This document shows, in pieces, positions 1-64,000 of a DNA stretch of 64,000 nucleotides. Each line of letters begins with the position of its first letter. The first letter of the stretch is position 1. Below the pieces are notes generated by a model. That model was given only the letters and a program-made list of their open reading frames with translations. It did not search any database and had not been told where the DNA came from. This DNA comes from an uncultured Pseudomonadales bacterium. GTDB lineage: Bacteria > Patescibacteriota > Microgenomatia > UBA1400 > PJMF01. Where the stretch lies: assembly GCA_964607285.1 (NCBI GenBank), contig CAZSJW010000003.1, positions 6,094-70,093 of the forward strand. Reading direction: 5' to 3'. Both the position numbers and the translations under genes were made by a program.

Positions 1-445
1 TTTGAGACTCACGCGTATACCATTCCGCCACCACGGCGACACGTTGGCTATTATACCTCATGTCGATCAAAAAAAAGATAGTAGACAAATTACATATTCG
101 AAAAGGTTCTAGAGACACGATTGATTTTTTTGAAAATTTGCTGCATAGTGAACTACTGGAAATATGGATAGTTTGGTCGAAAGCCTACAACCACTGGTTA
201 CATCATTGTTCTCGCCAAACAGTATATGGTCTGTTGTACTGCGTGGTGCCATCTGGGTAGTGGTAGCCCTTGTAATTATTCTTAGCAGCGATTCTCACGA
301 TCCAGAAAAATCTCTGAAAAGTTTGAAGTCAAACTTGGGTTTTCTAGTAATATTTCTCGTGCTCTCAGGTGGACTTATTTATCTCTTATTCGGCTATACA
401 TCCACGCCAGCGTAGACACCAAATTTTTCAGGCTGCATTGTAGTA

Positions 446-1756
446 CTATCTTCGCGATTCCATTCCGTAAAATCTGGTTCTCTCACCTCTAAAGTAGAGA
501 TCTACATCACCCAATCCACCGTTTCTGTGTTTGGCAATCTTCAAACTTACTGCTTCCCGAATATCATCATCTTTACGATATAAAAACATAACCACGTCTG
601 CATCCTGTTCTATCGAGCCAGATTCGCGCAAATCTGATAGCTGCGGAATTTTTTCTCCACGACTTTCTATTGCACGTGATAATTGTGATAATGCTAAAAC
701 AGGAATTTTGAGCTCTCGAGCAATATTTTTCAAACCCTGAGAAATTTCCGCCACCTCTTGAACACGATTATCTTTTGTTCTGCCTTGTGCTAACTGCAGG
801 TAATCTACAACAAGCATGTCAATTTTATGTTCAGTCATTAGCCTGCGAGCACGCGTTCGCATCTCAAATATAGACATTCCAGGCGTATCATCGATAAAAA
901 TACCTGCGTCTGCCAAAACACCCATAGCATCTGAAAGTTTCAAGAAATCCTGCTGATCCAAACGACCGGTTTTTAATCGCCATGCATCAATATCAGCCTG
1001 AGCCACCAACAAACGATCAACTAGTTCCTCCCTACTCATTTCTAAAGAAAAGAAACCCACACGCTTTTTCTGTGACACAGTGATGTGGTGAATAACGTTC
1101 AACGCAAAGGTCGTTTTACCCATTCCAGGGCGAGCAGCAAAAATTATCAAGTTTGATCGCTGGAAGCCTGCCAAAATTGCATCCACATCTGCAAAACCAC
1201 TGGGTAAGCCGCGCACTTCGCCACCATTTCTCTGCAGCTCATCTAATCGTTCAAAACTCTCTACCAAAGTATCTTTTATGGGAATGAATGACTTATTATT
1301 CTGTTTCTGAGAGAGATTGAAAACACGCTGCTCCGCTTGATCTAAAATATCATTTACTTCCTTACCCTCATCAAACGCTAAGTCTGTAACCTCAGCGGCC
1401 ATAGAAATCATTCGGCGTTTGATTGATGCATCAGATACAATCTTCGCATAATGCTCCACGTTTGCTGCAGTTGAAACTGAGTTTGAAAGTTCTGCAATGT
1501 AGGCTGCTCCACCAGCACCTGTCAGCTGCTTCATTTTTTTAAGCTGGTTTGTCAGAGTCACAACGTCTATAGGTTGACGTTTCTCATATAATGCCTCCAT
1601 TGCTTCAAAAATAATTTGATGCGACTCAAGATAAAAACTGTCGGGATTAAGCAAATCATCAACTTGCACAATGGCATCTTGATCGATCAAAATTGCACCC
1701 AACACTGACTTCTCAGCATCCAGATCTCGCGGTGGAACTCTACCCTGTTGTGCCAT
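446..1756 (-). CDS. dnaB: Replicative DNA helicase DnaB
   Basis: 436-aa ORF; N-terminal DnaB helical domain (SVLGAIL...), RecA-like core with Walker A (ARPGMGKTTFALN) and C-terminal motifs typical of DnaB. Confidence 0.85.
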   Translation of the reverse strand: MAQQGRVPPRDLDAEKSVLGAILIDQDAIVQVDDLLNPDSFYLESHQIIFEAMEALYEKRQPIDVVTLTNQLKKMKQLTGAGGAAYIAELSNSVSTAANVEHYAKIVSDASIKRRMISMAAEVTDLAFDEGKEVNDILDQAEQRVFNLSQKQNNKSFIPIKDTLVESFERLDELQRNGGEVRGLPSGFADVDAILAGFQRSNLIIFAARPGMGKTTFALNVIHHITVSQKKRVGFFSLEMSREELVDRLLVAQADIDAWRLKTGRLDQQDFLKLSDAMGVLADAGIFIDDTPGMSIFEMRTRARRLMTEHKIDMLVVDYLQLAQGRTKDNRVQEVAEISQGLKNIARELKIPVLALSQLSRAIESRGEKIPQLSDLRESGSIEQDADVVMFLYRKDDDIREAVSLKIAKHRNGGLGDVDLYFRGERTRFYGMESRR

Positions 1757-1775
1757 ACATGTACCTTAAACCTAC

Positions 1776-2435
1776 TCACTCTCTAGCTAAAACAACTAGT
1801 TCCGTTTCCTCAGATTGTGTTCCAGCATTGATTTCATACTTAAGTACAGGTTGTGGTTCTAATCCATACTCAGTACAGAAATCATGAACAGTTTTCATTT
1901 GTCCGAACACATCGGAAGTATGTTCGTCTGTCCGATAGTGCATAGGGATAATCACTCCTGGCTCAAGTGTTCGGATAGTCTTTACTGCTAACTCAGGATT
2001 GATGGTATACACGCCTCCCACAGGACACAGCAAAACATCTACACTGCCGATCGCATCGATTTGTTCACTCGTCAGCTCATGACCTAGATCACCTAAGTGG
2101 CATATACGTACTCCATCTATCAAAATAGTGTAAACAATGTTCTTACCACGCTCACTACCCTCTGTAGCATCGTGGTACGTCTCAACACCAAATACTGATA
2201 TACCACCCACTTCATATTCACCAGGTTGATCAACGATGAATGGTTTATTGCGTCTTACTGTACCAGAAATTCTAGAAACAGCGTTATGATCATCATGTTG
2301 ATGTGAGACGGTAACCATGTCGGCACTCACTTTGACCGTTGCCAATCCAATTGACTCAGCAAAAGGATCCGTCACGAGTGTCCCAAGTTTCCCCTTAAGT
2401 TTGAATGACGAGTGGCCGAGATACGTGATAATCAT
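1776..2435 (-). CDS. Metallo-beta-lactamase-fold metal-dependent hydrolase (UPF0173-like)
   Basis: HQHDDH metal-binding motif; start set at internal ATG (MIITYLGHSSF) preceded by AGGAGGAG Shine-Dalgarno on the minus strand. Confidence 0.6.
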   Translation of the reverse strand: MIITYLGHSSFKLKGKLGTLVTDPFAESIGLATVKVSADMVTVSHQHDDHNAVSRISGTVRRNKPFIVDQPGEYEVGGISVFGVETYHDATEGSERGKNIVYTILIDGVRICHLGDLGHELTSEQIDAIGSVDVLLCPVGGVYTINPELAVKTIRTLEPGVIIPMHYRTDEHTSDVFGQMKTVHDFCTEYGLEPQPVLKYEINAGTQSEETELVVLARE

Positions 2436-2591
2436 ACTGATACTCCTCCTGAGGAAATACAAATTATTTGTTTGTGTGCGCCTCATTATAGCAGTACTTT
2501 AGGTTGCCATATTTGGAACTTAGAACCACACGATAGTTACACTTTGAAAATCAGGAACGTCCTGTATAATAAACCCGCTTTCTATGTTTCT

Positions 2592-3065
2592 ATGAAAAAA
2601 GAAATCCTGATCTCAGTACTGATCGGTCTCACCTTAGGTCTCATCATCACCTATGGTGTGTATCGATTTCGCAGTAGCATGAATACCAAACCTGCGACTA
2701 CCCTAAAAGAAGTTGCCACCACCACACCCTCCCCAGAAATTGAAACTAGTTCTATAGTAAGTATTCACAACCCACAAGATGGTAGTGTGTTGAGTGAAAC
2801 TGCACTAACTGTCACTGGTAACACTATTCCAGAATCGTATGTGGTGCTTTTTGTAAATGACACCGAATCAATCAGTACAGCAGACAGTGCAGGCAACTTT
2901 TCATTCCAAGCTAAATTGGCCTCTGGCCCAAACATCTTGAGAATACACGTGGTGGATGAAACTGGTAAAACAACGGTTGTGGAACGATCTGTGATCGTTA
3001 TCGAGACTGATACCTCAGTAGCTACCCAAAGCTCAAAAACTGATTCTGATGAAGAGGAAAACTAA
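2592..3065 (+). CDS. Membrane-anchored hypothetical protein (N-terminal TM, Ig-like/beta-rich extracellular part, acidic tail)
   Basis: ORF 2412..3065; the internal start MKKEILISVLIGLTLGLIITYGV gives an N-terminal TM helix; no recognised catalytic motif. Confidence 0.4.
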   Translation: MKKEILISVLIGLTLGLIITYGVYRFRSSMNTKPATTLKEVATTTPSPEIETSSIVSIHNPQDGSVLSETALTVTGNTIPESYVVLFVNDTESISTADSAGNFSFQAKLASGPNILRIHVVDETGKTTVVERSVIVIETDTSVATQSSKTDSDEEEN

Positions 3066-3073
3066 ACACACTT

Positions 3074-3826
3074 ATGCATAATCGCAAAGCAACACTATAT
3101 CATTCAGCAGCATTGTTCATTTTAATTCTCATTGCGGGCTTGTCTGTGCACATCCAAAGGGTGAATGCACAGAAAGTTGTCTCCAGCCCCAAACCAACGG
3201 CATCAGCAACTCCTTCGCCACAGGTAGACACAGAAAACGCTCCAGGAGAAGCAGATACCAGCAAAGAAACAATAGAAGAAATCAAACGGCGCATTGAGAA
3301 AAACAGTGATTTAGTCAAAGGGGTCACAGACCAAAAAGATGCATTAATTGGAATAATTGGCGAAGTTACTCGCATAACAGGTGAGTCAGTAACTGTCCGC
3401 TCTCAAACTGCTACAACTATCATCGCACTACCAGAAACCGTCATCATAACGAGCGGAAAAAAGAACATAAAACCAGAAGAAATTGCAGTTGGAAACTGGG
3501 TAGGGATAATAGGTGTCAGAGATGATGACGCGTTTACCCCTAGAAGCATTTCTGTCAGCACACAATCACTCCGTCCAAAGGAACAAGAGGTGTCATTGGG
3601 AACTATTTCAAAAATAAACAGGGCATCAATAGAGTTTGCACCTAGAGGTACTGACAGCACAAAAACGCTGGCAATTGCTAAATCTACTAGCTTTGAAGAT
3701 GTTGATGGCAATACCATCAAGGTTACTGACCTCGATACAGATGTCGCTGTACTGGTTGTAGCTCAGCAAATCGATGAAAATTTAACTCTAGCCACAATAC
3801 GCTCACTTGTTCCACTAGAAGACTAG
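3074..3826 (+). CDS. Secreted hypothetical protein (signal peptide)
   Basis: 250-aa ORF with N-terminal hydrophobic signal-like segment (LYHSAALFILILIAGLSVHIQRVNA); Thr/Ser-rich. Confidence 0.4.
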   Translation: MHNRKATLYHSAALFILILIAGLSVHIQRVNAQKVVSSPKPTASATPSPQVDTENAPGEADTSKETIEEIKRRIEKNSDLVKGVTDQKDALIGIIGEVTRITGESVTVRSQTATTIIALPETVIITSGKKNIKPEEIAVGNWVGIIGVRDDDAFTPRSISVSTQSLRPKEQEVSLGTISKINRASIEFAPRGTDSTKTLAIAKSTSFEDVDGNTIKVTDLDTDVAVLVVAQQIDENLTLATIRSLVPLED

Positions 3827-3849
3827 CTAGAATTACGATAGGCTGCTGT

Positions 3850-4962
3850 ATGGTTAAAATCGGACTTCCTCACAAACAGCGTGTCAACAAACTCCAATCA
3901 CAACTTGCACGAAAATCAGCAATTTTTCTCTCAAGTCCAAGTTCAATTCGCTACTATACGGGCTTTGTAAGTCTTGTCCCAAGTGAACGTGATGCACTAT
4001 TGTGCATAACGTCCTCTCGCGCATTTTTAATACACTCCACCTTCTCTCCACTTCCCAACGATATATCCTGGATACGCATGCTAACTGGGACGAGCTCCGT
4101 GTCACTACAAAAACATCTGGTGGCAATACTCGCCGAACAACCAATACAAACAATGTTCATAGACACAGAGAATCTTACTGTTAGTGAATTTCAAGTGCTA
4201 CAGTCACAAGGCATTGACACGCAATCACTGATCGGTACTGAGTTGCAAGACTTTGTTACAACACAACGACTACTTAAAGATGCAGCCGAAATCAACAGAA
4301 TGCAGCATGCTGCTCAAATTACTGCTCAGGCAGTTAGTCAAGTTCAATCCCTACTAACTGTGGGGATGACAGAGATCGAGGTGAAAAGGCTTCTTGAGCA
4401 TACTATGGAAAATGCAGGTGCAGAAGGCATGGCATTCCCCTCCATTGTAGCATTTGGGACAAACAGTGCCTTGCCGCATCACCAACCGTCTGCAGCAGTT
4501 CTTTCTGACAACATGGTGGTACTTATCGATGTAGGTGCACAAGTCGATGGCTACTGTGCTGATATGACTCGCACCATATGGTTTGGATCAAGCCCAAGCA
4601 AAAAGTTTATCGAAATCGAAACAGTTGTCATAAATGCATACGTAGCATCTCTGAAAATTGCTAAAAATTTCGTAGAAACTGGTGAGCCCACGCAACTACG
4701 TTCTATCGATCAAGCTGCTCGGTCACTCATCACTGATGCAGGCTATGGTGAACTGTTCACCCATACGACTGGCCACGGGCTGGGACTGGATATACATGAG
4801 CATCCATCCATCAATTGGAAATCCGAGGTCGCTCTACAGTCAAATATGATGTTCACTATTGAACCAGGGATATATATTGACGGTGTTTTTGGAGTGCGAT
4901 ATGAGAATACAATTTTGATAAGCGACAATAGTATCAATGAACTCACCATCCACCAGGATTAA
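3850..4962 (+). CDS. M24 family Xaa-Pro aminopeptidase / metallopeptidase
   Basis: C-terminal pita-bread fold motifs: HTTGHGLGLDIHEHP, DVGAQVDGYCADMTRT, and FTIEPGIY. Confidence 0.75.
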   Translation: MVKIGLPHKQRVNKLQSQLARKSAIFLSSPSSIRYYTGFVSLVPSERDALLCITSSRAFLIHSTFSPLPNDISWIRMLTGTSSVSLQKHLVAILAEQPIQTMFIDTENLTVSEFQVLQSQGIDTQSLIGTELQDFVTTQRLLKDAAEINRMQHAAQITAQAVSQVQSLLTVGMTEIEVKRLLEHTMENAGAEGMAFPSIVAFGTNSALPHHQPSAAVLSDNMVVLIDVGAQVDGYCADMTRTIWFGSSPSKKFIEIETVVINAYVASLKIAKNFVETGEPTQLRSIDQAARSLITDAGYGELFTHTTGHGLGLDIHEHPSINWKSEVALQSNMMFTIEPGIYIDGVFGVRYENTILISDNSINELTIHQD

Positions 4963-4970
4963 TCCATAGA

Positions 4971-5183
4971 ATGTTACCTACAGAACACCCAAAAAATCAA
5001 CTCGATATTTTAAAACAAATCGTAATTGAACCAGAGGACAGCATCCAATTACTTCCAAATCAAATCTTGATTGTAAAACCCAATGGTGTGACACATGTCC
5101 ATCATCTGGATAAGAACGGGGTCATAATACCAGGACAATCAATTGTGATGCCCATTAATAAGTTTTATGGTCGAAATAAATAA
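4971..5183 (+). CDS. Small hypothetical protein (70 aa)
   Basis: ORF immediately downstream of the peptidase gene on the same strand; no recognisable motifs. Confidence 0.2.
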   Translation: MLPTEHPKNQLDILKQIVIEPEDSIQLLPNQILIVKPNGVTHVHHLDKNGVIIPGQSIVMPINKFYGRNK

Positions 5184-5322
5184 TTGCTTGTGAACCCACC
5201 GAGAAACTCCCCTTCGGGGATTAGCCATGCGCTTTGTGAAACTTTGCTCCAAGACAGACAAAATCGCTTGGCGGCAGAACTCAAGAAATCCTATTCAGTC
5301 AATGCAACCATAAAACAAAAAT

Positions 5323-5343
5323 CAGCCTATAGGCTGTTTTTTG
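5323..5343. terminator. Bidirectional intrinsic terminator (CAGCCT..AGGCTG hairpin + T-run)
   Basis: Inverted repeat cagcct/aggctg followed by tttttt on the plus strand and preceded by aaaaa (U-run on the minus strand); lies between convergent plus-strand genes and minus-strand tRNA-Ala. Confidence 0.5.
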
Positions 5344-5349
5344 TTTTAG

Positions 5350-5420
5350 TGGACCCACCGAGAATCGAACTCGGGACTCTGCAATGCGAATGCGGCGGTA
5401 TACCACTTACCTATGGGCCC
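5350..5420 (-). tRNA. tRNA-Ala (anticodon CGC)
   Basis: Manual fold of reverse complement: acceptor GGGCCCA/UGGGUCC with G3:U70 (Ala identity element), D-stem GGUA/UACC, anticodon loop UUCGCAU (CGC), T-stem CCGAG/CUCGG with TTCGATT loop; one C-A mismatch in anticodon stem; CCA not encoded. Confidence 0.8.
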
Positions 5421-5469
5421 TACTTGAGAGAACTTTTGTATTGTACACCTTTTTACATTCGAGTGTGGT

Positions 5470-5498
5470 TTGACAAAAACCTCCTTTATCACTATAAT
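5470..5498 (+). promoter_or_regulatory. Consensus sigma70-type promoter (TTGACA-17 nt-TATAAT)
   Basis: ttgaca at 5470-5475, 17-nt spacer, tataat at 5493-5498; predicted TSS ~5505-5506. Confidence 0.7.
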
Positions 5499-5505
5499 TA
5501 AAACT

Positions 5506-5565
5506 ATGCGATTATTTATGATCAGCAATCTAGCTCATCATACCCACACACATACAATGCGGTGA
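5506..5565 (+). CDS. His/Thr-codon-rich leader peptide (MRLFMISNLAHHTHTHTMR), putative attenuation leader of the hisS operon
   Basis: ATG 8 nt after the -10 element (apparently leaderless); 4 His codons and 3 Thr codons within 7 consecutive codons (5536-5556); stop at 5563-5565; followed by intrinsic terminator; hisS downstream. Confidence 0.55.
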   Translation: MRLFMISNLAHHTHTHTMR

Positions 5566-5582
5566 TGGGATTCTAGTAGCAA

Positions 5583-5627
5583 TTTGAGCACAATAACCCC
5601 GCCGCAAGCGGGTTTTTTTGTGCTCAA
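5583..5627 (+). terminator. Intrinsic terminator / attenuator hairpin
   Basis: Long inverted repeat TTGAGCACAATAACCCCGC-CGCAA-GCGGGTTTTTTTGTGCTCAA; GC-rich CCCGC/GCGGG stem followed by 7 Ts (5613-5619). Confidence 0.7.
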
Positions 5628-5637
5628 AAAAGGTTTT

Positions 5638-6345
5638 ATGAAACAAATACAATATGAAAAAGTTGACACAGCAGGACAGATAACTGCGGTAGTTTCTCGA
5701 GTGAATGCAAATATAAAGAAATCAGCAATAGCGAGAGACATACTGAGCTTAGATGCAACTATCGAACAAGTAGTTTTTGTCATGCCTCAGCTGATAGCTG
5801 ACTACATGCCCAGGCTAGACATGATGGGAGATGAACTCAGCATCAACGGATCTTTAGCAGGTGCTTACGTTGCATTGCAGCGGGCAGATGCGCAAAGCGG
5901 TAGTTTTGAAATCTCTGGGCTGCGAGACCCTGTTCGAGCAGAGATTAGTAATTCTTGTATCAGCATCACTTTTCCTGACACAATAGTTCGTCGCATTGAA
6001 TCTGCAAAAAATACAGTTGTACTTGCAGGTATCTCATACTATGTAGTAGAGGCAACTCTACCCGTGCAGCAGCTAACACCTGCACAGCGAGAAACTATAC
6101 CCAAGCTCCTGGAAGAAAACCCAGCAGCTGGAATCGTTTTCTACCAAGCAAACCAAATTCAACCAGTTGTCTTTGTAGAAGAAACCAATTCGTTAGTTTG
6201 GGAGCAAGCATGTGGATCTGGTTCGCTCGCCTTCTCGCTGCTCACAGGTATATCAACAGTCAAGCAACCATCAGGAAGCTACATTACAATCACCACCTCA
6301 GGTGATACACTAGGCGTGTCCGTGCCAGTACGAAAGGTCGACTAA
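5638..6345 (+). CDS. DapF/PhzF-fold (diaminopimelate-epimerase-like) protein
   Basis: C-terminal motif EQACGSGSLAF resembles the second DapF active-site motif (ACGTGA); first catalytic Cys motif (CGNG) not evident; start chosen at MKQIQYEK after aaaaaagg RBS; stop overlaps hisS start (TAATG). Confidence 0.35.
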   Translation: MKQIQYEKVDTAGQITAVVSRVNANIKKSAIARDILSLDATIEQVVFVMPQLIADYMPRLDMMGDELSINGSLAGAYVALQRADAQSGSFEISGLRDPVRAEISNSCISITFPDTIVRRIESAKNTVVLAGISYYVVEATLPVQQLTPAQRETIPKLLEENPAAGIVFYQANQIQPVVFVEETNSLVWEQACGSGSLAFSLLTGISTVKQPSGSYITITTSGDTLGVSVPVRKVD

Positions 6346-7595
6346 TGCAAACACAAATCCAAACCCTCAAAGGCTTTCGAGACTTCCTACCAGCTGAAAA
6401 ACGCAAGCGACAGTATGTAGCAGGTGTTATGTCTAGCGTGTTTGAACGCTACGGCTTTGCTCCTCTGGAAACACCGACGCTCGAATATGCTGAGCTATTA
6501 TTGGGAAAGTATGGTGAAGAAGCAGATACATTGGTATACACATTTACTGACCGAGGTGACAGAGCAGTGGGTCTGCGCTACGACCAGACAGTACCAACTG
6601 CCCGCGTGTTGACGCAATATCAAAATGAGCTCCCCAAGTATTTTCGCCGATACCAAATCCAAAATGTTTTTCGAGCGGACAAACCGCAAAAAGGTCGCTT
6701 CCGCGAGTTTACCCAGTGCGACTGTGACATCTTCGGGAGTATTTCGCCTGTTGCTGATGCTGAGCTTCTGGCCGTGCTCTATGCAGTTTACAAGGAGATT
6801 GGTTTCGGGCAAATTTCGCTCCTGATAAACGATCGCCAGCTGCTTGCTAACTTGCTCAGTGAGTTTGCCACGCCCGAAGTGCCATTTGCTAGCATTGTGC
6901 AAACAATCGACAAATTGGACAAGGTTGGTGCTGATGGGGTCACTGCTGAGCTTGTCAAAAAAGGTCACGCATACCAAGCTGCTGCAAAAATTTTATCCGT
7001 ACTAGAAAATGCTACTAAATCAAAACAATTGCTTGAAATTGAACAGTACGCAACTGCTTTGGGAGTGCCCCAAGAAGCACTGCTGTTTACCCCTACCCTA
7101 GCACGTGGATTAGACTACTACACAGGCATGATCATAGAAGTGCAGTTACCCGAATATGGTGCGGGCTCAGTGGCAGGTGGCGGAAGGTATGATAATTTGA
7201 TTTCTGAACTCGGTGGACCAGCAATCCCTGCTGTTGGGTTTGGCATTGGCTTTGACAGAACTCTGGAAGCTGCTGATAGTTTGGGGCTTTTACCCACTAC
7301 ACTTGATCGGACTCGGGTGTTAGTTACCTTGTTTGATGAATCATCGACTCCCGCAGTGCTCTCCGTAGCCAAGACTTTGCGTGCTGCTGGCGTGGCAACT
7401 GAGGTCTACCCCGCCATAGAAAAATTAGGCAAACAATTCAAGCTAGCAGATCAGAAGCAAATTCCTTTTGCAGTTGTGGTTGGTCCAGAGGAAGTTGCTG
7501 GCAATACTGTGCAGCTAAAAAACATGGCAACAGGAGAACAACAGCAGATGCAATTGGAGCAGGTTGTCCAGACAGTGCAGATAGCTACCGAATAG
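6345..7595 (+). CDS. hisS: Histidyl-tRNA synthetase
   Basis: 416 aa; class II aaRS motifs (FRDFLP, RYDQTVP, GGGRYDNL), HisS-type C-terminal anticodon-binding domain. Confidence 0.85.
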   Translation: MQTQIQTLKGFRDFLPAEKRKRQYVAGVMSSVFERYGFAPLETPTLEYAELLLGKYGEEADTLVYTFTDRGDRAVGLRYDQTVPTARVLTQYQNELPKYFRRYQIQNVFRADKPQKGRFREFTQCDCDIFGSISPVADAELLAVLYAVYKEIGFGQISLLINDRQLLANLLSEFATPEVPFASIVQTIDKLDKVGADGVTAELVKKGHAYQAAAKILSVLENATKSKQLLEIEQYATALGVPQEALLFTPTLARGLDYYTGMIIEVQLPEYGAGSVAGGGRYDNLISELGGPAIPAVGFGIGFDRTLEAADSLGLLPTTLDRTRVLVTLFDESSTPAVLSVAKTLRAAGVATEVYPAIEKLGKQFKLADQKQIPFAVVVGPEEVAGNTVQLKNMATGEQQQMQLEQVVQTVQIATE

Positions 7596-7618
7596 CTTCA
7601 CATGCTATTCTTACTACT

Positions 7619-8575
7619 ATGCCTGCCCGAAAACCACACGCTATAGTTGCAAGTCATCGTCTCAAGGCATATCTATTACTACTACTTAACACCATAACCT
7701 GGGGTGCCGCTCTAGTAATCGTCAAACCCGCACTTGAACACAGTTCCCCCTTCCGCTACTTGCTATATCGATTTGTGCTAGCAGCAATCCTGAGCATTCC
7801 AATCTGGTGGCACTACCGAAACCATCCTGCACTCAAAAAGCATGCGTCTCAATTCTTCGGGCGGGTTGGCTCGACTGAACTCATTGGCACCACCTTAGCA
7901 CTTGGGCTGCTGTACACGGGGCTAAACCTAACCTCAGCCATCGAAGCAAGTCTGCTAACCACCACCACACCAATTTTTATAGTCTTAGCAGGCATCATCT
8001 GGTTGCGTGAGCGTCAAAACAAAGCCGAGTGGCTTGGGTTAAGTGTAGCATTCATCGGCACTGTCATAGTTACATTGGTACCCTACATACAAAATGGAAG
8101 TGCCACAGCTGAACTTTCCGTTATGGGAAACATCTTAATTTTACTACAAAACATTGCCACAGCCACCTATTTTATTCTGGCAAAGCGATGGTACAAATCC
8201 TACCCGAAGTTGCTCATCGCTTCCCTGAGTTTCATAGTTGGCATCGCAGCGTTTTTGGGGCTGAGTTTGTTCGAGCTTAATTGGTCTCTGAGCGAATTCC
8301 TACAAGTTGTTGCTAGTGACTTCACCCACTCCTCTGTCTGGATCGCCACTGGCTACATGGCGTTTTTTGGCTCCATCATCGGCCTCACCGCCTACATTAA
8401 GGGGCAAGACATGATCGAGGCATCTGAAGCCAGTGTGTTCACCTACTTGCAGCCACTGGTGTATGTGCCGCTTAGCATTGCACTACTGGGCGAGTCGTTT
8501 ACGTTCTGGCAAGGTGGCGGGTTGTTGCTCATCCTGCTGGGAGTGTGGTGGGCCGAGGTTCGGGGGCGGAAATGA
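7619..8575 (+). CDS. EamA/DMT-superfamily transporter (10 TM)
   Basis: 318 aa, two repeated 5-TM EamA-like halves, highly hydrophobic. Confidence 0.6.
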   Translation: MPARKPHAIVASHRLKAYLLLLLNTITWGAALVIVKPALEHSSPFRYLLYRFVLAAILSIPIWWHYRNHPALKKHASQFFGRVGSTELIGTTLALGLLYTGLNLTSAIEASLLTTTTPIFIVLAGIIWLRERQNKAEWLGLSVAFIGTVIVTLVPYIQNGSATAELSVMGNILILLQNIATATYFILAKRWYKSYPKLLIASLSFIVGIAAFLGLSLFELNWSLSEFLQVVASDFTHSSVWIATGYMAFFGSIIGLTAYIKGQDMIEASEASVFTYLQPLVYVPLSIALLGESFTFWQGGGLLLILLGVWWAEVRGRK

Positions 8576-9492
8576 ACGATGCTACTGTATTTCAAAACCC
8601 CAATTTCTTCGACTACACGTCTGAAGACGAGAAACAGTACCGTCAAAACCTGATGGACTACCTGAATGCACATTGGACCAACACTTACAGTAAGGCTGAA
8701 CTATTAGTAGAAAGCAACTCACATGTGGTGTACAAAGTTTTCAGTACGGCAGACAAGAAACCTTCGGTATTGAAGTTTTTCAGGAAGAAATCAGAACGAG
8801 ATCTTGAACAGCATGCCCTAGTCTATTGGGATAACTCCTCAATTTCGGTTCCAAAAATCATATCTGTGCAGGATATTTCTATCAGCAATCTCGCAACTTA
8901 TCTAACACATATGGAGTTCGTCGAGGGAGAAAATATGCTCACTAAATTTAAGCTTGGTGATACCTACCTCACCAATGAGTATGGAACTGACATTGCAAAT
9001 GTACTCAAAACAATAGATATTCCTTTTACGGGCAATGCCATGCATTTTCCCCAGAGCATGTATGCGAGTTCTTTTGAAAAAATAGTTTCTGTTCCAGGCT
9101 TTGAACGGCAACTAAAATCAGCATTCTCTACATATGAGCTCTGCAGAAAACAACAACACCCAAGATTACTGCATGGGGACTTCCGAGACGGAAACTTGAT
9201 TCAAAATGCCAGAAAGATTACCATCGTTGACCCAGGACCTGCACTCGGACATATTGCCACAGATTTTATGTATTACTTTGCTCGCAGTTTTATTTCTGGC
9301 TTTACGAGTCACTTGGACGGGTTTTCAGCGTCATTTTTACAAAATAGAATTGACCTTGAGGAAGTGAAAGCTGTTGCCCTGTTGGAGTGTGCTAGGATCT
9401 TTCTATCTTTTAATCAAAATAACTATCAAGATCAGCGAGCTAAAGTGCTGGAAATGATGCAGTTGCTGATCGCAGATGCATTGTTCAAATAG
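8572..9492 (+). CDS. Phosphotransferase-family protein (APH/choline-kinase-like kinase fold)
   Basis: HGDFRDGNLI catalytic-loop-like motif followed by IVDPG; start at MNDATVF overlapping the upstream stop (ATGA). Confidence 0.45.
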   Translation: MNDATVFQNPNFFDYTSEDEKQYRQNLMDYLNAHWTNTYSKAELLVESNSHVVYKVFSTADKKPSVLKFFRKKSERDLEQHALVYWDNSSISVPKIISVQDISISNLATYLTHMEFVEGENMLTKFKLGDTYLTNEYGTDIANVLKTIDIPFTGNAMHFPQSMYASSFEKIVSVPGFERQLKSAFSTYELCRKQQHPRLLHGDFRDGNLIQNARKITIVDPGPALGHIATDFMYYFARSFISGFTSHLDGFSASFLQNRIDLEEVKAVALLECARIFLSFNQNNYQDQRAKVLEMMQLLIADALFK

Positions 9493-9509
9493 ACCTGCGA
9501 TCCCACTTT

Positions 9510-11285
9510 TTACTTCACCGTCACACTCTTGGCAATATTCCTCGGTGTATCTAGCGGGTTCCCCTTCTCCACCGCCATGTAGTATGCCAAAAGCTGCACT
9601 GGGACTATAGTAACCAGCGCACTTGCTTCCCCAAAATCTGCAATTTCCACATGAGCCACAGCCATGGGCAAAGAAGCACTGCCAAGGCTATACACTTGCG
9701 CGCCTCGAGCAGAAACTTCGTGAGCCGCACTTTCGATGTCCTTGAGAACAGCATCTTGAGCAGTCAACACTAGTACTGGAACACCCGATTGCATCAGCGT
9801 GATCGCATAATGCTTCAAGTCCCCTGCAGGTATGGCATGCGCATGTACGTATGAGCCCTCAATAATCTTAACCATACCTTCTCGGGCTATTTCCATAAGT
9901 TGCCCTTTGCCTAACAGGAATAGACTAGTCGAGTTTGCGAGCGTTTTTGCCAAAGCTCTAAGTTGCTGCTGCAACTGCGTATCAGCAAGCAGTATATCTA
10001 TCTGAGCCGCAGCAGATCTCAGTTGTGTGATTCCTGCACTGTACGTACTAGCAACAGAGTGTGCCAACAGAAACCCCCAAGCGCACTGCGATAAAAATAT
10101 CTTGGTGGACATGACACAAACTTCTGGGCCAGCACCAGCCATGAACGGAAAGTCAGACATGCGTGTCATCATTGATCCAGCCATATTAACGTAGCTAGCT
10201 ATTTTGACGCCTTTTTGCTGCGCATGTTCGAGTACCTCCAAGACATCAGCTGTCTCACCGCTTTGGGACGGGGCGATGATCAAATCGCCTTTCCGAAACA
10301 ATGACCAGTAACTTTGACTTTCCGCACCAATCAAACTGATTGCGTTTACATTCGCAATGGTTCTGAGATAGTACCCAATCTGCGCTGCAGCCGCGCCTGC
10401 TGTACCCGAACCAATGGTATATACGGTTTTAGCGTTCTTGATTGCTTGAGAAAGCTCGTCCAACCCCACCTGAGACTGCGCAACGACCGCTTGCAAGGTC
10501 TGTGCAGACTCATGAATTTCTTTCAGCATAAAGTGGGCGTAGCCAGCTTTGTTGAGGTCTTGCAGTTGGTTTTGGTGTGGAGCAAAATTGGCTTTTACGG
10601 GTTTACCTGTTGAAACCGTAAATAGTTTAACTTTTCCATCTTGCACTTGCACGATTTGTCCATTTTCGACCACTAATATTTCGCTACAAGCAGCTCCCAG
10701 AGACAATGAGTCAGAAGATAAAAGTATTTCCTCTCCACCAGAGCTTCGCCCCACAACCAGTGGTGAACCATTGCGAACTGCCAATATCACGCCTTCCAAA
10801 GTCAGTACGGCAAAGGTATTTCTACCCTCTGCTCTCTTTGCAGTAATGCGCAGTGCTTCCTGAAGCTGCAGTTTTTCAGTCAAGAACTGCTCCACTTGTC
10901 GTACCAGCACTTCGCTGTCTGTTTGAGAAATGAACTCGTGCCCCTGCTTTTTCAATGCAGCTGCCAACTCCCGAGAATTTTCCACAATTCCGTTGTGCAC
11001 CAAGGCAAATGAGTTATCTTTAGCTAAGTGCGGATGTGCGTTAGCCTTGGTTACTCCGCCATGGGTTGCCCACCTGGTGTGACCAAGCGCAACCACGCTT
11101 GCAGCAACTTTTGGCTCCATTTCCAAAGTTGGAACAGAGCCGACTGCCTTTTCACACTGGAGCGAACTCGCCACCTGCGCAACAACTCCCCAAGAGTCGT
11201 AGCCTCGATATGCTAATCGCCTCAGTCCTGCAAATACCTGGGGTGCTGCTGGCTTACCACCAACGTACGCGAAAATTCCACACAT
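9510..11285 (-). CDS. glmS: Glutamine--fructose-6-phosphate aminotransferase GlmS
   Basis: Start at MCGIFAYVGG (N-terminal Cys nucleophile, class II amidotransferase) preceded by AAAGGAGG RBS; two SIS domains; C-terminal ...LAYYMAVEKG.. Confidence 0.85.
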   Translation of the reverse strand: MCGIFAYVGGKPAAPQVFAGLRRLAYRGYDSWGVVAQVASSLQCEKAVGSVPTLEMEPKVAASVVALGHTRWATHGGVTKANAHPHLAKDNSFALVHNGIVENSRELAAALKKQGHEFISQTDSEVLVRQVEQFLTEKLQLQEALRITAKRAEGRNTFAVLTLEGVILAVRNGSPLVVGRSSGGEEILLSSDSLSLGAACSEILVVENGQIVQVQDGKVKLFTVSTGKPVKANFAPHQNQLQDLNKAGYAHFMLKEIHESAQTLQAVVAQSQVGLDELSQAIKNAKTVYTIGSGTAGAAAAQIGYYLRTIANVNAISLIGAESQSYWSLFRKGDLIIAPSQSGETADVLEVLEHAQQKGVKIASYVNMAGSMMTRMSDFPFMAGAGPEVCVMSTKIFLSQCAWGFLLAHSVASTYSAGITQLRSAAAQIDILLADTQLQQQLRALAKTLANSTSLFLLGKGQLMEIAREGMVKIIEGSYVHAHAIPAGDLKHYAITLMQSGVPVLVLTAQDAVLKDIESAAHEVSARGAQVYSLGSASLPMAVAHVEIADFGEASALVTIVPVQLLAYYMAVEKGNPLDTPRNIAKSVTVK

Positions 11286-11389
11286 GTGGCCTCCTTTGAT
11301 AGTGTTGATAGAAAATTTGTCAGTCGAAATAAATCGACCAACTGTGGTACGAACAATGCTTTGGCTCACTCGTTACCGAATGTATTTGA

Positions 11390-11545
11390 CAATGTTCTTA
11401 ATTGGCTTACCACTAACCAGAGGGTTTCCGCTGATGCTCATCTTGCTTTTTTGGGCAAGATGGTCCGATTGTGCTTTGGTTGTTACAACCTAGCACCCCT
11501 CTTCCTCGTTATCCCCGCCAAAGGCGGGGACCAGACGCTCTGCGA
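11390..11545 (-). ncRNA. Candidate glmS ribozyme / structured glmS 5' leader
   Basis: Minus-strand RNA upstream of glmS reads ...GCAGAGCGUCUGG-UCCCCGCC-UUU-GGCGGGGAUAACGAGGAAGAGGGGUGCUAGGUUGUAACAACC...; AGCG(U)C site, P1-like hairpin and ACGAGGA..GGGG elements resemble the glmS ribozyme core; about 320-nt UTR. Confidence 0.35.
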
Positions 11546-11900
11546 AAAAAATTTATTGAGTTTCCTTTCTAGGGTTTACACCTCCCAAAATATATGTATG
11601 TTACCTTTACAGTAATTGTACTACACAATAATTTTGATTTATTCAATTCAAGCCAAATAATAAAGAAGTACCAACTCCAAAAAGCCTATTTGATCGTAAA
11701 GCTCCATATCTGATTATCGCAGGTTGCATAGCACCAGTTCCCTATTTCATATACGCGCTTTCGAATTTCTCAGAAAAATCAGATTTTCGACCGCCTGAAC
11801 CTAAAAGTTAGCGCAAGTTGTGACATACCTCAGACTTCCCTTTCCTCAACTTCATGCTATAATTGTTCCTCTTGCAAACAAATAATTAGCAAAGATTTTT

Positions 11901-12284
11901 ATGAAACAAGGCATACACCCAAGCTGGAACAATGACACACTCGTTACCTGTAGTTGTGGCAACTCATTTCAAATAGGTTCCGCTACTGACACATTGACCG
12001 TAGACATCTGCAACAAATGTCATCCATTCTTCACAGGCGAAATGCGTTTTGTAGACCGCCAAGGTCGTGTCGAGAAGTTTATCAAAAAGATGGCAAGTGC
12101 TAAAGCTACTGCCAGTACCAGGAAAAATAAAAAAGTCAAAACACAAGTTGATACTGGTCCAAGAAAATCCTATCAAGATATCCTTCGCACCCAACAGACA
12201 AACCTGAAGCAAGCTGCATCTGCGCAAGCAAACCCTGCTTCAGACTCTAAAGCTGAAGATTCCTCCAAAGCAGCCAACAAGTAG
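11901..12284 (+). CDS. rpmE: 50S ribosomal protein L31 (Zn-ribbon type) with extended Lys-rich C-terminal tail
   Basis: N-terminal 65 aa match L31 (MKQGIHP..., CxC...CxxC Zn ribbon); additional ~60-aa K/A/T-rich tail; extended -10 TGCTATAAT upstream. Confidence 0.8.
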
Positions 12285-12350
12285 CTCAGCTTGATCAATA
12301 AAAACTACCGGCACTCAAGTGGCGGTATTTTTGCTACCATACAGACAGCT

Positions 12351-13334
12351 ATGTCCTCCACTTACAACCCCTACCAGCAACTATTAGAAGATCTGGCTAC
12401 TAGAATTGCAGAATCCGAGAACTTGCTTGCCGATCCCGAACTGGGAGAACTCGCCCAGCTCGATCTAGAACAACTCAGAGCTGAACAAGCTCAGCTGCAA
12501 GCAGCTACCGAGCAATTCGAAACACACACTGAAGAAGCTGGCCCTATCTCCTCACACGTAAACTGCACTGTTGAAATCCGCCAAGGTGCTGGCGGCGATG
12601 AAGCAAAAATTTGGGCTAATGATCTCCTGCGTATGTACCTGCGATTTGCTGAAATTTCTGGACTCAGTGTTGAGTATTTAGATGATTTAGTGGTCAAATT
12701 TAAAGGTCGAACCTCGGAAATTCCCAATTTAGAAGACCCAAGCGCAAAAGCAACCGCATACTCAGTACTCAAGTACGAGTCAGGTGTGCACCGAGTTCAA
12801 CGCGTGCCTGCAACTGAATCACAAGGGCGTGTGCATACCTCGACTGCATCAGTGGCCGTCTTTCCTGAAGTTCCAAAACATGCTGTGGTTATTAGAGATG
12901 AAGACCTTGATTGGCAGTTCATGCGTGCAGGTGGCGCTGGTGGACAAAGTGTCAATAAAACAAGCAGTGCTGTTCGCCTCACCCATGTTCCTAGCGGACT
13001 AGTTGTGAATGCCCGACAAGAGCGCAAACAAGCCCAAAATCGCGAGATTGCTCTTGATCTACTCAGAGCCCAACTGTGGGAAATTGAAGAAGAAAAACGT
13101 CTAGCTGATATTGGTGAAATCCGAAGCGTAATCGGTCGCGCCCAGCGTGCTGAAAAAATCCGCACGTACAACTACTCACAAAACCGAGTAACTGATCACA
13201 GAACGAAGCAATCTTGGTACTCACTCTCCACTATCATGGAGGGCCAGCTTACACATATGTTTACTGAACTTCACCCAGCACTAATGTCTGGAACTGTTGC
13301 AGAAACAGATGACGCTGCAGATGATTTGTCGTAA
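12351..13334 (+). CDS. prfA: Peptide chain release factor 1
   Basis: GGQ motif (RAGGAGGQSVNKT), PAT tripeptide (RF1-type PxT), start at MSSTYNPYQQL within the longer ORF. Confidence 0.85.
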   Translation: MSSTYNPYQQLLEDLATRIAESENLLADPELGELAQLDLEQLRAEQAQLQAATEQFETHTEEAGPISSHVNCTVEIRQGAGGDEAKIWANDLLRMYLRFAEISGLSVEYLDDLVVKFKGRTSEIPNLEDPSAKATAYSVLKYESGVHRVQRVPATESQGRVHTSTASVAVFPEVPKHAVVIRDEDLDWQFMRAGGAGGQSVNKTSSAVRLTHVPSGLVVNARQERKQAQNREIALDLLRAQLWEIEEEKRLADIGEIRSVIGRAQRAEKIRTYNYSQNRVTDHRTKQSWYSLSTIMEGQLTHMFTELHPALMSGTVAETDDAADDLS

Positions 13335-14522
13335 CTATTGAGGTGTACCCTGCAATGTAAGTGTGACCTCCTGCTCATCACCTGCACGCCAGTACGTTAC
13401 TTTGACCTGATCACCAATTTTTTTCGTATTGATGAGTGGTGCTAAATCAGTATCTTTCAGGCTTTTTCCATCAAATTCTGTAATAATATCTCTCTGCTGC
13501 AAACCTGCATTTTCAACACTTGAACCAGGAACAATCTCTAAAATGTATGCACCCTGTGGCACCTCGTTAGCCAAAGCTGCCTGTTCAGAAATCATCTGGT
13601 AGCGAACACCCAGCAGTGGTCTTTCAAACTGTCCTGTTTCATTGAAATTCTTAATTGACGCCCTAATTATATTGATTGGCAAAGCAAAACCAATGTTTTG
13701 TGCACCCTGCGAAACGGCTACATTCACACCGATTACTTCACCCATCGCATTCAGCAAGGGTCCACCCGAATTTCCAGGGTTGATAGCAGCATCGGTTTGA
13801 ATTACTCCTTCAAGATCTTCAAGTTGAAATGATGCGCCAAGTGCCTGAATACCTCTTCCCAATCCTGAAATAACGCCTGTTGTCACCGTGTGCCTGAACT
13901 CACCTAGTGCAGTACCAATCGCAATAACTGACTCACCAACTCGAATTTCGTCCGAGTTACCAAGTGGCAAAGGATCTTGTTCGAGACCCTCTACGCGTAA
14001 GATTGCCAAGTCATTTGCTGGATCACGATAGATGTTGGTAACTGTATGTTCTTTGTCTGCTGCATCAATCACTGTGTACTGTACTGACGGATCGGACACA
14101 ACGTGTTTGTTGGTAACAATCAAACCAGTTTCATCAACTACAAATCCAGTGCCTATATCTTGCTGTATTTCCTCAAAATCATTAGCTCTAGGAACTTGAA
14201 AGTTGAATATACCACCACCAAACACATCAAACCGTTGTTGGCGTCTAGTTACCGAAACAGTCACAACCGACTGCGAAGCACGCTCTGCAATATCGGGAAT
14301 AGTTGCACTTCCTGAGCTAGTCGGTAAAAAATCAGCTAATGCTGAACGAGAACGATCGGGCTGTCCATTGTTTTGCTCACGAACTACCAGCGCATCCAAG
14401 GGTGAAATGACAAATATGCGATCTGCAATTGCCCCCCCAAAAAACGAGGCAAGCACGAGGACTGATACTGATAAACCAAGTAGAAATGGCCTTAGACTTT
14501 TGGATAGTGAGGTGTCCGTCAT
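13335..14522 (-). CDS. HtrA/DegP-family serine protease with PDZ domain
   Basis: Trypsin-like catalytic motifs (GNSGGPLLN, HTVTN.., D), C-terminal PDZ, N-terminal TM anchor. Confidence 0.8.
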   Translation of the reverse strand: MTDTSLSKSLRPFLLGLSVSVLVLASFFGGAIADRIFVISPLDALVVREQNNGQPDRSRSALADFLPTSSGSATIPDIAERASQSVVTVSVTRRQQRFDVFGGGIFNFQVPRANDFEEIQQDIGTGFVVDETGLIVTNKHVVSDPSVQYTVIDAADKEHTVTNIYRDPANDLAILRVEGLEQDPLPLGNSDEIRVGESVIAIGTALGEFRHTVTTGVISGLGRGIQALGASFQLEDLEGVIQTDAAINPGNSGGPLLNAMGEVIGVNVAVSQGAQNIGFALPINIIRASIKNFNETGQFERPLLGVRYQMISEQAALANEVPQGAYILEIVPGSSVENAGLQQRDIITEFDGKSLKDTDLAPLINTKKIGDQVKVTYWRAGDEQEVTLTLQGTPQ

Positions 14523-14577
14523 ATCCCCCTTTCCACGTTCTCAAACAATGAGTACATCTACGTAAAGCGCGTCTATA

Positions 14578-15870
14578 TTACAACACCTCAATGGCTTTTA
14601 GCAACTGCTCATCAGCCTCTGTTTCAGGATCCTGCTTGACTTCAACATCTACAGGGATTCCTGTTTCGTGAATCCACTCTCCCTCTGGCAACATCCACTG
14701 TGCAACTGTTACATGTAACCCTGCACCATTGCTAAGTGCTTGTCGATCTTGGACTGTTCCTTTGCCAAAGGTTTGCTCGCCCACCAATTTTGCATCAAGA
14801 CGATCACGTAAAGCACCTGCCACAATTTCGGACGCAGACGCAGAACCTTTATTCACCAGAACTTCAATTGGAATACCTTTGAGTCTTGCTTTACCTCTGG
14901 TTGGAAACGCTTGCTCGTTATATTTACCTTTTTGAATTACCACGGTTCCGCCATCGATAAACTCACTTGCAATTGCAATTGCGCCGTCAAAAAATCCTCC
15001 TGGATTATTTCGCATATCCAGCACAATTCCTGCAATTGACCCTTTTTCCTTGAGCACCTCGGACACTATGTTATCCCACTCACCATTAGTTCTTTCACCA
15101 AAACGGCTTAGCTGTATGTGAGCTACTCGTTTACCATTGCTTTCAACAAAATCTAACTCAGCGGACTTCACCACAATTTCTCCACGCTGCAGAGGTACTT
15201 CAAACGGCTCATTCTTGCCTTCCCGAACCATTGTCAAAGTCACTGTGCTGCCTTTTGGTCCTCGGATTGCTTCTACAGCTTGCTCAAGTGACCAACCTGC
15301 TGTATCCTCAGATAGGTCCTTTTCATCGTCCGCTACCTTGATAATTAAATCGCCCGCCTCAACATCTCCTGCATCTGCTGGTGTATCAGGAAGTGGTGCT
15401 ATTACAGCAAGTACACCATCTTTATACCCAAGCTCAATACCTACACCAAAAAAAGCTCCAGCTAAGTCTTGTCCGCTCCGTTCATTCTCAACGGGTGGCA
15501 AATACATTGTATAAGGATCTCCTAGGGATGCTGTCATTCCCCCTATCGCTCCGTGCACCATTTTTTCAGTATCAAGGTTTTCTTGTTTTAAATAGTCTCG
15601 TTGTAGGATAGACCACACCTCCCAGAATGCACCAAAGTCCACATCTGCTTTGTCTTGTGGCTGCTCTGAGTTGACCAGTTTTGCTAACTCCGTAGTAGTC
15701 TGGTTGATACTTTGCCCTCCCAGAAGTTTGGTAGCAATGAGATATCTGTTTTCCAGAAACATACCCAATACCAGCACAAGTCCAAACATTAAGATAGATT
15801 GCAAACTAGCAACTGTAGAACGCATAGGCCCTCTATTGTAAGATGAAGTGACTTGTCTGTGAAGGTGCAA
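14578..15870 (-). CDS. Carboxyl-terminal processing protease (S41 family, CtpA-like)
   Basis: S41 motifs: GSASASEIVAGAL, PDZ domain, LVNKGSAS; N-terminal TM. Confidence 0.8.
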   Translation of the reverse strand: MHLHRQVTSSYNRGPMRSTVASLQSILMFGLVLVLGMFLENRYLIATKLLGGQSINQTTTELAKLVNSEQPQDKADVDFGAFWEVWSILQRDYLKQENLDTEKMVHGAIGGMTASLGDPYTMYLPPVENERSGQDLAGAFFGVGIELGYKDGVLAVIAPLPDTPADAGDVEAGDLIIKVADDEKDLSEDTAGWSLEQAVEAIRGPKGSTVTLTMVREGKNEPFEVPLQRGEIVVKSAELDFVESNGKRVAHIQLSRFGERTNGEWDNIVSEVLKEKGSIAGIVLDMRNNPGGFFDGAIAIASEFIDGGTVVIQKGKYNEQAFPTRGKARLKGIPIEVLVNKGSASASEIVAGALRDRLDAKLVGEQTFGKGTVQDRQALSNGAGLHVTVAQWMLPEGEWIHETGIPVDVEVKQDPETEADEQLLKAIEVL

Positions 15871-15889
15871 GCCAACTTGTGTAACCGGG

Positions 15890-16141
15890 TTGTGTGTACA
15901 TCAATATAGATATTTTTTGATCTATTTAGTACAATTGAAATATATGATCGTATCAATGCAAGAACAAATAATTCATCCATCTGACATTAGGTCGTACGTC
16001 ATTGAACACGGGGAACGATTTCATGCACAGCAGGAACATCTCACTCAACTGTTAGCACTTGTCCCATCAGAATATCGTACTAAATCAGTTGTAGACTTTT
16101 CAAGTAAAAGTGACAAAAAAACTGTCGGCATTAGAAGTTAG
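15890..16141 (+). CDS. Hypothetical small protein (AT-rich region)
   Basis: 83-aa ORF in AT-rich segment; overlaps the next ORF in another frame. Confidence 0.2.
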   Translation: MCVHQYRYFLIYLVQLKYMIVSMQEQIIHPSDIRSYVIEHGERFHAQQEHLTQLLALVPSEYRTKSVVDFSSKSDKKTVGIRS

Positions 16142-16445
16142 TACCCCTGATTCGTTTGAAAATATTCAAGATGCAGTCAATTCTGCATATTTACAAAATG
16201 GAAGCGGATCAAGCCTGACTGGTTTACTCTCAACTATTATGGAAGCTCAAAATTGGACAGTATCAGATGTACAAGGCGGTTGGAAAGGATATTTAGAAAT
16301 TGGCAAAAATATGGGTCTCATACTGATTTCTGAAAATGAAACCTTATCTATTAATCCTTTAATTCTTTCATTGTTTCTTACTGGACTCAGCACCAAAGTT
16401 TCTAAACGCCGAGATGAAGATCTCCGCAGTGAACTCAGAGAATAA
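16110..16445 (+). CDS. Hypothetical protein (AT-rich region)
   Basis: 111-aa ORF, no motifs; followed by strong terminator. Confidence 0.3.
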   Translation: MTKKLSALEVSTPDSFENIQDAVNSAYLQNGSGSSLTGLLSTIMEAQNWTVSDVQGGWKGYLEIGKNMGLILISENETLSINPLILSLFLTGLSTKVSKRRDEDLRSELRE

Positions 16446-16475
16446 AATTGGTCTGAGTGAGCTAATTACTCATCA

Positions 16476-16506
16476 AAAAGCCCTGGGTTTCTGTCCCAGG
16501 GCTTTT
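16476..16506. terminator. Bidirectional intrinsic terminator
   Basis: AAAAGCCCTGGG-TTTCTGT-CCCAGGGCTTTT: 8-bp GC-rich stem flanked by A-run and T-run, between convergent genes. Confidence 0.75.
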
Positions 16507-16528
16507 AAAATATTTTTCAGCATACGAC

Positions 16529-16759
16529 TTACAAGACTTGGGTAAACGGTAGCATTGCCAAGTGGCGAGCGCGTTTGATCGCGGTTGCCAACCGTTTCTG
16601 TTGCTTTTGTGAAATACCAGACTGAGCTCGTGCAATAATTGAGCCTTGCTCAGTGAGGTATCGCTTCAGTTCCTCAGGTTTTTTGTAAGTGAATGTGAGT
16701 GCAGCGCTTGCACGTGTCACTTTACGTTTTGGTTTTCTAATTTTTTTCTTTGGTTTCAT
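16529..16759 (-). CDS. rpsR: 30S ribosomal protein S18
   Basis: 76 aa; KRYLTEQG..I..R...G....QR.LA.AIKRAR motif typical of S18. Confidence 0.85.
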   Translation of the reverse strand: MKPKKKIRKPKRKVTRASAALTFTYKKPEELKRYLTEQGSIIARAQSGISQKQQKRLATAIKRARHLAMLPFTQVL

Positions 16760-16781
16760 ATATTCTTTCTAGAATTACTTT

Positions 16782-17276
16782 TTAAAAAGGTACGTCATCT
16801 GATACATCTTCTACTGAATCAACTTCGTCAGAACTATCTGCTGAACGCTCTTGGTCAGATGATTTACTGGACTTGGAAGAACCTCCGCTCTGCTCATCAC
16901 CGTAGTCTTCGTCGGATTGGTATGAACCACCACCTCGTGCTGAACGTAGTAGGATCATGTTCTCGATCACAACTTCGGTGGTCTTGCGTTCTGTACCATC
17001 ATCACCTTTCCAATCACGAGTTTGCAAACGACCCTCAACATACACTTTGTCACCCTTGTGTAAAATTTGACCACAAATATCTGCTAACTTAGACCAAGCA
17101 ACAATGTTGTGATACTCAACTCGCTCTTGCTTCTCACCACCCTCAGTTGGAGTCCAAGTTCGATTGGTAGCAACACCAAATGAACAAACTGCAGCACCAC
17201 CAGGGGTGTAGCGAAGATTTGGATCTCGAGTTAGGTTACCAATAAGTATTACTTTGTTGAGTGATCGAGCTGACAT
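16782..17276 (-). CDS. ssb: Single-stranded DNA-binding protein
   Basis: OB-fold N-terminal (VILIGNLTRDPNLRYTPGG), Gly/Ser-rich linker, acidic C-terminal DDVPF tip. Confidence 0.85.
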   Translation of the reverse strand: MSARSLNKVILIGNLTRDPNLRYTPGGAAVCSFGVATNRTWTPTEGGEKQERVEYHNIVAWSKLADICGQILHKGDKVYVEGRLQTRDWKGDDGTERKTTEVVIENMILLRSARGGGSYQSDEDYGDEQSGGSSKSSKSSDQERSADSSDEVDSVEDVSDDVPF

Positions 17277-17348
17277 GTTTGTTCCTTTCGTGTATTTCTG
17301 CTCTGATTGCGAGTATATGCTCTGTTTCCTACACTAAGTGTAGCGTAT

Positions 17349-17714
17349 TTACTCTGTTTCTACTTTTGCAGAAGTTTCCCCTAATCCAACAGCCTCAGCT
17401 ATTACAAATAAATGTCGCAAAATGGCTTGTTGTAAGTACAGATCACGCTCAAACAATTGCGCAGCTGTAGCGTCACCTTCAAGTAACCAGTGCTTATACA
17501 CTGCTTGTGTATTTCGAGTACCTGAGTGCTTGATAGGATATGCTAGATCTTTCTTGCCCCAATCTTCTAGAGACACGACTGTAAAATTAAACTTCTTCAC
17601 CAAAGCAACAACTGCATCAACAGCCTGATTGAGCTCGGTAGAAGTCAATGTAGCGGGAAATAAAACGGTCAGTTCGTACTGACGCACACGCGTATCTTGC
17701 GCTAGCTCTAACAT
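17349..17714 (-). CDS. rpsF: 30S ribosomal protein S6
   Basis: Start MLELA after GGAGGA RBS; YELTVLF... S6 signature; classic rpsF-ssb-rpsR order. Confidence 0.8.
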   Translation of the reverse strand: MLELAQDTRVRQYELTVLFPATLTSTELNQAVDAVVALVKKFNFTVVSLEDWGKKDLAYPIKHSGTRNTQAVYKHWLLEGDATAAQLFERDLYLQQAILRHLFVIAEAVGLGETSAKVETE

Positions 17715-17806
17715 AGATCCTCCTTTTGAGCACCATGGCTCAAGTGTGCACTCACCCTGGAGTATTGGAATTCCGCTAAAAGCGGAATGGGTGAGGCTGT
17801 ATACTA
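17715..17806 (-). promoter_or_regulatory. Structured rpsF 5' leader (nested hairpins), candidate S6:S18 autoregulatory element, with upstream -10
   Basis: Nested inverted repeats CTCACCC(17751-57)/GGGTGAG(17789-95) and ATTCCGC(17770-76)-TAAAA-GCGGAAT(17782-88) within the 5' UTR; minus-strand TATAAT at 17818-17813. Confidence 0.4.
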
Positions 17807-17829
17807 AGGGGTATTATAGCACGAATATT

Positions 17830-18264
17830 CTACTTGAATGGATTTCTCCGAGCACCATGGTATGTGAAGTTCTTAGGCTCTTCCTGTAAACGTGCAGCAA
17901 TCAGACGGCGTTGAATGGAATGTTTTACCCAAGACATGAAATCAGAATCAACTGAATACTTGTTCCCGTAATCACTCCTGACTTGATCAAGTGTAGGATC
18001 CAAGTCATAGAACGTCAAAATTAGTGTTTGCACTAACGGAGGATTGCGGAAAGTAACATCGTTCAACACCTCTTCGTCTGTCTTGCCAGAGAAGTCATCA
18101 TAAGCTGAACGATTCCAGTCGAACTGTCGTGGCCGATTTCGCACTCTCTCATTTCGTATGCGAGCTATAACAAAATCTACACATGCTCCAGCCCTTTCTT
18201 GCAGTACGGCACTGTATTTTTCCCGTGCGCTCACATCAATTGATGGACCTACTAGTTCATTCAT
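17830..18264 (-). CDS. Hypothetical protein (144 aa)
   Basis: ORF between ychF and rpsF; no recognisable motif. Confidence 0.35.
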   Translation of the reverse strand: MNELVGPSIDVSAREKYSAVLQERAGACVDFVIARIRNERVRNRPRQFDWNRSAYDDFSGKTDEEVLNDVTFRNPPLVQTLILTFYDLDPTLDQVRSDYGNKYSVDSDFMSWVKHSIQRRLIAARLQEEPKNFTYHGARRNPFK

Positions 18265-18296
18265 ACAACCATTCTACTATACAAGTCAGTGCCATA

Positions 18297-19376
18297 CTAT
18301 GAACCAATCATGAACTCTACAACATCGTTTGGTCGCATTACGTACTCTTTACCTTCAATCCGAAGTTTGCCTTTCTCACGTACCCCTTTCCAACCTCCCA
18401 GCGCAATAAAATCATCATAATCTGCCACGTTAGCTTTGATAAATTTTTTCGTAAAATCTGTATGAATTACCCCTGCAGCCTCTGGTGCCTTCATGCCAGC
18501 CTGTATTGTCCAGGCTCGCACTTCTAGTTCACCAGCGGTCAAGAAACTTTGTAGTCCAAGCAGCTGATACACTCGTGCTATAACTCGCTCCAACCCACTT
18601 TCAGCCAAACCAAGTTCGGATAAAAATAACTGCTGATCTTCATCAGACAAACTGCTCAACTCACTTTCAATCTTTGCACTGACAACTAACACATTCTCTG
18701 GCTTGGCAGCTAATTCTTTTGCGTATTCTGAAGCTAACTCAACATGTTTTGATACAACTGATTCATCAACGTTGACAGCGTATACCATTGTTTTTGCGGT
18801 CAGTAAACCGAGTTCTCGAGCAATCTGCAACTCGTCAGCTTGAGCAAACTCTCGAATAGGTTTGCCAGCACGTGCTGCTTCCTGCAAACGCTCCACCACA
18901 GCCCACCGTTTTAATAACTCGGGCTCTTTTGTAGCTTTCGGAGCTTTTTGCTTTTCCAAAGTTGCCAAATCAGCTAAAAGTAGCTCTGTCTCAATTGTTT
19001 CTGCATCTGAAACAGGATTGACACTCCCCTCACGAATAATGTCTGGATCGGTAAAACCTCTGACCACATGGCAGATCAAATCAGTTTCACGAATGTGTGC
19101 TAAAAACTGATTCCCTAACCCTTCACCTTCAGATGCACCCTTTACCAAACCAGCAATATCAACAAACTCAACGGTTGCAGGCTTGATGGTACTGGTATGG
19201 ACAACTTTTGCCAACGGCTCTAACCTTGCATCAGGGACAGGCACAATACCTGTGTTTGGATCTATAGTTGCGAAAGGATAGTTTGCGGCCAAAGCAGCTT
19301 GGCGTTTGAGTAACGCGTTAAACAAAGTTGATTTGCCCACATTTGGGAGTCCGACAATACCGACAGATAATGACAT
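18297..19376 (-). CDS. ychF: Ribosome-binding ATPase YchF (Obg-family GTPase)
   Basis: G1 GLPNVGKST, NxxE-type G4, C-terminal TGS domain. Confidence 0.85.
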   Translation of the reverse strand: MSLSVGIVGLPNVGKSTLFNALLKRQAALAANYPFATIDPNTGIVPVPDARLEPLAKVVHTSTIKPATVEFVDIAGLVKGASEGEGLGNQFLAHIRETDLICHVVRGFTDPDIIREGSVNPVSDAETIETELLLADLATLEKQKAPKATKEPELLKRWAVVERLQEAARAGKPIREFAQADELQIARELGLLTAKTMVYAVNVDESVVSKHVELASEYAKELAAKPENVLVVSAKIESELSSLSDEDQQLFLSELGLAESGLERVIARVYQLLGLQSFLTAGELEVRAWTIQAGMKAPEAAGVIHTDFTKKFIKANVADYDDFIALGGWKGVREKGKLRIEGKEYVMRPNDVVEFMIGS

Positions 19377-19405
19377 AGTGCTGCATTATACCTTGTCACA
19401 CCTCA

Positions 19406-22400
19406 TTACGAAGGGGTATTAAATAGTGCTCCCATCGAACCCTGGAACACGCTCATTCCGTATTGGAGGAAAAATGTATCAAAAGAAAAATCGGGTTGTA
19501 GCATAAGTGCAGTACCTTCAAAGGTCATTACCGCTTTCAAAATGCGCATGTAAGTAGGATTTACTTCCAACCCATGATTCCCGCACTCAAACAGAATTGA
19601 ACTAATCATAAGAGAAGTTCTCCCTGAAAACTCGGGAAGTAACTGCTCTAACTTGTGTTCTAACCCAATTCTGTCAAACCTTGCTTGAGATGCTGAGGTA
19701 TCCACCAGTATGTCTACAATATGTTTGGTAGACTTTGTTGTAATGGCTAGAATGAGAGGTACTAGACTATTTCTCTCTCGTTCTGCAGCATACCCAGTAC
19801 GACCAAAGTCCAGCAACTCTATCTCGCCTGTAAGAGGATTGACCCGTACATTTCCAGGGTGAAGGTCATCATGGAAAACACCATGAGAAATTATCTGCCT
19901 AATGAGTAATGATCCCAGTTTGACAACTACATCCTTTTTTAGTGTCGAATCAACTATCTCCCTAACGTTGACTCCTGAAGCAAATGACTGAACCAAGACA
20001 CTTTCACCTGAAAGCCCAGGGTGATAGCTCGGAATAGTGAAGCCTTGTGGTAAATCCTTTCGCATTGCTTCTGCATTCTCCCTCTCTTTGCGAAAATCTA
20101 ACTCTTCCTCCATTGATGTTTTAAACTCAGTAAACATGGCAATTGGATCATAGGTACCACCGAAACGGTCTTTATTGCGCTGCATCAGCCAACACACTTT
20201 TCCAATTCTATCCAGAGTACGTCTCACTACTTGCCGCTTGCTTGGAGTAATGACTTTCACCACCACTGCAGTCCCATCTAGTAAGGTTGCCGCGTAAACC
20301 TCACCAATAGTGCCAACTTTTAGGGCTGTTGTTTCAAATGATCCGAATACTTCTGTAAGTGGCTTGCCAAGCTGCAGTTCCACCGTTTTACGAACTTCCT
20401 CAAATGAGCTTGCTTCTACATCCTCTTGGAACTGCTCGAGCTCAACTCGGTAGTTTTCTGGGATCAGATCTCTTCTCGTACTAAGAAACTGCCCCACCTT
20501 CTCCATCCCCGTTACCTCGAAAAATCGCTGTACTGCTTTTTCTGGAGGCAGCGTCTGGTTTACTTCAAACTCATCCAGAATCGCCCTACGCTCACCATAC
20601 GGCAACAGCATAAAGTACTGCTTCATCATAAACTGCACAACTTCGGGCATTTTTTCAAATACGGCAGGAGTTTCAATGTTTCCCTCCTGAATTGCATCTA
20701 CTCGGCTGATGTATTCAAGCCGAGCTTGGTGAAGAGTATCGCTGATTTCCTGTTTTTTTTCAGTAGGTTGATCTATGTCACCATAGATACGAAGGAGTAA
20801 AATAGCATCAGATGTATCTGGACCCTTTAAAAAACGGATTAGTGAATGGTATTGGGTTGTTCCTAAATTGATTTCACCTGTAACTTCAGTGGTGAGCTGA
20901 GAATAAGTAATACCACCTTTGTTCCAAGGGACTTTTGATTCTTTTTTGAATCGACCTTCTTGTTTATTTCGCCAAAAAATATCTTCTACTTTCTGGAATT
21001 GTGCCTCAGTAAACACAAAATTTGGTAAGTACTTTTGTAATTCTTCTTCAAGATCTTCCACTGTGTAGCTATAAAATGAATAAGATGGAACATCCATATT
21101 CCAGTTACTTTTCACATACATTTCCTCGATGTTTTCCAAAAACTTTTCATATGAGCGATGTTCACCGTTGGAATCAAAATTGGTATCGTACGTTATCAAT
21201 AGATCAAGATCATTCGTCAACGATGGCAACCAAAAAGTTCCTTTGGTTATAAAAAAATCGCGCAACTCGAAAAACTGTTCCTTTGACCCTTTGTAATAAA
21301 TATGTAGACCGCTATCGGGATATCTGTGTACATTTTCGATTTGCCAAGGAACGACATCATGCGTTACTGCAAACTCGAATTTTTGAAAAAACTCACCTGC
21401 TCGATGAGGATTTTTTAGCAAAAATGCCACCATATGATCGTTTGGCAGTGTATCACTGCACAGTATCAACAATTTTTTCATCCATTCATAAAACTGCCGT
21501 TGTTCTGAATCACCTGAGGCACGCACACTAGTAGAGAAGTAATTGTCTACATAACTCGTCACTTTATCTGTTTTTGCCAAGTTTTCAAATACAACTTGTT
21601 GTACCAATGTTGGGACAGCAGTATTCCCAAGTAAATCTAAATAAAGCGGATACTTCATGGCCGCTTCTTCTGCTGAGCCAGCTTGTAAAAATACTCTCAG
21701 TAGTTGTTCAGCTTCTGCTGAAAATTGCGCTCCGCTTGAATACAGTAATTTTTCAAGCGCACCATGCAGCGCACCAATACTCTGCAAGTTCAGTAAATCC
21801 TGTTTAGTGAAGATAAACTCACTCGTTTTAGTGTTTCTGAATGCCACCATCTCCTGAGACGAGATTTCAGTTAAGACCTGCAGTAAATGGACCAAGCGTG
21901 TGGTAACAAGCTCTGGGTTCGAGAGCACTCTTGTCAGTTCTGATAAAACTGCATCCAGTGTCTCTTGCATGTCAAAATATCCAGCGCGTATCCGATTAAG
22001 ATCAAAAAACCCATCAACCACGATAGGACCTTGCAGCACAGTTTCAGCTGTCGCTGGCAAAAGTGCTGCTATGAATGAAAAATGTTGGCTATCATCTACA
22101 CAACTCTGCAAACAGTCAAAATTGCTATCATAGAGGAACTCAGGATAGTACTTTGTGAGGTAATCAAACATATTGCTCATCAGAGTAAAGTTTGAAGAGG
22201 TTATCAACTCATCTTGAATTGAGGCAAATATCTTTAGGATTTCAAGCTCCGTTTTTGCAAATCGGCGATCACTGGCAATCTCATTTGCCATTGTAAGCAA
22301 TGTCACAAAGCTACCCGAGAAGTATGTCCAATCTTTATTCTCAGGTGGAGTCATAGCTATCACCAATTCACTTAGGAGTTGATCTTTTTGAGCATCAGAA

Positions 22401-25400
22401 AGTGGTGAGTGCCGAATAGATTTATATAAATACTTTGTTCCATCAGTAAAGACTGAGGAATTCTCGCCACCACGCTCAAGTACAAGTTTAGCTGTTGCGA
22501 TTTTAAATAACTCATATCCAGTTTCAACCAAACCTTCGGCCTCACAAACTAAACGAGCTGTTTTAATTACTGATCTTGTGTCAAACCTACCTCGCCTTCC
22601 TTGTACATCAGCAAGAAAGCTACTGGTTACTTCATCAAGTATTTGATCAGAGACAGCGGTTTTATCTTGTTTTCTCAAGCTTAGCAACAGTTTTGTTTTT
22701 AAAACTGAATCAAAGTACTGTTGCCAGAACAATGCATTTTTTAAGTTACTCTGCAAATCGTCTTTATGCCGTGATCCATACTGCAGTTTCTGATCAGCAG
22801 TAAAGGTATCAATTTTCCTCTGTGCAGTATGAACCAGTCTTTCCACTTCCTTAGTAGCCCTTCGATACACTATAAGTGCATCTGGAATATTTCCAACCGC
22901 AACAAGCGCATCTAAAGCCTCCATCAGTACAATGGTTTTATACTCAGCATCACTATAATTATTGTTTGGCTCCAGCTCTAACGATTCAACGTTTCGCATT
23001 ATAGTTTCCTGCAATCTGACATCACCTGGATTTGCTAAAGGAATTGCAGTTGCTAATGCACCTATTTTGAACGGTAACTGTTCAAAATGTATGCGTCTGT
23101 AACTTGACCAAGGATATTTTTCATCATACAAGTGAGTTGTCGAGCTCTTAAAATAATGAGGGTTAAAAAATGGCTTCCTAGACTCAGCTAAATCAAGTAA
23201 TGTCTGAATACCTCTTTCATATGCTTTTTGATTATTTTTTTGTCGTAAATCAAACACTGCTTGTTTTTTTTGTTGTTCAAGTACAAGATGCAGGTCAGCA
23301 AAGCTTGTGGGCCTGCTATAGTCATACTCTTTCATCTGTCGTACTCTATCAGAATATCTTTCACTGTTCTCGATACACTCATATTTAGCAAGACTTTTAG
23401 CTGTCTGTAACGCACTTGATTTCCATTCCGCTACAAAATGTTCAACATCTGCATCTGAGATAGTATCAGGCATTTTCTCAGCTGCTAGCTCAAACATGCT
23501 GCACTTTTCAGGAATATTTTCCATGGTGTATAAAAGTTGCAGTCCCTTGCTAAAGTTTGGTGGATCATTAAAAAGATTAGTTAAAACAGAAACATATGGC
23601 TCACTAAAAACTTTGAAATACTCATACTCTTTGTTTTCACTAGAAACGTAGAGTAAAAAGGGAAATGGTCCTAGATTTTTGTCATAAGCAACTTTAAAGC
23701 CTTCTGCTAACACTGCAAGTTGCAATTCAGTAGCAATTTTTGCATACTCTGTTGCTTGTGAAAAAATACTTGATGCAAGTTCCTCATACCGTTTACTGAG
23801 CTCCTGATCTAAAGCGTGCACTGCACGAGAGAGTTTGCTGATTGATACTGCATCCAGAGGAGACACCCTAGTTAACTCAAGATATACTTCCAATTCCTCA
23901 CTTTGAGAGACTTTATTAATGACGTAATCAGCATTAGGTGCTAAAACGTACTCCTCATTTGCCCGTAACTGCACAACCAAAGCATACAGCTCACTTGTAC
24001 TTACTCTCTTTCCCTCCTGTTTACGATTGTCAAACAATTCTTCTACTTTTTTGCGACCTTCTATAGTAAACCTACCATTGTAAGCTTCAACATACCTACG
24101 AAGTAGTACTTTCTTAATTTTTGATTCATTTTGACTCAATTTTTTTTCAATCTCGGGAAGTAACTGCTTTGCCAAGTCAACCAATCCCACTTGAATCAAT
24201 TTCTCTGAAAGTTGCTGCAAATCACCAATACTTGCGCCTCTCACACCATGTCGTTCAATATAGTACTTTATTACGGTAATCCCTTGCTCCGAATATCCCG
24301 CTCGCATCATCGATGCACCCACATCAAACAACTTTTTTGAATAATCTTCATATCTGCTTTTAGTTTTTGCAACTTCTAACACATCCGCAACTAACTCCTT
24401 ATATAGTTTAGCCGCTGCTGCACCAAAGCTTTTCTCGGCAAACAACAATCGTTCAGAAAAATATGACCCACTGCTTGCATCTCTTTTTCTACCAGCATGC
24501 AGTCGTTTTGCAAACTCGCCTGTTAGTCTAATTTTCAATCGTGTTGCTTCTTTATCAGCAACAATTCTTTCTCGAAGCTTGTTTGTCGGCTCGGGCCTAT
24601 TCTCAAATGTTAGTGCCAACAACGACTCCTTGCTAATTTCGACTGTCTTCTCAGCAGTCCCACCTGCTGTATCTTCTTCTTCAATTTCATCTTCATCCAC
24701 ATCCCGCGGTGAGTTCTTCCTTTGCAAGTTCTGGAGAATCTGTGAAAGATACTCCTGTGCTAAACCTACAATCTTGCCTTGAAAAACAGGATCAGATACT
24801 GATTTGAGCAACTTACCAGTATCTAGTTTTATCTGAATTCCACCATTGTCAGTGACGCTCAACCCAATTTCAGGAATACTAATGAGTTCTTTGTTGCGCA
24901 ACTGCCTGACTATATTGCCTGACTGCTGTTTGTAGTACTGATCGTGAAAGGGCGAGATGACTGGCATCTGCTCAACCAATCCCTCAAATCCCCCACTTTC
25001 ATATGCAGCTGCAACTTGTGGCAGGTACTCATCAGAGCCTAAACTTATTTCAACTCCAAACTTAGCCAACTCTTTGCTCAGTTGCAATTCTGCTAAATAT
25101 GAATGCGCCTCATCTCTCATCAATTGTGCATGTAAATTTTTCTCAAGTTGGCTATCTGTGGCATCTAAATCCATCAACAGTTTGCTGTCTTGCACTGGAA
25201 GAGCGTGTTTTATTTCATGAATTAGCATTCTTGGAGAAACCCTGGTGCCACGCTCGATAGATATTTGTGTTGCATACGTCGAAGACCGATTTGCAAATTG
25301 CGCAGCTGACCGCATTGCAGCACTTGCATCACCAATCACTATGGGAACGTGTGCCAGTACATCCTCTATCATTGGCGCACAGTAATCTGGAGATACAACA

Positions 25401-25582
25401 GACAGCAATTCAAGCACTCTTGTGATATCTTCGGGTGTGAGAATGGGGTTGGTCAGTTGCTCTGCAAGAGCTCTCGCTAGTTTTTCAGCCTCTTCTTTTG
25501 ATAACTCAGTACCATTCTGTATCTCTGAAATTGTAGAAAGTACATCTATTTCATGCATAGTGAACAAGAACATTCCATGCAT
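19406..25582 (-). CDS. Giant multi-domain protein (2058 aa) with C-terminal ABC1/UbiB-type atypical kinase domain
   Basis: C-terminal ~450 aa: ALKVGTIGEVYAATLLDGTAVVVKV (ATP-binding Lys) and HDDLHPGNVRV...LLDFG (catalytic and DFG-like) typical of ABC1/AarF/UbiB kinases; N-terminal ~1600 aa largely alpha-helical with an HEIKH (HExxH) motif near residue 120. Confidence 0.6.
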   Translation of the reverse strand: MHGMFLFTMHEIDVLSTISEIQNGTELSKEEAEKLARALAEQLTNPILTPEDITRVLELLSVVSPDYCAPMIEDVLAHVPIVIGDASAAMRSAAQFANRSSTYATQISIERGTRVSPRMLIHEIKHALPVQDSKLLMDLDATDSQLEKNLHAQLMRDEAHSYLAELQLSKELAKFGVEISLGSDEYLPQVAAAYESGGFEGLVEQMPVISPFHDQYYKQQSGNIVRQLRNKELISIPEIGLSVTDNGGIQIKLDTGKLLKSVSDPVFQGKIVGLAQEYLSQILQNLQRKNSPRDVDEDEIEEEDTAGGTAEKTVEISKESLLALTFENRPEPTNKLRERIVADKEATRLKIRLTGEFAKRLHAGRKRDASSGSYFSERLLFAEKSFGAAAAKLYKELVADVLEVAKTKSRYEDYSKKLFDVGASMMRAGYSEQGITVIKYYIERHGVRGASIGDLQQLSEKLIQVGLVDLAKQLLPEIEKKLSQNESKIKKVLLRRYVEAYNGRFTIEGRKKVEELFDNRKQEGKRVSTSELYALVVQLRANEEYVLAPNADYVINKVSQSEELEVYLELTRVSPLDAVSISKLSRAVHALDQELSKRYEELASSIFSQATEYAKIATELQLAVLAEGFKVAYDKNLGPFPFLLYVSSENKEYEYFKVFSEPYVSVLTNLFNDPPNFSKGLQLLYTMENIPEKCSMFELAAEKMPDTISDADVEHFVAEWKSSALQTAKSLAKYECIENSERYSDRVRQMKEYDYSRPTSFADLHLVLEQQKKQAVFDLRQKNNQKAYERGIQTLLDLAESRKPFFNPHYFKSSTTHLYDEKYPWSSYRRIHFEQLPFKIGALATAIPLANPGDVRLQETIMRNVESLELEPNNNYSDAEYKTIVLMEALDALVAVGNIPDALIVYRRATKEVERLVHTAQRKIDTFTADQKLQYGSRHKDDLQSNLKNALFWQQYFDSVLKTKLLLSLRKQDKTAVSDQILDEVTSSFLADVQGRRGRFDTRSVIKTARLVCEAEGLVETGYELFKIATAKLVLERGGENSSVFTDGTKYLYKSIRHSPLSDAQKDQLLSELVIAMTPPENKDWTYFSGSFVTLLTMANEIASDRRFAKTELEILKIFASIQDELITSSNFTLMSNMFDYLTKYYPEFLYDSNFDCLQSCVDDSQHFSFIAALLPATAETVLQGPIVVDGFFDLNRIRAGYFDMQETLDAVLSELTRVLSNPELVTTRLVHLLQVLTEISSQEMVAFRNTKTSEFIFTKQDLLNLQSIGALHGALEKLLYSSGAQFSAEAEQLLRVFLQAGSAEEAAMKYPLYLDLLGNTAVPTLVQQVVFENLAKTDKVTSYVDNYFSTSVRASGDSEQRQFYEWMKKLLILCSDTLPNDHMVAFLLKNPHRAGEFFQKFEFAVTHDVVPWQIENVHRYPDSGLHIYYKGSKEQFFELRDFFITKGTFWLPSLTNDLDLLITYDTNFDSNGEHRSYEKFLENIEEMYVKSNWNMDVPSYSFYSYTVEDLEEELQKYLPNFVFTEAQFQKVEDIFWRNKQEGRFKKESKVPWNKGGITYSQLTTEVTGEINLGTTQYHSLIRFLKGPDTSDAILLLRIYGDIDQPTEKKQEISDTLHQARLEYISRVDAIQEGNIETPAVFEKMPEVVQFMMKQYFMLLPYGERRAILDEFEVNQTLPPEKAVQRFFEVTGMEKVGQFLSTRRDLIPENYRVELEQFQEDVEASSFEEVRKTVELQLGKPLTEVFGSFETTALKVGTIGEVYAATLLDGTAVVVKVITPSKRQVVRRTLDRIGKVCWLMQRNKDRFGGTYDPIAMFTEFKTSMEEELDFRKERENAEAMRKDLPQGFTIPSYHPGLSGESVLVQSFASGVNVREIVDSTLKKDVVVKLGSLLIRQIISHGVFHDDLHPGNVRVNPLTGEIELLDFGRTGYAAERERNSLVPLILAITTKSTKHIVDILVDTSASQARFDRIGLEHKLEQLLPEFSGRTSLMISSILFECGNHGLEVNPTYMRILKAVMTFEGTALMLQPDFSFDTFFLQYGMSVFQGSMGALFNTPS

Positions 25583-25652
25583 TTATTTAATCAGAAAAAT
25601 CAAAGAATAGAAACGATGTAAAATGTTGAGACAATAGTCAACATGCACACAG

Positions 25653-26717
25653 CTACTCACCTTTTACCTGAGAGTCGAAAAACTCAATAGATCTGCGCAT
25701 AGCAGCACTGAAATTTTCAGTCAAATTGTGATCATCTCCTGGATACACATGCAGATCTACTATCTTTCCTTGGGTTTCCATTTGCTCAGCTAGTGTCTCT
25801 GAAAACTCCACAGGAACTGAAGTGTCTGCTGTACCATGATGTAGCTGGACTGGACCAGAAATTTCATCAATAAAACTATTAGCAGAAAGTGAGTTCCAAA
25901 AATCTGGATTCTCTTCTGGCTCACCATATTCTTCAATCAATTGAGCTCGCCAACGACCCCGTTGCGAACCCAACATCGGCGTGGGTGGCGGAGCGTTTCC
26001 CCTACGCCAGTTTCGAAGTAAATCTGGGTATGACCCAACGACACCAGCCCAAATTACTCCAGCTTTGATCGATGGATCCACAACCATTGCCCGCATTGTT
26101 ATGTGTCCACCCATTGAGTGCCCCCACATACCAATCCGTTGCGCATCTGCATCAGGATGTCTTTTTACTGAAGCCAAAGCGTTCAGTACATCCACAGTAT
26201 ATGCATTTGATCCATATCCGCCGACTGCCTCGCCCTCAGACTGATCATGCCCACGATAGTCTGGTCGAATTAGCATGTATCCATTTCGTGAAAACCCATC
26301 CGTGTACGCAATATACCGCTCTGTAGTTCTGTACTCAGAGGGAGCTATGTACCCATGATTAAATATAATGACAGGCCAACCAGTCTGCGGCCTCTCTCCA
26401 TTTGGTATTGTTAGAAGAGCGTACTGTTTCAGACCTTCTGAGAGATATGAAACACGGTATCGTTGATAGTTTGTTCCTGGTGAGAGTGTTTCTTCAATTA
26501 CTAAATCACTGCCAATATACTCAACTGATTTGAGTGCGGTGATTGACAATGGATGTGGTGCTACAGGCGGCAGAAGTGCATCAATGGTTTTCTCACCACT
26601 AACTGCTGTAAATAATGATCCTGAATCTGTATCTACCCAGGTTACATTGTTCAGTATTACGAAAACTCCAACTAACGCACAAACACAAATCACAGTAAAA
26701 AGCAAAAGTTTCGACAT
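25653..26717 (-). CDS. S9-family alpha/beta-hydrolase peptidase (membrane-anchored)
   Basis: GxSxG nucleophile elbow GHSMGGH, catalytic D/H context, N-terminal TM. Confidence 0.6.
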   Translation of the reverse strand: MSKLLLFTVICVCALVGVFVILNNVTWVDTDSGSLFTAVSGEKTIDALLPPVAPHPLSITALKSVEYIGSDLVIEETLSPGTNYQRYRVSYLSEGLKQYALLTIPNGERPQTGWPVIIFNHGYIAPSEYRTTERYIAYTDGFSRNGYMLIRPDYRGHDQSEGEAVGGYGSNAYTVDVLNALASVKRHPDADAQRIGMWGHSMGGHITMRAMVVDPSIKAGVIWAGVVGSYPDLLRNWRRGNAPPPTPMLGSQRGRWRAQLIEEYGEPEENPDFWNSLSANSFIDEISGPVQLHHGTADTSVPVEFSETLAEQMETQGKIVDLHVYPGDDHNLTENFSAAMRRSIEFFDSQVKGE

Positions 26718-26765
26718 CTACTACATAGTATAGTAGTTCGCCGTAATCCGCACAATTAAAAAAAA

Positions 26766-27434
26766 CTAGAGCTGTTTCTCATCCCGCAGCCAACGCACGC
26801 CCAGGTACACCAGAGGTGTCTCAAGTACTGACATACTACACTTCAGTAACCAATAGGGAATTATTAAACTCAATAAAAATATCCAGTTTGCCTCAAGAGA
26901 TTTATCAAATGAGTAGAACGCTAACGTGATGAATACAGTTGTATCTACGAACTGAGAAATAAAGTTTGAAACGTTGTTCCGCAACCACAATCGTTTTTTG
27001 CCCAACACCTCCCGTAGCTTTGCAAATATATACACATCAAGAAACTCCGCTAACGCAAAAGCTATCAAACTAGCGGCAGAGATCCGAGCTGACTGGTGAA
27101 AAATTGTATCGTACGCACTCTCAGTGGGCGCAAATCGAGCCGATGGAGGCAGTTGTGTGGCGAGCAAAGTGAACACAAGCAGTAGCGCTACCATGAATAA
27201 ACCAGAACGCACCACACTTCTTGCCCGCTCCTTACCATAAACCTCAATAATCACGTCATTGACCGTAAAAAGAATTGGTATCAAAAAAATTGAGACACTT
27301 GCATTCAGCTGATACCCAAAAATATTTGCTAACGGAAATGTCTTGCCACCCATCGTCTCTGCCACCACAATACAAAACGTATAGAGTGAAACCAAGAGGT
27401 CAAATTTCTTGATAGTCATCAGTGCTCGAATCAT
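26766..27434 (-). CDS. YhhQ/DUF165-family queuosine-precursor transporter-like membrane protein
   Basis: 6-TM protein with conserved FxxNDxI and NxxSxxVDTxxF-like motifs. Confidence 0.45.
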   Translation of the reverse strand: MIRALMTIKKFDLLVSLYTFCIVVAETMGGKTFPLANIFGYQLNASVSIFLIPILFTVNDVIIEVYGKERARSVVRSGLFMVALLLVFTLLATQLPPSARFAPTESAYDTIFHQSARISAASLIAFALAEFLDVYIFAKLREVLGKKRLWLRNNVSNFISQFVDTTVFITLAFYSFDKSLEANWIFLLSLIIPYWLLKCSMSVLETPLVYLGVRWLRDEKQL

Positions 27435-27458
27435 GGCGCGATTGTACCATCAACATTC

Positions 27459-28739
27459 TTATTTTCGCATCAGTACAATTCCAAAGGGAGTGTTTCTTCC
27501 TGGCCCAGCTACATATCTTCCTGCTGAATAGAGTGCTGTTGAACCACCACTATCTAAATTAATTCCATGCTGTAATCCTATTTTTTTGAGTACCCAAGCA
27601 ACCTCAGCGACAGTCGCACTACGCACGACACCAATGTAGACTGTACTCCCTTGTGCCCCAATGAAACTTCGAGACCCTCTACTTCCCTTTTTTGGATCTC
27701 CATCACCACCAAATCGAATATCACCATTTTGTAATAACAAGGGTTGAGCAGCGATGACAGCGTCTACACCAGTATCTCTCCCCCACTCTTGACTAGCACC
27801 TACAAAGCGTGCTGAGTTACCACTGAAAATCACTGCAGGAACTGCGCTATAAACGTTGTTAGCCGAGTTAAAGTATGTCTTCTGCTTATTCATGAGCAAG
27901 GTATCAAATGAGTTGGTTTTGCCCTCACAACTAGGATACTCTGCAGGACAAAAATAAGGACCATTTATACCTGCAAAACCGCCAGCTTTTGCAACAAAGT
28001 TTGCCAATGAATCAACTGGACAACCATTACCGCAATCACTATTACTAGCAGTTTCCACTACCACACGAGTACTGTTTAAGTCAGCAGCTATGATATCTAC
28101 TACAAAAGACCCAACATCAGTTTCTACCGTTTGCCTGCGATAGCCACTGTTTGGAGCAGCATTATTAACTGGTGCAGTCAAACCTGGATTTGAGCCCGCT
28201 GCGGTAAGCTCTGCCAGTCGGGTATCAACAGCTTTTTTTAGGTTTGAAGATGCTCCGATTGCCAGCTGGTACTCACGCTTAGAAAGTGCGGTTAAAATTG
28301 CGCTATAGCTGGACTCAAAAGTTTGCACTTTGCTGTCGTCTTCGGAAAGCTTTAAGAGTGCTTCATATACTATGACACTCTGTTTGTATGCATCTTCCAA
28401 ACTCTTTATTTCCGCTTGTAAATCTTCGTTGCGCTTAAACTGATCCTCAGCTCGCAACGCAGCGAGTTCACCACTTATTGAAGACAACTGGGTAGTTAAC
28501 TCTGCTCGTTCATTAGTAAATACCTGTTCTGTCTGCTGATGAGTAATAGCATACTTATCCCTCAATGCTCTATAGCCACTGTATGCTGCCACCCAATATG
28601 CAATCGCACCAATTAGTGTTGGCACAAGTATCCCCAATACAACTATAGAGAAGACAGTACGTAATTGGAGATACAGAGTTTGAATACTGCGCATGGTGCT
28701 ATACAAATCAGGCTCTGATACCACAGAGCCTGAATACAA
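27459..28739 (-). CDS. Membrane-anchored phosphodiester-glycosidase-family (DUF2233-like) protein
   Basis: N-terminal TM, coiled-coil, C-terminal INLDSGGSTAL motif characteristic of DUF2233. Confidence 0.45.
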   Translation of the reverse strand: MYSGSVVSEPDLYSTMRSIQTLYLQLRTVFSIVVLGILVPTLIGAIAYWVAAYSGYRALRDKYAITHQQTEQVFTNERAELTTQLSSISGELAALRAEDQFKRNEDLQAEIKSLEDAYKQSVIVYEALLKLSEDDSKVQTFESSYSAILTALSKREYQLAIGASSNLKKAVDTRLAELTAAGSNPGLTAPVNNAAPNSGYRRQTVETDVGSFVVDIIAADLNSTRVVVETASNSDCGNGCPVDSLANFVAKAGGFAGINGPYFCPAEYPSCEGKTNSFDTLLMNKQKTYFNSANNVYSAVPAVIFSGNSARFVGASQEWGRDTGVDAVIAAQPLLLQNGDIRFGGDGDPKKGSRGSRSFIGAQGSTVYIGVVRSATVAEVAWVLKKIGLQHGINLDSGGSTALYSAGRYVAGPGRNTPFGIVLMRK

Positions 28740-28754
28740 GTATATTGTGTAGGT

Positions 28755-29078
28755 TTACCACCCAAGTTGCATGTACAAGTACACCAATAATCCAAAGCTT
28801 ACTAAAAAAGTTAGCAATAAGGCTTTTGCATTTGGGTGCTCTTGGTAAAAATCATCCTGTTGTGCTCGAAATGATTTTTGAGCTGGCATTGGTGCTGACC
28901 GCATCACCGTCATCTTTTTTGGTGCAGCTTTCTTTGCAACTGATTTCTGCTTGGCAGATTTTGCTGGTTTGCTAGTACGGGCAGTTTTTTTGGGCATAGG
29001 CTTTGCTATTGGTACATGTATTACTGCTAGTAATAGTAGCATAGTTGCACAGGGCAACTCAAATAGCAAATTCTCCAT
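28755..29078 (-). CDS. Small Lys-rich membrane protein, hypothetical
   Basis: Hydrophobic N- and C-terminal segments flank a K/A-rich region. Confidence 0.3.
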   Translation of the reverse strand: MENLLFELPCATMLLLLAVIHVPIAKPMPKKTARTSKPAKSAKQKSVAKKAAPKKMTVMRSAPMPAQKSFRAQQDDFYQEHPNAKALLLTFLVSFGLLVYLYMQLGW

Positions 29079-29099
29079 GATATTGCCAAATTTGTAGAC

Positions 29100-29129
29100 A
29101 AAAATCCCGCACCAGTTACGGTGCGGGAT
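29100..29129 (-). terminator. Intrinsic terminator downstream of major pilin gene
   Basis: 10-bp perfect stem ATCCCGCACC/GGTGCGGGAT with 6-nt loop, followed by UUUU on the minus strand. Confidence 0.75.
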
Positions 29130-29151
29130 CTAAGTTGAAAACCGAACTTAT

Positions 29152-29616
29152 TTACCGAGTCACTGTGATGACTACACCCAATTCTGCATCAGGCGCACTG
29201 ACTGTGATACGGTTATCTGAAGCACTGCGAACTACTTCATATCCTGTGGCATATGTGCCAGAACATGTTGTAATTGGGGCTGTATTCAATGTAGGGTCAG
29301 TAGGCATAGCAGCCAAGTACTCTGTGACTAAGTCTGAACAGATGTTAGCACCAGTATCACTGATTTCCAAAGATGAGGTGGTAATACCACCAGGGAGTGC
29401 ACCTTTATTATCAGCTGCATACTGATGAATAGCATTCAAAATAGCATTAACATCACTACTACGAGCAGTGTTGTTTGCCTGTGAGAACTGCTTTGCGGGA
29501 TTAATGGCAATCAAAACAATAGCCAGCAAGACAGCTAAAATACCAATAACAACTAACAACTCAATCAAGGTAAAACCTTTCTTGAAGTGTAATGATTTGG
29601 GCAGGAGATATTGCAT
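29152..29616 (-). CDS. Type IV pilin (prepilin-type N-terminal cleavage/methylation domain), likely major pilin
   Basis: Class III signal KKGFTLIELLVVIGILAVLLAIVLIAI; about 150 aa; strong terminator downstream. Confidence 0.8.
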   Translation of the reverse strand: MQYLLPKSLHFKKGFTLIELLVVIGILAVLLAIVLIAINPAKQFSQANNTARSSDVNAILNAIHQYAADNKGALPGGITTSSLEISDTGANICSDLVTEYLAAMPTDPTLNTAPITTCSGTYATGYEVVRSASDNRITVSAPDAELGVVITVTR

Positions 29617-29684
29617 ATGGAGTCTCTGTTACCTTGTGTTAGATAATATACTCCTTTTACTATAGAACCCATTCGATTACTGTG

Positions 29685-30809
29685 TCAAGTGCTTGTAACA
29701 ATTCGGACAGATAGTACTCCATCTGTGCCGTTCAGTTCTTGAATAATTGGCTCTGTTGTTACTACAGTTTTTACTGCATCAATAACAATTGCTCGAATTT
29801 GTTCAGAAGTATTCTCTGCAAACAAGATACTCGCTCGACTCACTGTGCCGCCCGAATTGTTTCCAGTGGTGATCGTTTTAAATCCTACCGCTTCTAAAGC
29901 CGTACGAACTTGATCAGCTTGACCTGGAATACCTGAGCCATTCAATACTTGCACAGATGCGGCTGCCAATTCTGCAGGGGTGGGTTCAAGTGCTGATGCT
30001 GCTGCACTTGCTGTGGGTGTTGGCTCTAAAATAGGTAAAGGTACAGAAATCGGAGTTGGTGCTGGAACCACTGGCAGCGGATCAGCAGTGACTGACCATC
30101 GGTAAACAAGTAGCAACGCAATGAGCAAAACACCGAACACTATGCTTAAAATAATTAATTGTTTTTTGTCTTGTGGTAAACCTGATTGGATTTTTTGGTC
30201 TGATTTGATTTTCTTTTCTCTTTCTTCCTCAGAAACAAAACTCAGTAACTTTAATTGATCAAAGGTCTTACCTAACTTAGTTACAATCTCAGAAGGCTTG
30301 GCTTGCTTTAGTAACTCGGCATTGATTGCGAACTGAGGTAAAGCCAACGTGACCCTGTAGTGATGTGAGTCAAAAACTTGCACCAATGGTCTATACAAAT
30401 TTTTACTTATTGCAACTGCAGCAGCTCCTTGTTGGAGTTGAAACACTTTGCTCAGTTTATGCTCAAACGGAACCATTCCCAGAAATCCCAAAAGTTGTGG
30501 ATCTTCGTTGGTTGGTAGTTTCGGGAAATCTTGCCTAAAGTAGCACTCTTCAGAAAAAATAATATATGTGTTCGATTCTGCTATTTTCTCATCATTTCTC
30601 CAACCAATTAGTTGTGTTTCAATGAATCGAGTATCCGCAAACTCCATATCTTGCATGACACCTTCAGGGTAGTCTAGAACCAATGGTTCTGCAGCAATTG
30701 CAGAAAAAAGTGTCATCCGCTTCAGTTCGACAAACACAACTAATGGGACTGTTGTGCCACCATGCGCTAAGTTTGATAAAGTAAGTATCATTCGAACTGC
30801 TCCTGCCAA
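29685..30809 (-). CDS. Bitopic membrane protein with C-terminal LytR_C-like domain (pilus-locus associated)
   Basis: Cytoplasmic N-domain, single TM (LIILSIVFGVLLIALLLV), Pro-rich linker, C-terminal VQVLNGSGIPGQADQVRTALEAVGF (LytR_C-like). Confidence 0.4.
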   Translation of the reverse strand: MAGAVRMILTLSNLAHGGTTVPLVVFVELKRMTLFSAIAAEPLVLDYPEGVMQDMEFADTRFIETQLIGWRNDEKIAESNTYIIFSEECYFRQDFPKLPTNEDPQLLGFLGMVPFEHKLSKVFQLQQGAAAVAISKNLYRPLVQVFDSHHYRVTLALPQFAINAELLKQAKPSEIVTKLGKTFDQLKLLSFVSEEEREKKIKSDQKIQSGLPQDKKQLIILSIVFGVLLIALLLVYRWSVTADPLPVVPAPTPISVPLPILEPTPTASAAASALEPTPAELAAASVQVLNGSGIPGQADQVRTALEAVGFKTITTGNNSGGTVSRASILFAENTSEQIRAIVIDAVKTVVTTEPIIQELNGTDGVLSVRIVTST

Positions 30810-31189
30810 GATGTAACACTCAATACGTAATTAGTATACCCTGCTGTAACTACAATTGTCCTTTGAAAGCCCCCTACAACGCCGACTGAAGTAATTGTAA
30901 CAGGATCTACACCAGTAACAGTGATTGTGGCTGCTCCTCCGCCAACTGGCAAAGTTTCCCCTGTGTATCCAGGATCACGAAGAAAACGATACAAGGCATT
31001 TTCAATTCCACTCTCCGCGATATACAAAGCCTCATGACTGCGATCGAAACTACTAACCTGTTGAGTGCTTGTGATGGCAGCGGCAACAGTCGCTGTGAGC
31101 ACAACCATAGCAACAGCAGAAAAAATTAACAGCGCAGCGAGTGCTTGACCACTTTGCTGAGATCCTCGCTTTTTCACAGTTTTCAACAT
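30788..31189 (-). CDS. PilX-like/minor pilin-like protein
   Basis: N-terminal hydrophobic helix (GQALAALLIFSAVAMVVLTATVA) resembling PilX_N; within pilin operon. Confidence 0.4.
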   Translation of the reverse strand: MLKTVKKRGSQQSGQALAALLIFSAVAMVVLTATVAAAITSTQQVSSFDRSHEALYIAESGIENALYRFLRDPGYTGETLPVGGGAATITVTGVDPVTITSVGVVGGFQRTIVVTAGYTNYVLSVTSWQEQFE

Positions 31190-31689
31190 TAGCGAACTCC
31201 TATGGTAGTGGCAAATGATCTGTCCTCACTCCCTCTGGGTGGTTGTGCCCCAGCTGACGCTGTAAAACTGACTCGAAGTGAGTCGAAATCAGATCCATCA
31301 CTAACCCTCGTAAACTGCAAATCAGATATTGATAAATCTGCACGATGCATGCTCTGAGTACTCCCTCCAGCAGTAAGTTCAATGGCCGTTCCACTCAGTT
31401 GATAGATGAATGGTTGCCCATCGATCAGTAGGCTGAGCGTATCTCCGCTGGTTCCAGGAGTAGGAATAGTGATCAAATCAGCTCGGTAAACATCATACTC
31501 AATTCGTTGCAACAAATACTGCCCTTCTTGCGAAACGATTGAAACCGCCTGCCCTTCCATTTGTGTTTCTAAGCTAGTCAGAAACAATGTAGTTAAACCT
31601 GTCATAAAAACTGTCAACAAACCCATATACAACAACAGCTCGACTAAAGTAAATCCCAGCTGGTAAGTTTTAACAATTGTTTGTTTCAT
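31189..31689 (-). CDS. Prepilin-type pseudopilin/minor pilin
   Basis: N-terminal GFTLVELLLYMGLLTVF methylation motif. Confidence 0.7.
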   Translation of the reverse strand: MKQTIVKTYQLGFTLVELLLYMGLLTVFMTGLTTLFLTSLETQMEGQAVSIVSQEGQYLLQRIEYDVYRADLITIPTPGTSGDTLSLLIDGQPFIYQLSGTAIELTAGGSTQSMHRADLSISDLQFTRVSDGSDFDSLRVSFTASAGAQPPRGSEDRSFATTIGVR

Positions 31690-33632
31690 GGTGAATAATT
31701 AACGGTAACTGAGTATAGTTCAGGAGTTTGCAATGAATCCTCAGAAGAAAAATAAGCTCTATACCGAAAACATCGCCCTGGATTTTCATACCCCGAACCG
31801 TCATTGTTAAATGGAATTGGACCATCGCTTTCAAAAAAAGTACTTGCTGTTCCATCTGGGCCAACAAATGAAAAACTAGCACTTGTGCAACTTCCGCTGA
31901 CTGGGTCAGCAACTGCAACCTGGTATTGAACATCCGTTACGTCACCAGGCTCAATATGTTGAATAAAAAAACGATTAAAAGCAACAGAGTACCCAGGATC
32001 TATAGATGAGGATTCAAAAGTGCCAAACATTGCGTAAGAACCACCTCCTGGTCCGCCTTCAATTACTTTAAACTCTGCAGCAGTATCACCAGTCACAATA
32101 TATGAATATGCATCTCCGTCAGCTTCTTGCACAGCTGATACGCCGTAAATGCCAGTATTTACTTCAATTCCACCACAGCGAACAGGGTTAGACTCATTTG
32201 CTATGTTAACAACTTGATATTCCTCGCCATTTGTTCCAACTAATATCACTTTGTTTCCTGAAACAGCAGTAACACCAGTTGGATTCATTGATCCCGAATT
32301 ATACGAACCTAAAATCGGCAAACTACCTGATTTATTGGTTGTGTTAATAATAAAAAGTTCGGATAAAGAGTTTGACTGTGTTGTAGCTAAATATGCTCTT
32401 GTACCTGTATCATTGACGAACACTTCACGCCCATACTCGCCATTTACGTTCGCCGTTGCCACACTGTAAATATTGGTGCGATTACTAACATTTGCCACCC
32501 TGAGTTCAGCTGAACCCCAATCAACTGCCACGTATGCATAGTTGTTTACAACCTGTAATCTCCTGCCCGTTCCCCATAAAAACAGCGAGTCTAACATCGA
32601 TCTTGATCCAGTCTTGCTAGTTACGTCAAAGGTTACCAACCAAGCACCTGCAGTCATATATCCTGTATTACCCACAACATAAATTCCGTTTGCAGTCCCA
32701 TAAAACCAAGGAGCATCAAAGTATCCTACTTCCTGATTTGTGCTTAGATCTATAATCACAATGTTTTTTGTGCCATCATCGGTAGCTATATATGCATAGT
32801 TTGTGTCAATGAAAATATCATTGGTATCGTATCCAGTGATAGTAGAACTAACACTAACTGAAGGAGGATCAGCGTTAGTAACAGCAATTTCCGAAAAGAC
32901 ACCTGTGTTTGCAAAATCAGTCCCAGCAAACGCTTTGCCCTCAATTGCTCTAACTGCCCTTGCTGCAGCATTTTGAGGTAAGTCTAGTTGTGCCACAATA
33001 AACTCGTTTGGAACACACCAGTCACCATTTCCTGCACTAGCCAAAATAACTTCCCCTCCCGCTGTACTAGTGGAAACAGTATCTGTAAGTGTGCCAGCCT
33101 CAAACTCTGCTTGGCTACTTTGTGTAACTGTCACGTTATCGCCAAACCGAGACAAGTACATCTGATGGGTTACTATTTCAGATTTCGGAATTGACCACCC
33201 AACCTCAATCGTAATCAATTTGGTTGAAGGATCCAGTGAGCCACCACTACTAACAATTTGTTGTGTATCATCTCTATACACGTCACTAATTTGAATCTCT
33301 CTAGTCAAAGTACCAACTGTTTCTCCCCCAGCGACCAAACTCCAACTGCCTGATTGAACTACAGGATGGTAAGTACCATTTGCTGCCACTGCATCCCACG
33401 TTTCATCTCGTGCAGCTCGGACTGCTTCTGTTGCTTCACGCACTAGTTGTGCTGCTTCTAATCGCTGCTCCTGTTGTGCTTTTCCCTCTCGGGTAATAAT
33501 AAAACCTGAAAGTAGAGCTGGAATTATTAGCGCAGCTACTCCAATTGCCACAAGAAGTTCAATCAATAACTGGCCCGTCTGATAACGTATACACCGAGGG
33601 ACGCTAGTAGCTTTATTCAAATATTTACTCAT
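31686..33632 (-). CDS. Large prepilin-like protein with LVIVD-type beta-propeller repeats (candidate pilus tip adhesin)
   Basis: N-terminal TGQLLIELLVAIGVAALII pilin-like helix; C-terminal repeats NNYAYVAVDWGSAELRVANVSN, YAYIATDDGTKNIVIIDLSTNQEV, KVILVGTNGEEYQVVNIAN resembling LVIVD repeats. Confidence 0.55.
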   Translation of the reverse strand: MSKYLNKATSVPRCIRYQTGQLLIELLVAIGVAALIIPALLSGFIITREGKAQQEQRLEAAQLVREATEAVRAARDETWDAVAANGTYHPVVQSGSWSLVAGGETVGTLTREIQISDVYRDDTQQIVSSGGSLDPSTKLITIEVGWSIPKSEIVTHQMYLSRFGDNVTVTQSSQAEFEAGTLTDTVSTSTAGGEVILASAGNGDWCVPNEFIVAQLDLPQNAAARAVRAIEGKAFAGTDFANTGVFSEIAVTNADPPSVSVSSTITGYDTNDIFIDTNYAYIATDDGTKNIVIIDLSTNQEVGYFDAPWFYGTANGIYVVGNTGYMTAGAWLVTFDVTSKTGSRSMLDSLFLWGTGRRLQVVNNYAYVAVDWGSAELRVANVSNRTNIYSVATANVNGEYGREVFVNDTGTRAYLATTQSNSLSELFIINTTNKSGSLPILGSYNSGSMNPTGVTAVSGNKVILVGTNGEEYQVVNIANESNPVRCGGIEVNTGIYGVSAVQEADGDAYSYIVTGDTAAEFKVIEGGPGGGSYAMFGTFESSSIDPGYSVAFNRFFIQHIEPGDVTDVQYQVAVADPVSGSCTSASFSFVGPDGTASTFFESDGPIPFNNDGSGYENPGRCFRYRAYFSSEDSLQTPELYSVTVNYSP

Positions 33633-34137
33633 CGAGCAGTACCCCATATTGATTCACGGTAAACCCAGCACTCTCACCAGACTCTACGTTTGAAATAGTA
33701 ATTGTGTCTTGACCTGACATAAACCCAACAACTTCCCCACTGCCGTGCTGAAATACCAAGATATTGCTTGGAAGTTCAGTCGAGATACTCACCGCTTCTT
33801 CCATAATCGTTTCCACATTACCCTGAGCCCCTGGGACATACGAGGATCCCTCAAAAAAGGTATACCGATCTGCAGCAAAAAAAACCCCGAATGCAGAAGG
33901 TCCCGCAACTATACCTACATCCCCTTGCATAGCGCGTGCCTGCAGCAATCTCAGTTCTGAGCGAAGCGTCTCTGCTGTGCTTCGAACAGCTACCCGAGGA
34001 ATCAATCTAGACAAGCTGACAGAGCTAATCCCATACAACACAGCAACAATTCCCATCACTAGGATCAATTCAATTAACGTAAATCCAGATTGGACGACTC
34101 TCCTACTGTGAACAGGGATAAAAAAACTGGCGGGCAT
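33625..34137 (-). CDS. Prepilin-type pseudopilin/minor pilin
   Basis: SGFTLIELILVMGIVAVLYGI motif; start at MPASFF to avoid overlap with upstream histidine kinase gene. Confidence 0.7.
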   Translation of the reverse strand: MPASFFIPVHSRRVVQSGFTLIELILVMGIVAVLYGISSVSLSRLIPRVAVRSTAETLRSELRLLQARAMQGDVGIVAGPSAFGVFFAADRYTFFEGSSYVPGAQGNVETIMEEAVSISTELPSNILVFQHGSGEVVGFMSGQDTITISNVESGESAGFTVNQYGVLLDE

Positions 34138-34189
34138 GCCTCCAGTATATATGGTGTGTGTGCAGGTTGCAGCAGAGAATAGTATCAAT

Positions 34190-36487
34190 TTATACCCAAA
34201 AGCTAGATCGCGTCCTGATGATACCAACGTCCTCTCTTTTCTTGAACTCATCTTCTAACTTCTTAAAATCTTCTTGCGTATATTTTTTCAATGAAAAACA
34301 AAAGCTTGAACCCTTTCCTTCACCAGGAGATGTTGCCCATATTTCACCCTTATGCAACTCAACAACTGCCCGACTAATAAATAGTCCCAAACCTGTCCCC
34401 TGCGATGCATTCTGGTTTGTTTTGTAAGAACCCTTGATTAGGCCAAATTTTTGAAACAATTTACTGATAGTATCTGGAGTCATGCCAACACCTGTATCCG
34501 TAACACTAGTTATCAGCATGTCCTCTTCTTGTCTGAATGATATTGTTATCTTACCTTTTTTGGGCGTAAACTTTAAAGAATTTCCCAGTAAATTCATCAC
34601 CACTTCGCTCAATTTATCACTATCAGCGATGACTGGGGGCACTGCTCCCAATGACTTGCCTGTCCTGTCTGTACAGTGATCCGCTACCTCCACAGTAATA
34701 TCTAATTCATCTGTTCTAGACTTGACCTCTGCTACGATTTCAGTGACTAACGCTTGTAGATCTACTTTACCAACTGTCAAGGCAATGCGGTGTGACTCAA
34801 TTCGCGAAATATTGAGCATGTCATTCACTAATTTGATGAGACGATCCGTTGATAAATATGATCGTTCCAAATAGTATCGTTGCTTCTTAGAAAGCTGACC
34901 GCCCTTACCACTCAGTGCCATCCATATATAAGATTTTATGGCAGTCATTGGAGTTCTTAGCTCATGTGAAGCTATGGACACAAAATCATCTTTCAGTCTG
35001 TCAAGTTCCTTTAGACTCTTATTTGCCCGACGTAGTTTTGAGGTTGCCCGTAACACTTCATCCTCCAAAACAACGTTAAATTGTTTTATCTCTTCAAATG
35101 AGAGCGCATTGCGAAGCGCAATTGCAATTTGAGGTGCAATTAGTTGTAGTGTTTTGATGTCTTCAGAGGTATACACAGTACCAGTTTGCTTTTCTTGCAA
35201 GAGCATGCATCCCAAATAATCATTATTAACAATCAGGGGCAAGATCACAGCAATCTGTCTCTCTCTCATAATTGACTTGATTACGGACTCATCGATTTCA
35301 TCAAAGATGATGATTTGATCACGAGCTTTTCCCAAGGCATTCTTGACTGCTTCATATACTTGAAAATCATGTTTAAATTGCTGTAGTTGCGTATCAGATG
35401 TGGGTTGCAATGCCAAAGCATCTGAACCGTACAACCTAACTTTTTTATTATCGTTCCCAATCACAATTGCCATTGCAGAAATTTTCATCTCACCAGATAA
35501 TACTTTGATAAATCCATCTACTAACTTAGTGAGAGACAAAATCGATGTAGAAATTTTGCTCGTAAGTTTCAGCAAATCAGCTCGATCATAATCCCTGCGG
35601 TAAAAAATTGTTTCTGTTTTATGCTGTATCCAGCGTTTCAGTGGCTCAAAAGTCGAAACCACTCCAATTGTCACAGCTGCTGACGTCAAAATAAGGAGCA
35701 TTGATGGTTCTTGCCCTGAAAGCAAACTCTGTAAGTAGAAGACTGAAACGCTATAGACAGCAATAAAAATTCCCATTACTAAGATGTATCCTAATGACCT
35801 AACAATGACCAAGCTTAAATCCAAGAATCGGTGTTTTACGATTGCATAAGCAATCGTGCCTGCAAAAATAAGAGTAAAAATAGGGCCAAACATTACAAAG
35901 GAAGAAATCTGCAAAAGCGCAACAAACACAAAGTTGGTAACAGTCAACAAAGTGAATGAGGAAATGATTCCAGCAAGTAAATACTTGAGCTGAGTCTTCT
36001 CCAAACCGTGTGCCCTTCTAAACTTTTTGATCAAGATCCCAAATCCAGCAATCAGTGTTCCAAAAAACTGTATTGCAAAAACAGGCAATGCTGGTCCTGG
36101 CTGTGGCGTAATGACCCCAGCGACTACTGAAACAGAAGTGAACATAAATGGTGACATTGCCAATACAGAGGTAATGAATCCCATATACAGTATTAAGTTT
36201 TCCCACTTGCCTGAGATTGTAGAGTGGGTTCGAGGAAATGATGCCACCAATAAAAGAATTGCTGGACCTAAAAATGAAGTTACTACCATTACAACTCTAA
36301 TCCAAAATAAAGTTGTTGCCTCATCAGGAGCGTGCAAAGAAAAGTAATTAGTAAGTGTCCATAGACCAATCACTACAGTGAGAAACAAAAAATGCCGATG
36401 TGTATCTCCTTTTGTGTTTTTTAGATACACAAAAAAACCTAACAAAAAGTTAAGAACAGTAACTACAATTGCGACAAGAAGTTCCAC
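34190..36487 (-). CDS. Sensor histidine kinase (multi-TM N-terminal sensor, GAF-like, HisKA, HATPase_c)
   Basis: H-box SHELRTPMTAIKSY, G-box GTGLGLFISRAVVELHKGEIWA; roughly 7 TM helices in N-terminal 300 aa. Confidence 0.8.
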   Translation of the reverse strand: MELLVAIVVTVLNFLLGFFVYLKNTKGDTHRHFLFLTVVIGLWTLTNYFSLHAPDEATTLFWIRVVMVVTSFLGPAILLLVASFPRTHSTISGKWENLILYMGFITSVLAMSPFMFTSVSVVAGVITPQPGPALPVFAIQFFGTLIAGFGILIKKFRRAHGLEKTQLKYLLAGIISSFTLLTVTNFVFVALLQISSFVMFGPIFTLIFAGTIAYAIVKHRFLDLSLVIVRSLGYILVMGIFIAVYSVSVFYLQSLLSGQEPSMLLILTSAAVTIGVVSTFEPLKRWIQHKTETIFYRRDYDRADLLKLTSKISTSILSLTKLVDGFIKVLSGEMKISAMAIVIGNDNKKVRLYGSDALALQPTSDTQLQQFKHDFQVYEAVKNALGKARDQIIIFDEIDESVIKSIMRERQIAVILPLIVNNDYLGCMLLQEKQTGTVYTSEDIKTLQLIAPQIAIALRNALSFEEIKQFNVVLEDEVLRATSKLRRANKSLKELDRLKDDFVSIASHELRTPMTAIKSYIWMALSGKGGQLSKKQRYYLERSYLSTDRLIKLVNDMLNISRIESHRIALTVGKVDLQALVTEIVAEVKSRTDELDITVEVADHCTDRTGKSLGAVPPVIADSDKLSEVVMNLLGNSLKFTPKKGKITISFRQEEDMLITSVTDTGVGMTPDTISKLFQKFGLIKGSYKTNQNASQGTGLGLFISRAVVELHKGEIWATSPGEGKGSSFCFSLKKYTQEDFKKLEDEFKKREDVGIIRTRSSFWV

Positions 36488-36530
36488 AAAGTAAGTGTAG
36501 CACGGTCATTGAATCTGCAAGAATAGGAAG

Positions 36531-37997
36531 TTACTCTGTTCGGTACTGATACTCATACTTCAGTCCAAAGACATCCTTAACCGCTTCTCGAAGTACAGCC
36601 AAGAGACTAGTTTTTCCATCAGCATACTGCTGCCAAAAAATTGGATAGTTTTCTACAATTTCAGGCAAGTAAGCGTTATCTTCTGCTTCAGCTGTTGCTC
36701 CTATCATTGCATCTAAGTCCACAACAACTCTGTCTCTCACTGATTGACCATTCAATATCTTACTCACAACTCTGCTTTGAACAGCACCACTAGCTGCAGC
36801 ATTAATTCCACTTTGTGATAGGTAGTTTTGCAAACCTTGTGACCCTAACAACAAATTCACCATCTGTCTTGGCGGAAAATATTTCGTGCCAACAATTTCA
36901 ACTACCAGTTTTGTAAATGCCATTGCAGCATCCAGTCCCTGCTTAGTTTTTAACTCCGCCAGTTTTTGAATCAGTACTGACTTGGTTAGATGTTTATGCC
37001 CAAAAAAGCCTAATTTGGCAATTGTTCCGTTCCCCTGCATCCAGTCCTGAAAATCCTCAAAACTTGCTGTTTGAGGATTTGGCAGTAAGCTGGTTGGATA
37101 TTGATCAGTTACGATAGTTGCCTCGTGCGCCACGTTATTATTCATACAAATTGGCACACCCAAAGCATACCCAATACAACGCAACACTACTTTTGTGTGC
37201 AAATCATCTATGGCATCAACTACAACTACTCGTTCCTTTTGGATAGAGAGTTTCTGAATGAGTTCAAACAGCTCTTTGTGGGGCAAAATTCTAGGGTACA
37301 GGTACACACCCGCCATAGGGTTAGACTCAACAATATCTCTACCTGTCTGCAGTACTTTAGACTTTCCCACATCCACAGTGCCAGAAGTTTGAAGGCGCAA
37401 CACATTGGATTGATCTACTACGTCTGGGTCAGTAAGGTGTACTTCCACACCCAGCTTGCCTAACAACTTAGCTGAGACTTCACCCGAACTTGCTCCCAAA
37501 ACTATCACTGCTGCACTTTCCAGCTGAGCGATTTCCTGTGCTGAAACTACAGGGTTGAGTCTAGAAAAGTACAATGCTTTAAAATAAGGTGCCCTGGGTA
37601 GTAATAAGAAACTACCCGTAATTTGATTTTGGTATACCAAAATATTTTCAGGGTCTGAAATGAATGTAGCAATGAACTCATCTTCAGTTTTCATTCCCAT
37701 TTGCTGAACACTTAAAATGTTATTTTTCCACAGTTCATGTAGTTCATTCCAAAACATTTGAAGGTAAGGCAACATTTCTTTAGCTACTTCTTGACTAAAA
37801 AGTAGTGCATAAAATTGTTGGAACTCACTACTTGTGTTAGGAAACTGAGTTAGAATGTCTGTTTCGCGCACCACAGACTTTGCACAATTCTCCTGTAGCC
37901 AAAGCTGTTCTCGAGCTGCTTGAGAAGTGTGCCACACAAGTTGTGGTTCAATACTTGGAGCAATGTTTGCTTGTTCAAGAAACGCAGTGTGCGTCAT
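36531..37997 (-). CDS. ThiF/MoeB (E1-like) adenylyltransferase-superfamily protein with N- and C-terminal extensions
   Basis: Central region VIVLGASSGEVSAKLLGKLGVEVHLTDPDVVDQSNVLRLQ...VVVVDAIDDLHTKVVLR parallels MoeB/ThiF (Rossmann loop, D.D.V..SNL.RQ, DxxDN..R); about 165-aa N- and 150-aa C-terminal regions of unknown function. Confidence 0.55.
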   Translation of the reverse strand: MTHTAFLEQANIAPSIEPQLVWHTSQAAREQLWLQENCAKSVVRETDILTQFPNTSSEFQQFYALLFSQEVAKEMLPYLQMFWNELHELWKNNILSVQQMGMKTEDEFIATFISDPENILVYQNQITGSFLLLPRAPYFKALYFSRLNPVVSAQEIAQLESAAVIVLGASSGEVSAKLLGKLGVEVHLTDPDVVDQSNVLRLQTSGTVDVGKSKVLQTGRDIVESNPMAGVYLYPRILPHKELFELIQKLSIQKERVVVVDAIDDLHTKVVLRCIGYALGVPICMNNNVAHEATIVTDQYPTSLLPNPQTASFEDFQDWMQGNGTIAKLGFFGHKHLTKSVLIQKLAELKTKQGLDAAMAFTKLVVEIVGTKYFPPRQMVNLLLGSQGLQNYLSQSGINAAASGAVQSRVVSKILNGQSVRDRVVVDLDAMIGATAEAEDNAYLPEIVENYPIFWQQYADGKTSLLAVLREAVKDVFGLKYEYQYRTE

Positions 37998-38001
37998 TTC
38001 C

Positions 38002-39114
38002 TCACCAATCTATTGGCAAATTGTGTATATCAGCTAAGAGCTGTTCCCTATTATACATCGAAGAGTATGGTTGTGGCTCAGCATGATCAAATAAATAGGT
38101 AAAGAGTTTCTCGTCTTCTTCAAATACTTTTGTCCATGCTTTTCTCCGTTTTGGCACAGCCAAATATTCTAAGTGCTCTTCAACAGAAGAAAACTCTTTG
38201 CCATTCAATTGTGCCAATGAATGTATGGTTTGCAGATGAGACTTTGTGAGGATATTCTCACGATATGCTTGTAACGCAACTTCTAAAAAGTTTTCCCCCC
38301 ACCAGTACCCTGGCCAATATTTAAACAGTTCAGCTATTTGCGACCGCAGTAGCGGTTCATGTAAAGCCATTTGTACCTGATAGCTAGGTGGTAACGCTAA
38401 ACTAGTTTTAGTTTCTGGAAATGAAAATGTATGAGCAACACCTGCTTTGTCCGTAAAAACAAACGATTGATCACGTAGTCTTCTAGCAAGCTGTAACAAA
38501 AATACCGAATCCTTCTGATCAGTCTGCAGTAAAACCGAAAAGGTAGCAGCAAGTGCTACGGCCCTGCTGTTACGAAGTTTTGCCTCATAGATCTCTTCTG
38601 GAACATCTACGCACTCTGATATCGTAGAAGCCCTACTTAGCACAGATACTTGTGATAATGGTATTCTTGCGTCAACGACATGCGCCAGAGGTATTGTGCC
38701 TTCAGGTGTTACAACTACCCAATGCAGTAAATCAATCGGAAGATTGTTGTACCCTAGCTGCAAAGCTGGTCGAGCAGTCATATGAAAATATGTAGTTATT
38801 GTAGGCGTTTTAACTGTAGTCAAAAAAAGTATTGTGTCAGATAACTTGTCTTCTGGGGTTTCCAGCAATACTCTGTTCTTATCTTCACGATCTCCCCAGA
38901 TAGCATACGCTGCTCTGATTTTCTGAATTTTCTGCCACATTTCTGCAGATACTTGTGATGCAGAAACAGCTCCAGCATCTACCGAGAACTGTTGTCCATC
39001 GTACTCGAACTCAGTTCTCCTACTCACTAGACCCTTTGTTTCAACTGAAACTGGATGCAAAAAATCATTGATTGGTTCAACAGAATGTCTGATTGTCTCT
39101 GCTTGGGTCAACAT
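38002..39114 (-). CDS. Hypothetical protein (370 aa), co-transcribed partner of E1-like gene
   Basis: 4-nt gap to downstream E1-like gene; no recognisable motifs. Confidence 0.4.
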   Translation of the reverse strand: MLTQAETIRHSVEPINDFLHPVSVETKGLVSRRTEFEYDGQQFSVDAGAVSASQVSAEMWQKIQKIRAAYAIWGDREDKNRVLLETPEDKLSDTILFLTTVKTPTITTYFHMTARPALQLGYNNLPIDLLHWVVVTPEGTIPLAHVVDARIPLSQVSVLSRASTISECVDVPEEIYEAKLRNSRAVALAATFSVLLQTDQKDSVFLLQLARRLRDQSFVFTDKAGVAHTFSFPETKTSLALPPSYQVQMALHEPLLRSQIAELFKYWPGYWWGENFLEVALQAYRENILTKSHLQTIHSLAQLNGKEFSSVEEHLEYLAVPKRRKAWTKVFEEDEKLFTYLFDHAEPQPYSSMYNREQLLADIHNLPIDW

Positions 39115-39210
39115 TGTAGAATATATATGGGGTACTGGTTAGGTATCTTTTGTTGCGTTTAGCCTCACTTTACTATACAGTAAACGCATGTTACAACCAA
39201 TGAGTATACA

Positions 39211-39582
39211 ATGAAAAAGAAGATATTGCTGATCGATGATGATCTTTTTATTCGTGACCTATATCATGAGGTACTCGAACAAGCAGGTTTTGAAGTTGAG
39301 ACTGCTGCAGACGGCAAAGCTGGTCTAGAAAAAATCCTTTTAGGTGGATTTGATCTAATTTTACTAGATGTGATGATGCCACAACTCGATGGGATAGGAA
39401 TTCTCTCGGAACTTGCAGTGCAGAAACCAAAACAAAACAATGGACCAATTGTGTTGCTCACTAATCTGGCTCATGACCCAATCATCAAAGAGGCGCTGCA
39501 ACACGGTGCCAAAGAGTGTTTTATAAAGGCTGACCTTAATCCAGATGAATTTTTGACTAAAGTTAAAGGCTTACTACGGTAG
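39211..39582 (+). CDS. Single-domain response regulator (CheY-like receiver)
   Basis: KKILLIDDD...; phospho-acceptor Asp in LILLDVMMP context; conserved T and K positions; no output domain. Confidence 0.75.
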   Translation: MKKKILLIDDDLFIRDLYHEVLEQAGFEVETAADGKAGLEKILLGGFDLILLDVMMPQLDGIGILSELAVQKPKQNNGPIVLLTNLAHDPIIKEALQHGAKECFIKADLNPDEFLTKVKGLLR

Positions 39583-39584
39583 TC

Positions 39585-40637
39585 TTACCTTGCCCCCACG
39601 TTTCCAATCAACCCATAAATAGGTGCAATGATCGACATCATCATAGCACCCACCCCAACCCCTACACCAACCAACATAATAGGTTCTAACATCGCGGTTG
39701 CCGTCTTTAGGTCTTTAGTCACGTGATAATCTAAAAATTCTGATATCTCTAGCATTGACTTGTCCAAAGTTCCGCTTTTTTCACCAACTTCTATCAATTT
39801 AATCATCATTCCTGGAATGCCATTCTTCCTTGAACGCAGACCTTCTGCAAACGACTGACCCGCCAGTACAGTGTCTCGTGCATGAATAATTAGTTGACGC
39901 ACTTCACGTTTAGAGACCACATCTGCTGCTAACTCAAGAGCGGTAGCTATTGGCAAGCCCGAGCTAAGCAACAAATACATGCTGCGCGAAAAGCGCGTCA
40001 GATCTATTTGCTCAACAAGCTTGGAGATTACGGGTAATGCAAATAAAAACCGATACAAGATCTCTCGCTGACTTCTGAACATGTAAACAATAAAGGCTGT
40101 AAAAAGTCCCAACCCAATACTTAGCTCAAGAGTGTTGTTTACAATCATATCGGAAACAGCAATCATCAGACGTGTAGGCAGTGGTAGCTCAACCCGCAAC
40201 CTGGAAAAAACAGTTGAAATTTTAGGAATAACAAATACTAAGATACCCAAAAATACTGCTGCAAAAACCACCATTACAAAAACTGGATACATTAGTGACG
40301 ATTTTACCTTGTCTGAGAACTCCATTTCATCTTGGATATTTTTTTTGATGTCTTTGAGAGTGGTTTCTAAATTTCCCGCTTCTTCAGATGCCTTGATCAA
40401 ATTAACGGTGACTTTATTAAATACTTTGGGAAACTTTGCGAAGCTTGCATGCACATGATTGCCCGCTGCTAAATCACTGGCTAATGTTTCCAACACTTTT
40501 TTTTGATTACCCTTCGACTCTGACATGATTGAACGCACGGATTCCATAATTGGAATACCAGCGGCCAACATAGTGGAAAGATTGCTAATCAGAGTGATTT
40601 TGTCACTCCCCGAGAGTCTCAATGATGATAACCGCAT
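39585..40637 (-). CDS. pilC: Type IV pilus assembly platform protein PilC (GspF family)
   Basis: Two GspF-like repeats with 3 TM segments; adjacent to pilB. Confidence 0.7.
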   Translation of the reverse strand: MRLSSLRLSGSDKITLISNLSTMLAAGIPIMESVRSIMSESKGNQKKVLETLASDLAAGNHVHASFAKFPKVFNKVTVNLIKASEEAGNLETTLKDIKKNIQDEMEFSDKVKSSLMYPVFVMVVFAAVFLGILVFVIPKISTVFSRLRVELPLPTRLMIAVSDMIVNNTLELSIGLGLFTAFIVYMFRSQREILYRFLFALPVISKLVEQIDLTRFSRSMYLLLSSGLPIATALELAADVVSKREVRQLIIHARDTVLAGQSFAEGLRSRKNGIPGMMIKLIEVGEKSGTLDKSMLEISEFLDYHVTKDLKTATAMLEPIMLVGVGVGVGAMMMSIIAPIYGLIGNVGAR

Positions 40638-40646
40638 ACGTACTTC

Positions 40647-42338
40647 CTACTCTGCTTCTGTACTAGTTACACGCAATACTTCTTCGATTGTAGTTGCGCC
40701 TTTAGCCACTTTATCAAGACCATCATCAAGCATAACGGTCATCCCATCTGCAATAGCTTGTTTTTCAATCAAATCTGAATCTTTTTTTGCGGTAATCAGC
40801 TCTCGAATTGCCTTGGTAACTTCCAACACCTCATAAATACCAATCCGACCCTGATAGCCCGTAAAGTGACACCGTTTACATCCTTCACCTTTATACAATC
40901 TCATTTCCTTATTTTTACCCACAGGCACATAATGCTTTGTGATTGACTCCTCATTAAAATGCTTTTTAAGCTCCTCTAGTGTCATCACATACGATACCCG
41001 ACACTCAGGGCAAATTTTTCGTACCAACCGTTGCCCAACGACTACATTAACAGTAGATGCCACCAGAAAAGGCTCAACACCCATGTCAATTAATCTAGGG
41101 AACGTGGCAGCTGCGCTGTTAGTATGGAGTGTAGATAACACAAGATGCCCCGTCATAGCAGCATTGACAGCAATAGTTGCAGTCTCACTATCACGGATTT
41201 CACCCACGAACACATAATCTGGATCTTGCCGCAAAATGGAACGCAGTCCCTGAGCAAAGGTTAAGTTGGTTTTTGGGTTGACCTGTACTTGATTTGCTCC
41301 AGCAACTTTGTATTCCGCGGGATCCTCAATTGAGGTGATGTTTTTCTCTCGAGTATTGAGTACTTTAAGTATGGAGTAAATGCTGGTTGTTTTTCCAGAA
41401 CCAGTCGGTCCTGTAGATAAAATCATGCCATGTGCTCGTGAATATCCCTTTATAACCTTGGTGTTATCCGCTTCATTCATACCCAAATCAGGCAAAGAAA
41501 ATGACTTAGATTTAGACGATAGCAACCGCATAACTACTTTTTCACCATCTACGATCGGAAGAATGGAAATACGAAGATCAAGCCGTTCTTCCTTCATATC
41601 TAGCCGAATCTTGCCGTCTTGTGCAGCGTGATGTTCATCAGTGCGCAAACTTGAAAGCACTTTTAATCTCGTCACAACTCGATCATGGATTGCTTTTGGT
41701 ACCACCAATACGTCATGCAAAATGCCGTCTATGCGAAATCTCACCAGAGATTTCTTCTCTCCAGGTTCAATGTGAATATCTGAGGCACTCTCTTTGTATG
41801 CCGTGGTCAACAAAAGATCCACCATCTTTTCTACAGGTAAATCCTCATTTAGGTCTCCCGAAGCCGTAATTCCCTCATCTAAAAATTGCTCAAAACTTTT
41901 TTGTAAGTCCTTCTTGTATAAGGCAAGTGTATTATCGATATCTAAATCGGTTGCATAGTGCGGTAGAATTGGTTGGCCTGTCTTCTTGGCAAGCATTTTT
42001 AGTGGTAGTTCTTGGCCAGAATTTGCCATCCCAACACTAATACCCTTGTCATCTCGATCAAATGCGATCATTCGATACTGACGAGCCATGTCCTCAGGAA
42101 TAACTTGCAATATATCATCTGGTATAGCAGTTTTAGTCAGTACAACAAATGGTAACTGCAACTCTTTAGCCACAGCCGCACCAATTTTGTCATCTGCTAC
42201 TAAATCATGTTCTACAACATACTGCCATAACCCTTGCTTTGCACCAACAGCTTGCTTTTGTGATTCAGCTAAGGCTTTATCATCAAGAAATTTGTTAGTT
42301 TTAATGACACCTGCCACCTGTTGATCACTCAATTGCAT
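40647..42338 (-). CDS. pilB: Type IV pilus assembly ATPase PilB (GspE family)
   Basis: Walker A GPTGSGKTT, GspE signature motifs, tetracysteine C..C...C..C motif near C-terminus. Confidence 0.85.
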   Translation of the reverse strand: MQLSDQQVAGVIKTNKFLDDKALAESQKQAVGAKQGLWQYVVEHDLVADDKIGAAVAKELQLPFVVLTKTAIPDDILQVIPEDMARQYRMIAFDRDDKGISVGMANSGQELPLKMLAKKTGQPILPHYATDLDIDNTLALYKKDLQKSFEQFLDEGITASGDLNEDLPVEKMVDLLLTTAYKESASDIHIEPGEKKSLVRFRIDGILHDVLVVPKAIHDRVVTRLKVLSSLRTDEHHAAQDGKIRLDMKEERLDLRISILPIVDGEKVVMRLLSSKSKSFSLPDLGMNEADNTKVIKGYSRAHGMILSTGPTGSGKTTSIYSILKVLNTREKNITSIEDPAEYKVAGANQVQVNPKTNLTFAQGLRSILRQDPDYVFVGEIRDSETATIAVNAAMTGHLVLSTLHTNSAAATFPRLIDMGVEPFLVASTVNVVVGQRLVRKICPECRVSYVMTLEELKKHFNEESITKHYVPVGKNKEMRLYKGEGCKRCHFTGYQGRIGIYEVLEVTKAIRELITAKKDSDLIEKQAIADGMTVMLDDGLDKVAKGATTIEEVLRVTSTEAE

Positions 42339-42411
42339 ACTGTAAGTAAGGATACACTACTAGTGTGCTGAGTTCGAGCCGAATTACAATTAGTAGGTCC
42401 CTCGGAAGGAA

Positions 42412-42645
42412 CTAAAAAAAAGTTTGCTTATCATACTCATCGTCATCACCGCTTTGAAGAGCACCACCAACAAAAAATATGAGGAAATAGCCAACAGGCA
42501 CCCCAATAACAAACAATGTTGTCACAAGAGCATCTTTACCATCACATGCTGTTAAAAGCAAAGGAATTAATAAGAACTTGTACTTCAGTATTATTCTGTT
42601 AATATCCTCAAGCGATATCTCTGTATAACTAGTTTTCTCTTCCAT
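42412..42645 (-). CDS. Small membrane protein, hypothetical
   Basis: 77 aa with two hydrophobic helices. Confidence 0.3.
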   Translation of the reverse strand: MEEKTSYTEISLEDINRIILKYKFLLIPLLLTACDGKDALVTTLFVIGVPVGYFLIFFVGGALQSGDDDEYDKQTFF

Positions 42646-42658
42646 ACTCCCACACTTT

Positions 42659-44098
42659 CTATATTGATGTGACTGTTTGTACCGTTTCAGTGCTATCTAT
42701 CACAATGAACCCAAGCGACTTAATCTCTTCTCGTAGCGCGTCAGACTGTGCCCAATCTTTACTAGCACGAGCTGCTGCACGCTTATCTAAAAGAGTTTGG
42801 ATGGCAGCGGGAATTTTGGGTGCTGGTTGCTCACTTGCAGGTTTGCTTGCAGCCTCCCTCAAACCCAGAGCCAACACTGCATCGAACTCTAAAAGCAAAT
42901 CATACTTGTCTCCACCAGGAATGTTCGATTTAGCAACCTCCCAAATAAGAGCCACCGCAATCGGTGTATCAATATCAGCTGCTAATGCTTGCAAGAACTG
43001 TTCGCGATACGTATCAATTTTCTTTAATTTTTCTGCACTCAACACCGTCCTGTCTTGCTCAGACTTACAATTACGTAACATCCCAACTAAGCGATCATAG
43101 CTTTTTTGTGCACCAGCCAAGTTTTCCCAAGTAAAATTGAGTTCTGAACGATAGTGAGAAGTTAGAAACAAAAGACGCAAAGCCTGCGGGCTAAACCCTT
43201 TATCGAGTAGATCATCAATAGTAAAGAAATTACCTAGCGATTTACTCATCTTTTCGCCATTTATTCGCACGAAGTTATGATGAACCCAATATTTCACAAA
43301 TGGCTTTTTGCCTGTAGCTGCTTCTGCCTGTGCTATCTCGTTGGTATGATGTACTGGAATGTGATCAATGCCTCCCGTGTGAATCTCAAACTGCTCACCT
43401 AAGTACTGCATAGCCATAGCACTACACTCGATATGCCAACCTGGAAAACTTCTTTGATGCCAGGGACTTGGCCATACCATGGCTCGATTTTCTCCTGGTC
43501 TCTCAAACTTCCAAAGGGCAAAATCAGAAGGGTTTCTCTTTCCCACAAGCTTTTCTATCCGTGCTCCTTCTTGCTGAGCTGCCACATCTAACCGAGCCAT
43601 AGCTCCATACTCAGGAAACTTTGAAGTGTCAAAATACACACCATCGTGCTCAACCACATACGTAAAACCTTTTTTTTCGAGTGCAATCACCATGTTTAAC
43701 TGAGCTTCAATATGTTCTGTAGCGCGGCAACTGACGTCTGGTCTCAGATTGCCCATCAAATCCATGCTTCGAAAAAAATATGCCTCAAACTCTTGAGCCA
43801 CATCCCATACTGACTTGTTGTACTTTTTGGCTCCTTTTTCAAGCTTGTCTTCTCCCGAATCTGCATCTGATGCTAAATGACCAACATCAGTGACGTTTTG
43901 AACGAATGTCACTGCATACCCAAATCTGCGCAATACGCGGACCAGAATATCATCCATCGTATACTTCCTAAGATGCCCAATATGTGCATAGTCGTAGACT
44001 GTCACACCACATGCGTACAAACCAATTTTTTCTTTCTGGTATGGTATGACTGGCTCGGTTTTTCGAGTCAGAGTATTATAGAGATTGAGCGTCAACAT
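42659..44098 (-). CDS. cysS: Cysteinyl-tRNA synthetase
   Basis: HIGH (YDYAHIGH) and KMSKS (KMSKSLGN) class I motifs; start taken at MLTLNLYN. Confidence 0.85.
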   Translation of the reverse strand: MLTLNLYNTLTRKTEPVIPYQKEKIGLYACGVTVYDYAHIGHLRKYTMDDILVRVLRRFGYAVTFVQNVTDVGHLASDADSGEDKLEKGAKKYNKSVWDVAQEFEAYFFRSMDLMGNLRPDVSCRATEHIEAQLNMVIALEKKGFTYVVEHDGVYFDTSKFPEYGAMARLDVAAQQEGARIEKLVGKRNPSDFALWKFERPGENRAMVWPSPWHQRSFPGWHIECSAMAMQYLGEQFEIHTGGIDHIPVHHTNEIAQAEAATGKKPFVKYWVHHNFVRINGEKMSKSLGNFFTIDDLLDKGFSPQALRLLFLTSHYRSELNFTWENLAGAQKSYDRLVGMLRNCKSEQDRTVLSAEKLKKIDTYREQFLQALAADIDTPIAVALIWEVAKSNIPGGDKYDLLLEFDAVLALGLREAASKPASEQPAPKIPAAIQTLLDKRAAARASKDWAQSDALREEIKSLGFIVIDSTETVQTVTSI

Positions 44099-44161
44099 AC
44101 TATTCTTTCGAGTTGCACAAAGCGTATCAATAATTCTCAAGCTTCTTGCATTGTAACAAAT

Positions 44162-44869
44162 TTATCTAGTTCCATTTCGGACAATTAAGTAGCTTTCCTC
44201 ACATCGATTTGTGCTTGGATTATACGCAGCGGTATGTACTACACGCTTCCATGTTTTCTTTGAGCCCTTAGGTGCTTGTGAGCTATGATGATCTGCAAGG
44301 TAAGAAACTTGATTCTGTTTATCTTTCTTAGACTGTTTAAACACAACTACATCTCTGTTCTTTTGCAAGTGCTTAGTCTTCAGCAGTAGCAACCGAGAGT
44401 ACCAAAACCACAAGTCAGATCGTACCAGCTGCTCATCCCAGATGATTTCTCTGCCTGTCTCATCAGTTACTGTATATCCAGAAACATCGAGTAACGTACT
44501 AGCCAATGATGTCAGTTTCCCCACCTCCCTGTGATCTTCATGATGCACTGCAGAGGTAATTTCATGAGGATGGAAAGAGATAAGTGCTGCAGGTGCTAGT
44601 ATTCTCAGAACTACTAGGAGCTTTCTAAGTAATTCAGCTTGATCAATCAAACATAACTCACCATCAGGATATCCTAAAAAAACATAGGAAAAACCCAAGA
44701 AGGCTGCTGCAGACTCAGTCTCAGCCACTCTTTTCAGACTTAACTCACTGGAACTAATAGACTCACCAGCTGATTTTCCCTTCTCACCCATGGTCAGAAA
44801 TATAACAGTGACAGGCACAGAAGCATTAACAAAGACACTCGAGGAGCTTCCAGTACAATACTTCATCAT
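44162..44869 (-). CDS. PIG-L/LmbE-family deacetylase-like protein
   Basis: FLGYPDG and HxDH (HHEDH) motifs; N-terminal HPDDE motif degenerate. Confidence 0.35.
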   Translation of the reverse strand: MMKYCTGSSSSVFVNASVPVTVIFLTMGEKGKSAGESISSSELSLKRVAETESAAAFLGFSYVFLGYPDGELCLIDQAELLRKLLVVLRILAPAALISFHPHEITSAVHHEDHREVGKLTSLASTLLDVSGYTVTDETGREIIWDEQLVRSDLWFWYSRLLLLKTKHLQKNRDVVVFKQSKKDKQNQVSYLADHHSSQAPKGSKKTWKRVVHTAAYNPSTNRCEESYLIVRNGTR

Positions 44870-44978
44870 CTGGATGGGCCAACACTAGTGCCACACCACG
44901 ATCACGCCAAGATTGTTTTATAAACCACGTTGAGTTTTCAAGTGAATGTTTTTTTGACATAGTTCCTTTTATATGAAA

Positions 44979-45638
44979 TTAATTAGCACTTCCTGGGCCA
45001 GATAACGTTTTTCTGTCATTTTGCAGCTTTTGGACTGCTTTCTGTTTCTTATTGCCTGATGGACCAACTGGGCCCTTTTTAGGACCAGAAGGAACTTCTA
45101 CTGAAGATTGATTGGCTTGTGCTTCTTGTTGGGCCTTTCTTTGCTTCTCCTCCTCCATCTTCTGACGCCGCTTCATCTCTTTTTCATAGCGTCTGCGAGC
45201 TTCTTGCTGCTGTTCTTGGTCAAGTTGCTTGTATCTCTGGTGTACTGTCTTTGCCTTGTTTTGCTCTTCAGGCGTCAGTGTATTTGGCTTGATACCAAGC
45301 CAGGTGTGTATAGAAAAAAAGCTCTTTACATCTGCCCAGATATCGGCTACAACTCGCTTGGCTTCATCTGGAATAGTGCCTACTTCTCTTGGTTCAGCAG
45401 GAGTCCCTGGAGACTGTTGCTGTGCAGCCTGAGCTTGAGCAGCCGCCATCTGCTGCTGAGAAACTTGCGCACCTTGCTGACCAAGTGCTTTCTGCGAAGA
45501 TGCTTGCTTAAAAGCACTTTCGTCCAGATGCTCACCAAACTGACCCATAGCTTGGTTAAACCCACCCCCCATTCTAGGTTTAAGTCCACCTGCTCCACCT
45601 GGTTTTGGTCCGCCTGGTCCTATCATAAGTTTTCTCAA
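44979..45638 (-). CDS. Low-complexity Q/A/K/E-rich protein (intrinsically disordered), hypothetical
   Basis: 219 aa; Gly/Pro-rich N-term, poly-Q/A, charged K/E/R-rich coiled-coil-like C-term; translationally coupled (ATGA) to upstream gene. Confidence 0.4.
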   Translation of the reverse strand: MRKLMIGPGGPKPGGAGGLKPRMGGGFNQAMGQFGEHLDESAFKQASSQKALGQQGAQVSQQQMAAAQAQAAQQQSPGTPAEPREVGTIPDEAKRVVADIWADVKSFFSIHTWLGIKPNTLTPEEQNKAKTVHQRYKQLDQEQQQEARRRYEKEMKRRQKMEEEKQRKAQQEAQANQSSVEVPSGPKKGPVGPSGNKKQKAVQKLQNDRKTLSGPGSAN

Positions 45639-46204
45639 ATCTTTGTGTGATCTAGCTGTAAAATTTGGAAACCTTGTCCTGCAGTATCTTTTGACTGCAA
45701 ATCGTCTGCTTTTGCCTGATCCTGCTGCACTCTCGCCTGGTACTGCGGAGTATCCTTCAGTCCTAACAACTCAATTCGTCGTTTTTCAATTGCTTGTTGA
45801 TCAAGTACTGCCTGTTGCCTCAGGCGTTCTTCAAGCTCAGCTTGTTGTTGCAGCTGTTCGGGAGTCGGACCAGCTGGTTCCGCAGGTGCATCTGCAGCTT
45901 TGCCTCCACCTGGAGGACCAATCTTAGCTTGGCTTTCTTTCAAAAGCTCTTCTAGGACATCTAGCGGATTTTTCTGATCACCAGCGGGTGCTCCCCCAGC
46001 AGGATCCAGCAAACCTGCTAGCGGATCATTGTTGTCACCTACCTGTGCTAATGGATCACTGGGTACGTTTCCTTGATTTTGGGGTAAAAATTGATCATCT
46101 GTGCCCAAACTTCCTGAACCTGGGACAGCTTGAGGATCCGTTGCTGCAGGGAATGAGGGGTCACTTGGTGAAACAGCACTCTGTTGGGGGTCATCAGTTA
46201 CCAT
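45635..46204 (-). CDS. Low-complexity P/Q/A/D-rich protein (intrinsically disordered), hypothetical
   Basis: 189 aa; acidic P/G/Q-rich, no globular motif; immediately downstream of hpf. Confidence 0.4.
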   Translation of the reverse strand: MVTDDPQQSAVSPSDPSFPAATDPQAVPGSGSLGTDDQFLPQNQGNVPSDPLAQVGDNNDPLAGLLDPAGGAPAGDQKNPLDVLEELLKESQAKIGPPGGGKAADAPAEPAGPTPEQLQQQAELEERLRQQAVLDQQAIEKRRIELLGLKDTPQYQARVQQDQAKADDLQSKDTAGQGFQILQLDHTKI

Positions 46205-46238
46205 ATTCGTTCAGAATACACGCTACCAGGCAATAAAA

Positions 46239-46568
46239 TCAAGCAGCAACAGACTTGCTTCGCCGTAATGTTAGCCTTCGCTCTGTTTGCTTGCGCAATC
46301 TGCGCACAGCACCGTGTGCCGCTTCAACTATTGCAGAGTACATATCTACAGCGTGCTTTCGCACAATCACATTTTTTCCTGGAACTTCAACTTGAACTGT
46401 AACTCGATTAGCTGATGGATCATTATTTTTCTTGCCAACTGTCTCTAAAAAGACTGATATCTTACGAATATCTTTACCGAGCTTACCCATCTTTTCCATC
46501 TGGTGAGTGGCAAACTCACGCAGAGCCTGAGTAACTTTTACCTGTTTTGATTCGACGAGCACAGTCAT
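46239..46568 (-). CDS. hpf: Ribosome hibernation promoting factor (short HPF/RaiA, S30AE family)
   Basis: 109 aa; S30AE fold signature; strong GGAGGAG RBS. Confidence 0.75.
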   Translation of the reverse strand: MTVLVESKQVKVTQALREFATHQMEKMGKLGKDIRKISVFLETVGKKNNDPSANRVTVQVEVPGKNVIVRKHAVDMYSAIVEAAHGAVRRLRKQTERRLTLRRSKSVAA

Positions 46569-46609
46569 TTGCTCCTCCTTCCCCCTGCTGTTAGGCAGAG
46601 AACAGATAC

Positions 46610-46646
46610 AAAAAAACCGCTACCTGCGCGGTGCGCATAAGCGGTG
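46610..46646 (-). terminator. Intrinsic terminator after recR
   Basis: Minus strand reads ACCGCUUAUGCGCACCGCGCAGGUAGCGGUUUUUUUG: stem ACCGCU/AGCGGU with inner GCGC hairpin and U7. Confidence 0.6.
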
Positions 46647-46716
46647 TAACACTGAGTTTGTAATGCGATAGCATCTGTAGTGACTATAGCAGAAAAACTA
46701 GTAATTGACTAGCTCT

Positions 46717-47322
46717 CTATACAACTCGCCTACCCTCCAATGCCCTGGACAACGTCACCCCATCGGCATACTCGATGTCGGCACCAATAGGTAGCCCATG
46801 GCCAATTCTGGTGATCTTTAACTCTGGATGAGCTTGCTCAGATTGGCGAACAAACTCAGCAATGTACAAAGCAGTTGCTTCACCCTCCATGGTTGGGTTG
46901 GTAGCAAGCACCAATTCTTGCACCCCTCCCAATCGTTTTACTAAATCATGTAAAAACAATTGATCGGGCCCAATATTATTTAGTGGAGCAATCACCCCAT
47001 GCAACACATGATATCGACCCAGAAATGAGCCTGAGCGTTCAAGTGCAATTACATCCAGGGGTTGCTCGACCACACAAAGCAGCTCGTCTGAGCGATTTTG
47101 GTCCGAACACACAGCACACGGATCACTTTCACTTACGTTATGGCATTGTGTACAAAGTACAGTGTCACGTTTCAATGCCAACAATCTCTTGGAAAAATCC
47201 TCTAACTGATGATCGGGATTGTGCAGTAAATAAAACACTAATCGCTGAGCAGATTTGGGACCTATTCCAGGCAACTTCTCAAATGATTCAACCAAATTGG
47301 AAACAGCTCGTGGCAACTTCAT
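46717..47322 (-). CDS. recR: Recombination protein RecR
   Basis: HhH motif, C4 zinc finger CTQCHNVSESDPCAVCSD, Toprim domain. Confidence 0.85.
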   Translation of the reverse strand: MKLPRAVSNLVESFEKLPGIGPKSAQRLVFYLLHNPDHQLEDFSKRLLALKRDTVLCTQCHNVSESDPCAVCSDQNRSDELLCVVEQPLDVIALERSGSFLGRYHVLHGVIAPLNNIGPDQLFLHDLVKRLGGVQELVLATNPTMEGEATALYIAEFVRQSEQAHPELKITRIGHGLPIGADIEYADGVTLSRALEGRRVV

Positions 47323-47326
47323 AATA

Positions 47327-47977
47327 CTAAATACCCACTACACCAGTGATAATCTTCCAAATTGCTTCGCTGACTTGCTCTACAGGCTGGTTTGCGTCTA
47401 TCACGCGCCACCTACCTGTCGTATCTGCTGCAGCTAATTCGCGGTAGGCGCGATTTGTTTGTTGATGAAACTCCTCTGTTTGAGAGTCAAGCCTATTTAC
47501 TTCACCCGTTGCGCGCCTACGACCCAAACCAATTTGAGTCTGCACATCCAGCAATAGGGTGAGACTAGGATAGGTGTTATTGGTAGAAAAATTGTTGAGT
47601 TCTTCAATTAGTTTGACACCAAAACCCCTAGCAATCCCCTGGTACACAACTGAACTATCCCGAGTTCTATCCATGAGTACTATAGTGTTTGGTTTTTGCA
47701 GTGCAGGTAGCACAACTTCTTGATATATTTGTGCACGTGCTGCCTGAAATAAAAGTACTTCAGCTCTATCTGACATTGAATTATTGTCTGTTGAGAGTGT
47801 AATGGCACGAATTTGCTCGCTCATGCCAGTACCCCCTGGCTCGCGGAGAGATACCACCTCATACCCAAGTCCCTTGAGACGATCAGTTAAAATTGCTACT
47901 TGAGTAGTTTTACCACCACCTTCTCCGCCCTCAAAACTAATGAGTTTGCCTTGTGCATGCTGTGCTGTATCAGCCAT
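47327..47977 (-). CDS. tmk: Thymidylate kinase
   Basis: P-loop FEGGEGGGKTTQ, DR(Y/T) and lid region typical of dTMP kinase. Confidence 0.8.
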   Translation of the reverse strand: MADTAQHAQGKLISFEGGEGGGKTTQVAILTDRLKGLGYEVVSLREPGGTGMSEQIRAITLSTDNNSMSDRAEVLLFQAARAQIYQEVVLPALQKPNTIVLMDRTRDSSVVYQGIARGFGVKLIEELNNFSTNNTYPSLTLLLDVQTQIGLGRRRATGEVNRLDSQTEEFHQQTNRAYRELAAADTTGRWRVIDANQPVEQVSEAIWKIITGVVGI

Positions 47978-48010
47978 ATATCTCCTATCAACGAAATTAA
48001 TTCTAATCTA

Positions 48011-49069
48011 TTAAGGCAAATTAGAAAGCGTCAATAACTGCTTGTTTTGTAAATAACTCTCGATTTCTGCAATGATGTCCCACCAGCCCAGCCCTGCAAT
48101 TGAATCATATGCATACCATTGTCGCAGCTCTGTTAGCACCTGCACCTGCAGTAACTTTCTAGCTGTGTGCGGGTCATACATTTTTTCGATGGCTGCTTGT
48201 TCTTGAAAATCCGAAAAACGTATTGCGTTTTGAAACAGCCCTCCGCCTGCTGCATCGGTAGACACTATCATTGCTGCTTGTGAAAGTATTGATTCGTACA
48301 CATCTTCTGTTAGCTCAACAGTCAGTGTACTCAACCATGACTGCATCGCAGTGAGTACTGCATCTGTATAACCCTCTTCAAACTGGGACTGTGCAACCTC
48401 ATTTGTAAATAAAAATGCTTCGCCGTTATACTGTCTAATCTTCCTACCTAATCCATAGTTTTGTACAAAGTATTCTCTTGCATCAAACGTTTCTTCAATA
48501 AATCCCTCGTCGTTCATAGGCTTACCCAAAGGCGACTGGATTCCATCAGGGAGTGTTACAGAGTCTGTTGCTATAAGTAAAACATTTTTTCCCAAATATT
48601 TCTTTGCCAAATTGAGTATTTTCAGCTGCGCTTGCTCAACTGCGTCATTGTTATCAGTGCCCTCCTCAGAGGGTTCTATAAAAATAGGAACCCCTTTAAA
48701 ATACCCCACCATAGTTTTCACCTTAACCGAACCATTTCCATTCCGTACCTGCGTATATAAATAATTTTGAAAGTGTAAAGGGCCTTCTGCTGTAGAAATA
48801 ACTTCACCTGTATCTCTGTTGAATGCAGGCCGAACTAGCCCCGTACTTTCATATGCAACCAATAGGGCTTTCCGATAACTGCCAGTCGCAATTATTATCT
48901 CTTCTGGTGGCTGAGTATTCCAAAAGGAAAACTCTTCGCTGGTCAACCGTGATTTAAAATCATGAGTTTCATCTCCCGAAAATTTTCGTGGCTCGACGGT
49001 AAAAATTCCTGCAAGTGTGTGGTGTAACTCTGATGACATATACAAGTACAATCGTGTGTAACAAATCAA
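48011..49069 (-). CDS. Hypothetical protein (352 aa) within nucleotide-metabolism cluster
   Basis: No recognisable motif; flanked by tmk and dut on the same strand with short gaps. Confidence 0.4.
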   Translation of the reverse strand: MICYTRLYLYMSSELHHTLAGIFTVEPRKFSGDETHDFKSRLTSEEFSFWNTQPPEEIIIATGSYRKALLVAYESTGLVRPAFNRDTGEVISTAEGPLHFQNYLYTQVRNGNGSVKVKTMVGYFKGVPIFIEPSEEGTDNNDAVEQAQLKILNLAKKYLGKNVLLIATDSVTLPDGIQSPLGKPMNDEGFIEETFDAREYFVQNYGLGRKIRQYNGEAFLFTNEVAQSQFEEGYTDAVLTAMQSWLSTLTVELTEDVYESILSQAAMIVSTDAAGGGLFQNAIRFSDFQEQAAIEKMYDPHTARKLLQVQVLTELRQWYAYDSIAGLGWWDIIAEIESYLQNKQLLTLSNLP

Positions 49070-49129
49070 ACCACGACATGTAGTGCATGCGCAACTAGCA
49101 AAATACCACGTATAGTACGCACAAAACGC

Positions 49130-49573
49130 TTATTTCCGTCCAGTAGTACCAAAACCACCACGGTTTTTACTGCTCAATTTTCCAACTTCCACAAGCTGCA
49201 TCGGTGTTTTTTCCATAAGCTGCATTTGTACTATGCGTTCACCACGCTGAATTACTACCGTTTTGTTCGTAAAATTCAGCAGTGCTGCGCGATACTCATC
49301 ATCATCACCACAGTAGTCACTGTCACCAACGCCTACACCATTTACTAGATGAACACCCTGTTTATGGAGAGAACTCCGTGCCGTCACTAACAACCAGTAC
49401 TCTTCAGGAAACTGAATTGCCACATTAAGTGGTACATACCCTACCGAATGTGCTGCAATTTCTACTGTTTCGCGTGCATACAAATCCATTGCCGCAGCAC
49501 CAGATGATTTATACTCTGGCAATGGCAACTCTGGATCAAAACGCTTAATCTTGATGGTGATTGGTGACGACAT
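49130..49573 (-). CDS. dut: dUTP diphosphatase
   Basis: Motif GVGVGDSDYCGDDDEY (dUTPase motif III), beta-rich fold; start at MSSPITIKIK. Confidence 0.7.
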   Translation of the reverse strand: MSSPITIKIKRFDPELPLPEYKSSGAAAMDLYARETVEIAAHSVGYVPLNVAIQFPEEYWLLVTARSSLHKQGVHLVNGVGVGDSDYCGDDDEYRAALLNFTNKTVVIQRGERIVQMQLMEKTPMQLVEVGKLSSKNRGGFGTTGRK

Positions 49574-50063
49574 ATTCTTGGACAATTGTTTGTTCCGATA
49601 AATGGTGAGTTTTTTCAAGCTTGATTTCAGAATGTAGCGTGGCGTTAAACAGCTTCAAACCTGTTCCAAACACGACTGGTTCTGTAGTCAAGTACAGTCG
49701 CTCAACTAGTCCTGCTCTCATAAACTGCGTATACACAGAAGTACCACCACATACTGCAACTTCAGAGTAACCTTCATCTGCAAGCATGGTAAGCAATTCT
49801 TCTAGCTGCATGTTCACTCCCCGCACCTGATCTCCCCACTGACTATATTTTTCAGGGGTACGACTGAGGACAATACTCACTCTACCTGGGAGTGGCCGAT
49901 TGATTGTGTCAAAGGTACTGCTACCCATGATGCAAACGCCTGCCTGCTTTGTACGCTCCGTAAAAAACTGCGCATCGGATTTGCTCGTCCATTTAGTAGA
50001 AATTTCTGCCACACCGCGGGCAATGTATCCATCAGCGGTTAGAGCAGCAATAAGAAAGACGTG
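49545..50063 (-). CDS. Dihydrofolate-reductase-like (RibD C-terminal domain family) reductase
   Basis: MHVFLIAALTADGYIA... GGTSVYTQF motif typical of DHFR/RibD_C fold; overlaps dut start. Confidence 0.55.
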   Translation of the reverse strand, partial: HVFLIAALTADGYIARGVAEISTKWTSKSDAQFFTERTKQAGVCIMGSSTFDTINRPLPGRVSIVLSRTPEKYSQWGDQVRGVNMQLEELLTMLADEGYSEVAVCGGTSVYTQFMRAGLVERLYLTTEPVVFGTGLKLFNATLHSEIKLEKTHHLSEQTIVQEYVVTNHHQD

Positions 50064-50109
50064 CATAGCTGCCATCGTACCATAGCCCTTGCTGTAGTAT
50101 GATAGGCAA

Positions 50110-50673
50110 ATGATCGCCCCCGCACCCATTTCCCAAAACTATACTGAGCTTGAAGCTCTGGCCAAAACATATAAAAAGCAAGGTAAAAAAATTGTGCTAA
50201 CTCAAGGATCCTTCGACATGATCCACATCGGCCATGCTCGCTACTGTGCTGAAGCCAAAACGTATGGAGATGTCCTGTTTATTGGAGTGGACAGCGACGA
50301 GAAAATCCGTAAGCGCAAAGGGCCTGACAGGCCCGTCGTGCCCCAAGAAGAGAGACTCGAAATGCTCACACATTTGCGCTCAGTAGATCATGTCGTTCTA
50401 AAAGAATTGAGCCAACCCAAGTGGGAACTTATTAAACGAATTCAACCAGATGTCCTAATTGCTACTGCGGAAACCTACTCCAAAGAGCAACTCAAAGAAC
50501 TTCATAAGCTCTGTGGCTCGATTGTCGTCCTAGAACCAATGGCAACCACTTCTACTAGTGCAAAACTTCGCCGTGTGCAGATCGGGGTTGCCAAACATAT
50601 TAGTGCCACAATCTCCAAAAAACTAATTCATACAATTGAAGAGGTGCTCGATGAGCTTAAAGCAGAAAGCTAG
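50110..50673 (+). CDS. Cytidylyltransferase-family nucleotidyltransferase (RfaE domain II / GCT-like)
   Basis: TQGSFDMIHIGHARY (HxGH nucleotidyltransferase motif), about 150-aa Rossmann-like core. Confidence 0.55.
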   Translation: MIAPAPISQNYTELEALAKTYKKQGKKIVLTQGSFDMIHIGHARYCAEAKTYGDVLFIGVDSDEKIRKRKGPDRPVVPQEERLEMLTHLRSVDHVVLKELSQPKWELIKRIQPDVLIATAETYSKEQLKELHKLCGSIVVLEPMATTSTSAKLRRVQIGVAKHISATISKKLIHTIEEVLDELKAES

Positions 50674-51514
50674 CGCAATCCTACTCGCATACATTCCTGT
50701 ACTCCATGAAGGGTATCGTCGATTCATCGACTCACACCTCACAACAGTTCAAACAGCGTACCTACTCGGACCACAATACACTCACCAGCTCCGACCACTG
50801 GTCAAAGATATCCGAGCTCTTGAGCCCCGATTGGTAGTAGAAGCCCTTCGGAAATGGTACCCAAATCTAGAAGTACGGATCCTTGAGAATGAGATGATTC
50901 CTGAACTTCAAACACCACATATCATTGCTCCAGATGAAGATATAACTCGCCAAGTTATTCAAGAACATTTTCCTAACAATTCAGTGGTATTTGACACAAT
51001 TTTCCTTCGCTGGGACCACGAACATTCACTGGCTGCAAAACCACTGCAAGATATTCCTAACATCACAGTAAATGCACTGCAAAGAACCTTCCTAGATCGT
51101 GCCAAGTCTGAAGCGCGTAGAAGCTCCGACTGGTGGCGACACGTTGGTGCAGTGCTGGTTTCTGCTGATGGACAAACTATTTTGAGTGACCACAATCATC
51201 ACCTTCCCTCACCACACACCCCATACGTTACGGGTGATCCTCGAGCCAATTTTCATAAAGGTGAACATATTGAGTTAACCACCGCTATTCATGCGGAAGC
51301 TGCAGTGATCGGTTCTGCAGCAAAGCTAGGAGTTTCTACCGCAGGAGCTCAGTTATTTGTCACCACCTTTCCTTGCCCTGTATGCGCGAAGTTGATTGTG
51401 CAAGCAGGCATTACTGAGCTCTACTTTTCAGAAGGATACGCGGTACTTGATGGACTAGATCTGTTGCAAAAAGCAAACATTACAGTTTTGCAAATAAAAG
51501 ATATTAAGGACTAA
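50651..51514 (+). CDS. dCMP/cytidine deaminase-domain protein with N-terminal extension
   Basis: C-terminal HAEAAVIG...PCPVCAKLIVQAGI zinc-binding deaminase motifs; about 140-aa N-terminal region of unknown function. Confidence 0.6.
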   Translation: MSLKQKASAILLAYIPVLHEGYRRFIDSHLTTVQTAYLLGPQYTHQLRPLVKDIRALEPRLVVEALRKWYPNLEVRILENEMIPELQTPHIIAPDEDITRQVIQEHFPNNSVVFDTIFLRWDHEHSLAAKPLQDIPNITVNALQRTFLDRAKSEARRSSDWWRHVGAVLVSADGQTILSDHNHHLPSPHTPYVTGDPRANFHKGEHIELTTAIHAEAAVIGSAAKLGVSTAGAQLFVTTFPCPVCAKLIVQAGITELYFSEGYAVLDGLDLLQKANITVLQIKDIKD

Positions 51515-51544
51515 CCCCACCTTCAATTGATTTATTCTGTTTCA

Positions 51545-52714
51545 TCAGAACAATCCCACTTTTCTAGCCCAACTCAGCTCATCTGCCATGACCCTTAGTA
51601 CATCTTCTTCAAAGAACATATCATTCAGGGGAATTCTGCCTAACATCAATGTGCGCAATACCATAGCAATTCTAAGCACGTCATCTCTGGAGAGGTTTTT
51701 TCCTTTTTCTCTGGCAGCAAGACTATTTCCTTGTGCAATCTGTGAACACAGCCACCAGGCAAGTTCAAAACCAACTACATTTTTGTGAGGAACTCCGTGG
51801 AATTTATTTGGCAATGTAGCGGCACCCTCTTTGGTAGCTTGCAAATATGCTTGAAAATCGTATGAGTGGTCTCCATTTTTTTGACTGTATATATCTCTCA
51901 CCACCTGGTACATCTCCCCCAAAAATCCGAATGTTTCTCCCAAGTACCCTCGTAAAAAATAGTGTTCTAGATCGTGCCCCTCAATTACCGTAAATGCCCT
52001 ACTCACCACTTCTGGAAGTTCTCCGCCACCTAACCACTCACAACCTTCTTTCAATGTCTGAACTGAGCAGGAAACTCGTTCATGCTCTTGTAAAGCCTCT
52101 GTGTCATCTGGGCTAGCCCAAACTTTACCACGCATTTCCCCAACATGTGTTACCTCGTGGTTGTGCCATTTTTCTTTGTACAACTCGATGAGAGGAGTGT
52201 TTGGCACACGTGCAAGTATCCCTGCAGGCGGAACAACTATGTGAGGAATAATCACACCATGATTCCGCAATTTTTCTGGTTTATTTGGGTCGCTTATCAC
52301 TACTAATTGTGGTTCTGCAAGTACGTCCCACAGCAACTCGCCCCGTTCACCAATTTTTTCCCAAGCCGTCCCGCCTGGCATTCCTCTCTCCTCACTCATG
52401 ACTCTTCTATCCCAGATGTTTTTGCTCACCACATCATGCTGGACAGCAAGGTAGCGAACACCATTCTCTTCCCTATACTCAAGATCTTGTCGGAACTGCA
52501 CTCGGTCATCGGTTGCTAGCACCCAAACGTGTTTCGCATCAAACAGACAGACAACAAATGGAGGTACTACAAAAAGTGGGTCTTTCTGCGCATTGGCAAA
52601 AATTTTGCACTCAAGTGAAAGGTCAGAAAGGGTACATTCGTAGCTTTTCCTAGCTTCGGAGAAAAAAACTTGAAATTCCAAACGATTATTTGAATACTCT
52701 TTCGATAGGAACAT
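51545..52714 (-). CDS. Hypothetical protein (389 aa) within nucleotide-metabolism cluster
   Basis: His-rich segments (HNHEVTHVGE, EGHDLEHYF) but no assignable family. Confidence 0.4.
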   Translation of the reverse strand: MFLSKEYSNNRLEFQVFFSEARKSYECTLSDLSLECKIFANAQKDPLFVVPPFVVCLFDAKHVWVLATDDRVQFRQDLEYREENGVRYLAVQHDVVSKNIWDRRVMSEERGMPGGTAWEKIGERGELLWDVLAEPQLVVISDPNKPEKLRNHGVIIPHIVVPPAGILARVPNTPLIELYKEKWHNHEVTHVGEMRGKVWASPDDTEALQEHERVSCSVQTLKEGCEWLGGGELPEVVSRAFTVIEGHDLEHYFLRGYLGETFGFLGEMYQVVRDIYSQKNGDHSYDFQAYLQATKEGAATLPNKFHGVPHKNVVGFELAWWLCSQIAQGNSLAAREKGKNLSRDDVLRIAMVLRTLMLGRIPLNDMFFEEDVLRVMADELSWARKVGLF

Positions 52715-52759
52715 TTTTGAATTATATCAAAATGACTCAAATGAACACTGAGAGTACAG

Positions 52760-53218
52760 TTACTTCCTTGACTTGCCAACCTTGATCCGCACTGACTGGT
52801 AATCAGGTGCGTCAATATCAGGTTGTACAAACTGCGCATGCATATGATTCACAGACCCAGCTGAATAATTTGTGTCACCAAACCGCATCGCAAACGCTCC
52901 GCCAGGTACATTAAACTCTTTAACTGACCATTGCATTAACTCGAGTAATTCCCTTCCAGCTTCGGGTGCGACTTCAGATAGCTCTACCGCATGCTCTCGA
53001 TAGATTGCTAACAAGTGTACTTTTGTGTGTTCGTATGGCCACTGGTTAAAAGTTAGAAGCCAGTGTTTTGTTTCTTTGAGAATAGGATTCTTGTGGTGTT
53101 CTGCCAAATGTTCACGACAAAATGGACAATGACCTTCGCGTAAAATTTGCTCCATCTCTGTAACTTGCTCAGGTACCCGAGCGTTCTCAATGTCTACTAG
53201 TTGCTGATTGCCTGTCAT
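52760..53218 (-). CDS. HIT-family (histidine triad) hydrolase/transferase
   Basis: C-terminal HMHAQFV histidine-triad-like motif. Confidence 0.5.
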   Translation of the reverse strand: MTGNQQLVDIENARVPEQVTEMEQILREGHCPFCREHLAEHHKNPILKETKHWLLTFNQWPYEHTKVHLLAIYREHAVELSEVAPEAGRELLELMQWSVKEFNVPGGAFAMRFGDTNYSAGSVNHMHAQFVQPDIDAPDYQSVRIKVGKSRK

Positions 53219-53226
53219 AAAAACCT

Positions 53227-54168
53227 TTAAATCGCAACTGGAATTTGCCTAATTCCAGGATGTGGCGTGTAGTTTTTGAGCTCAAAATCAGTATAGCGGA
53301 ATGAAAAAATGTCGGTGCTCTTGCTCTTCAATTCTATGTCAGGTAATGGCTTGGGTTCACGCTCAAGCATAGTTTTAACTGCATCTAGCTGATCAACATA
53401 AATGTGTGCATCAGAAAAACTGTGGACATACTCGTAGGGCTCTAATCCTGTTGCTTGTGCAATCATAAGCAAGAGAGCTGAGTACTGAGTCATATTTGCA
53501 GGAACACCCACAGGAACGTCTGCAGAACGTTGAAACATATGGAGCGTCAATTTGTTATCCAACACCCGTAAATGTATCCATCCATGACATGGAGCCACAA
53601 CAACTTTTTGCTGACGACCAATCACGCGAACTGTATACTGTGGGATCCAAGGAGTTATAAAGTGAGTCCGTAAGTGTGGTTGTTCCTTGATCTGCTCAAT
53701 GATGTACTTGAACTGATTGTATGTTTCGCCTTCAGCGGTGGGAAAATCATGAAATGCTGCACCATACGAACCTGGACCTAAGTCTCCTGGAATTAGTCCG
53801 CGCTTTCGGCATTTCTCGGGTGTTCCCCAGGGTGACCACCAAGAACATCCGTAACTTTCCAACTGTTCAAGAGTTCGAGCTCCATTCAAAAACCCAATAA
53901 TCTCAGCAATAGCTTGCTGCCATATAGTGACTGGCAAACGCTCAGAGGTTTTTGGCGCCATGTTTCTCTCAGTTATCACGGGAAAACCATCTGCAATCTT
54001 AAAATGCAAAGGTCTCGGCCCAATCAGGGTAATGGCATCCACCTCTTGTTGTGTTTGGGTACGAACCCCTTTATCCAAAATTTCTTGTAATAACTCTCTG
54101 TACTGGGTGTCTGGTTGACGAACACTACTAGTTCTTTTTGCTACTGCAGGTTTTTTCTTCTGGTTCAT
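53227..54168 (-). CDS. thyA: Thymidylate synthase ThyA
   Basis: Active-site VAPCHGWIHL (PCH), DLGPGSYG, QRSADVPVG motifs. Confidence 0.85.
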   Translation of the reverse strand: MNQKKKPAVAKRTSSVRQPDTQYRELLQEILDKGVRTQTQQEVDAITLIGPRPLHFKIADGFPVITERNMAPKTSERLPVTIWQQAIAEIIGFLNGARTLEQLESYGCSWWSPWGTPEKCRKRGLIPGDLGPGSYGAAFHDFPTAEGETYNQFKYIIEQIKEQPHLRTHFITPWIPQYTVRVIGRQQKVVVAPCHGWIHLRVLDNKLTLHMFQRSADVPVGVPANMTQYSALLLMIAQATGLEPYEYVHSFSDAHIYVDQLDAVKTMLEREPKPLPDIELKSKSTDIFSFRYTDFELKNYTPHPGIRQIPVAI

Positions 54169-54201
54169 TTGGGCCCCTTCTGGGTTTTGTCTTGCCCCAT
54201 T

Positions 54202-54759
54202 CTATACATACAATGTGTGTTCAGTACAGTACTCTGCAACTGCTGGATGCACAAGTTCTGTGATCGACTGTCCCGCTTTTAGACGCTCCCGAACTTCAGT
54301 AGAAGATACCGTAACTTCAGCAACACCCATAATAGGTTTCATGAATGGTTGCAACGGTTCCATTGGGTGCTCCGCCCGAGGGTACACATAGAATTGGTAG
54401 TTCTGCAACCCAGGATGCACAGTTAAAAAATCACTAAATCTATCTAAATACTCCGAGCCCATGATCCAAGAAAATGTATGCTCAGGATGTAATTTGGAAA
54501 AATACTCCAAAGTATCGAATGTATAACTTACCTCCCGAAACTCCTGTACATGCTGCTGCTTTCCAAGGGTAAGCTGTACCATAGCGCAACGGTGCTCATA
54601 CCTTGTCATTTGTTTACCATAGCGTTTTGCCCATGGGTGTATGTATACAGGGACAAACCAAACTTCGTCTACAGTCGCCTGGTCTATCACTGCCTTAGCA
54701 ACTTGAGAATGTCCCACATGTGGTGGGTCAAAAGCACCTCCAAAAATGCCAATATGCAT
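54202..54759 (-). CDS. nadD: Nicotinate-nucleotide adenylyltransferase
   Basis: IGIFGGAFDPPHVGH (HxGH) and later SSTEVR motif. Confidence 0.8.
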   Translation of the reverse strand: MHIGIFGGAFDPPHVGHSQVAKAVIDQATVDEVWFVPVYIHPWAKRYGKQMTRYEHRCAMVQLTLGKQQHVQEFREVSYTFDTLEYFSKLHPEHTFSWIMGSEYLDRFSDFLTVHPGLQNYQFYVYPRAEHPMEPLQPFMKPIMGVAEVTVSSTEVRERLKAGQSITELVHPAVAEYCTEHTLYV

Positions 54760-56981
54760 TAGGCTTTCTTTTTAGCTGATCTCTTTTTTACGGGCTTTTT
54801 TTTAGTTGTTGTTTGTTTTGTGGTTTTGGTGGCTGTTTTGGTTGCAGACGCACCACCTTTGCCAAACTTAGCAGCACGCGCTTCTTGCCTAGCCTTACGC
54901 TCAGCTTGGTGTTCAGCCCACTCTGCTTTTGTGATTTTTTCTCCAGGTTCTGGTTTTTTCCAACTCGCCCAGTCACAGTCTGGATAGCGTCGACAACCAA
55001 AAAAGGATTTTCCCCATCTAGAGTTCTTGATGATAACCTGACCTTCTTGGCATAACGGACACACAACATTTTCTACCAACTCAACAATGTTCTCTGTGAA
55101 ATCACACTCAGGGTATCTACTGCAACTCTTGAATTTACCAAACCGACCTGTACGAATGACAATCTCACCCTTTTCCGTTTCCCCACAGGTTGGACAAACC
55201 TGGCCCGTTTTCTCCACGGGGATTTGTGCGCGATCAGCATTCTTGGTCACTGACTGGATAGTTTTATTGAGTGGCTTAAAGAAGTTAGCAACCACATTTC
55301 GCCACTCCTTTTCTCCTCGAGCGATTCTGTCTAGATCTTCCTCCATCTCAGCGGTGAACTCATATTCCATGAAGGAGGTAAAGTGTTCTACCAAAAAATC
55401 ATTCACAGTCATGCCAATGGCAGTTGGTAGGAACTTTTTTTCCAGACGCTCAATATACCCTCGATCTTCTATCACTGAAATTATTGATGCATAGGTACTT
55501 GGTCTGCCGATGCCACGTTTTTCCAATTCTTTGACTAAAGAAGCATCGTTGAACCTGGGAGGCGGCTGAGTAAACTTCTGTTGGGTGCTTGCTCCGTGTG
55601 GAAACAAATCTTGACCTTTACTCAGTTGTGGAAGCATAACATCTTCACCACCTGGGAAAAGTTTCATCCAACCATCAAACTCTAACACTGACCCAGCGGT
55701 TCGGACTACACCATACTTTGGATGTGTACTTTCAGTTTGCTTGGCAGTGAAGTTAGTTAAAACGGTAGTTTGTGCATATATCGCCTCATTCATTTGTGAG
55801 GCAACAAAGCGGCGATAAATCAAATCGTAAAGTTGCGCATGACGATCAGTAAATCTTGGATACTTGGTTAGCACCATTTGCTTTGTTATAGTCAAATCAG
55901 TTGCCCGAACAGCCTCATGGGCCTCCTGAGAGTTTTTGCTTGCTTTAGCAAAGTATTTCGGCTGAGGAGGTAGGTATTTTTCTCCATACTCGGCTGAAAT
56001 AAAAGCTCTTGCCATATCCAACGCAGTCTGCGATAGCGCGACTGAATCTGTTCTGTGGTAGGTGATTAAACCCTCCTCATACAATTGCTGTGCTACACTC
56101 ATTGTTTGCTTGGCACTCATGCCAAGTGTGTTCGCAGCTTTCTGTTGTAAAGTGGACGTTGTAAAAGGAGGCAAGCTAGTCCTTCGACGCTGCTTTTGCT
56201 CAAGTGATGTAACCGCATATGCTGCATTCTCTAAAACAGCTTGCACACCAGCAACATCCTGTTCAGATGTCGGTGCATATTTATTACCTTCAATTTCAAT
56301 AACTCTTCCAATAAACGTACCTTCTGGCGGTTGTTTAAGCCATTCGGCAGCATCCACCTTACTTTTCGCCACTTGCTGGCCAAGCAAAACATCTACCTCC
56401 CAATACTCCTCTGGTTCAAATGCTTCAATCTCCCGCTCGCGCTCTACAATTAGCCGCAAAGCGACAGATTGCACGCGCCCTGCAGATAGTCCACGGCGAA
56501 TTTTTTTCCATAAAACTGGCGAAACTGTGTACCCCACCAATCGATCCACAACGCGCCGTGCTTGTTGTGCATCAACTAAATCAGTATTAATCTTTCCAGG
56601 ATTATCAATTGCGTGCATGACAGCACTCTTAGTGATTTCATGGAATGTTGCTCTGTGGAAGTCAAGGGCAGTTGCTCTCTTTTTTCCCTCTACTAGTACA
56701 CTCTTTATATGCCATGCAATAGCCTCTCCTTCACGATCAGGGTCAGTTGCTAAATAAACAGCGTCTGCTTGTGCAGCTAATTTTTTGAGTTGTGTGATTA
56801 CCTTTTGCTTGCCTTCAGAAACTTCGTAAGTTGGTTCGTAGTCTTTTTCTAGATCAACACCCAGCGTTTTCTTTGGCAAATCACGGATGTGACCAACAGA
56901 CGCTTCGACTTTGTACTCGTTTCCCAAATATGTACTCAGTTTTCTTGCTTTAGTTGGTGATTCGACTATTACTAATTTCAT
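54759..56981 (-). CDS. topA: DNA topoisomerase I
   Basis: Toprim N-terminus (KLVIVESPTKARK), catalytic domain, C-terminal C4 zinc ribbons and Lys-rich tail. Confidence 0.9.
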   Translation of the reverse strand: MKLVIVESPTKARKLSTYLGNEYKVEASVGHIRDLPKKTLGVDLEKDYEPTYEVSEGKQKVITQLKKLAAQADAVYLATDPDREGEAIAWHIKSVLVEGKKRATALDFHRATFHEITKSAVMHAIDNPGKINTDLVDAQQARRVVDRLVGYTVSPVLWKKIRRGLSAGRVQSVALRLIVEREREIEAFEPEEYWEVDVLLGQQVAKSKVDAAEWLKQPPEGTFIGRVIEIEGNKYAPTSEQDVAGVQAVLENAAYAVTSLEQKQRRRTSLPPFTTSTLQQKAANTLGMSAKQTMSVAQQLYEEGLITYHRTDSVALSQTALDMARAFISAEYGEKYLPPQPKYFAKASKNSQEAHEAVRATDLTITKQMVLTKYPRFTDRHAQLYDLIYRRFVASQMNEAIYAQTTVLTNFTAKQTESTHPKYGVVRTAGSVLEFDGWMKLFPGGEDVMLPQLSKGQDLFPHGASTQQKFTQPPPRFNDASLVKELEKRGIGRPSTYASIISVIEDRGYIERLEKKFLPTAIGMTVNDFLVEHFTSFMEYEFTAEMEEDLDRIARGEKEWRNVVANFFKPLNKTIQSVTKNADRAQIPVEKTGQVCPTCGETEKGEIVIRTGRFGKFKSCSRYPECDFTENIVELVENVVCPLCQEGQVIIKNSRWGKSFFGCRRYPDCDWASWKKPEPGEKITKAEWAEHQAERKARQEARAAKFGKGGASATKTATKTTKQTTTKKKPVKKRSAKKKA

Positions 56982-57013
56982 AATTACTTCTCTTTTCAGG
57001 CTACTTGCATCAC

Positions 57014-58123
57014 TTACGCTCTATACCACTGTGCACCTCGTCGCACAATCCTACCAGCTAACTCTAAACTACTCAACTCAAAACTCAATTGTACAACAGA
57101 AAGCTGAGTTGTCAGGCAGAGTTCGTCCGTAGTGCACGGACCTGATTGTAGCTGCCTCTCAATTTCATGTACTGGCTCAGTTTGTCTGTGTTGCTGTATG
57201 ACTTTGGTAATTCCTAATTCATTCAATATATCTTCAGCACTGCTAACTAATGTAGCTCCTTGGTTCACAAAGGTTTTTGTTCCCTCGCTGTACTCACTGT
57301 CAAACGGACCAGGCACAGCACCAACTGGAATTCCCATCTCCGCAGCAATAGCTACCGTACGCTGCGTGCCACTTCGTGCTGCGGCCTCGGGAACTAGCAC
57401 GGCATCTGATAAGCCTGCAATGATTCTATTACGCTCCAAAAACGTTCCTTTAGTAGGTAGCATGGCTGGTGCATACTCAGTTACTACCGTTCCACCTCCC
57501 GCAATTATATCCAATGCCAGCTTTTGCATCCTACTAGGAAACCAACCTCCAAAACCATATCCAAGAACAGCAATTGTTGGTGTCCCATTGGATACAGCAA
57601 CCTGGTGCGCTACAGCATCAATGCCATACATTAGCCCAGAAACAATTGTTCCAACGCCACTAGAACAACAGTCATGAATTAGTCTACGAGTAGCTCTTAC
57701 ACCATATGGTGTGCAGTGCCTAGCACCAACTACTGCAAGCGCAACTTGATTTGGTAGTGGCCAAACTCCTTGTGCATACAAGATAACAGGTGGCTGAGCC
57801 AACTTGGTAAGCTGGCTTGGGTACGCTGTATCTCCTTGCACACTCACATGAATAGACTGACTTTTAAGCCACAATCTATACGAGTCAATACTATATTCAT
57901 TAAATATTTTTTTGATTGAAATAAACTGCTTTTTATTAACGAGTAATTCATCTGATGAATAGAGTGCCTGTGGCCTAAACATATGTGCTTCTATTCGGTT
58001 TTTGTTCAGGTGTTCAAGAATTGAAACAACCGTATTAGGACCAACACCCCTAGCAGCATGTAGCAAAACAGCTAAATCCTTATACTGTGGTCTAATCCGT
58101 AGCATCATGCTACAAAGATACAC
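57014..58123 (-). CDS. dprA: DNA processing protein DprA (Smf)
   Basis: Rossmann-like DprA domain (GLMYGIDAVAHQVAV..IAVLGYGF), C-terminal winged-helix-like region. Confidence 0.8.
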   Translation of the reverse strand: MYLCSMMLRIRPQYKDLAVLLHAARGVGPNTVVSILEHLNKNRIEAHMFRPQALYSSDELLVNKKQFISIKKIFNEYSIDSYRLWLKSQSIHVSVQGDTAYPSQLTKLAQPPVILYAQGVWPLPNQVALAVVGARHCTPYGVRATRRLIHDCCSSGVGTIVSGLMYGIDAVAHQVAVSNGTPTIAVLGYGFGGWFPSRMQKLALDIIAGGGTVVTEYAPAMLPTKGTFLERNRIIAGLSDAVLVPEAAARSGTQRTVAIAAEMGIPVGAVPGPFDSEYSEGTKTFVNQGATLVSSAEDILNELGITKVIQQHRQTEPVHEIERQLQSGPCTTDELCLTTQLSVVQLSFELSSLELAGRIVRRGAQWYRA

Positions 58124-58167
58124 AAAGAACCTTACATAAACCGTAACTTAGCCATGAACTAGCAAAA

Positions 58168-60087
58168 CTACTCACCTTCAGTGGATACGTCTCTACCTTT
58201 TGGAGGCTCGAAAGCTTCCCCTTGAATCCAATCTACTATCGCTTTGGCGATTGGTGCAGCATCTCTAGAGCCTTCTTTGTATGGCTGAGCTTCATCACTC
58301 TCCACTAGTACTGTAATGCCAATTTTTTTGGGAAAATCTTCAGCGTGCTTCTGCCAGACGTGCCGCAACTCAATCCACGAACTTTTGTTTTGTGCTACAT
58401 CACTAACTGCGGCCTCAGCACTCATAGATGCTATCTCTTCTTCAGTAGACGCATTGAATACATCAGGAAGTGTCACATTGGCAACAAACCAACCGTGTGT
58501 ATTTCTGTATCCTCTACCATCTGCTATACCAAACTCTGCTGTACCCGTCTTACAAGCTACCGCACCCTTCTCCAGTTCCTCGTAAGCAGTCAAATCTGGT
58601 TGTCGCCTCGACTCATTGAATGAGAAAAACGGAAACGCTGTTCCTCCTGGACTGCAAGCAGCTAACATACCTTTGAGTACTAACTCAAGGTGGTTTTCTG
58701 CGATACCTAGTTCGCTACACACAGTAGTCGCTGTCTCATGACTAAGTTGGCCGTCCGCAACTAAGTGAGGATTACACACTCTACCTTTATTTCCGATTAG
58801 CTGATTTAGCTGTGCAATTTGCAATGGTGTGACCAACACATCTCCCTGGCCAATTCCAAAGTGATACGTATTCCCAAGATACCATTGCTCACCTATAGTC
58901 TGCTCTTTCCAAATTGGGTCAGGAACTGTCCCCACTGCTTCTCCTGCTAACTCTATCCCAGTAGCTTTACCAAATCCAAACAATGTTGAAAATTCTGCTA
59001 GTGCTGTTGGCCCCACCCACTCTGCTGCTTTATAAAAATAAATATCATTGCTCCTAGCTAAAGCTTTTTCCAAGCTGATAACACCCTCAGTGCGGCCATA
59101 TTGAGTAAAGTACCAGTTTGCATACTTATACTCGCCCACTGTTAATTCTCCTTCATCTTGCACTGATGTATGAGCATCTACAGAACCTTGTTCAAGTGCA
59201 GCCAATGCCGTAACAATTTTGAACACAGAGCCTGGTGGATACGTACCGCTCACAGCACGATTAAAAAAAAGTTTTTGTGGATGAGTAAAGTACTGCAGCA
59301 CAGTCTCCCTTCTAGATTTTTCTTTCGTCATGTCCTGCTCATGTTCTGACATCTTTGAAGCAGAGAATGCTGGACTGCTCACTAAGCTTAAAATATCTCC
59401 ATTTGTAGTATCAGTTATGATCACTACCCCACGCTGCTCACCAAGTGCCTGGTATGCAATTTCCGACAAATATGGATCGATTGTTGTTTTCAATGACTGT
59501 CCTGGCTGAGCTGCAACCTCTTGCAAAATCCGTTGAGGTTCTCCCAAAGCATTAACTTCATACAATACTTCGCCTTGAATTCCTCTTAGACGTTCATCAA
59601 GCGTCTTCTCCAAACCTGCCTTCCCTACAACATCTGATGGCGTAAGCACTCTATTTGCCAATAGCTCTTCAGCGGTAGGTGCACCAACGTATCCAACTAC
59701 ATGCGCAGTAGACTCTGGAAAAAGATACCGACGATCAAGCTGATACGCAATTGAACCAGAGCTAGTTGCCATAGCTTGTAGAACCATGTCACCAGGTAGA
59801 AACTCTTGTCCAAGTTTATCTCCTCTTGAATTCACAGAATAGTACTTAGGAATATTACTTACCAGTAAACCACCATACCTATCAAACAAAACCCCTCTTT
59901 CTCGTGGAGAATACCTTGTTGCGTACCGATTCGCATCAGCCAAACTTCTATACACAGTTGCTCTGACCACCTGGAGATCAATGACCCGAACCAGCAGACT
60001 TGAAAAGCCAACAATAATACCCAAAAATAGAATGAAGGATCTGCTAATCACTCTGTGCAGTGGGGCAGCATTTGTTTGTTTTTTCAT
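58168..60087 (-). CDS. Penicillin-binding protein 2 (class B transpeptidase)
   Basis: SxxK (SVFKIVTALAALE), SxN-equivalent and KTGTAEF motifs; N-terminal TM and dimerisation domain. Confidence 0.8.
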   Translation of the reverse strand: MKKQTNAAPLHRVISRSFILFLGIIVGFSSLLVRVIDLQVVRATVYRSLADANRYATRYSPRERGVLFDRYGGLLVSNIPKYYSVNSRGDKLGQEFLPGDMVLQAMATSSGSIAYQLDRRYLFPESTAHVVGYVGAPTAEELLANRVLTPSDVVGKAGLEKTLDERLRGIQGEVLYEVNALGEPQRILQEVAAQPGQSLKTTIDPYLSEIAYQALGEQRGVVIITDTTNGDILSLVSSPAFSASKMSEHEQDMTKEKSRRETVLQYFTHPQKLFFNRAVSGTYPPGSVFKIVTALAALEQGSVDAHTSVQDEGELTVGEYKYANWYFTQYGRTEGVISLEKALARSNDIYFYKAAEWVGPTALAEFSTLFGFGKATGIELAGEAVGTVPDPIWKEQTIGEQWYLGNTYHFGIGQGDVLVTPLQIAQLNQLIGNKGRVCNPHLVADGQLSHETATTVCSELGIAENHLELVLKGMLAACSPGGTAFPFFSFNESRRQPDLTAYEELEKGAVACKTGTAEFGIADGRGYRNTHGWFVANVTLPDVFNASTEEEIASMSAEAAVSDVAQNKSSWIELRHVWQKHAEDFPKKIGITVLVESDEAQPYKEGSRDAAPIAKAIVDWIQGEAFEPPKGRDVSTEGE

Positions 60088-60094
60088 TTGGCGC

Positions 60095-60565
60095 TTACTT
60101 TAGTACAATCAATCTTGAGTTTCTCAGTGTCATACCATTTGTTTGGATATCTTTTCTCAAACGAACAAGACTGACAACAATCCAAACAACCAAAAGATAG
60201 AACGTTGCCACTACAGACATCTGTGTTGTTGTCACAACTACGAATAATACACTTAGACCCAGATACACAACTGATTGTACTATTGCAGCCAAAAAATTAC
60301 CCAAAAACGTGAATCTGAACCCATACAAACTGACTGCAAAACATATGCATACTGTTGCTATATACAATGGTGTAGCAAACACTGTTGCTAAAAGAATTGT
60401 GCAAAAAATGTAAAAAATGGTGCGCTCTACTACTCGCTGTGACCAAAAAAATATTGGCACTACTAGGAGAAAAAGAACAGGTATACCTATTGCACGTTCA
60501 AACACGACAATACAAACACTGCAGATTGTGTAGAACAGCAAGAACATGATTCTGTGTATCACCAT
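60095..60565 (-). CDS. mreD: Rod shape-determining protein MreD
   Basis: 156-aa polytopic membrane protein downstream of mreC. Confidence 0.55.
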   Translation of the reverse strand: MVIHRIMFLLFYTICSVCIVVFERAIGIPVLFLLVVPIFFWSQRVVERTIFYIFCTILLATVFATPLYIATVCICFAVSLYGFRFTFLGNFLAAIVQSVVYLGLSVLFVVVTTTQMSVVATFYLLVVWIVVSLVRLRKDIQTNGMTLRNSRLIVLK

Positions 60566-61356
60566 ATTTCAACAAGTGCTACTTCATACAAAGAAATTGG
60601 TTGATCAATAACACCACTTAAAGTTGGAGATGAAGGTCTGGAATCGACAGTACGTACAGTACCAATTAACAAGCCTGATTGAATCCCCTCTTGCCCTGCG
60701 GAAACAACCCTATCTCCTATTTCAAGGGTAGAATCACGAGAGACTTCACGAATAATAACTTGCTTTCCTTTTCCATGTAATAATCCAACACCTCCTTGCT
60801 CGGTTTTCACTAGTATTGGTCGATCTAGAGGTATTTGCTGAAGTGAGGTAATTTTGGCTTGGTGCGCTGTAACTTCCTCAATTATTCCAACTAACACAGT
60901 ATTCGCTAATACAAGTGATCCATTTTGAACACCATCGGCACTGCCAGCACTGACAAACGATCCATCAGCAGTCAGTATCGGGGCACTTATGAGTCGATCG
61001 TAGTTTGCTGGCATGTGGTTTTTAAAAGTCTCACGCAACATACTGTTCTCTGCAACAACTCCTTCCAACTCAGTAATTTTCACCAGGGCTGTGGCATATC
61101 GACGCTGTAGCTCCAGATATTCAACCGCATCTACTCCACCAGTTGTAAGAACATAGAATGGTTCTTGCGCTGCTAACACTACTCTTGAAACTTGAGTAAT
61201 TATTGGAAGCAGTGTTCTCTCGCCAATTGTTCTCATAGGTAAAAACCACCCCAACCACTCAAAGCCAAACAGTGCAACTGAAAGTATCAAGCATTCATAG
61301 GGCACATGAACACTCAAACTCTGCTTCAAAAATGTGCTCCATTCATTTCTTCTCAT
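60559..61356 (-). CDS. mreC: Rod shape-determining protein MreC
   Basis: N-terminal TM, coiled-coil, beta-rich C-terminal domains; gene order mreB-mreC-mreD-pbp2. Confidence 0.6.
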   Translation of the reverse strand: MRRNEWSTFLKQSLSVHVPYECLILSVALFGFEWLGWFLPMRTIGERTLLPIITQVSRVVLAAQEPFYVLTTGGVDAVEYLELQRRYATALVKITELEGVVAENSMLRETFKNHMPANYDRLISAPILTADGSFVSAGSADGVQNGSLVLANTVLVGIIEEVTAHQAKITSLQQIPLDRPILVKTEQGGVGLLHGKGKQVIIREVSRDSTLEIGDRVVSAGQEGIQSGLLIGTVRTVDSRPSSPTLSGVIDQPISLYEVALVEIW

Positions 61357-61373
61357 AGTAGCTCAACTTCAGC

Positions 61374-62390
61374 CTATTTTTTTGCGGTCTGTAGTAACTG
61401 CAATCCAGTACTCACTACAGCTTCGGGCTTTTCAAACAAAACTATTTCAGTATCAAGTGTATGAGATAAATACGTATCTAAGCCAGATACCATAGCTCCA
61501 CGGCCAAACAACCGAAGACCAGTACTATGGATATTAGTAAGCAACTCTGGTTCAAGGTCTTCAAGAAACAGCTTAATACCATCAGCTAGCGGCATTAAAA
61601 TCTTCTGCAATTCATCATGAAAAACTGCTTGTGAAACTAAAAGCGTTTTGCTTGTAGATGTTGCTACATCCACTGCCTTCACAGAAACTTTTATATTTTT
61701 ACGAGCCTCTGTCTTCTGTCCATCAATCACACTAGTACAATCAATAAGTGTTTGTAAGATTTGCTCGATCACACGCTCGCTAACTATGCACTCATACTCT
61801 CGCAGAATCACCCTGCGGATCATATCGTGCAGCCAAGATACACCCCACTCAATTTCTGTTGTAGAAATTACACCAGATCCTGAATACACTGATATCTCAA
61901 CCCAGTCCATGTTAACCATGCATCCACAAAAAGGAGATGGAATGTTTAGTTGTTGAGCAACAGTAATCAGTGCATCTGCAACTGCTGTTGCTTGCAACCG
62001 ACCAAGACCTACAACAGAATACACTTTTTTGAAAGTATGCAGCTCGGCTGGTGACACACTAGTCGGATGGGAGTATCTGCCTCCATATCCTATCAGCTTG
62101 CCTAACAACCCAATTTGCGCATCTGCCCTCTGCAGTAAACTCTGTAAAAAAAGCTGTGCCGAAACTGGCTCTGCTACCCGACCAGCACGAATAGGCCAAC
62201 TAATCTTCAATGAATCCTGTCCGCTGTGTTTGAGTGCCTGTGCTTCTTGACCAATGGCCACTACTACATTTGAACCTGGATAGTAAGCTATACAAGTTAC
62301 TTCATTGAAAACCTCAACAGAGTCAATAGCAACCACAGTTCTTTCAGAACCAGAATCAATAAAAATATCCTGAGCAAACCATACTCTCAT
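61374..62390 (-). CDS. mreB: Divergent actin-family MreB-like protein
   Basis: IDSGSERTVVA / AIGQEAQ / WPIRAGRVAEPV segments parallel MreB phosphate-1, connect-1 and adenosine motifs; context upstream of mreCD. Confidence 0.5.
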   Translation of the reverse strand: MRVWFAQDIFIDSGSERTVVAIDSVEVFNEVTCIAYYPGSNVVVAIGQEAQALKHSGQDSLKISWPIRAGRVAEPVSAQLFLQSLLQRADAQIGLLGKLIGYGGRYSHPTSVSPAELHTFKKVYSVVGLGRLQATAVADALITVAQQLNIPSPFCGCMVNMDWVEISVYSGSGVISTTEIEWGVSWLHDMIRRVILREYECIVSERVIEQILQTLIDCTSVIDGQKTEARKNIKVSVKAVDVATSTSKTLLVSQAVFHDELQKILMPLADGIKLFLEDLEPELLTNIHSTGLRLFGRGAMVSGLDTYLSHTLDTEIVLFEKPEAVVSTGLQLLQTAKK

Positions 62391-62439
62391 GAGCCTACTA
62401 TACCATGGGTTACATTACCAAGATGACAAGCTGTTGCTC

Positions 62440-62955
62440 CTACAATGCGTTAAGCACGGCAGCGGCACTTGCCCACTTGTCTTGCTGCATTAGGTTAGTT
62501 GCATCATCTATTCTTGACAACTTATCTGCTGAACCATTGTGATAATCACGCATGCCCGACACTCGTTCCTTAAATAGATCTGCTTTAAGCTCAAGTGCTT
62601 TTTCAAGCATTATTTCTTCTAAATCAGGGACTAATTTCTCCAGATATTCAATAATTTTTTCTTGTTTTTCAAGTTCAGAGGAGTACTGCTGCTGAGTAAT
62701 TTTGCTCAACTCAGTATTTTCTTCAGTTGTCAGAAGAACTTTAACGTCATTTTCAATAAAGTCTTCCCAAATTACTTGCTGTAATTCATCTAGAAATGAC
62801 TCTTTCTCTTGATCTGTTCCATCAGTAACTCCAAGTAACACAAAAATGTTTTGATCTTCAAGTGATTCAGGTTGACTATGAATTTGTGAGGAACTTGGCG
62901 AGGAAATCACTGTGTCGTTGACGGATTGCATTGGGGATTGGGCAGCCATATCCAT
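62440..62955 (-). CDS. Hypothetical acidic protein (171 aa)
   Basis: ORF, acidic coiled-coil-like; no motifs. Confidence 0.3.
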   Translation of the reverse strand: MDMAAQSPMQSVNDTVISSPSSSQIHSQPESLEDQNIFVLLGVTDGTDQEKESFLDELQQVIWEDFIENDVKVLLTTEENTELSKITQQQYSSELEKQEKIIEYLEKLVPDLEEIMLEKALELKADLFKERVSGMRDYHNGSADKLSRIDDATNLMQQDKWASAAAVLNAL

Positions 62956-63044
62956 ATTTACTCCTGTTCTCTGGTACGAGTACTGTTTGTTTCCAGAATG
63001 GAATGCAGTTTTGCATTCCTATGTACTATACTACCATAGTTGGT

Positions 63045-64000
63045 ATGACTGGCAAGCATTTACACTATATCACTTTAGTCTGTTTTCATCTCTTAGTTGC
63101 GGTGGTGCCCTTGTACTTTCGTTTTACTACAGAGGAATTGTTTGAGTTTAACAAACTCATACTTGTATACGCTCTCACCGCAATCATTACAGGCCTATGG
63201 GTAACGCAACTAGTCATGGGGAAAGTTCACTTGAAACGTACTCCCTTTGATATTCCAATTGCATTATTCTTTTGCTCTCAAGTATTATCTACTTTATTTT
63301 CTATTCACCCCAGAACATCATGGCTAGGGTACTACACCCGATTCCATGGAGGCTTACTTTCCTATAGTGCATATATCCTTCTTTACTATGCCGCAGTACA
63401 TATTGTAAAGAAAAAGCAGATATTGCCACTACTCATTACAACTCTTGCCTCTGCGGGATTAGTCTCTCTGTATGGCATACTCGAGCACTTTGGACACTCT
63501 GCTAGCTGCCTACTCATTACTGATGGGGCGGCATTTGATGTCAATTGTTGGATTCAAGATGTACAGTCTCGTGTCTTTGCTACCTTCGGGCAACCAAACT
63601 GGCTAGCAGCATATGCAATCATGGTCTGGCCAATTGCAGCGTGGCTAAGTTTTGCATTTAAACGTACCTATGTTTTTATGGGATTTGCGGGTACAATCTG
63701 GACACTCCTAACTTTGGTAATCGTCTACACCAAATCCAGATCAGGTTTTCTTGGACTATTGGGAGGAATAGGATTAATACTGTTCTTCACAATTCTGCGA
63801 ATAATTTGGAAAAAATATACACAACATGCAATATCAAATAGTAAGACTGCAACAGCATGGCAGTATTTAGTAATTGGGCTGATACTACAGACTACTGTCA
63901 TTCTCTTTACTGGCACTCCTTTTACACCTTCCATTAGTACAGTACTCAAACCACAACGAGCACCTTCGGTCACAGAGCAAGCAGTTCCACAATCTCCTGT
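63045..64000 (+). CDS. Polytopic membrane protein, O-antigen-ligase/oligosaccharyltransferase-like (partial, continues beyond window)
   Basis: Open frame-0 reading frame from ATG 63045 (alternative ATG 63216) to window end; multiple TM helices; ATFGQPNWLAAY loop motif. Confidence 0.4.
   Translation, partial: MTGKHLHYITLVCFHLLVAVVPLYFRFTTEELFEFNKLILVYALTAIITGLWVTQLVMGKVHLKRTPFDIPIALFFCSQVLSTLFSIHPRTSWLGYYTRFHGGLLSYSAYILLYYAAVHIVKKKQILPLLITTLASAGLVSLYGILEHFGHSASCLLITDGAAFDVNCWIQDVQSRVFATFGQPNWLAAYAIMVWPIAAWLSFAFKRTYVFMGFAGTIWTLLTLVIVYTKSRSGFLGLLGGIGLILFFTILRIIWKKYTQHAISNSKTATAWQYLVIGLILQTTVILFTGTPFTPSISTVLKPQRAPSVTEQAVPQSP

Follow-up and report, generated by a model that had tools for sequence, protein, structure and literature searches.

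The element between positions 5470 and 5628 of the window, the whole 64,000-nucleotide stretch of DNA analysed here, is very probably a ribosome-mediated leader-peptide transcription attenuator that senses charged tRNA-His and is carried on an apparently leaderless transcript. Tandem His codons in a short open reading frame, an intrinsic terminator, mutually exclusive antiterminator and anti-antiterminator pairings, a suitably placed stop codon, and histidine-related target genes occur together at this locus, and the promoter, micro-ORF, and terminator features go beyond what would be expected by chance. A short leader ORF rich in regulatory codons and followed by a terminator had been taken as a sign of His attenuation when the sequence alone was read, a view supported by both the folds and the relatives described below. 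The features of the locus, all on the + strand, are as follows.

5470-5475, + strand: −35 hexamer TTGACA, read from the sequence; with the −10 hexamer, forms the one promoter of the window that matches the consensus at 12/12 positions
5493-5498, + strand: −10 hexamer TATAAT, after a 17-nt spacer from the −35 hexamer
5505/5506, + strand: predicted transcription start site (TSS), placed by the 7-nt gap to the −10 hexamer and coincident with the leader AUG at 5506-5508
5506-5565, + strand: leader ORF of 19 codons, MRLFMISNLAHHTHTHTMR, with stop codon UGA at 5563-5565
5536-5541 (CAT CAT), 5545-5547 (CAC), and 5551-5553 (CAT), + strand: regulatory His codons, read from the sequence
5542-5544, 5548-5550, and 5554-5556, + strand: Thr codons of the leader ORF, read from the sequence
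5543-5553, + strand: segment 1, CCCACACACAU, His/Thr codons and predicted anti-antiterminator, which pairs with segment 2 in minimum free energy (MFE) structures when no ribosome is present
5557-5569, + strand: segment 2, AUGCGGUGAUGGG, the putative switch, holding the leader stop codon; from constrained folds and a shuffle control
5583-5596 and 5615-5628, + strand: arms of the outer terminator stem, an inverted repeat with 93% complementarity, also seen in folding
5597-5606, + strand: segment 3, CCCCGCCGCA, terminator 5′ arm and loop, predicted by constrained folds to form the antiterminator with segment 2
5598-5602 (CCCGC), CGCAA loop, 5608-5612 (GCGGG), and U7 at 5613-5619, + strand: intrinsic terminator, from sequence and folding
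5630-5633 (AAGG) and 5638-5640 (ATG), + strand: ribosome-binding site and start codon of the first gene, read from the sequence
5638-6345, + strand: histidine-racemase-like gene (CntK/HisR family; PF26317, precomputed), 235 aa, from family profile matches
6345-7595, + strand: hisS, histidyl-tRNA synthetase (PF13393 at 5e-42, and PF03129)

The two hexamers constitute a perfect sigma-70 promoter pattern, which occurs once in the 64 kb of the window over both strands, with 0.06 occurrences expected. The promoter identified by the sequence-only reading is therefore not just present but the only perfect one, and when both strands of the entire window were searched for a promoter followed by an ORF of 6-40 codons and a terminator, this was the single site returned. 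The same reading had remarked on an ATG close behind the −10 box with no Shine-Dalgarno (SD) sequence, and both are seen here, the −10 box and the leader ATG being 7 nt apart (5499-5505), with no SD-like 4-mer in the 20 nt upstream of ATG 5506. This arrangement recurs among homologous leaders, with 14 of them having their start codon 6-11 nt beyond the end of the −10 hexamer (the window, L001, L002/L052, L003, L014, L026, L037, L039, L060, L072, L073, L083, and L129, where L072 is counted by its in-frame upstream ATG) and an SD-like 4-mer present in 0 of the 14. Their promoters match 8-12 of the 12 consensus positions, with ten of the leaders matching at 10 or more, and the 20 nt upstream of the start codon lack an SD-like 4-mer in 17 of 18 leaders. 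As a baseline for SD-like 4-mers, the figure for the window of 16 of 52 ORFs (taking the first ATG) is not fine enough to serve for comparison. Since the spacing between −10 hexamer and start codon is conserved across divergent lineages, we infer that these leader transcripts are leaderless, beginning at, or a few nt from, the start codon.

The leader ORF, whose 19 codons and richness in His and Thr were correctly described from the sequence, carries His at codons 11 and 12 (the tandem pair), 14, and 16, such that two His codons only are adjacent and a further two are interspersed. The Thr codons are probably structural rather than regulatory, being part of segment 1. Threonine was considered as a second signal and set aside; Thr after the His pair is common among the leaders but falls inside segment 1, and no thr gene is present in the stretches inspected.

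Downstream of the leader ORF, the GC-rich hairpin and U7 tract reported earlier were both recovered, together with the outer arms at 5583-5596 and 5615-5628, and the U7 tract ends 19 nt ahead of the ATG of the first gene at 5638. Assignment of this terminator to a convergent gene was rejected, as nothing on the minus strand runs into it. The region 5505-5640 folds at z = −4.45 relative to dinucleotide shuffles, and folding, proposed previously as a check for mutually exclusive structures, predicts that segment 2 pairs either with segment 1 or with the 5′ arm and loop of the terminator. In the latter predicted fold, U5558-G5564 pair with C5600-A5606, and G5567-G5569 pair with C5597-C5599. The pairing of AUGCGG with CCGCAA suggested from the sequence holds as the core of this longer antiterminator, although the coordinate given for its second half was off by one base. 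When the His codons are masked as if by a ribosome, the antiterminator of the window has a predicted energy of −15.4 kcal/mol and sequesters 6 of 6 arm bases, and it is matched by 1% of shuffles. The 5′ AUG of the window leader can also pair in the full-length MFE structure.

The same logic was found in every homologous leader folded. Seventeen leaders (16 distinct) were each folded free of constraint, with a ribosome mask over the second His codon, with the mask over the stop codon instead, and cut short of the terminator, and all 17 are predicted to follow a 1:2 / 2:3 / 3:4 scheme of alternative hairpins. Unmasked, the region of the His codons pairs with a G-rich segment 2 in each leader; when the mask of a stalled ribosome is imposed, segment 2 takes the 5′ arm of the terminator, at −13 to −30 kcal/mol and involving nearly all arm bases; and when the mask is placed at the stop codon, the terminator alone remains in each leader. 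The stop codon lies in segment 2, just before it, or ~12-27 nt after it in the other leaders, and the UGA of the window lies inside. Permuting, in 16 leaders, the stretch that runs from the masked region to the terminator showed that the antiterminator beats the shuffles in all 16, with an equally good structure arising in a fraction of 0-0.04 of the trials for each.

Alignment of all leaders with MAFFT is reliable for the His codons and the terminator only, and for this reason the pairings were assessed by per-sequence constrained folds, by shuffles, and by comparing cognate with non-cognate duplexes, the last serving as an alignment-free test of covariation. Cognate duplexes between segment 2 and the terminator arm have a mean energy of −12.8 kcal/mol, versus −9.5 kcal/mol for non-cognate duplexes (permutation p<5e-5), and cognate duplexes between segments 1 and 2 likewise outdo the non-cognate (p=6e-4). 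For the window itself, the simple duplex of segment 2 with the arm is no better than non-cognate duplexes, and an advantage appears only when the bases of the terminator loop are included; the short-arm duplex is unremarkable because part of the antiterminator of the window uses these loop bases.

The operon behind the terminator begins at ATG 5638, with TTG 5584, offered as a start for the first gene, discarded as an artefact of the ORF finder. The earlier reading had placed a DapF-like gene and then hisS here, with overlapping stop and start codons. The hisS assignment is upheld by Pfam, as is the overlap, in which the TAA of the first gene (6343-6345) shares one base with the ATG of hisS (6345-6347) in the sequence TAATG; the name of the first gene requires revision. 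Its 235-aa product has no match in a local Pfam search; its homologues, which come from Patescibacteria (Woesebacteria/Microgenomates and others) and of which the closest full-length one is 44% identical, carry a precomputed PF26317. A profile of 35 family members matches the Fusobacterium nucleatum histidine racemase 9cr1 at E=3.6e-26, and also matches 6l4l, 6jis, and 6jiw, which were deposited as diaminopimelate epimerase and which we take to be Staphylococcus aureus CntK, at ~2e-20. CntK is a histidine racemase (PMC11602996). On the strength of these profile matches, the gene called DapF-like is a homologue of the histidine racemases (CntK/HisR).

No other + strand promoter was found downstream of 5470 in a promoter scan of 4800-6000. 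A separate promoter for the operon was likewise rejected, with none in the scan and neither room nor a match between the terminator and ATG 5638, and the operon would therefore depend on read-through of the terminator. A tRNA-Ala(CGC) gene is found divergent to the operon at 5349-5420.

These features suggest the following mechanism. Transcription would start at ~5505/5506, giving an RNA that begins with the AUG of the 19-codon ORF, onto whose 5′ end a ribosome would load without the aid of an SD sequence. When His-tRNA is plentiful, the ribosome would reach the UGA at 5563-5565; since this stop codon lies inside segment 2, the ribosome would cover that segment, allowing the terminator (5598-5612 and U7) to form and ending transcription 19 nt short of the first gene. 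Under a shortage of His-tRNA, the ribosome would stall at the tandem His codons (5536-5541) and melt segment 1 (5543-5553), and the freed segment 2 would pair with 5597-5606, sequestering the 5′ arm of the terminator. RNA polymerase could then read into the racemase-like gene and hisS, and possibly into the EamA and kinase-like genes beyond. Were there no translation at all, segments 1 and 2 would pair with each other and the terminator would form again.

Scans of genome and metagenome contigs with the family alignment yielded 143 loci; of the 113 distinct loci that were classified, 44 have hisS following the racemase-like gene. The regions upstream were scanned for His leaders, defined as an ATG ORF of 8-40 codons containing HH with a stem and T-run within 90 nt; both the ORF and the terminator scans are home-made heuristics. 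Units of this kind are found almost only on the gene strand, just upstream of the racemase-like gene, and two further leaders were recognised: L014, with a GTG start, and L040, which is fused to an ORF upstream. In total, ~19 of the 113 distinct loci, from several lineages of Patescibacteria and with downstream proteins 28-45% identical, have a His leader, which answers in the affirmative the comparative check for a His-rich micro-ORF ahead of homologues of the downstream gene. Examples of the leader peptides are given below.

L001: leader peptide MLRNSIVNYYCSHHHSHLLGVSRRA
L052: leader peptide MFRMLSNRLFHHTYPTCGGEVVL
L026: leader peptide MKLQLVSISAHHHTPIGGGEDCSC
L037: leader peptide MSIISAQRRHHHHHAL
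L039 (Saccharibacteria): leader peptide MIYVSTHHTHLSPEVSG

Across 114 unique upstream regions, the commonest doubled residue in units of micro-ORF and terminator is HH, in 14 of 37 loci, followed by GG in 8; His is a rare amino acid, and yet it tops the doubled residues. The reading frame is equally informative, with 14 of 20 CAYCAY hexamers located 25-140 nt before a terminator coding for His-His in a short ORF that begins with ATG, and 2 and 0 falling in the other frames. When 14 leaders are aligned with MAFFT, no internal columns are invariant other than the CA.CA. of two His codons, whose third positions are T or C, and such invariance combined with variation at the wobble position marks a signal at the level of codons. 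Runs of His codons are 2 to 5 long among the leaders, again with wobble changes.

The leader accompanies the racemase-like gene where hisS lies upstream (L037 and L060) or is not adjacent (L021 and L024), and in L073 the operon consists of the leader, a hisG-like gene (PF01634, E = 2e-11), a HAD hydrolase, the racemase-like gene, and hisS. One close relative of the downstream protein of the window, from L011 (MAG CAZBMX01), is 90% identical to it over the last 52 residues, in a contig that ends inside the gene. Neither a His leader nor a T-box is present in 22 syntenic relatives. In two loci, L012 and L021, an ORF encoding a Trp_repressor domain (TrpR family, PF01371, a family which includes the histidine repressor YerC/HisR; PMC9413887) has the His codons and the terminator at its 3′ end; no YerC-like repressor gene was found in the window. 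By eye, the His codons and terminator of L040 likewise lie at the 3′ end of a TrpR-family ORF.

A further 13 relatives have, at the position of the His leader, a T-box-like leader with the motif GGAUGGGACCGCG and a long terminator. At least 11 of these 13 contain a short hairpin with a 7-nt loop, GUCACGA, which includes the His codon CAC, and the Rfam T-box model matches four of the leaders end to end, at scores below gathering (38.8-22.4 bits, E = 3e-5 to 0.5). The stem of the GUCACGA hairpin appears, by eye, to covary. With T-box-like CAC leaders at the same position, the same operon would thus be under a tRNA-His sensor in sister lineages, and an exchange of T-box and leader peptide before hisS has been described by Naville and Gautheret (PMC2965389). 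The window itself has no T-box at the gathering score, none in 5150-5700 at E<=10, and no GGNUGGNACCRCG motif by eye in 5470-5640. An Rfam scan of the window at gathering scores found tRNA-Ala alone, and the His_leader family (RF00514) has no match in 5150-5700 at E<=10. The leader matches in 5150-5700 at this permissive threshold are Trp_leader (14.5 bits, E=4.5, gathering 41) and rimP (17.5 bits, E=3.2, gathering 47) only, both at the level of chance, and the window therefore matches no curated leader, riboswitch, or sRNA family.

The T-box-like leaders that relatives carry in this position, with CAC in a loop, raise the alternative of sensing by RNA only, in which a minimal T-box-like leader, or another leader binding tRNA-His or histidine, would use CAUCAU or CAC as its specifier, the micro-ORF would be incidental, and uncharged tRNA would stabilise the antiterminator. 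Such a sensor would be in keeping with the strong structure of the leader (z = −4.45) and with the UGGG of segment 2 in the window, which could in principle pair with the 3′ end of tRNA-His. We nevertheless consider it improbable, as the window region has no T-box signature, the UGG of segment 2 is not conserved among the leaders by eye, and 14 leaders read the His triplets in the frame of a start codon located at the predicted TSS (frame bias 14:2:0). The variation of consecutive His codons from 2 to 5, with wobble changes, also counts against a fixed specifier, and the stop codon, always in or near segment 2, has a placement that would be meaningless were sensing performed by RNA only.

Two other explanations do without His sensing in cis, or relegate it. 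The terminator may simply be leaky, setting a constitutive low level of the operon or ending an independent small RNA, with the His ORF a by-product of base composition; the His and Thr codons do derive from a CA-rich run, CATCATACCCACACACATACA, just two His codons are adjacent, and hisS, being essential, demands a measure of constitutive read-through. This is very unlikely, given that an in-frame HH, a terminator, and lineage-specific complementary segments recur in ~19 divergent loci, and that the unit is specifically tied to His-related genes and is present once in the window. The least probable of the explanations is that the element makes a small functional His-rich peptide, for example one that binds metal, or that the ~115-nt transcript acts in trans as an sRNA, attenuation being secondary or absent. 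The transcript is predicted to be stable and structured, and there is a parallel in the attenuator-derived sRNAs and trans-acting leader peptides reported for Sinorhizobium trpL (PMC6614838 and PMC7298713); however, apart from the His run and the residues that the RNA stems impose, the leader peptides have nothing in common, they range in length from 14 to 28 codons, and a function in trans would be compatible with a cis attenuator and would not replace its cis function.

Attenuation by a ribosome translating His codons, the reading preferred here, is a classical mechanism, and precedent exists for each unusual feature of the window element. As in hisL of Escherichia coli and Salmonella, a short ORF with tandem His codons precedes 1:2, 2:3, and 3:4 hairpins and an intrinsic terminator, and the logic proposed for the window is that of hisL, which senses His-tRNA through ribosome stalling. 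In contrast to hisL, with its 7 His codons, the window leader has 2+2, lacks an SD sequence, has its start codon at the predicted TSS, and would control a racemase-like gene and hisS rather than His biosynthesis, in a host belonging to the Patescibacteria. The pheM-pheST system of gamma-proteobacteria is an example of leader-peptide attenuation of an aminoacyl-tRNA synthetase gene by cognate codons. The window resembles it in having a cognate-codon leader peptide ahead of a synthetase gene, whereas the amino acid differs, pheM is SD-led, and the sequences are unrelated. The T-box of hisS (RF00230) shares both the logic and the target, with uncharged tRNA-His leading to antitermination, and occupies the same position in the 13 related loci, but the window is proposed to sense by way of a translating ribosome and not by direct binding of tRNA.

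Closer parallels are found in bacilli, where a His leader peptide is predicted before a hisS paralogue and hisZ (Naville and Gautheret 2010, PMC2965389). These also place a His-codon micro-ORF and a premature terminator ahead of a gene of the HisRS family, and the paper records hisS changing between T-box and leader-peptide sensing, as the Patescibacteria loci appear to do; they differ in phylum and in having no racemase-like gene, similarity to the window in sequence is not to be expected, and that paper is silent on leaderless status. For leaderless initiation, a study of Deinococcus deserti (PMC4007540) describes 14 leaderless leader peptides with a TSS at, or 1 nt from, the AUG by dRNA-seq, the ORFs being enriched in the cognate amino acid and located before aminoacyl-tRNA synthetase genes (e.g. 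cysS) and amino-acid genes. The window is similar in having a start codon at the predicted TSS of a short, cognate-rich ORF upstream of a synthetase gene, and differs in its phylum and in that its TSS is predicted from promoter spacing only. Likewise, leaderless poly-Cys short ORFs of mycobacteria are reported to be Cys-responsive attenuators (bioRxiv 10.1101/834739), in which, as proposed here, a leaderless upstream ORF with runs of codons for one amino acid controls the downstream operon; the window uses His rather than Cys, and has a clear intrinsic terminator with U7. A leaderless His attenuator on hisS, considered unusual in the sequence-only reading, is thus less so in view of the precedents from bacilli, D. 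deserti, and mycobacteria.

Gene regulation in Patescibacteria has been described as virtually unknown (PMC11665869, a 2024 perspective), and we found no description of attenuators or T-boxes from this group in the literature. As a regulatory switch in these bacteria, the His leader is concrete, conserved, and amenable to experiment; it suggests that leaderless initiation serves regulatory micro-ORFs in Patescibacteria, and it ties the uncharacterised histidine-racemase-like family to a response to His-tRNA shortage. It also provides a clear added case of the evolutionary swap of T-box and leader peptide before the same operon, and, with homologous leaders in Saccharibacteria (L039 and L040), few of which are genetically tractable, it may offer a native His-responsive expression switch for those that are. 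More novelty attaches to what surrounds the element, namely the racemase-like target, His T-boxes with short stems, and attenuators at the tails of repressor genes.

A wider proposal, which we put forward tentatively and consider possible though on balance doubtful, is that the element of the window belongs to a Patescibacteria-wide family of leaderless His attenuators which follows the racemase-like gene, not hisS, and which evolution can exchange for a His T-box with an unusually short stem. If so, reduced-genome epibionts would monitor the charging of His-tRNA and would respond to it by inducing a CntK/HisR-like enzyme, which often lacks one of the two catalytic cysteines. This enzyme would then be an unrecognised part of histidine acquisition or salvage, acting for example on D-His or a His derivative from the host. 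Some lineages would moreover have fused the sensing codons to the 3′ end of a repressor gene of the TrpR/YerC family, giving an attenuator that is read at the tail of a full-length protein gene.

In relatives of the window's organism, the racemase-like gene, a CntK/HisR-family homologue lying first behind the probable His-codon attenuator in the window, is found with several other upstream arrangements. At one such locus (L073, 463-3163), the genes behind the His leader are, in order, hisG-like (PF01634), HAD hydrolase, racemase-like, and hisS, and another (L023) has a nucleoside hydrolase gene and a 398-aa HAD-racemase-like fusion behind the leader. Two further arrangements occur among the relatives' loci:

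T-box-like leaders, 5' of the racemase-like gene: L006, L010, L015, L016, L017, L031, L093, L094, L096, L109, L112, L125, and L127
L031, 2750-2937: example of a T-box-like leader, 5' of the racemase-like gene
L012, 1-351: Trp_repressor-domain ORF with attenuator tail (PF01371, Pfam run)
L021, 2302-2604: Trp_repressor-domain ORF with attenuator tail (PF01371, Pfam run)
L040, ~290 nt 5' of the racemase-like gene: Trp_repressor-type ORF with attenuator tail (judged by eye)

The T-box-like leaders at these 13 loci have a stem I that is very short, a long terminator, and the motif GGAUGGGACCGCG; at least 11 of them also have a hairpin bearing the 7-nt loop GUCACGA, which contains the His codon CAC. 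The antiterminator loop encloses an additional hairpin and U-run, and the Rfam T-box matches to these leaders are full-length and sub-threshold (≤38.8 bits compared with a gathering score of 93). A SAM riboswitch match on a Levyibacteria contig (L010 2464-2605, minus strand; 41.5 bits compared with a gathering score of 44.4, E = 3.7e-6) is, at this near-threshold score, a candidate for another cis-regulatory RNA in Patescibacteria.

At L012, L021, and L040, the Trp_repressor domain being assigned by Pfam at the first two only, the C-terminal tail of the ORF holds the tandem His codons together with the attenuator's terminator, so that a ribosome would meet the sensing codons on finishing a full-length protein gene and not in a separate micro-ORF. 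The PF01371 family includes the His repressor YerC (PMC9413887).

Within the window, a 415-aa ORF (15825-14578, minus strand) has a 10/12 promoter (TTCACA-17-TACAAT) 9 nt before its first ATG, making its transcript the window's second leaderless candidate. The 3' end of the minus-strand tRNA-Ala(CGC) gene is duplicated 159 nt away as a 16-nt direct repeat (5190-5205 and 5349-5364, 15/16 identical), which resembles the att-type scar that an element would leave on integrating at this gene or being lost from it. A perfect-looking bidirectional terminator (5311-5348; 19-nt arms, 95% complementary) separates the tRNA gene from a 70-aa ORF (4971-5183, plus strand), which, like the 250-aa ORF at 3074-3826 (plus strand), has no Pfam match.

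In the racemase-like protein (5638-6345), Ser68, within GDELSING, aligns with the Cys of GNEFCGN in PDB chain 6l4l, presumably the first catalytic cysteine of CntK; the otherwise near-identical 6jiw and 6jis chains, which together with 6l4l we take to be S. aureus CntK, have Ser at this position. Across the 35-member family alignment, the position is occupied by Ser (24), Cys (10), or Asn (1), and the second cysteine (Cys192, ACGSGS) is invariant. The enzyme may be something other than a standard two-cysteine racemase.

Follow-up and report, generated by a model that had tools for sequence, protein, structure and literature searches.

A rare family of bacterial proteins of about 2,000 residues with a C-terminal ABC1/UbiB-type domain

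UbiB proteins in the strict sense are single-domain proteins of about 550 residues with a C-terminal transmembrane anchor. A gene in the window analysed here, a stretch of 64,000 nucleotides, encodes a far longer protein whose final part resembles UbiB. What is such a protein? It could be a product of faulty assembly, a ubiquinone-biosynthesis factor that has grown at one end, or a member of a family with a function of its own.

The gene and its neighbourhood

The gene and its surroundings can be described as follows.

19406..25582 (including the stop codon), minus strand: the whole open reading frame, uninterrupted, 2058 residues, with an ATG start
25558, minus strand: alternative start at Met9, giving the 2050-residue product in the public annotation (P0001) of the identical sequence
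18297-19376: ychF, downstream of the giant gene (TIGR00092, 415 bits)
25653-26717: alpha/beta-hydrolase with S9/S33-type matches and an N-terminal hydrophobic anchor, upstream of the giant gene

The first-pass annotation had described one gene for a protein of 2058 residues between ychF and a membrane peptidase gene of the S9 type. Both points hold. The frame is unbroken over 6.2 kb, the flanking genes match the description, and every motif quoted there is found at a computed position: HEIKH at residues 122-126, KVGQ at 1695-1698, KVGTIGEVY at 1755-1763, VVVKVI at 1773-1778, HDDLHPGN at 1904-1911 and DFG at 1925-1927. Neither a transmembrane helix nor a signal peptide is predicted in the protein, and no run of 19 residues has a mean Kyte-Doolittle value above 1.5.

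The giant gene lies among housekeeping genes. The ThyA encoded in the window shares 88% identity with one from Woesebacteria, so the DNA is probably that of a CPR bacterium, an assignment made from this one gene. In an all-against-all comparison of the open reading frames at 15 loci of the family, no neighbouring gene is common to three or more loci. Thus, the giant protein is self-contained. The same comparison revealed no linked secretion or immunity gene and no linked lipid or isoprenoid genes, and a PADLOC scan returned only sub-threshold noise from kinase motifs.

A rare family

Evidence that the gene is genuine is provided by its relatives. When residues 1-1200 were searched exhaustively with HMMER against 1.84 billion cluster representatives, only 13 others matched. 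The majority have about 1,740-2,300 residues, and longer variants exist. A C-terminal ABC1 domain is present in all nine hits of at least 1,700 residues (1742-2297 residues) and in P0132, which has 1,396; the three hits that lack it (P0126, P0127 and P0133) are short. Co-linear tblastn matches occur at loci L003, L005, L006, L008, L010, L011, L012 and L015. The genomes concerned are metagenome-assembled genomes (MAGs) labelled Bacteriovoracaceae, Oligoflexia, Elusimicrobiota, Omnitrophica and Pseudomonadales.

The product of the window gene therefore belongs to a rare family of bacterial proteins of about 2,000 residues that has no name as yet. Their modules follow one another in a fixed order: an optional domain with the pattern HExxH...E...E, an acidic linker, an alpha-solenoid of roughly 1,100 residues, a conserved pre-kinase region and a C-terminal ABC1/UbiB-type domain.

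Could the frame be an artefact, in which several genes were wrongly fused or a pseudogene in decay was taken for a gene? The contig is of the MAG type, with singleton proteins, and one relative (L011) carries a frameshift inside the kinase domain. This is the only MAG so affected. The frame is intact and co-linear in more than ten independently assembled relatives, which come from different projects and share the same module order. A frame of 6.2 kb cannot arise by chance. Moreover, conservation extends along the whole length, the catalytic residues are invariant, and the AlphaFold2 (AF2) models are confident though their alignments held only 9-13 sequences. An artefact is effectively refuted.

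The N-terminal HExxH domain

The first module contains the motif that had suggested a zincin to the first-pass annotation.

24683..25474, minus strand: N-terminal HExxH domain, residues 37-300 (AF2 model m0bd7bb0799df, pLDDT 81, pTM 0.69)
25205..25219, minus strand: HEIKH, residues 122-126, candidate metal-binding and catalytic motif
25088..25114, minus strand: DEAHSYLAE, residues 157-165, on the helix following the HExxH helix, with the invariant E158 and E165

All 11 members with this domain keep H122, E123, H126, E158 and E165 unchanged, so the motif is no chance pentapeptide. In the model, residues 37-300 form three helices, three short strands, the HExxH helix (numbered 81-91 in the model, and containing residues 122-126) and a long helix (107-137) that carries both glutamates. 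These lie 32 and 39 residues beyond the second histidine, and a gluzincin-type site could take its third metal ligand from either of them. Gluzincins, such as the thermolysin-type and minimal zincins, likewise place HExxH on a helix after a small sheet and a glutamate on the next helix. They differ in that the window domain matches no peptidase family by HMM or by fold, and its metal site and proteolytic activity are putative. The zincin reading thus draws on the motif and on the order of secondary-structure elements.

An alternative is that the domain is not a peptidase. It might be another metal enzyme, for instance an oxygenase of the HExxH type, or a non-catalytic module for metal binding or regulation. 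Searches with residues 37-300 gave no match in Pfam or among PDB sequences, and Foldseek gave no significant match to any solved fold; the best peptidase HMM, Tox-MPTase4, reached E=0.14 in one of the 11 members. The top weak Foldseek hits include an HExxH domain from the oxygenase ChlB (8s5f, E=0.83, TM 0.30), and the whole N-terminal domain is dispensable in the closest relatives (P0124/L003 and L005), which lack it. On the other side stand the invariant HExxH with its two glutamates and the succession of strands, active-site helix and Glu helix, which is the minimal gluzincin pattern. Weak hits in BFVD also include proteins of kinds that carry zincin-like domains: two phage proteins of the VWA/CobT type, two of the IrrE type and one annotated 'Peptidase'. 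On balance a non-peptidase is improbable. If it were correct, the ABC1 module would be the sole hydrolytic or transfer activity of the protein. The alternative concerns one domain and fits any reading of the protein as a whole.

Linker, solenoid and pre-kinase region

Three modules separate the HExxH domain from the ABC1 domain.

24623..24715, minus strand: acidic, poorly conserved linker, residues 290-320, the lowest-conservation block of the family alignment
21353..24622, minus strand: alpha-solenoid, residues 321 to about 1410-1440 (AF2 model m467a67236f97, pLDDT 84, pTM 0.72)
20603..21295, minus strand: conserved pre-kinase region, residues 1430-1660, aligned to P0004 and covered by the family alignment

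The solenoid model is nearly all-alpha, with one small beta hairpin. No repeat family in Pfam matches residues 1-1700 at E<=0.01. Foldseek relates the model to generic TPR/HEAT scaffolds (Ski3, IFT-A, CRM1, TTC7 and ATR) with E-values of 2e-5 to 1e-3 and, for several of them, a probability of 0.99-1.0, although the TM-scores are only 0.1-0.24. The earlier suggestion of a scaffold is supported by this model. The pre-kinase region and the domain after it are also found in P0004, an open reading frame cut by a contig end, which aligns to residues 1430-2035 with 43% identity overall.

A long alpha-solenoid that precedes, or scaffolds, a kinase-fold module is known from the PIKKs (ATR, mTOR, TRRAP) and from TTC7-PI4KIIIa, whose scaffolds are among the solenoid matches. 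The likeness is one of analogy only, given the low TM-scores, a PI3K-like kinase fold there as against ABC1 here, and the bacterial origin of the proteins described here.

The ABC1 domain

The C-terminal module has the following parts.

19481..20596, minus strand: ABC1/UbiB-type kinase-like domain with KxGQ N-terminal extension, residues 1663-2034 (PF03109, TIGR01982, PDB sequence hits)
20489..20500, minus strand: KxGQ motif K1695-V-G-Q1698, a UbiB-family signature; K1695, G1697 and Q1698 are at least 90% conserved, nearly invariant (family alignment A1)
20294..20320, minus strand: nucleotide-binding loop KVGTIGEVY, residues 1755-1763, with G1757 aligned to the third Ala of the COQ8A 'AAAS' triad
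19802..19873, minus strand: HDDLHPGN (1904-1911) through DFG (1925-1927), invariant or nearly so in the family

Membership in the ABC1 family, asserted in the first-pass annotation, is borne out by PF03109, which matches residues 1718-1957 with E=2.1e-41 and 142.1 bits, against a gathering threshold of 22.9 bits. The region also matches the sequences of solved ABC1 structures (5yjz, E=1e-18; 7cy2, E=4e-15) and chains of COQ8A and COQ8B. From these matches a bilobal, protein-kinase-like fold may be expected. The domain shares KxGQ, the catalytic lysine, ExD..E.N, HxDxHPGN and DFG with the ABC1/UbiB/COQ8 family (PF03109), and K1776, the residues from H1904 to N1911 (HDDLHPGN) and D1925-F-G are invariant in alignment A3. 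It differs from that family in lying at the C-terminus of a 2058-residue protein, in having no transmembrane anchor, and in having KVGT-IGEVY in place of AAAS-IGQVH.

The loop had been called Gly-rich. Its sequence is indeed present, but it is better described as a family-specific replacement of the Ala-rich loop of ABC1 proteins: 13 of the 14 family members have [KN][VA]GT-[IV]GEVY, whereas generic ABC1 hits have AAAS/ASAS-[IV][AG]QVH. Position 85 of chain 5i35_A, which we take to be A339 of COQ8A, is the residue aligned with G1757. Mutation of this alanine to glycine in COQ8A (A339G) raises ATPase activity and autophosphorylation (10.1101/149823; PMC8956952). The effect of the loop in the window protein is an extrapolation from this human mutant. 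The UbiB-family proteins studied so far are ATPases, not protein kinases, and in COQ8 the KxGQ motif mediates binding to membranes and cardiolipin (10.1101/149823).

The closest solved structures by sequence are mycobacterial ABC1 ATPases (5yjz and 7cy2; NF050082, 'macrolide-binding ATPase MABP-1'). They are soluble, stand-alone proteins without transmembrane helices. Unlike the window protein, they have a single domain of about 440-450 residues with an ASAS loop, and neither a solenoid nor an HExxH domain. The nearest sequences outside the family are actinobacterial 'ABC1 kinase family proteins' of about 650 residues, with roughly 31% identity to the kinase domain and E-values near 1e-40. They are one-third as long, keep the canonical AAAS loop and have nothing in common with residues 1-1650.

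Might the protein nevertheless be a canonical UbiB that regulates ubiquinone biosynthesis and has merely grown much longer at its N-terminus? Its best NCBIfam matches are TIGR01982 (UbiB) and NF003404, and homologues are named 'ubiquinone biosynthesis protein' in some sources. TIGR01982, which covers residues 1695-2034, reaches 185.6 bits where its cut-off is 487.55; for NF003404 the figures are 121.3 and 667. Orthology with UbiB is ruled out by these sub-cut-off equivalog scores, the missing transmembrane helix and the replaced Ala-rich loop. The length of 2058 residues also speaks against it, as does the lack of any ubi-type Pfam match among about 40 window open reading frames scanned. Finally, ubiquinone is essentially confined to Pseudomonadota (10.1101/2025.09.17.676790), and family members occur in MAGs of Elusimicrobiota, Omnitrophica and Bdellovibrionota. 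The chance that the protein is a canonical UbiB is very small.

Possible functions

Possible signals for export. Sec-type N-termini resembling signal peptides are present in at least six homologues (P0131, P0142/L006, P0130, P0128, P0134/L010 and L011); they were judged by eye to look cleavable. Such a signal is absent from the window protein, and from P0124/L003 and L005, which are closest to it. These two relatives are without the HExxH domain too, so the core of the family can do without either feature. The earlier idea of a secreted factor gains support from the homologues, though not from the window protein itself.

Possible action outside the cytoplasm. Our best reading, to which we give a probability of about 0.4, is that of an ATP-dependent enzyme which a solenoid directs to its target and which is made for work outside the cytoplasm of its producer. 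The ABC1 module would be an active enzyme that binds ATP and hydrolyses it or transfers phosphate, though not for ubiquinone synthesis. The change of the Ala-rich loop to x-x-G-T would be the natural equivalent of COQ8A A339G. The solenoid would serve as a platform that binds a target or partner, with a design logic like that of the PIKKs or TTC7-PI4KIIIa, and the HExxH domain may be an accessory metallohydrolase acting on the same target or on its own protein. More speculatively, uncultivated bacteria that depend on a host or prey may use the family as an effector that works at another cell or inside it. Action beyond the cytoplasm is proposed because at least six members have Sec signal peptides and an ATP-dependent domain would be useless in the periplasm. 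Since the window protein has no such signal, it would need another export route, or it acts in its own cytoplasm. The missing signal, in this protein as in its closest relatives, counts against export, and so does the lack of a linked secretion or immunity gene.

Possible action inside the cytoplasm. The main rival, possible but rather doubtful, is a cytoplasmic, membrane-peripheral ATPase that handles lipids or small molecules, like COQ8, UbiB or M. tuberculosis MABP-1. Its activity would be stimulated by the lipids or hydrophobic ligands that the ABC1 module extracts or chaperones, and partner enzymes would be arranged by the solenoid. The protein could process scavenged lipids if its producer is an episymbiont auxotrophic for lipids. 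This would suit a protein with neither signal peptide nor transmembrane segment, whose KxGQ motif is intact, whose gene lies among housekeeping genes and whose closest solved relatives are soluble mycobacterial ATPases; the MABP-1 model (NF050082) also matches it weakly. However, with signal peptides in at least six homologues, the family cannot work in the cytoplasm alone. In addition, the Ala-rich loop typical of lipid-handling members is replaced, and none of the 15 loci has linked lipid or isoprenoid genes.

A possible inter-cellular effector. The enzyme acting outside its producer's cytoplasm can be specified further, in a form that we consider unlikely. It would be an ABC1-family effector that uncultivated bacteria living as episymbionts or predators (CPR, Omnitrophota, Elusimicrobiota and Bdellovibrionota) export or inject. 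A naturally 'unlocked' Gly loop would give it kinase or high ATPase activity on lipids or proteins of host or prey membranes, and it would work together with a zincin-like domain of a new kind and with a solenoid that provides targeting. If true, this would be the first use of a UbiB/ABC1-family domain as an inter-cellular effector, and the protein might strip or remodel host lipids that its lipid-auxotrophic producer needs.

A related system may be seen in the giant 'archaeovorins' of Omnitrophota and further predators that are uncultivated (bioRxiv 10.1101/2023.11.21.568195). These have 10,000-40,000 residues and are dominated by glycosyl hydrolase and transferase domains, and 'ABC1' is absent from the main text of that paper. 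They share with the present family a large size, a build of several domains, signal peptides at the N-terminus and, as a putative feature here, peptidase modules, and the phyla concerned overlap in Omnitrophota and Elusimicrobiota.

The giant gene and its neighbourhood

The gene under study is real and intact, and is read from a single open reading frame:

19406-25582 (-): giant protein of 2058 aa with an HExxH domain, a helical middle region and a C-terminal ABC1/UbiB-type kinase-like domain

The first-pass annotation had described one such giant frame. This is borne out, and every motif it quoted is found at the position given. It had been unable to assign the N-terminal part; across the first ~1,700 residues there is indeed no match to a further Pfam family. 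In a public collection, an identical protein is listed as an unnamed singleton of 2050 aa, starting at Met9, from a 92-kb NCBI contig. An assembly artefact is effectively excluded. On the opposite strand, the reading frame 20426-20800 (+) is regarded as spurious. GC content dips to 0.383 at 22001-24000, within the part that encodes the middle region, with flanks at 0.41-0.45.

The neighbours are also those originally named: ychF lies downstream, and a membrane-anchored alpha/beta-hydrolase lies upstream after a gap of only 70 nt. Further upstream on the same strand follow a Vut_1/queuosine-precursor transporter and then a NAGPA-domain protein. Among the loci compared, no neighbour gene common to at least three was found, and an operon-level function was rejected for this reason. 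Between the window and L003, the locus of a close relative, there is only loose housekeeping synteny (DprA, PBP2 and Wzy-like genes, at 33-35% identity).

Members of the family

The window protein is a member of a rare family whose architecture is conserved. Word-indexed protein searches recovered very little: apart from the protein itself, the full-length query retrieved a single dinoflagellate ABC1 protein, and an alignment of 13 family sequences a single generic ABC1. The family is out of reach of the word index, and an exhaustive HMMER search was needed. With residues 1-1200 as the query, this yielded 13 representatives besides the window protein out of 1.84 billion clusters. Of these, nine measure 1,742-2,297 aa; all nine, together with the 1,396-aa homologue P0132, carry a C-terminal ABC1 domain. 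The representatives without one (P0126, P0127 and P0133) are all short. A query with the kinase domain did bring up two fragments truncated by contig ends: P0005, and P0004, which is 43% identical across residues 1430-2035.

Genomes were searched as well. A contig scan using the protein alone gave no match, and the N-terminal alignment yielded no search patterns because its divergence is too high. Scanning GTDB species genomes by pattern located copies in metagenome-assembled genomes (MAGs) labelled Pseudomonadales (2), Bacteriovoracaceae, Oligoflexia, Elusimicrobiota (3) and Omnitrophica, as well as a distant copy in a Gammaproteobacteria MAG. By tblastn, each of the GTDB copies aligns co-linearly with the window protein throughout the length of the copy. 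In a metagenome scan, where the generic HxDLHPGN pattern swamped the results, only one true new member was found, at locus L015.

The ABC1 module

Pfam ABC1 matches residues 1718-1957 (E=2e-41). The catalytic core is intact: the KxGQ motif (K1695-V-G-Q), the catalytic lysine K1776, the ExD..E.N motif, HDDLHPGN and DFG are invariant or nearly so across the family. Among solved structures, the closest are two soluble ABC1 ATPases of mycobacteria (5yjz and 7cy2), with COQ8B and COQ8A next.

The NCBIfam UbiB equivalogs score well under their cut-offs (TIGR01982, 186 bits against 487.55; NF003404, 121 against 667), and no hydrophobic segment that could serve as a transmembrane helix occurs anywhere in the protein. 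The module is therefore an ABC1-superfamily domain and not a UbiB orthologue, an identity that can effectively be excluded. A UbiB-type role across the family is also disfavoured because ubiquinone is essentially restricted to Pseudomonadota (10.1101/2025.09.17.676790). The module is probably catalytically active, as an ATPase or a phosphotransferase, and has no part in quinone synthesis.

The nucleotide loop is non-canonical. Generic ABC1 proteins have an alanine-rich loop, AAAS/ASAS-[IV][AG]QVH, whereas 13 of 14 family members have [KN][VA]GT-[IV]GEVY in the same place. In human COQ8A, AAASIGQVH aligns opposite KVGTIGEVY of the window protein. G1757 within this loop is aligned with position 85 of chain 5i35_A. 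That position is presumably A339, if the chain begins at residue 255 as an N-delta-254 construct would. The COQ8A A339G mutant has raised ATPase activity and cis-autophosphorylation (10.1101/149823) and has been credited with 'clear protein kinase activity' (PMC8956952). By analogy, the glycine-containing loop of the window protein may have a similar effect.

The middle region

Modelling with AF2 from 13 sequences confidently predicts residues 321-1440 to be a long, near-purely helical solenoid with one beta hairpin (pLDDT 84, pTM 0.72). Foldseek matches to this region have high probabilities and TM-scores of just 0.1-0.24; they comprise only generic TPR/HEAT scaffolds (such as Ski3, IFT-A, Ctr9, CRM1, TTC7, ATR, mTOR and TRRAP). 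The solenoid is read as a binding platform and probably targets the ABC1 module. PIKKs likewise place a solenoid before a kinase-fold domain, a likeness that is one of analogy only.

The N-terminal HExxH domain

A conserved HExxH...E...E site lies near the N-terminus. None of the residues H122, E123, H126, E158 and E165 varies among the 11 sequences with the domain, whose consensus is IHExxHA(V)P ... (D/E)E(A/G)xSxxxE. For residues 37-300, AF2 gives a confident model (pLDDT 81, pTM 0.69) made up of three helices, three short strands, the HExxH helix and a long helix with both glutamates, which is the element order of a minimal gluzincin core.

Structural comparison gave weak matches. Against the PDB, the best Foldseek E-value was only 0.5, with an HExxH oxygenase domain (8s5f) and the M3 oligoendopeptidase 3sks among the hits. 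Against BFVD it was 0.03, and several of the weak matches are phage proteins, of VWA/CobT or IrrE type or named 'Peptidase'. Neither a profile search of PDB sequences nor a per-member Pfam scan linked the domain to peptidases. The domain is an accessory module, since it is missing in P0132, P0134 and P0135 as well as in P0124/L003 and L005, which are the closest relatives. It is probably an accessory metallohydrolase.

Localisation and possible role

Several homologues begin with what, by eye, resembles a Sec signal, being basic, then hydrophobic, then AxA-like: P0131, P0142/L006, P0130, P0128, P0134/L010 and L011. Loci L012 and L015 also encode hydrophobic N-terminal segments, again judged by eye. 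An ATP-dependent domain, if exported, needs a compartment that contains ATP, and therefore another cell. Tentatively (probability about 0.4), the family may consist of effectors of host- or prey-dependent bacteria that act beyond the cytoplasm of the producer. The main alternative is a cytoplasmic ATPase that handles lipids or other ligands on a scaffold. The Sec-like N-termini of the homologues count against it, whereas the window protein itself, which has neither a signal peptide nor a transmembrane segment, counts in its favour. We consider this alternative only somewhat less likely than the effector reading.

In P0131, P0134, P0142 and P0128, a cysteine lies 4-6 residues past the predicted signal-peptidase site. 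The contexts (WA-NDDC, AQG-ATVDC, AFG-NIEC and TQA-IQEDLC, respectively) are not those of a lipobox.

Novelty and significance

ABC1, the catalytic domain, has been described before. Neither Pfam (newest models 2025), NCBIfam release 20 nor PADLOC, which assigns no defence system, covers the architecture, the HExxH domain or the solenoid, and no description of these three was found in the literature searched. The HExxH domain and the solenoid are two protein regions outside every current family library.

The family is a natural experiment on what UbiB/ABC1 proteins do biochemically. It combines an intact ABC1 core with the loop substitution by which human COQ8A gains autophosphorylation, outside any quinone context, and joins these to a putative metallohydrolase and an extensive binding platform, with apparent export signals in many lineages. 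Characterisation could reveal what ABC1 domains are capable of when untied from quinone synthesis, and might uncover a means by which poorly known bacteria, symbiotic or predatory, act on their partners.

Unusual variants

Three loci depart from the usual layout.

Loci with unusual reading frames
L011 (Omnitrophica GWA2_47_8), 2810-12084: 2,654-aa ORF; clear signal peptide and ~600 residues ahead of the HExxH domain
L015 (Ga0154324_103), 1-10170: ORF of at least 3,389 aa; ~500 extra N-terminal residues, including the hydrophobic segment, and ~770 residues beyond the kinase domain
L014 (Omnitrophica RIFCSPLOWO2_12_FULL_44_17), 1454-20830: ORF of at least 6,459 aa that leaves the locus end; has an ABC1 domain

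The kinase domain of L011 is broken by one frameshift at about nt 10620-10660; either a faulty assembly or a pseudogene may account for it. In L014, similarity to the window protein was detected in the ABC1 domain only, and the locus seems to represent a separate giant-ABC1 architecture, independent of the first.

The organism and the rest of the window

The window suggests a genome of the CPR/Patescibacteria type. ThyA (53227-54168 (-)) is 88% identical to a MAG-derived 'thymidylate synthase [Candidatus Woesebacteria bacterium]', and all other window proteins looked up are singletons at 90% identity. The gene content consists of housekeeping and type IV pilus genes, DprA and many unannotated reading frames, with nearly all genes on one strand.

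Other features of the window
39585-42338 (-), 34190-36487 (-) and 36531-37997 (-): type IV pilus genes, PilC-like (T2SSF) and PilB-like (T2SSE), with a ThiF-family protein (488 aa) and a 7TM-HisKA sensor kinase near them
8545-9492 (+): second kinase-fold gene, an APH-family phosphotransferase of 315 aa adjoining an EamA transporter
31686-33647, 38002-39114, 48011-49069 and 51545-52714 (all -): no Pfam match at 1e-5
3074-3826 and 5584-6345 (both +): no Pfam match at 1e-5
17830-18264 (-): no Pfam match at E<=0.01
61374-62390 (-): MreB-like protein

The reading frames without a Pfam match span 144-653 aa. With a score of only 93 bits against PF06723 and 23% identity to the MreB of L003, the MreB-like protein shows unusual divergence.

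Follow-up and report, generated by a model that had tools for sequence, protein, structure and literature searches.

A conserved Microgenomates minor pilin with a seven-bladed LVIVD propeller as a candidate adhesin of the pilus tip

In the type IVa pili of diderm bacteria, a large protein with a seven-bladed propeller, PilY1/PilC, takes part in adhesion and in priming together with the minor-pilin tip complex, and a calcium-binding site in the PilY1 propeller controls pilus dynamics. The Microgenomates have, to our knowledge, no cultured representative, and we know of no description of how they attach to partners or surfaces. Two minor pilins of S. sanguinis are modular: PilB carries a vWA head and PilC a ConA-like lectin head (Raynaud et al. 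2021, PMC8179133). Dataset S1 of that study already lists an architecture in which IPR012902 is followed by IPR013211 (LVIVD) repeats; besides this list, our literature search on LVIVD and pilins returned nothing relevant, and we know of no structure or function reported for the architecture. In the Saccharibacteria, the minor pilin PilX2 of N. lyticus TM7x has a heptabladed C-terminal propeller, is needed for efficient host binding and not for filament extrusion, and was proposed to be a tip adhesin (PMC11623550). The LVIVD repeats (PF08309) were described as tandem repeats of ~42 aa with a YAYVA...L.V.D.S pattern in archaeal and bacterial cell-surface proteins (PMC2447325). Because this is a repeat family without an established biochemical function, membership in it says little about the ligand.

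Here we describe a pilin-propeller fusion encoded in a 64,000-nucleotide stretch of Microgenomates DNA (the window, whose numbering is used throughout; features lie on the (-) strand unless otherwise indicated). An earlier note on the window had reported a 653-residue reading frame with a prepilin-like N-terminus, and both are present. The frame spans 31686..33647 (653 aa), and we call its product the propeller pilin. The copy in NCBI (P0001, 648 aa) is 100% identical and begins at M6, whose ATG at 33632 overlaps the stop codon of the upstream gene as ATGAGTAA. The prepilin leader peptide (33576..33647, residues 1-24, with Gly25 at its end) is 19 residues long if M6 is the start; its sequence is not conserved, and its median length among homologues is 12 aa. 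The N-terminus reads RYQTG25/Q26LLIE30 (the slash marks the predicted cleavage site here and below), with Gly at -1 and Glu at +5, and continues into a hydrophobic helix through the stretch QLLIELLVAIGVAALIIPALL. In an alignment of 40 homologues, E30 is invariant (40/40) and G25 is conserved in at least 90%. A motif scan found the class III signal in 118 of 120 homologues, with Gly (114) or Ala (3) at -1; the +1 residue is Gln in 91 of them, as it is in the query, rather than Phe or Met. Taken alone, the query has no match to N_methyl (PF07963) or TIGR02532 at E <= 1 in Pfam and NCBIfam, while PF07963 matches 10 of the 40 homologues. At the level of sequence, these data confirm that the propeller pilin carries a class III (prepilin) signal peptide, predicted to be cleaved after Gly25.

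AlphaFold2 predicts (mean pLDDT 87.9, pTM 0.72) a pilin module, a short beta linker, a seven-bladed LVIVD propeller and a C-terminal beta-sandwich of 120 aa. The alpha-1 helix of the pilin module (33384..33575, residues 25-88, helical over 25-82 in the model) has QLLIE as its mature start and is followed by a globular beta-sheet (33144..33383, residues 89-168; strands 91-98, 101-106, 114-125, 137-151 and 157-166) in which W102, R125 and D139-P140-S141 are invariant in the 40-homologue alignment. The predicted long N-terminal helix and antiparallel sheet (91-166) together make up a pilin fold. Against the ComGE HMMs, the N-terminal region scores 13.2 and 18.5 bits, below the cut-offs of 25 and 49. 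PDB sequence searches were uninformative for the pilin module on its own, for the family profile and for each of the three neighbouring pilins, so that the module is not assignable to any one of the I, J and K classes. The linker (33012..33143, residues 169-212) has the consensus TTEADFxxGT...GGEVxLG..GDWC, including the invariant Cys211.

The propeller (32049..33011, residues 213-533) is supported by Pfam LVIVD, the AlphaFold2 model, Foldseek and the alignment of its blades. It consists of 28 predicted strands (seven blades of four strands, residues 217 to 531) in seven units of ~44 aa that are all mutually alignable; the three repeats quoted in the earlier note lie at residues 284-304, 368-389 and 466-484. 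PF08309 matches the query marginally (20.6 bits for a cut-off of 20.2) and 38 of the 40 homologues (lowest E-value 6e-18). The LVIVD repeats and the propeller proposed earlier are thus borne out, and chance repeats are ruled out by the family HMM matches and the predicted fold. The best Foldseek matches in the PDB are seven-bladed propellers, with target-normalised TM-scores of 0.66-0.79 (e.g., 5nuv, 0.79); these are generic WD40 or DDB1-type propellers and not adhesins or lectins. Cys491 and an acidic motif, ExDGDAYSY, in blade 7 are invariant.

The C-terminal sandwich (31689..32048, residues 534-653) has an invariant Cys587, Cys626 and C-terminal NYSP and, modelled alone, reaches a pLDDT of 94.8. 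It has no significant Foldseek match in the PDB (lowest E-value 0.025; no TM-score above ~0.5). The non-significant matches are jelly-roll-like (GOLD domain, birnavirus VP2, Kex2 P-domain, CBM22), and because none is significant we do not call the domain a lectin. We considered that the linker (169-212) and this domain may be two parts of a single sandwich interrupted by the propeller. The mature protein is very acidic (pI 4.2), with a net charge of -16 in the propeller (family median -17.5) and -10 in the C-terminal domain. In one orthologue (P0128), encoded at the same position of the operon, a ConA-like lectin domain is inserted in a propeller loop (Laminin_G_3, E 3.5e-29), which suggests that the propeller offers an exposed ligand-binding surface.

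The architecture resembles that of the modular pilins of S. sanguinis (PMC8179133), i.e., an N-terminal pilin module with a bulky C-terminal domain that is not specific to pili, in a minor pilin that replaces a member of the H-I-J-K set. Unlike in S. sanguinis, the head consists of an LVIVD propeller and an unmatched beta-sandwich, and it is a fixed, highly conserved component of the operon across a whole clade of Patescibacteria. The propeller pilin shares with PilX2 a seven-bladed propeller on a Patescibacteria minor pilin; the likeness is drawn by description, since the PilX2 propeller is of the RCC1 type and its authors predicted no PilD signal (PMC11623550), whereas the blades of ours are of the LVIVD type, its Gly(-1)/Glu(+5) motif is clear, and it has a further domain at the C-terminus. 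The LVIVD surface proteins of the first description differ in not being pilins. PilY1 is also a non-pilin, docked on minor pilins, whereas here the propeller is covalently fused to a pilin with a class III signal, and the gene order differs from that of PilY1 systems. There is no Pfam match to PilY1/PilC (PF05567, IPR008707) at E <= 1, and PilY1 is absent from the 50 best Foldseek PDB matches. Membership in the PilY1 family is ruled out, as two of its defining features (the family HMM and the non-pilin nature) are lacking. Of the earlier proposal of a PilY1-like tip adhesin, the adhesin stands as the most likely function, on indirect grounds; the resemblance to PilY1 would at most be functional, i.e., an analogy, because the propeller pilin is a pilin and has no PilY1/PilC match.

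Four overlapping minor-pilin genes, among which that of the propeller pilin is the second, encode in turn a GspH/ComGD-like pilin, the propeller pilin itself, a canonical minor pilin and a PilX-like pilin; start and stop codons overlap between neighbours (translational coupling). Upstream of these genes are a PilB-type extension ATPase and a PilC-type platform protein (39585..42338; PilB 40647-42338, PilC 39585-40637), whose orthologues carry MshEN+T2SSE and T2SSF and, in most genomes, immediately precede the minor pilins; downstream are a membrane protein with a LytR_C domain and the major pilin. The GspH/ComGD-like pilin (33625..34251, G56/FTLIE) matches Pfam N_methyl and, below threshold, the NCBIfam models GspH and ComGD; its true start is probably M39 (nucleotide 34137), 3' of the stop codon of a histidine-kinase gene, and its family has a median mature length of 154 aa. 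The canonical minor pilin (31189..31689, 166 aa, G/FTLVE with Glu5) begins with an ATG that shares bases with the propeller-pilin stop codon (ATGA). The PilX-like pilin (30788..31189, 133 aa, G/QALAALL, weak PilX_N match) is a candidate cap subunit and the only one of the four minor pilins without Glu5; in the homologues scanned, position +5 is hydrophobic or Thr. The 374-aa product between it and the major pilin (29685..30809) is not a pilin. It is a conserved membrane protein with an extracellular LytR_C domain (Pfam, E 3.3e-9), found at the same operon position in most loci. The pilus operon described earlier, with its PilX-like and major pilins, is there, and it has two canonical minor pilins around the propeller pilin instead of three pseudopilins. 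The major pilin (29152..29616, 154 aa, G/FTLIELLVVIGILAVLLAI) matches N_methyl and, below threshold, GspG and ComGC; its N-terminus is nearly identical from locus to locus. Neither a prepilin peptidase nor a retraction ATPase was found among the window ORFs scanned against Pfam.

Four consecutive minor-pilin genes also form the GspH-I-J-K, PilH-I-J-K and ComGD-E-F-G sets, and the number, the order and the Glu5 pattern match: the first gene is GspH/ComGD-like, the last lacks Glu5, and the propeller pilin comes second (as I or E). This correspondence is one of position, because the ComGE matches are far below threshold. GspI, PilI and ComGE are the smallest of their sets, whereas the propeller pilin is by far the largest of its own.

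The order PilB, PilC, H-like pilin, propeller pilin, pilin, PilX-like pilin, LytR_C protein and major pilin is shared by over 80 Microgenomates loci. The propeller pilin is in the operon at all 85 related loci examined, which were retrieved by similarity to it, so that operons without it fall outside the sample. It is about as conserved as PilB and PilC, and much more so than the other minor pilins. In a comparison of the window with its two closest relatives, in which only non-synonymous divergence is comparable because synonymous sites are saturated (pS 0.72-0.87), the propeller and the C-terminal domain have the lowest non-synonymous divergence of the operon. This runs against the expectation in the earlier note of a variable, host-specific adhesin, since the parts expected to vary are the operon's most conserved, and it rules out a hypervariable adhesin.

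From the signal motif, the fold, the operon and the conservation, all established in silico, we infer a cleavage, a location at the tip and a binding role. Prepilin peptidase would cleave the propeller pilin after Gly25, and the alpha-1 helix and small beta-sheet would insert it into the pilus like other pilins. The remainder, ~50 kDa, is the propeller and the C-terminal sandwich. Such a head seems too bulky for the filament shaft and would therefore have to project from the tip. Tip complexes are capped by a subunit without Glu5 (PMC10191384), and the Glu5 pattern of the four minor pilins agrees with this rule: the PilX-like subunit would be the cap, with the propeller pilin and the 166-aa pilin below it and the GspH-like pilin as the connection to the major pilin. 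In such an arrangement, the head would form the exposed end with which the pilus binds, most likely to a conserved, non-variable ligand on a partner cell or substrate, for which a surface glycan is our best guess. We thus lean towards a modular type IV minor pilin at the pilus tip, whose head would bind a conserved ligand, probably a glycan; this is the most likely function given the architecture, the position in the minor-pilin set and the precedents.

Several observations weigh against this reading: the PDB matches of the propeller are generic, the C-terminal domain has no significant structural match, the query alone stays below the N_methyl threshold and has Gln at +1, and the window ORFs scanned against Pfam include neither a prepilin peptidase nor a retraction ATPase. 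In addition, a host-specific adhesin would not usually have so conserved a head, and a structural role accounts for this conservation just as well. The propeller pilin may thus mainly be a priming or capping factor, an essential core of the assembly-initiation complex rather than an adhesin, in which one polypeptide does the job of PilY1 and a minor pilin in diderm bacteria and the head acts as a plug or stop, e.g., against complete retraction through the envelope. The occurrence at 85/85 loci (within a sample drawn by similarity to this very protein), a degree of conservation comparable with PilB and PilC and far beyond the remaining minor pilins, and the low non-synonymous divergence of the propeller and C-terminal domain all speak for such a role, as does the fact that minor pilins needed for assembly are typically conserved (PMC10191384). 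We nevertheless judge it unlikely, because PilX2 is dispensable for filament extrusion in Saccharibacteria and the lectin domain gained by one orthologue points to ligand binding. Priming and ligand binding are mutually compatible. A reading that joins them, and that we hold to be similarly doubtful, has the head as an essential clade-wide core: a PilY1-like propeller fused to a core minor pilin that would serve in the priming of assembly and also bind a single universal ligand (e.g., DNA bridged by cations or a conserved glycan of the cell wall) instead of acting as a host-range adhesin. If so, the head would be the single conserved contact point of these uncultured ultra-small bacteria with their partners.

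Patescibacteria that are auxotrophic for nucleotides need to take up DNA, and the head could be the DNA receptor of a Com-like competence pilus, capturing extracellular DNA for uptake. The operon is compact and comG-like (an ATPase, a platform protein, four minor pilins and one major pilin) and lacks genes for PilM, PilN, PilO, PilQ and PilT; its pilins give sub-threshold matches to ComGC, ComGD, ComGE and ComGF, DprA and RecR are encoded in the window, and a universal ligand would account for the strong conservation. Yet the acidity of the mature protein (in the propeller as in the C-terminal domain) is at odds with DNA binding, no DNA-binding fold was matched in the Foldseek PDB searches with the full model and the C-terminal domain, and thin-pilus mutants of Saccharibacteria, including pilX2, retained wild-type competence; this makes a DNA receptor quite improbable. 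We give as little credence to the idea that the protein is not a pilus subunit, its helix being a membrane anchor or part of a short T2SS-like pseudopilus and its propeller a cell-surface or secretion-related protein that stays in the envelope. An invariant Glu5 and a nearly invariant Gly at -1 would be needless in a simple anchor, and the gene sits squarely within a minor-pilin set that comes with its own major pilin and to which it is translationally coupled, even if the +1 Gln is atypical, the query alone is below the N_methyl threshold, the window ORFs scanned against Pfam include no prepilin peptidase, and LVIVD repeats were first described from cell-surface proteins (PMC2447325).

The pilin-propeller design is already known from other bacteria, given the pilin-LVIVD architecture in the 2021 survey and the precedent of PilX2, and the propeller pilin adds a new member to it. 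After the RCC1-type PilX2, it provides Patescibacteria with a second, independent case of a minor pilin that bears a beta-propeller. By analogy, the two suggest convergence on a design that diderm bacteria reach with a separate PilY1. The propeller pilin is the only large module predicted to be exposed in a compact Microgenomates pilus operon, and this, together with its strong clade-wide conservation and high-confidence model, makes it a concrete target. It could serve as a bait for ligands or hosts, as an antigen to label cells in enrichment cultures, or as a marker gene for the clade.

A promoter-like site, TTGACA-18-TATAGT (29659..29688), lies directly upstream of the major pilin gene and is a consensus match only (11/12); as a class, such sites show no enrichment in the region. 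The window also encodes DprA and RecR. Between pilC and the minor pilins lies an insert (34190..39582, genes on both strands) with a response regulator (39211-39582, + strand), a 370-aa uncharacterised protein, a ThiF-like protein and a 7TM-GAF histidine kinase (34190-36487, - strand), seen whole or in part in only ~10 related loci.

The 653-aa propeller pilin is encoded by an ORF on the minus strand (31686..33647), whose presence was verified. Its identical NCBI copy (P0001) is annotated with a start at M6, whose ATG (33632) shares bases with the upstream gene's stop codon in ATGAGTAA. The N-terminus reads ...RYQTG25/Q26LLIE30LLVAIGVAALIIPALL, the slash marking the predicted cleavage site. 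The prepilin-type N-terminus proposed in the earlier note holds across homologues: E30 is invariant and G25 at least 90% conserved in a 40-sequence alignment, and the prepilin motif was found in 118 of 120 homologues, 114 of these with Gly at -1 and 91 with Gln at +1. This Gln, in place of Phe, is the one oddity of the motif. The protein taken alone falls below the HMM threshold for type IV pilins, and the other tested features of these proteins were found; searches of PDB sequences with the pilin modules gave no match. The predicted mature form begins with Gln both in the propeller pilin (33570-33575) and in the PilX-like pilin of the same operon, in related loci too, while the other pilins have Phe; this Gln could cyclise to pyroglutamate in place of N-methylation.

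The AlphaFold2 model built with the family alignment (mean pLDDT 87.9, pTM 0.72) comprises a disordered leader (residues 1-24), an alpha-1 helix of 58 residues (25-82), a pilin beta-sheet (91-166), a short beta segment (172-202), a propeller (217-531) and a C-terminal beta-sandwich (541-652). The beta-propeller suspected from sequence is thus borne out, since its 28 strands form seven blades of four and Foldseek matched it to seven-bladed propellers in the PDB, among them the WD40 domain of ATG16L1 (5nuv, target-normalised TM-score 0.79, rmsd 3.3), RACK1/Asc1, WDR33, DDB1, the uncharacterised Dtox_1751 (3u4y, 17% identity) and the Bacteroides thetaiotaomicron lipoprotein BtuG1 (8blw). The repeats are of the LVIVD type, as claimed. 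The Pfam profile passes marginally on the protein alone (20.6 bits, cut-off 20.2) and matches 38 of 40 homologues (best E-value 6e-18), and the seven units of about 44 aa can be aligned with each other (pattern g..v.v.gnYAYva.d.g..el.v.dvs). The protein therefore has the LVIVD-propeller features tested. The C-terminal domain modelled alone reaches a pLDDT of 94.8, and Foldseek gave no significant PDB fold match for it (best E-value 0.025). Four cysteines are invariant in the 40-sequence alignment (C211, C491, C587 and C626); our guess is that they pair as C211-C491 and C587-C626. The mature protein has a mass of 66.8 kDa and a pI of 4.2.

Four minor-pilin genes are tightly clustered on the minus strand, in an operon where start and stop codons of neighbouring genes overlap, and the propeller-pilin gene occupies the second position. 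It follows a GspH/ComGD-like pilin (33625-34251, G/FTLIE, probable real start M39 at nucleotide 34137) and precedes a 166-aa pilin (31189-31689, G/FTLVE) and the PilX-like pilin of 133 aa (30788-31189), which has a weak PilX_N match and no Glu at +5 (G/QALAALL). Downstream of these, on the same strand, are a membrane protein with a LytR_C domain (29685-30809) and then the major pilin (29152-29616, G/FTLIELLVVIGILAVLLAI), immediately before which lies the best promoter-like site of the region, TTGACA-18-TATAGT, a consensus match only. PilB (40647-42338) and PilC (39585-40637) are encoded upstream, also on the minus strand. Between pilC and the minor pilins, an insert (34190-39582) encodes a response regulator, a 370-aa uncharacterised protein, a ThiF-like protein and a 7TM-GAF histidine kinase; it was detected, whole or in part, in about ten related loci (e.g., L003, L009 and L015) and no part of it in most, and it may regulate the pilus as an optional module. 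In most related loci, a LytR_C protein of about 230-435 aa is encoded after the cap-like pilin and before the major pilin. Its N-terminal part is cytoplasmic, and a single transmembrane helix and a Pro-rich linker lead to the extracellular LytR_C domain; it may substitute for the absent machinery components PilM, PilN and PilO. The Pfam matches of those window ORFs that were scanned included neither a prepilin peptidase nor PilT. The major pilin gene is closely followed by a gene (27459-28739, minus strand) for a membrane-anchored protein that combines a coiled-coil region with a NAGPA phosphodiester-glycosidase domain (E 1.4e-13); this gene also adjoins the operon in the closest relative (L004), with 77% identity.

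A first search returned more than 434 homologues with about 50% identity over the full length, the named ones labelled as Woese-, Pace-, Levy-, Ames- or Gottesmanbacteria, and an exhaustive profile search returned 1,459 representatives at E <= 1e-30, the best 150 of which all have E <= 1.4e-120 and are mostly near full length. A scan of 185,579 species genomes yielded 219 encoded relatives, from which 80 loci were retained; where the label is credible, these come from MAGs of Microgenomates-group or otherwise unclassified Patescibacteria. Many operon-bearing TPA MAGs (L004-L083) are titled 'uncultured Pseudomonadales' (one being isolate HK-STAS-PATE-15) or 'uncultured Gammaproteobacteria' despite their Patescibacteria-type operon, and these titles look like taxonomic mislabels. 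Gene order is nearly constant in 83 loci: PilB, PilC, H-like pilin, propeller pilin, pilin, PilX-like pilin, (LytR_C protein), major pilin. By best-HSP values, identity to the window protein is 52-69% for PilB in all but one locus, closely followed by the propeller pilin (42-55%), and the other minor pilins lie well below it (roughly 25-50%). Mean pairwise identity is even along the propeller pilin (pilin module 0.46, propeller 0.54, C-terminal domain 0.47). Compared with L004, the propeller (0.071) and the C-terminal domain (0.078) show the least non-synonymous divergence; the value is 0.098 in the major pilin and far higher in the pilin module (0.263) than in the head, i.e., propeller plus C-terminal domain. 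Saturation of synonymous sites precluded a dN/dS estimate. These data indicate that the head is under strong purifying selection, which speaks against an adhesin that varies with the host.

The propeller pilin is most likely the tip-displayed binding head of the pilus, a reading built on architecture, operon logic and two precedents. Prepilin peptidase would cut after G25, the pilin module would join the other three minor pilins in a priming and tip complex, the PilX-like subunit would cap it, and the propeller-sandwich head would extend from the tip and bind a conserved ligand. Across related loci, Glu5 is carried by the H-like, propeller, 166-aa and major pilins, and the PilX-like protein has a hydrophobic residue or Thr at +5, a pattern that marks tip complexes whose cap is a Glu5-less subunit (PMC10191384). 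As for precedents, the S. sanguinis modular pilins PilB and PilC replace the H-I-J-K subunits and bear adhesive heads (PMC8179133, PMC10191384), and the Saccharibacterium TM7x needs its minor pilin PilX2, which carries a heptabladed RCC1 propeller, to bind its host efficiently, though not to extrude filaments (PMC11623550). A serious rival is that the head is mainly structural, with a priming or plug role, because it is so conserved. An exposed binding surface is argued for by one orthologue in the same operon slot (P0128, 897 aa, L084 2118-4811), in which a ConA-like lectin domain (Laminin_G_3, E 3.5e-29) is inserted in the loop between blades 4 and 5. The ligand is unlikely to be DNA bound directly, as the strong negative charge of the propeller (net -16, family median -17.5) argues against it. 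Other homologues are extended by repeats: P0219 and P0260 (about 955 aa, the latter in the same operon slot, L085 7001-9874) have additional LVIVD repeats consistent with a second propeller, and P0268 (1,998 aa) shares the N-terminal module and contains numerous LVIVD stretches.

The earlier note also likened the protein to PilY1 as a tip adhesin. This can be kept for function at most: the propeller pilin lacks two defining features of PilY1/PilC and is not a member of that family, and PilY1 was not found among the best 50 Foldseek PDB matches. The architecture itself is already known: among the modular pilins in Dataset S1 of Raynaud et al. 2021 is the combination of a prepilin domain with subsequent LVIVD repeats (IPR012902-IPR013211), and the text of that paper names a Falkowbacteria pilin that has 12 of these repeats 'of unknown function' (PMC8179133). 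No study of this architecture was found in the literature searched. The propeller pilin is a real and well-supported feature, itself uncharacterised, that can serve to explore the surface biology of Microgenomates.

Elsewhere in the window, a giant ORF (19406-25582, minus strand) encodes 2,058 aa with a C-terminal ABC1 atypical-kinase domain as sole Pfam match (E 2e-41), the first ~1,700 residues being unannotated. The region 46717-58123 encodes RecR (46717-47322), DprA (57014-58123) and a nucleotide-metabolism run of thymidylate kinase, dUTPase, DHFR, dCMP deaminase and thymidylate synthase, genes that bear on DNA uptake and salvage in a reduced genome.

Follow-up and report, generated by a model that had tools for sequence, protein, structure and literature searches.

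The window, which is the whole stretch of 64,000 nucleotides analysed here, carries two adjacent genes on the minus strand, both with an ATG start, that encode a 488-aa E1-like protein (36531-37997) and a 370-aa partner (38002-39114). Both ORFs of the original prediction exist at these coordinates, with the 4-nt spacer it described, and a Shine-Dalgarno-like sequence (GAGGAA) runs across the upstream stop codon. The neighbours are likewise those first described: pilB and pilC upstream, a divergently transcribed receiver-only response regulator, and a 7TM-GAF histidine kinase downstream, followed by a run of prepilin-type genes (208, 653, 166, 133, 374 and 154 aa, the second with an LVIVD repeat). 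The features of the locus are as follows.

29152..34251, minus strand: prepilin-type genes downstream of the kinase (Pfam matches to N_methyl and LVIVD)
34190..36487, minus strand: 765-aa sensor histidine kinase (Pfam HisKA_7TM, GAF, HisKA and HATPase_c), conserved neighbour and candidate receptor
35816..36469, minus strand: seven-transmembrane sensor region of the kinase, residues 7-224 (PF16927, 4.2e-14)
36531..37997, minus strand: 488-aa E1/ThiF-fold enzyme of the TrzS/OxzB-type cyclase clade, a predicted ATP-dependent carboxylate adenylase/cyclase
37128..37550, minus strand: ThiF adenylation core, residues 150-290 (Pfam; residue-by-residue alignment to Uba4 and TsaN)
37479..37496, minus strand: variant nucleotide-binding loop GASSGE, residues 168-173 (family consensus G-A-S-T-G)
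38002..39114, minus strand: 370-aa partner, a predicted N-acyl amino acid synthase-like acyltransferase with a GNAT core of the LuxI/FeeM type and a helical C-terminal region
38302..38313, minus strand: PGYW motif, residues 268-271, where the partner's helical C-terminal region begins (invariant in 6/6 aligned family members)
38365..39027, minus strand: GNAT-like core of the partner, approximately residues 30-250 (predicted fold)
39115..39210, no strand: divergent intergenic region of 96 nt between the partner and regulator genes, presumed to hold both promoters
39211..39582, plus strand (divergent): 123-aa receiver-only response regulator (PF00072, 1.1e-22)
39585..42338, minus strand: pilC (T2SSF, 39585-40637) and pilB (T2SSE, 40647-42338) (Pfam)

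Promoter and terminator scans, including consensus promoters in the 96-nt region, performed no better than chance. No small ThiS/MoaD-like ORF was found in the intergenic gaps, as anticipated, and no precursor-peptide ORF was found in the 43-nt and 96-nt gaps.

The 488-aa protein matches the ThiF domain (PF00899, E = 3e-11, residues 150-290). Within this core D190, D192, S197, N198, R201, K214 and D264 are invariant in a 10-sequence family alignment, and the residues for ATP binding and adenylation (S145, R146, D190, N198, R201, K214 and D264) are canonical and invariant across the family. Judging from its sequence, the protein is a true E1/ThiF-fold enzyme with its adenylation residues intact. 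The original prediction had recognised these residues but misread the exact wording of two motifs, which are DPDVVDQSNVLRLQ and DAIDDLHTK, with DD and K instead of DN and R. It had also called the glycine-rich loop degenerate; the loop does read GASSGE, but it is kept as G-x-S-T/S-G throughout the family, and TrzS-type relatives show GLSVGS. Comparison of these motifs argues that the loop is derived from that of the TrzS-type cyclases and is not a decayed one.

The top NCBIfam match for this protein, and for seven of the eight relatives scanned, is NF005901 (Rv1355c, that is TrzS), with alignments spanning model positions ~30-366 in several relatives. The window protein scores 48 bits against a curated cut-off of 476 that was set for a two-domain protein, and its relatives score 52-104 bits. 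For the window protein hhalign gives 99.7% to the cyclase of a distant variant (locus L028), which itself reaches 312 bits on NF005901, and 99.2% to a Rhodococcus protein of the Rv1355c family. The core and the C-terminal extension are covered in the two alignments, and the one to L028 additionally takes in much of the N-terminal extension. The two extensions, first described as lacking any recognisable family, both align with TrzS-type ThiF cyclases and can be read as traits of TrzS/OxzB-type enzymes. The alignments indicate that the 488-aa protein is homologous to TrzS-type cyclases but forms a deep, divergent branch. TrzS, TyzB and OxzB have been shown by experiment to use ATP to cyclise N-acyl amino acids, giving oxazolones (PMC12856293, PMC10404671, 10.1101/2020.06.11.147165), and the ThiF clade to which the protein belongs uses N-acyl amino acids, small molecules and not proteins, as substrate (PMC12596934).

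These results bear on the more familiar roles of E1-like proteins. It is highly improbable that the enzyme is a housekeeping sulfur-carrier adenylyltransferase of the MoeB/ThiF type with its carrier encoded elsewhere, and the original prediction was right to set it apart from these: the ThiF, MoeB and MoeZ models reach 24-36 bits on it, far below their cut-offs of 159-647, its three cysteines (38, 274 and 284) form no CxxC zinc motifs, and there is no MoaD/ThiS gene nearby. In relatives it shares one chain with a GNAT-like protein, and its conserved neighbour is a kinase.

The proposal that a pilus or signalling protein is modified post-translationally fared less well. In its general form, the enzyme would adenylate a protein or ribosomal peptide (a pilin, the kinase, the regulator or an unrecognised RiPP precursor) at its C-terminus and the partner would be a transferase acting on that end, as in MccB or PaaA chemistry. 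We consider this unlikely. There is no small ORF in the gaps; Ubl, E2, JAB and recognisable peptide-binding domains are all absent; the nearest sequence relatives are small-molecule cyclases; most family loci have no pilus genes; and the suggested search for a conserved cysteine in the E1-like protein turned up no invariant cysteine in the family alignment. RiPP modification of the MccB, PaaA or GrcB kind was rejected because no precursor ORF lies in the gaps and the N-terminal extension aligns with TrzS-type cyclases instead of a clamp or RRE. A role in anti-phage defence or conjugation along the lines of CBASS Cap2, Bil or 6A-MBL is disfavoured and has very little probability: neither protein has a PADLOC match, no CD-NTase, E2, JAB or Ubl gene is present, and Cap2-related scores fall far under those of the TrzS model. 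When a defence or signalling module was first suggested for this locus, the signalling direction was the right one.

As first noted, the 370-aa partner has no motifs, and it has no match in Pfam, NCBIfam, PADLOC or PDB sequences. Among six members of the partner family there was no match to PF00765 (Autoind_synth) or any other Pfam family even at E = 5, and no sequence-level tie to any acyltransferase family was found. Its AF2 model (pLDDT 82) retrieves a generic GNAT fold from the PDB with Foldseek (NatD, probability 0.90), a result that does not point to LuxI or FeeM in particular. The second-best structural match is AclA (PDB 9egb), for which no literature was found. Based on the model, the partner is predicted to have a LuxI/FeeM-type GNAT acyltransferase fold and to be N-acyl amino acid synthase-like. 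The PGYW motif recurs in a 513-aa protein at locus L093 and in a 136-aa remnant at locus L091. Three candidate TrzA/TyzA-like proteins encoded beside plasmid-borne Rv1355c-family genes are unlike the partner profile, a comparison that is uninformative either way. Improbable in our view is that the partner is instead a true synthase of the acyl-homoserine-lactone type, working from SAM plus an acyl donor, with a separate or later step on its product left to the E1-like enzyme.

The family is rare. A full HMMER scan, for which the partner was joined with both extensions of the E1-like protein into a chimeric query, recovered 13 matches in 1.84 billion representatives, two of them the window proteins themselves; word-indexed homolog searches returned essentially the query proteins alone. 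Scans of genome and metagenome loci with a three-sequence alignment returned almost entirely generic MoeB/ThiF proteins, with L001 and L028 as useful exceptions. In three lineages (P0005, P0006 and P0007) the partner and the E1-like protein form one chain. Because of these fusions, the 370-aa gene can be taken from sequence comparison as a true functional partner of the E1-like gene. In the close relative L085 the upstream gene encodes an unrelated 313-aa protein, and the distant variants L001 and L028 carry a PaaK-like ligase in place of the GNAT partner. At L028 the cyclase gene is, in addition, followed directly by one for a nitroreductase. A phmmer search with this nitroreductase as query gave no match in the window, and the gene tables of the family loci contain no PF00881 flavin oxidase, whose sole occurrence is at L028, the distant variant.

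The conservation of the neighbourhood was compared across 12 other loci, 10 of the family and two distant relatives (L001 and L028). An ortholog of the HisKA_7TM kinase adjoins the E1-like gene in all 12. Full-length orthologs are found in L085-L091 and L001 (436-773 bits) and partial or cut matches in L028, L092 and L093 (189-211 bits); the 7TM part alone matches the kinases of the other loci at 65-318 bits. The receiver-only regulator is present at nine of the 12, with homologs beside the module in L001 and L085-L091 (49-154 bits) and at the P0011 locus. Just 3-4 of the 12 have pilus genes beside the module; the pilC/pilB arrangement of the window is repeated in L086 and L087, which also have prepilin-type gene sets syntenic with those of the window. 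The conserved neighbour of the gene pair is the histidine kinase together with the regulator, not the pilus genes. Of the two pairings raised in the original prediction, the one with the 370-aa gene holds, as the fusions attest, and the one with the pilus locus does not extend beyond those few loci. The kinase stays adjacent through changes of the upstream enzyme (GNAT partner, PaaK-like ligase or 313-aa protein) and where pilus genes are absent. Adjacency by itself is no proof that the kinase senses the product. Two papers on the pili and genetics of Saccharibacteria and Patescibacteria make no mention of a module of this kind.

Taking the predicted fold together with the cyclase homology, the product of the gene pair is most likely a small fatty-acyl amino-acid compound. 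In the pathway that we infer, including its substrates and ring closure, the LuxI/FeeM-type GNAT acyltransferase would form an N-acyl amino acid. The ThiF-fold enzyme would then use ATP to adenylate the carboxylate of this N-acyl amino acid, and attack of the amide oxygen on the adenylate could close a 5(4H)-oxazolone (azlactone) ring; alternatively, the adenylate might be handed to another nucleophile. No flavin oxidase is encoded, and one would therefore expect a saturated and more labile product or something derived from it; saturated oxazolones are hydrolysed in acid (PMC12856293). The lipid-like product could serve as a self-made signal, read by the 7TM-GAF histidine kinase via its membrane domain or its GAF domain, with the CheY-like receiver-only regulator as a further element of the circuit. 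We likewise infer the output: in the window genome and those nearest to it, the circuit would control the type IV pilus machinery encoded next to it.

We give about even weight to the reading that the two genes constitute a small-molecule pathway of a divergent, oxidase-less oxazolone type that is tied to a dedicated sensor kinase, as a candidate autoinducer circuit. Rather doubtful, but to be weighed against it, is that an N-acyl amino acid or oxazolone-type lipid is made and is not the ligand of the kinase. Such a lipid would act as an effector or an antimicrobial or be part of the envelope, and the two-component system would either govern its synthesis or be co-regulated with the lipid and the pili. 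The enzyme-level evidence is identical for the two readings, adjacency alone cannot separate a receptor from a regulator, and known N-acyl tyrosine derivatives have antimicrobial activity (PMC12856293). On the other hand, a kinase that is kept through swaps of the upstream enzyme and in the absence of pilus genes is more typical of a synthase-receptor pair, and direct transcriptional control of the enzyme genes by the regulator is unlikely because the regulator has no DNA-binding output domain. The pair and the kinase may thus be an undescribed self-made signal and its receptor. More tentatively, and with a probability that we place well short of even, the locus could represent a cell-cell or contact signalling system not recognised before, in which an azlactone autoinducer derived from an N-acyl amino acid, made by a fused or coupled acyltransferase-ThiF synthase, acts through the dedicated 7TM-GAF kinase and the CheY-like regulator on the type IV pilus. 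The hosts look like pilus-dependent bacteria with reduced genomes and may be Patescibacteria.

Acyl-oxazolones were discovered as recently as 2020-21. Their physiological role was called "a major unresolved question" by the authors of the Mycobacterium tuberculosis study, who noted a likeness to acyl-homoserine lactones but had no receptor (PMC12856293). A divergent branch of the oxazolone enzyme logic, bound by gene order to one orthologous kinase and to a receiver-only regulator, offers a concrete candidate for a signal and its receptor; if true, the azlactone-autoinducer reading would give the first receptor, and hence a physiological role, for oxazolone-type lipids. According to a 2025 review, ThiF-like small-molecule chemistry outside RiPP pathways comprises one validated example (PMC12596934). 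This chemistry would be extended here, with the oxidase-less form and the acyltransferase-ThiF fusion as new features. Speculatively, the circuit could have a bearing on the regulation of attachment, should the hosts prove to be pilus-dependent episymbionts.

Compared with MoeB/ThiF, MccB, PaaA and TcdA, the enzyme is without a protein, peptide or tRNA partner gene, zinc-binding CxxC pairs or a catalytic cysteine, and its extensions appear to belong to a small-molecule cyclase clade. Bacterial E1-E2-Ubl, CBASS Cap2 and Bil systems differ from this locus in their E2, JAB, Ubl or CD-NTase neighbours, none of which occur here, where the E1-like protein has no invariant cysteine. The partner shares a predicted LuxI-type GNAT fold with LuxI-family AHL synthases and FeeM-type N-acyl amino acid synthases; unlike these, it lies outside PF00765 by sequence, is ~170 residues longer and is paired or fused with a ThiF-like enzyme.

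The closest resemblance is to the known acyl-oxazolone pathways, OxzA/OxzB of Pseudoalteromonas rubra, TyzA/TyzB/TyzC, and TrzA/TrzS of M. tuberculosis. In all of them, and by prediction here, a gene for a FeeM/LuxI-fold N-acyltransferase lies directly upstream of that for a ThiF-like ATP-dependent enzyme, and the ThiF core and C-terminal extension, and via L028 much of the N-terminal extension, are homologous. As is reported for TyzA (P95232), the partner is "hypothetical" by sequence, and its fold alone gives the acyltransferase away. In contrast to these pathways, no flavin-dependent oxidase of the nitroreductase superfamily is fused or adjacent, so that one of the three known components is missing; the glycine loop is one residue shorter (GASTG vs GLSVGS); by sequence the acyltransferase forms a family of its own, with the PGYW motif and a helical tail; and where fusions occur the order is acyltransferase-ThiF, whereas there it is ThiF-oxidase. 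The always adjacent 7TM histidine kinase and the receiver-only regulator have not been reported for Oxz, Tyz or Trz.

In LuxM/LuxN, CqsA/CqsS and LqsA/LqsS, the synthase gene for a lipophilic signal lies beside that for the polytopic membrane histidine kinase which detects the signal. The module described here resembles them in that a putative synthase gene adjoins a polytopic sensor kinase, an adjacency conserved in 12/12 loci, and differs in the chemistry and families of the synthase, in the HisKA_7TM plus GAF sensor and in the receiver-only regulator.

The pair under study comprises two genes:
36531-37997, reverse strand: E1-like gene, 488 aa, ATG start
38002-39114, reverse strand: partner gene, 370 aa, ATG start

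Both reading frames and their strand were confirmed, as were the neighbours named in the original prediction: pilB (T2SSE) and pilC (T2SSF) upstream of the pair, a receiver-only regulator transcribed divergently, and, immediately after the E1-like gene on its downstream side, a HisKA_7TM-GAF-HisKA-HATPase kinase, then a run of prepilin-type genes. The motifs quoted there were slightly inexact; the actual sequence reads DPDVVDQSNVLRLQ and DAIDDLHTK. The two genes are separated by 4 nt and a GAGGAA ribosome-binding sequence overlaps the upstream stop codon, which suggests coupled translation. Residues 150-290 of the E1-like protein match the ThiF family (PF00899, E = 3e-11), and searches of Pfam, NCBIfam, PADLOC and PDB sequences gave no match for the partner.

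Taken as its longest ORF, the first pilin gene (33625-34251, reverse strand) shares 62 nt with the 3' end of the gene for the kinase (34190-36487, reverse strand). Because its N-methylation motif begins only at residue 54, an internal Met is probably the true start and the overlap an artefact of choosing the longest ORF. One gene in the pilin run (29685-30809) has a product of 374 aa that bears a LytR_C domain. Downstream of the run lie genes for a phosphodiester glycosidase (NAGPA), a Vut_1 vitamin/queuosine-precursor transporter and an alpha/beta hydrolase (S9/S33; 25653-28739, reverse strand), and a single ORF of 2058 aa occupies 19406-25582 (reverse strand). In gene content and pilus locus the window recalls Patescibacteria, to which its source may belong.

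Searching 5.8 billion proteins by word index brought up the query proteins alone. HMMER was then run in full against 1.84 billion representatives with a chimera of the partner and the two E1 extensions as query; the ThiF core was omitted because generic ThiF proteins would swamp the results. This gave 13 matches, the two window proteins included. Their alignments show that the family is real, though small and rare. Its other members are:
Partner (N-terminal) and E1-like protein (C-terminal) in a single chain: P0005 (801 aa), P0006 (873 aa), P0007 (746 aa)
Partner alone: P0008, P0013
E1-like protein alone: P0004, P0009, P0010, P0011, P0012, P0014

The fusions are direct evidence that the window partner and E1-like protein act together.

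In the family alignment all canonical adenylation residues of the E1-like protein are invariant (S145, R146, G168, D190, D192, S197, N198, R201, K214 and D264), and HMMER alignments place them in agreement with Uba4 and with TsaN's TcdA domain. Comparison figures were 18.4 for MoeB, ~17 for UBA5 and Uba4, 15.5 for MccB and PaaA, and 14.3 for TcdA. The glycine loop, initially described as degenerate, is kept across the family as G-A/C-S-T-G and is therefore a lineage trait rather than decay; the window GASSGE is a form, one residue shorter, of the GLSVGS loop of TrzS-type proteins. The best NCBIfam model for the window protein is NF005901 ("Rv1355c family protein"; 48 bits), which is also best for 7 of the 8 relatives scanned (52-104 bits, often over model positions ~30-366) and scores 312 and 190 bits with the more distant relatives L028 (metagenome) and L001 (MAG). 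By hhalign, the family profile aligns with the L028 E1-like protein at 99.7% (window residues 50-445) and with a Rhodococcus "Rv1355c family protein" at 99.2% (window residues 118-431 onto its residues 60-333). Given these matches and the related loop, the extensions that had been called atypical appear, like the loop, to be hallmarks of the known TrzS-type ThiF clade.

Like TyzA, the partner is "hypothetical" by sequence and recognisable by fold. Its comparison figures were 12.7 for LasI, 11.6 for TofI, 11.1 for MesI, 10.9 for RpaI and 9.6 for EsaI (all AHL synthases), 11.8 for the N-acyl amino acid synthase FeeM, and ~8-10 for generic GNATs. A true AHL synthase is disfavoured, because PF00765 is absent from the partner and an AHL has no carboxylate on which the fused ThiF enzyme could act. 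Members of the partner family have no Pfam match even at E = 5, and share R67, Y70, W73, G74, D89, W132, R161 and a PGYW motif (268-271).

Gene contexts around the E1-like genes of family members and two distant relatives (L001, L028): upstream gene; kinase; regulator; pilus genes
Window: partner family; adjacent; yes, divergent; pilB, pilC, pilins
L085: unrelated 313-aa protein; adjacent; yes; none
L086: partner (fused); adjacent; yes, divergent; pilC, pilins
L087: partner (fused); adjacent; yes, divergent; pilB, pilC, pilins
L088/L089: partner (fused); adjacent; yes; none
L090: partner family; adjacent; yes; PilM-like gene ~4 kb off
L091: 136-aa remnant with PGYW; adjacent; yes; none
L092: partner fragment (contig cut); adjacent, convergent; contig too short for regulator or pilus genes
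L093: partner family (513 aa); adjacent (cut by contig end); contig too short for regulator; none
P0011 locus: 344-aa protein without Pfam match; adjacent; yes; none
L001:6473-12999 (distant): PaaK-like ligase in place of the GNAT partner, then TrzS-type ThiF cyclase; 7TM kinase adjacent; yes; none
L028:8163-13530 (distant): PaaK-like ligase in place of the GNAT partner, then TrzS-type ThiF cyclase; 7TM kinase after nitroreductase gene; none identified; none

At every locus examined the kinase accompanies the E1-like gene, so the constant core consists of the ThiF-type cyclase, the 7TM kinase and, at most loci, the regulator, with a variable acyl-forming enzyme. In this neighbourhood comparison, which the original prediction had called for, the kinase stays and pilus genes are absent from most loci. 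L086 and L087 share synteny with the window, the 640-aa LVIVD pilin-like gene included. The kinases are orthologs of the window kinase (full length, 436-773 bits at L085-L091 and L001; 189 bits at L028; cut kinases, 200 bits at L092 and 211 bits at L093), and the 7TM part alone gives 65-318 bits against the kinases of other loci.

The closest relative of the window E1-like protein, P0004 (~34% identity), is encoded at L085, where the gene for the 313-aa protein (L085:5482-6423) precedes it with a 4-nt overlap. This protein has no Pfam match, does not resemble the partner profile (hhalign probability 0.5%), and may be a third kind of acyl-forming enzyme. The 136-aa ORF at L091:9589-9999, with the partner's PGYW and an ELGR-like stretch, has the look of a partner that was truncated or frameshifted; TraC/TraG-like genes for conjugation lie on its contig too, as does a Peptidase_S74 gene. 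In L001 and L028 the PaaK-like adenylate-forming ligase carries an SSGSTGEPT motif and has no Pfam match. An aromatic amino acid lyase gene lies upstream in L001, and in L028 the nitroreductase gene directly follows the cyclase gene. These variant clusters suggest aryl-acyl rather than fatty-acyl products. No family locus contains a nitroreductase-type oxidase.

TrzS converts N-acyl-tryptophan to a tryptazolone, with ATP-dependent cyclisation first giving a saturated oxazolone intermediate (PMC12856293). TyzB (Rv2338c) and the OxzB ThiF domain carry out the same reaction on N-acyl-tyrosine (PMC10404671; 10.1101/2020.06.11.147165). According to a 2025 review, oxazolone formation by OxzB is the sole validated case of a ThiF-like enzyme outside RiPP pathways, and OxzB the sole known ThiF-like enzyme with a small-molecule substrate (PMC12596934). 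On a Kitasatospora plasmid (NZ_CP108248.1; L095:3224-6108), the C-terminal half of a 616-aa "ThiF family adenylyltransferase" is a TrzS-like cyclase and the N-terminal ~260 aa are unrecognised; next comes a gene for a ketoacyl-ACP synthase III, and a LuxR-type regulator is encoded nearby. The protein may be a further fused variant of this chemistry.

By fold and analogy, the partner would N-acylate an amino acid. Homology and the conserved catalytic residues suggest that the ThiF-type enzyme then adenylates the free carboxylate and the amide oxygen closes a 5(4H)-oxazolone ring. Because the oxidase is absent, the ring would remain in its saturated, labile form, or another nucleophile would take up the activated acyl group. 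From the conserved neighbourhood, the kinase would read the product via its 7TM or GAF part and phosphorylate the CheY-like regulator, which has no DNA-binding domain and thus probably acts on a protein target; the adjacent pilus machinery would be the obvious candidate in this genome. The main rival explanation is that the lipid made by the pair does not serve the kinase as its ligand. A signalling role for an oxazolone-type product fits published remarks that oxazolones are labile in water, a trait common among signaling molecules (10.1101/2020.06.11.147165), that they resemble AHLs, and that trzAS adjoins cyclic-di-GMP genes (PMC12856293). A GGDEF-domain gene ~1 kb upstream of a TrzS-like Rv1355c-family gene on a Rhodococcus qingshengii plasmid (L094:1825-6073) is reminiscent of M. 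tuberculosis, where cyclic-di-GMP genes flank trzAS. No paper in the literature searched mentions oxazolones and histidine kinases together.

Protein or peptide C-terminal modification and defence systems, the leading ideas of the original prediction, find no support: each of them, and likewise a housekeeping MoeB/ThiF role, lacks here the features that define it. The looser idea in that prediction, a signalling module, is supported. We do not file the pair with the Oxz, Tyz or Trz systems, because the oxidase that marks those pathways was looked for and is missing here. It represents a divergent, oxidase-free form, with predicted chemistry, of the oxazolone-type pathway that combines an N-acyltransferase with a ThiF cyclase. 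What it adds to the known systems is a link to a sensor kinase, and this link is strongly conserved.
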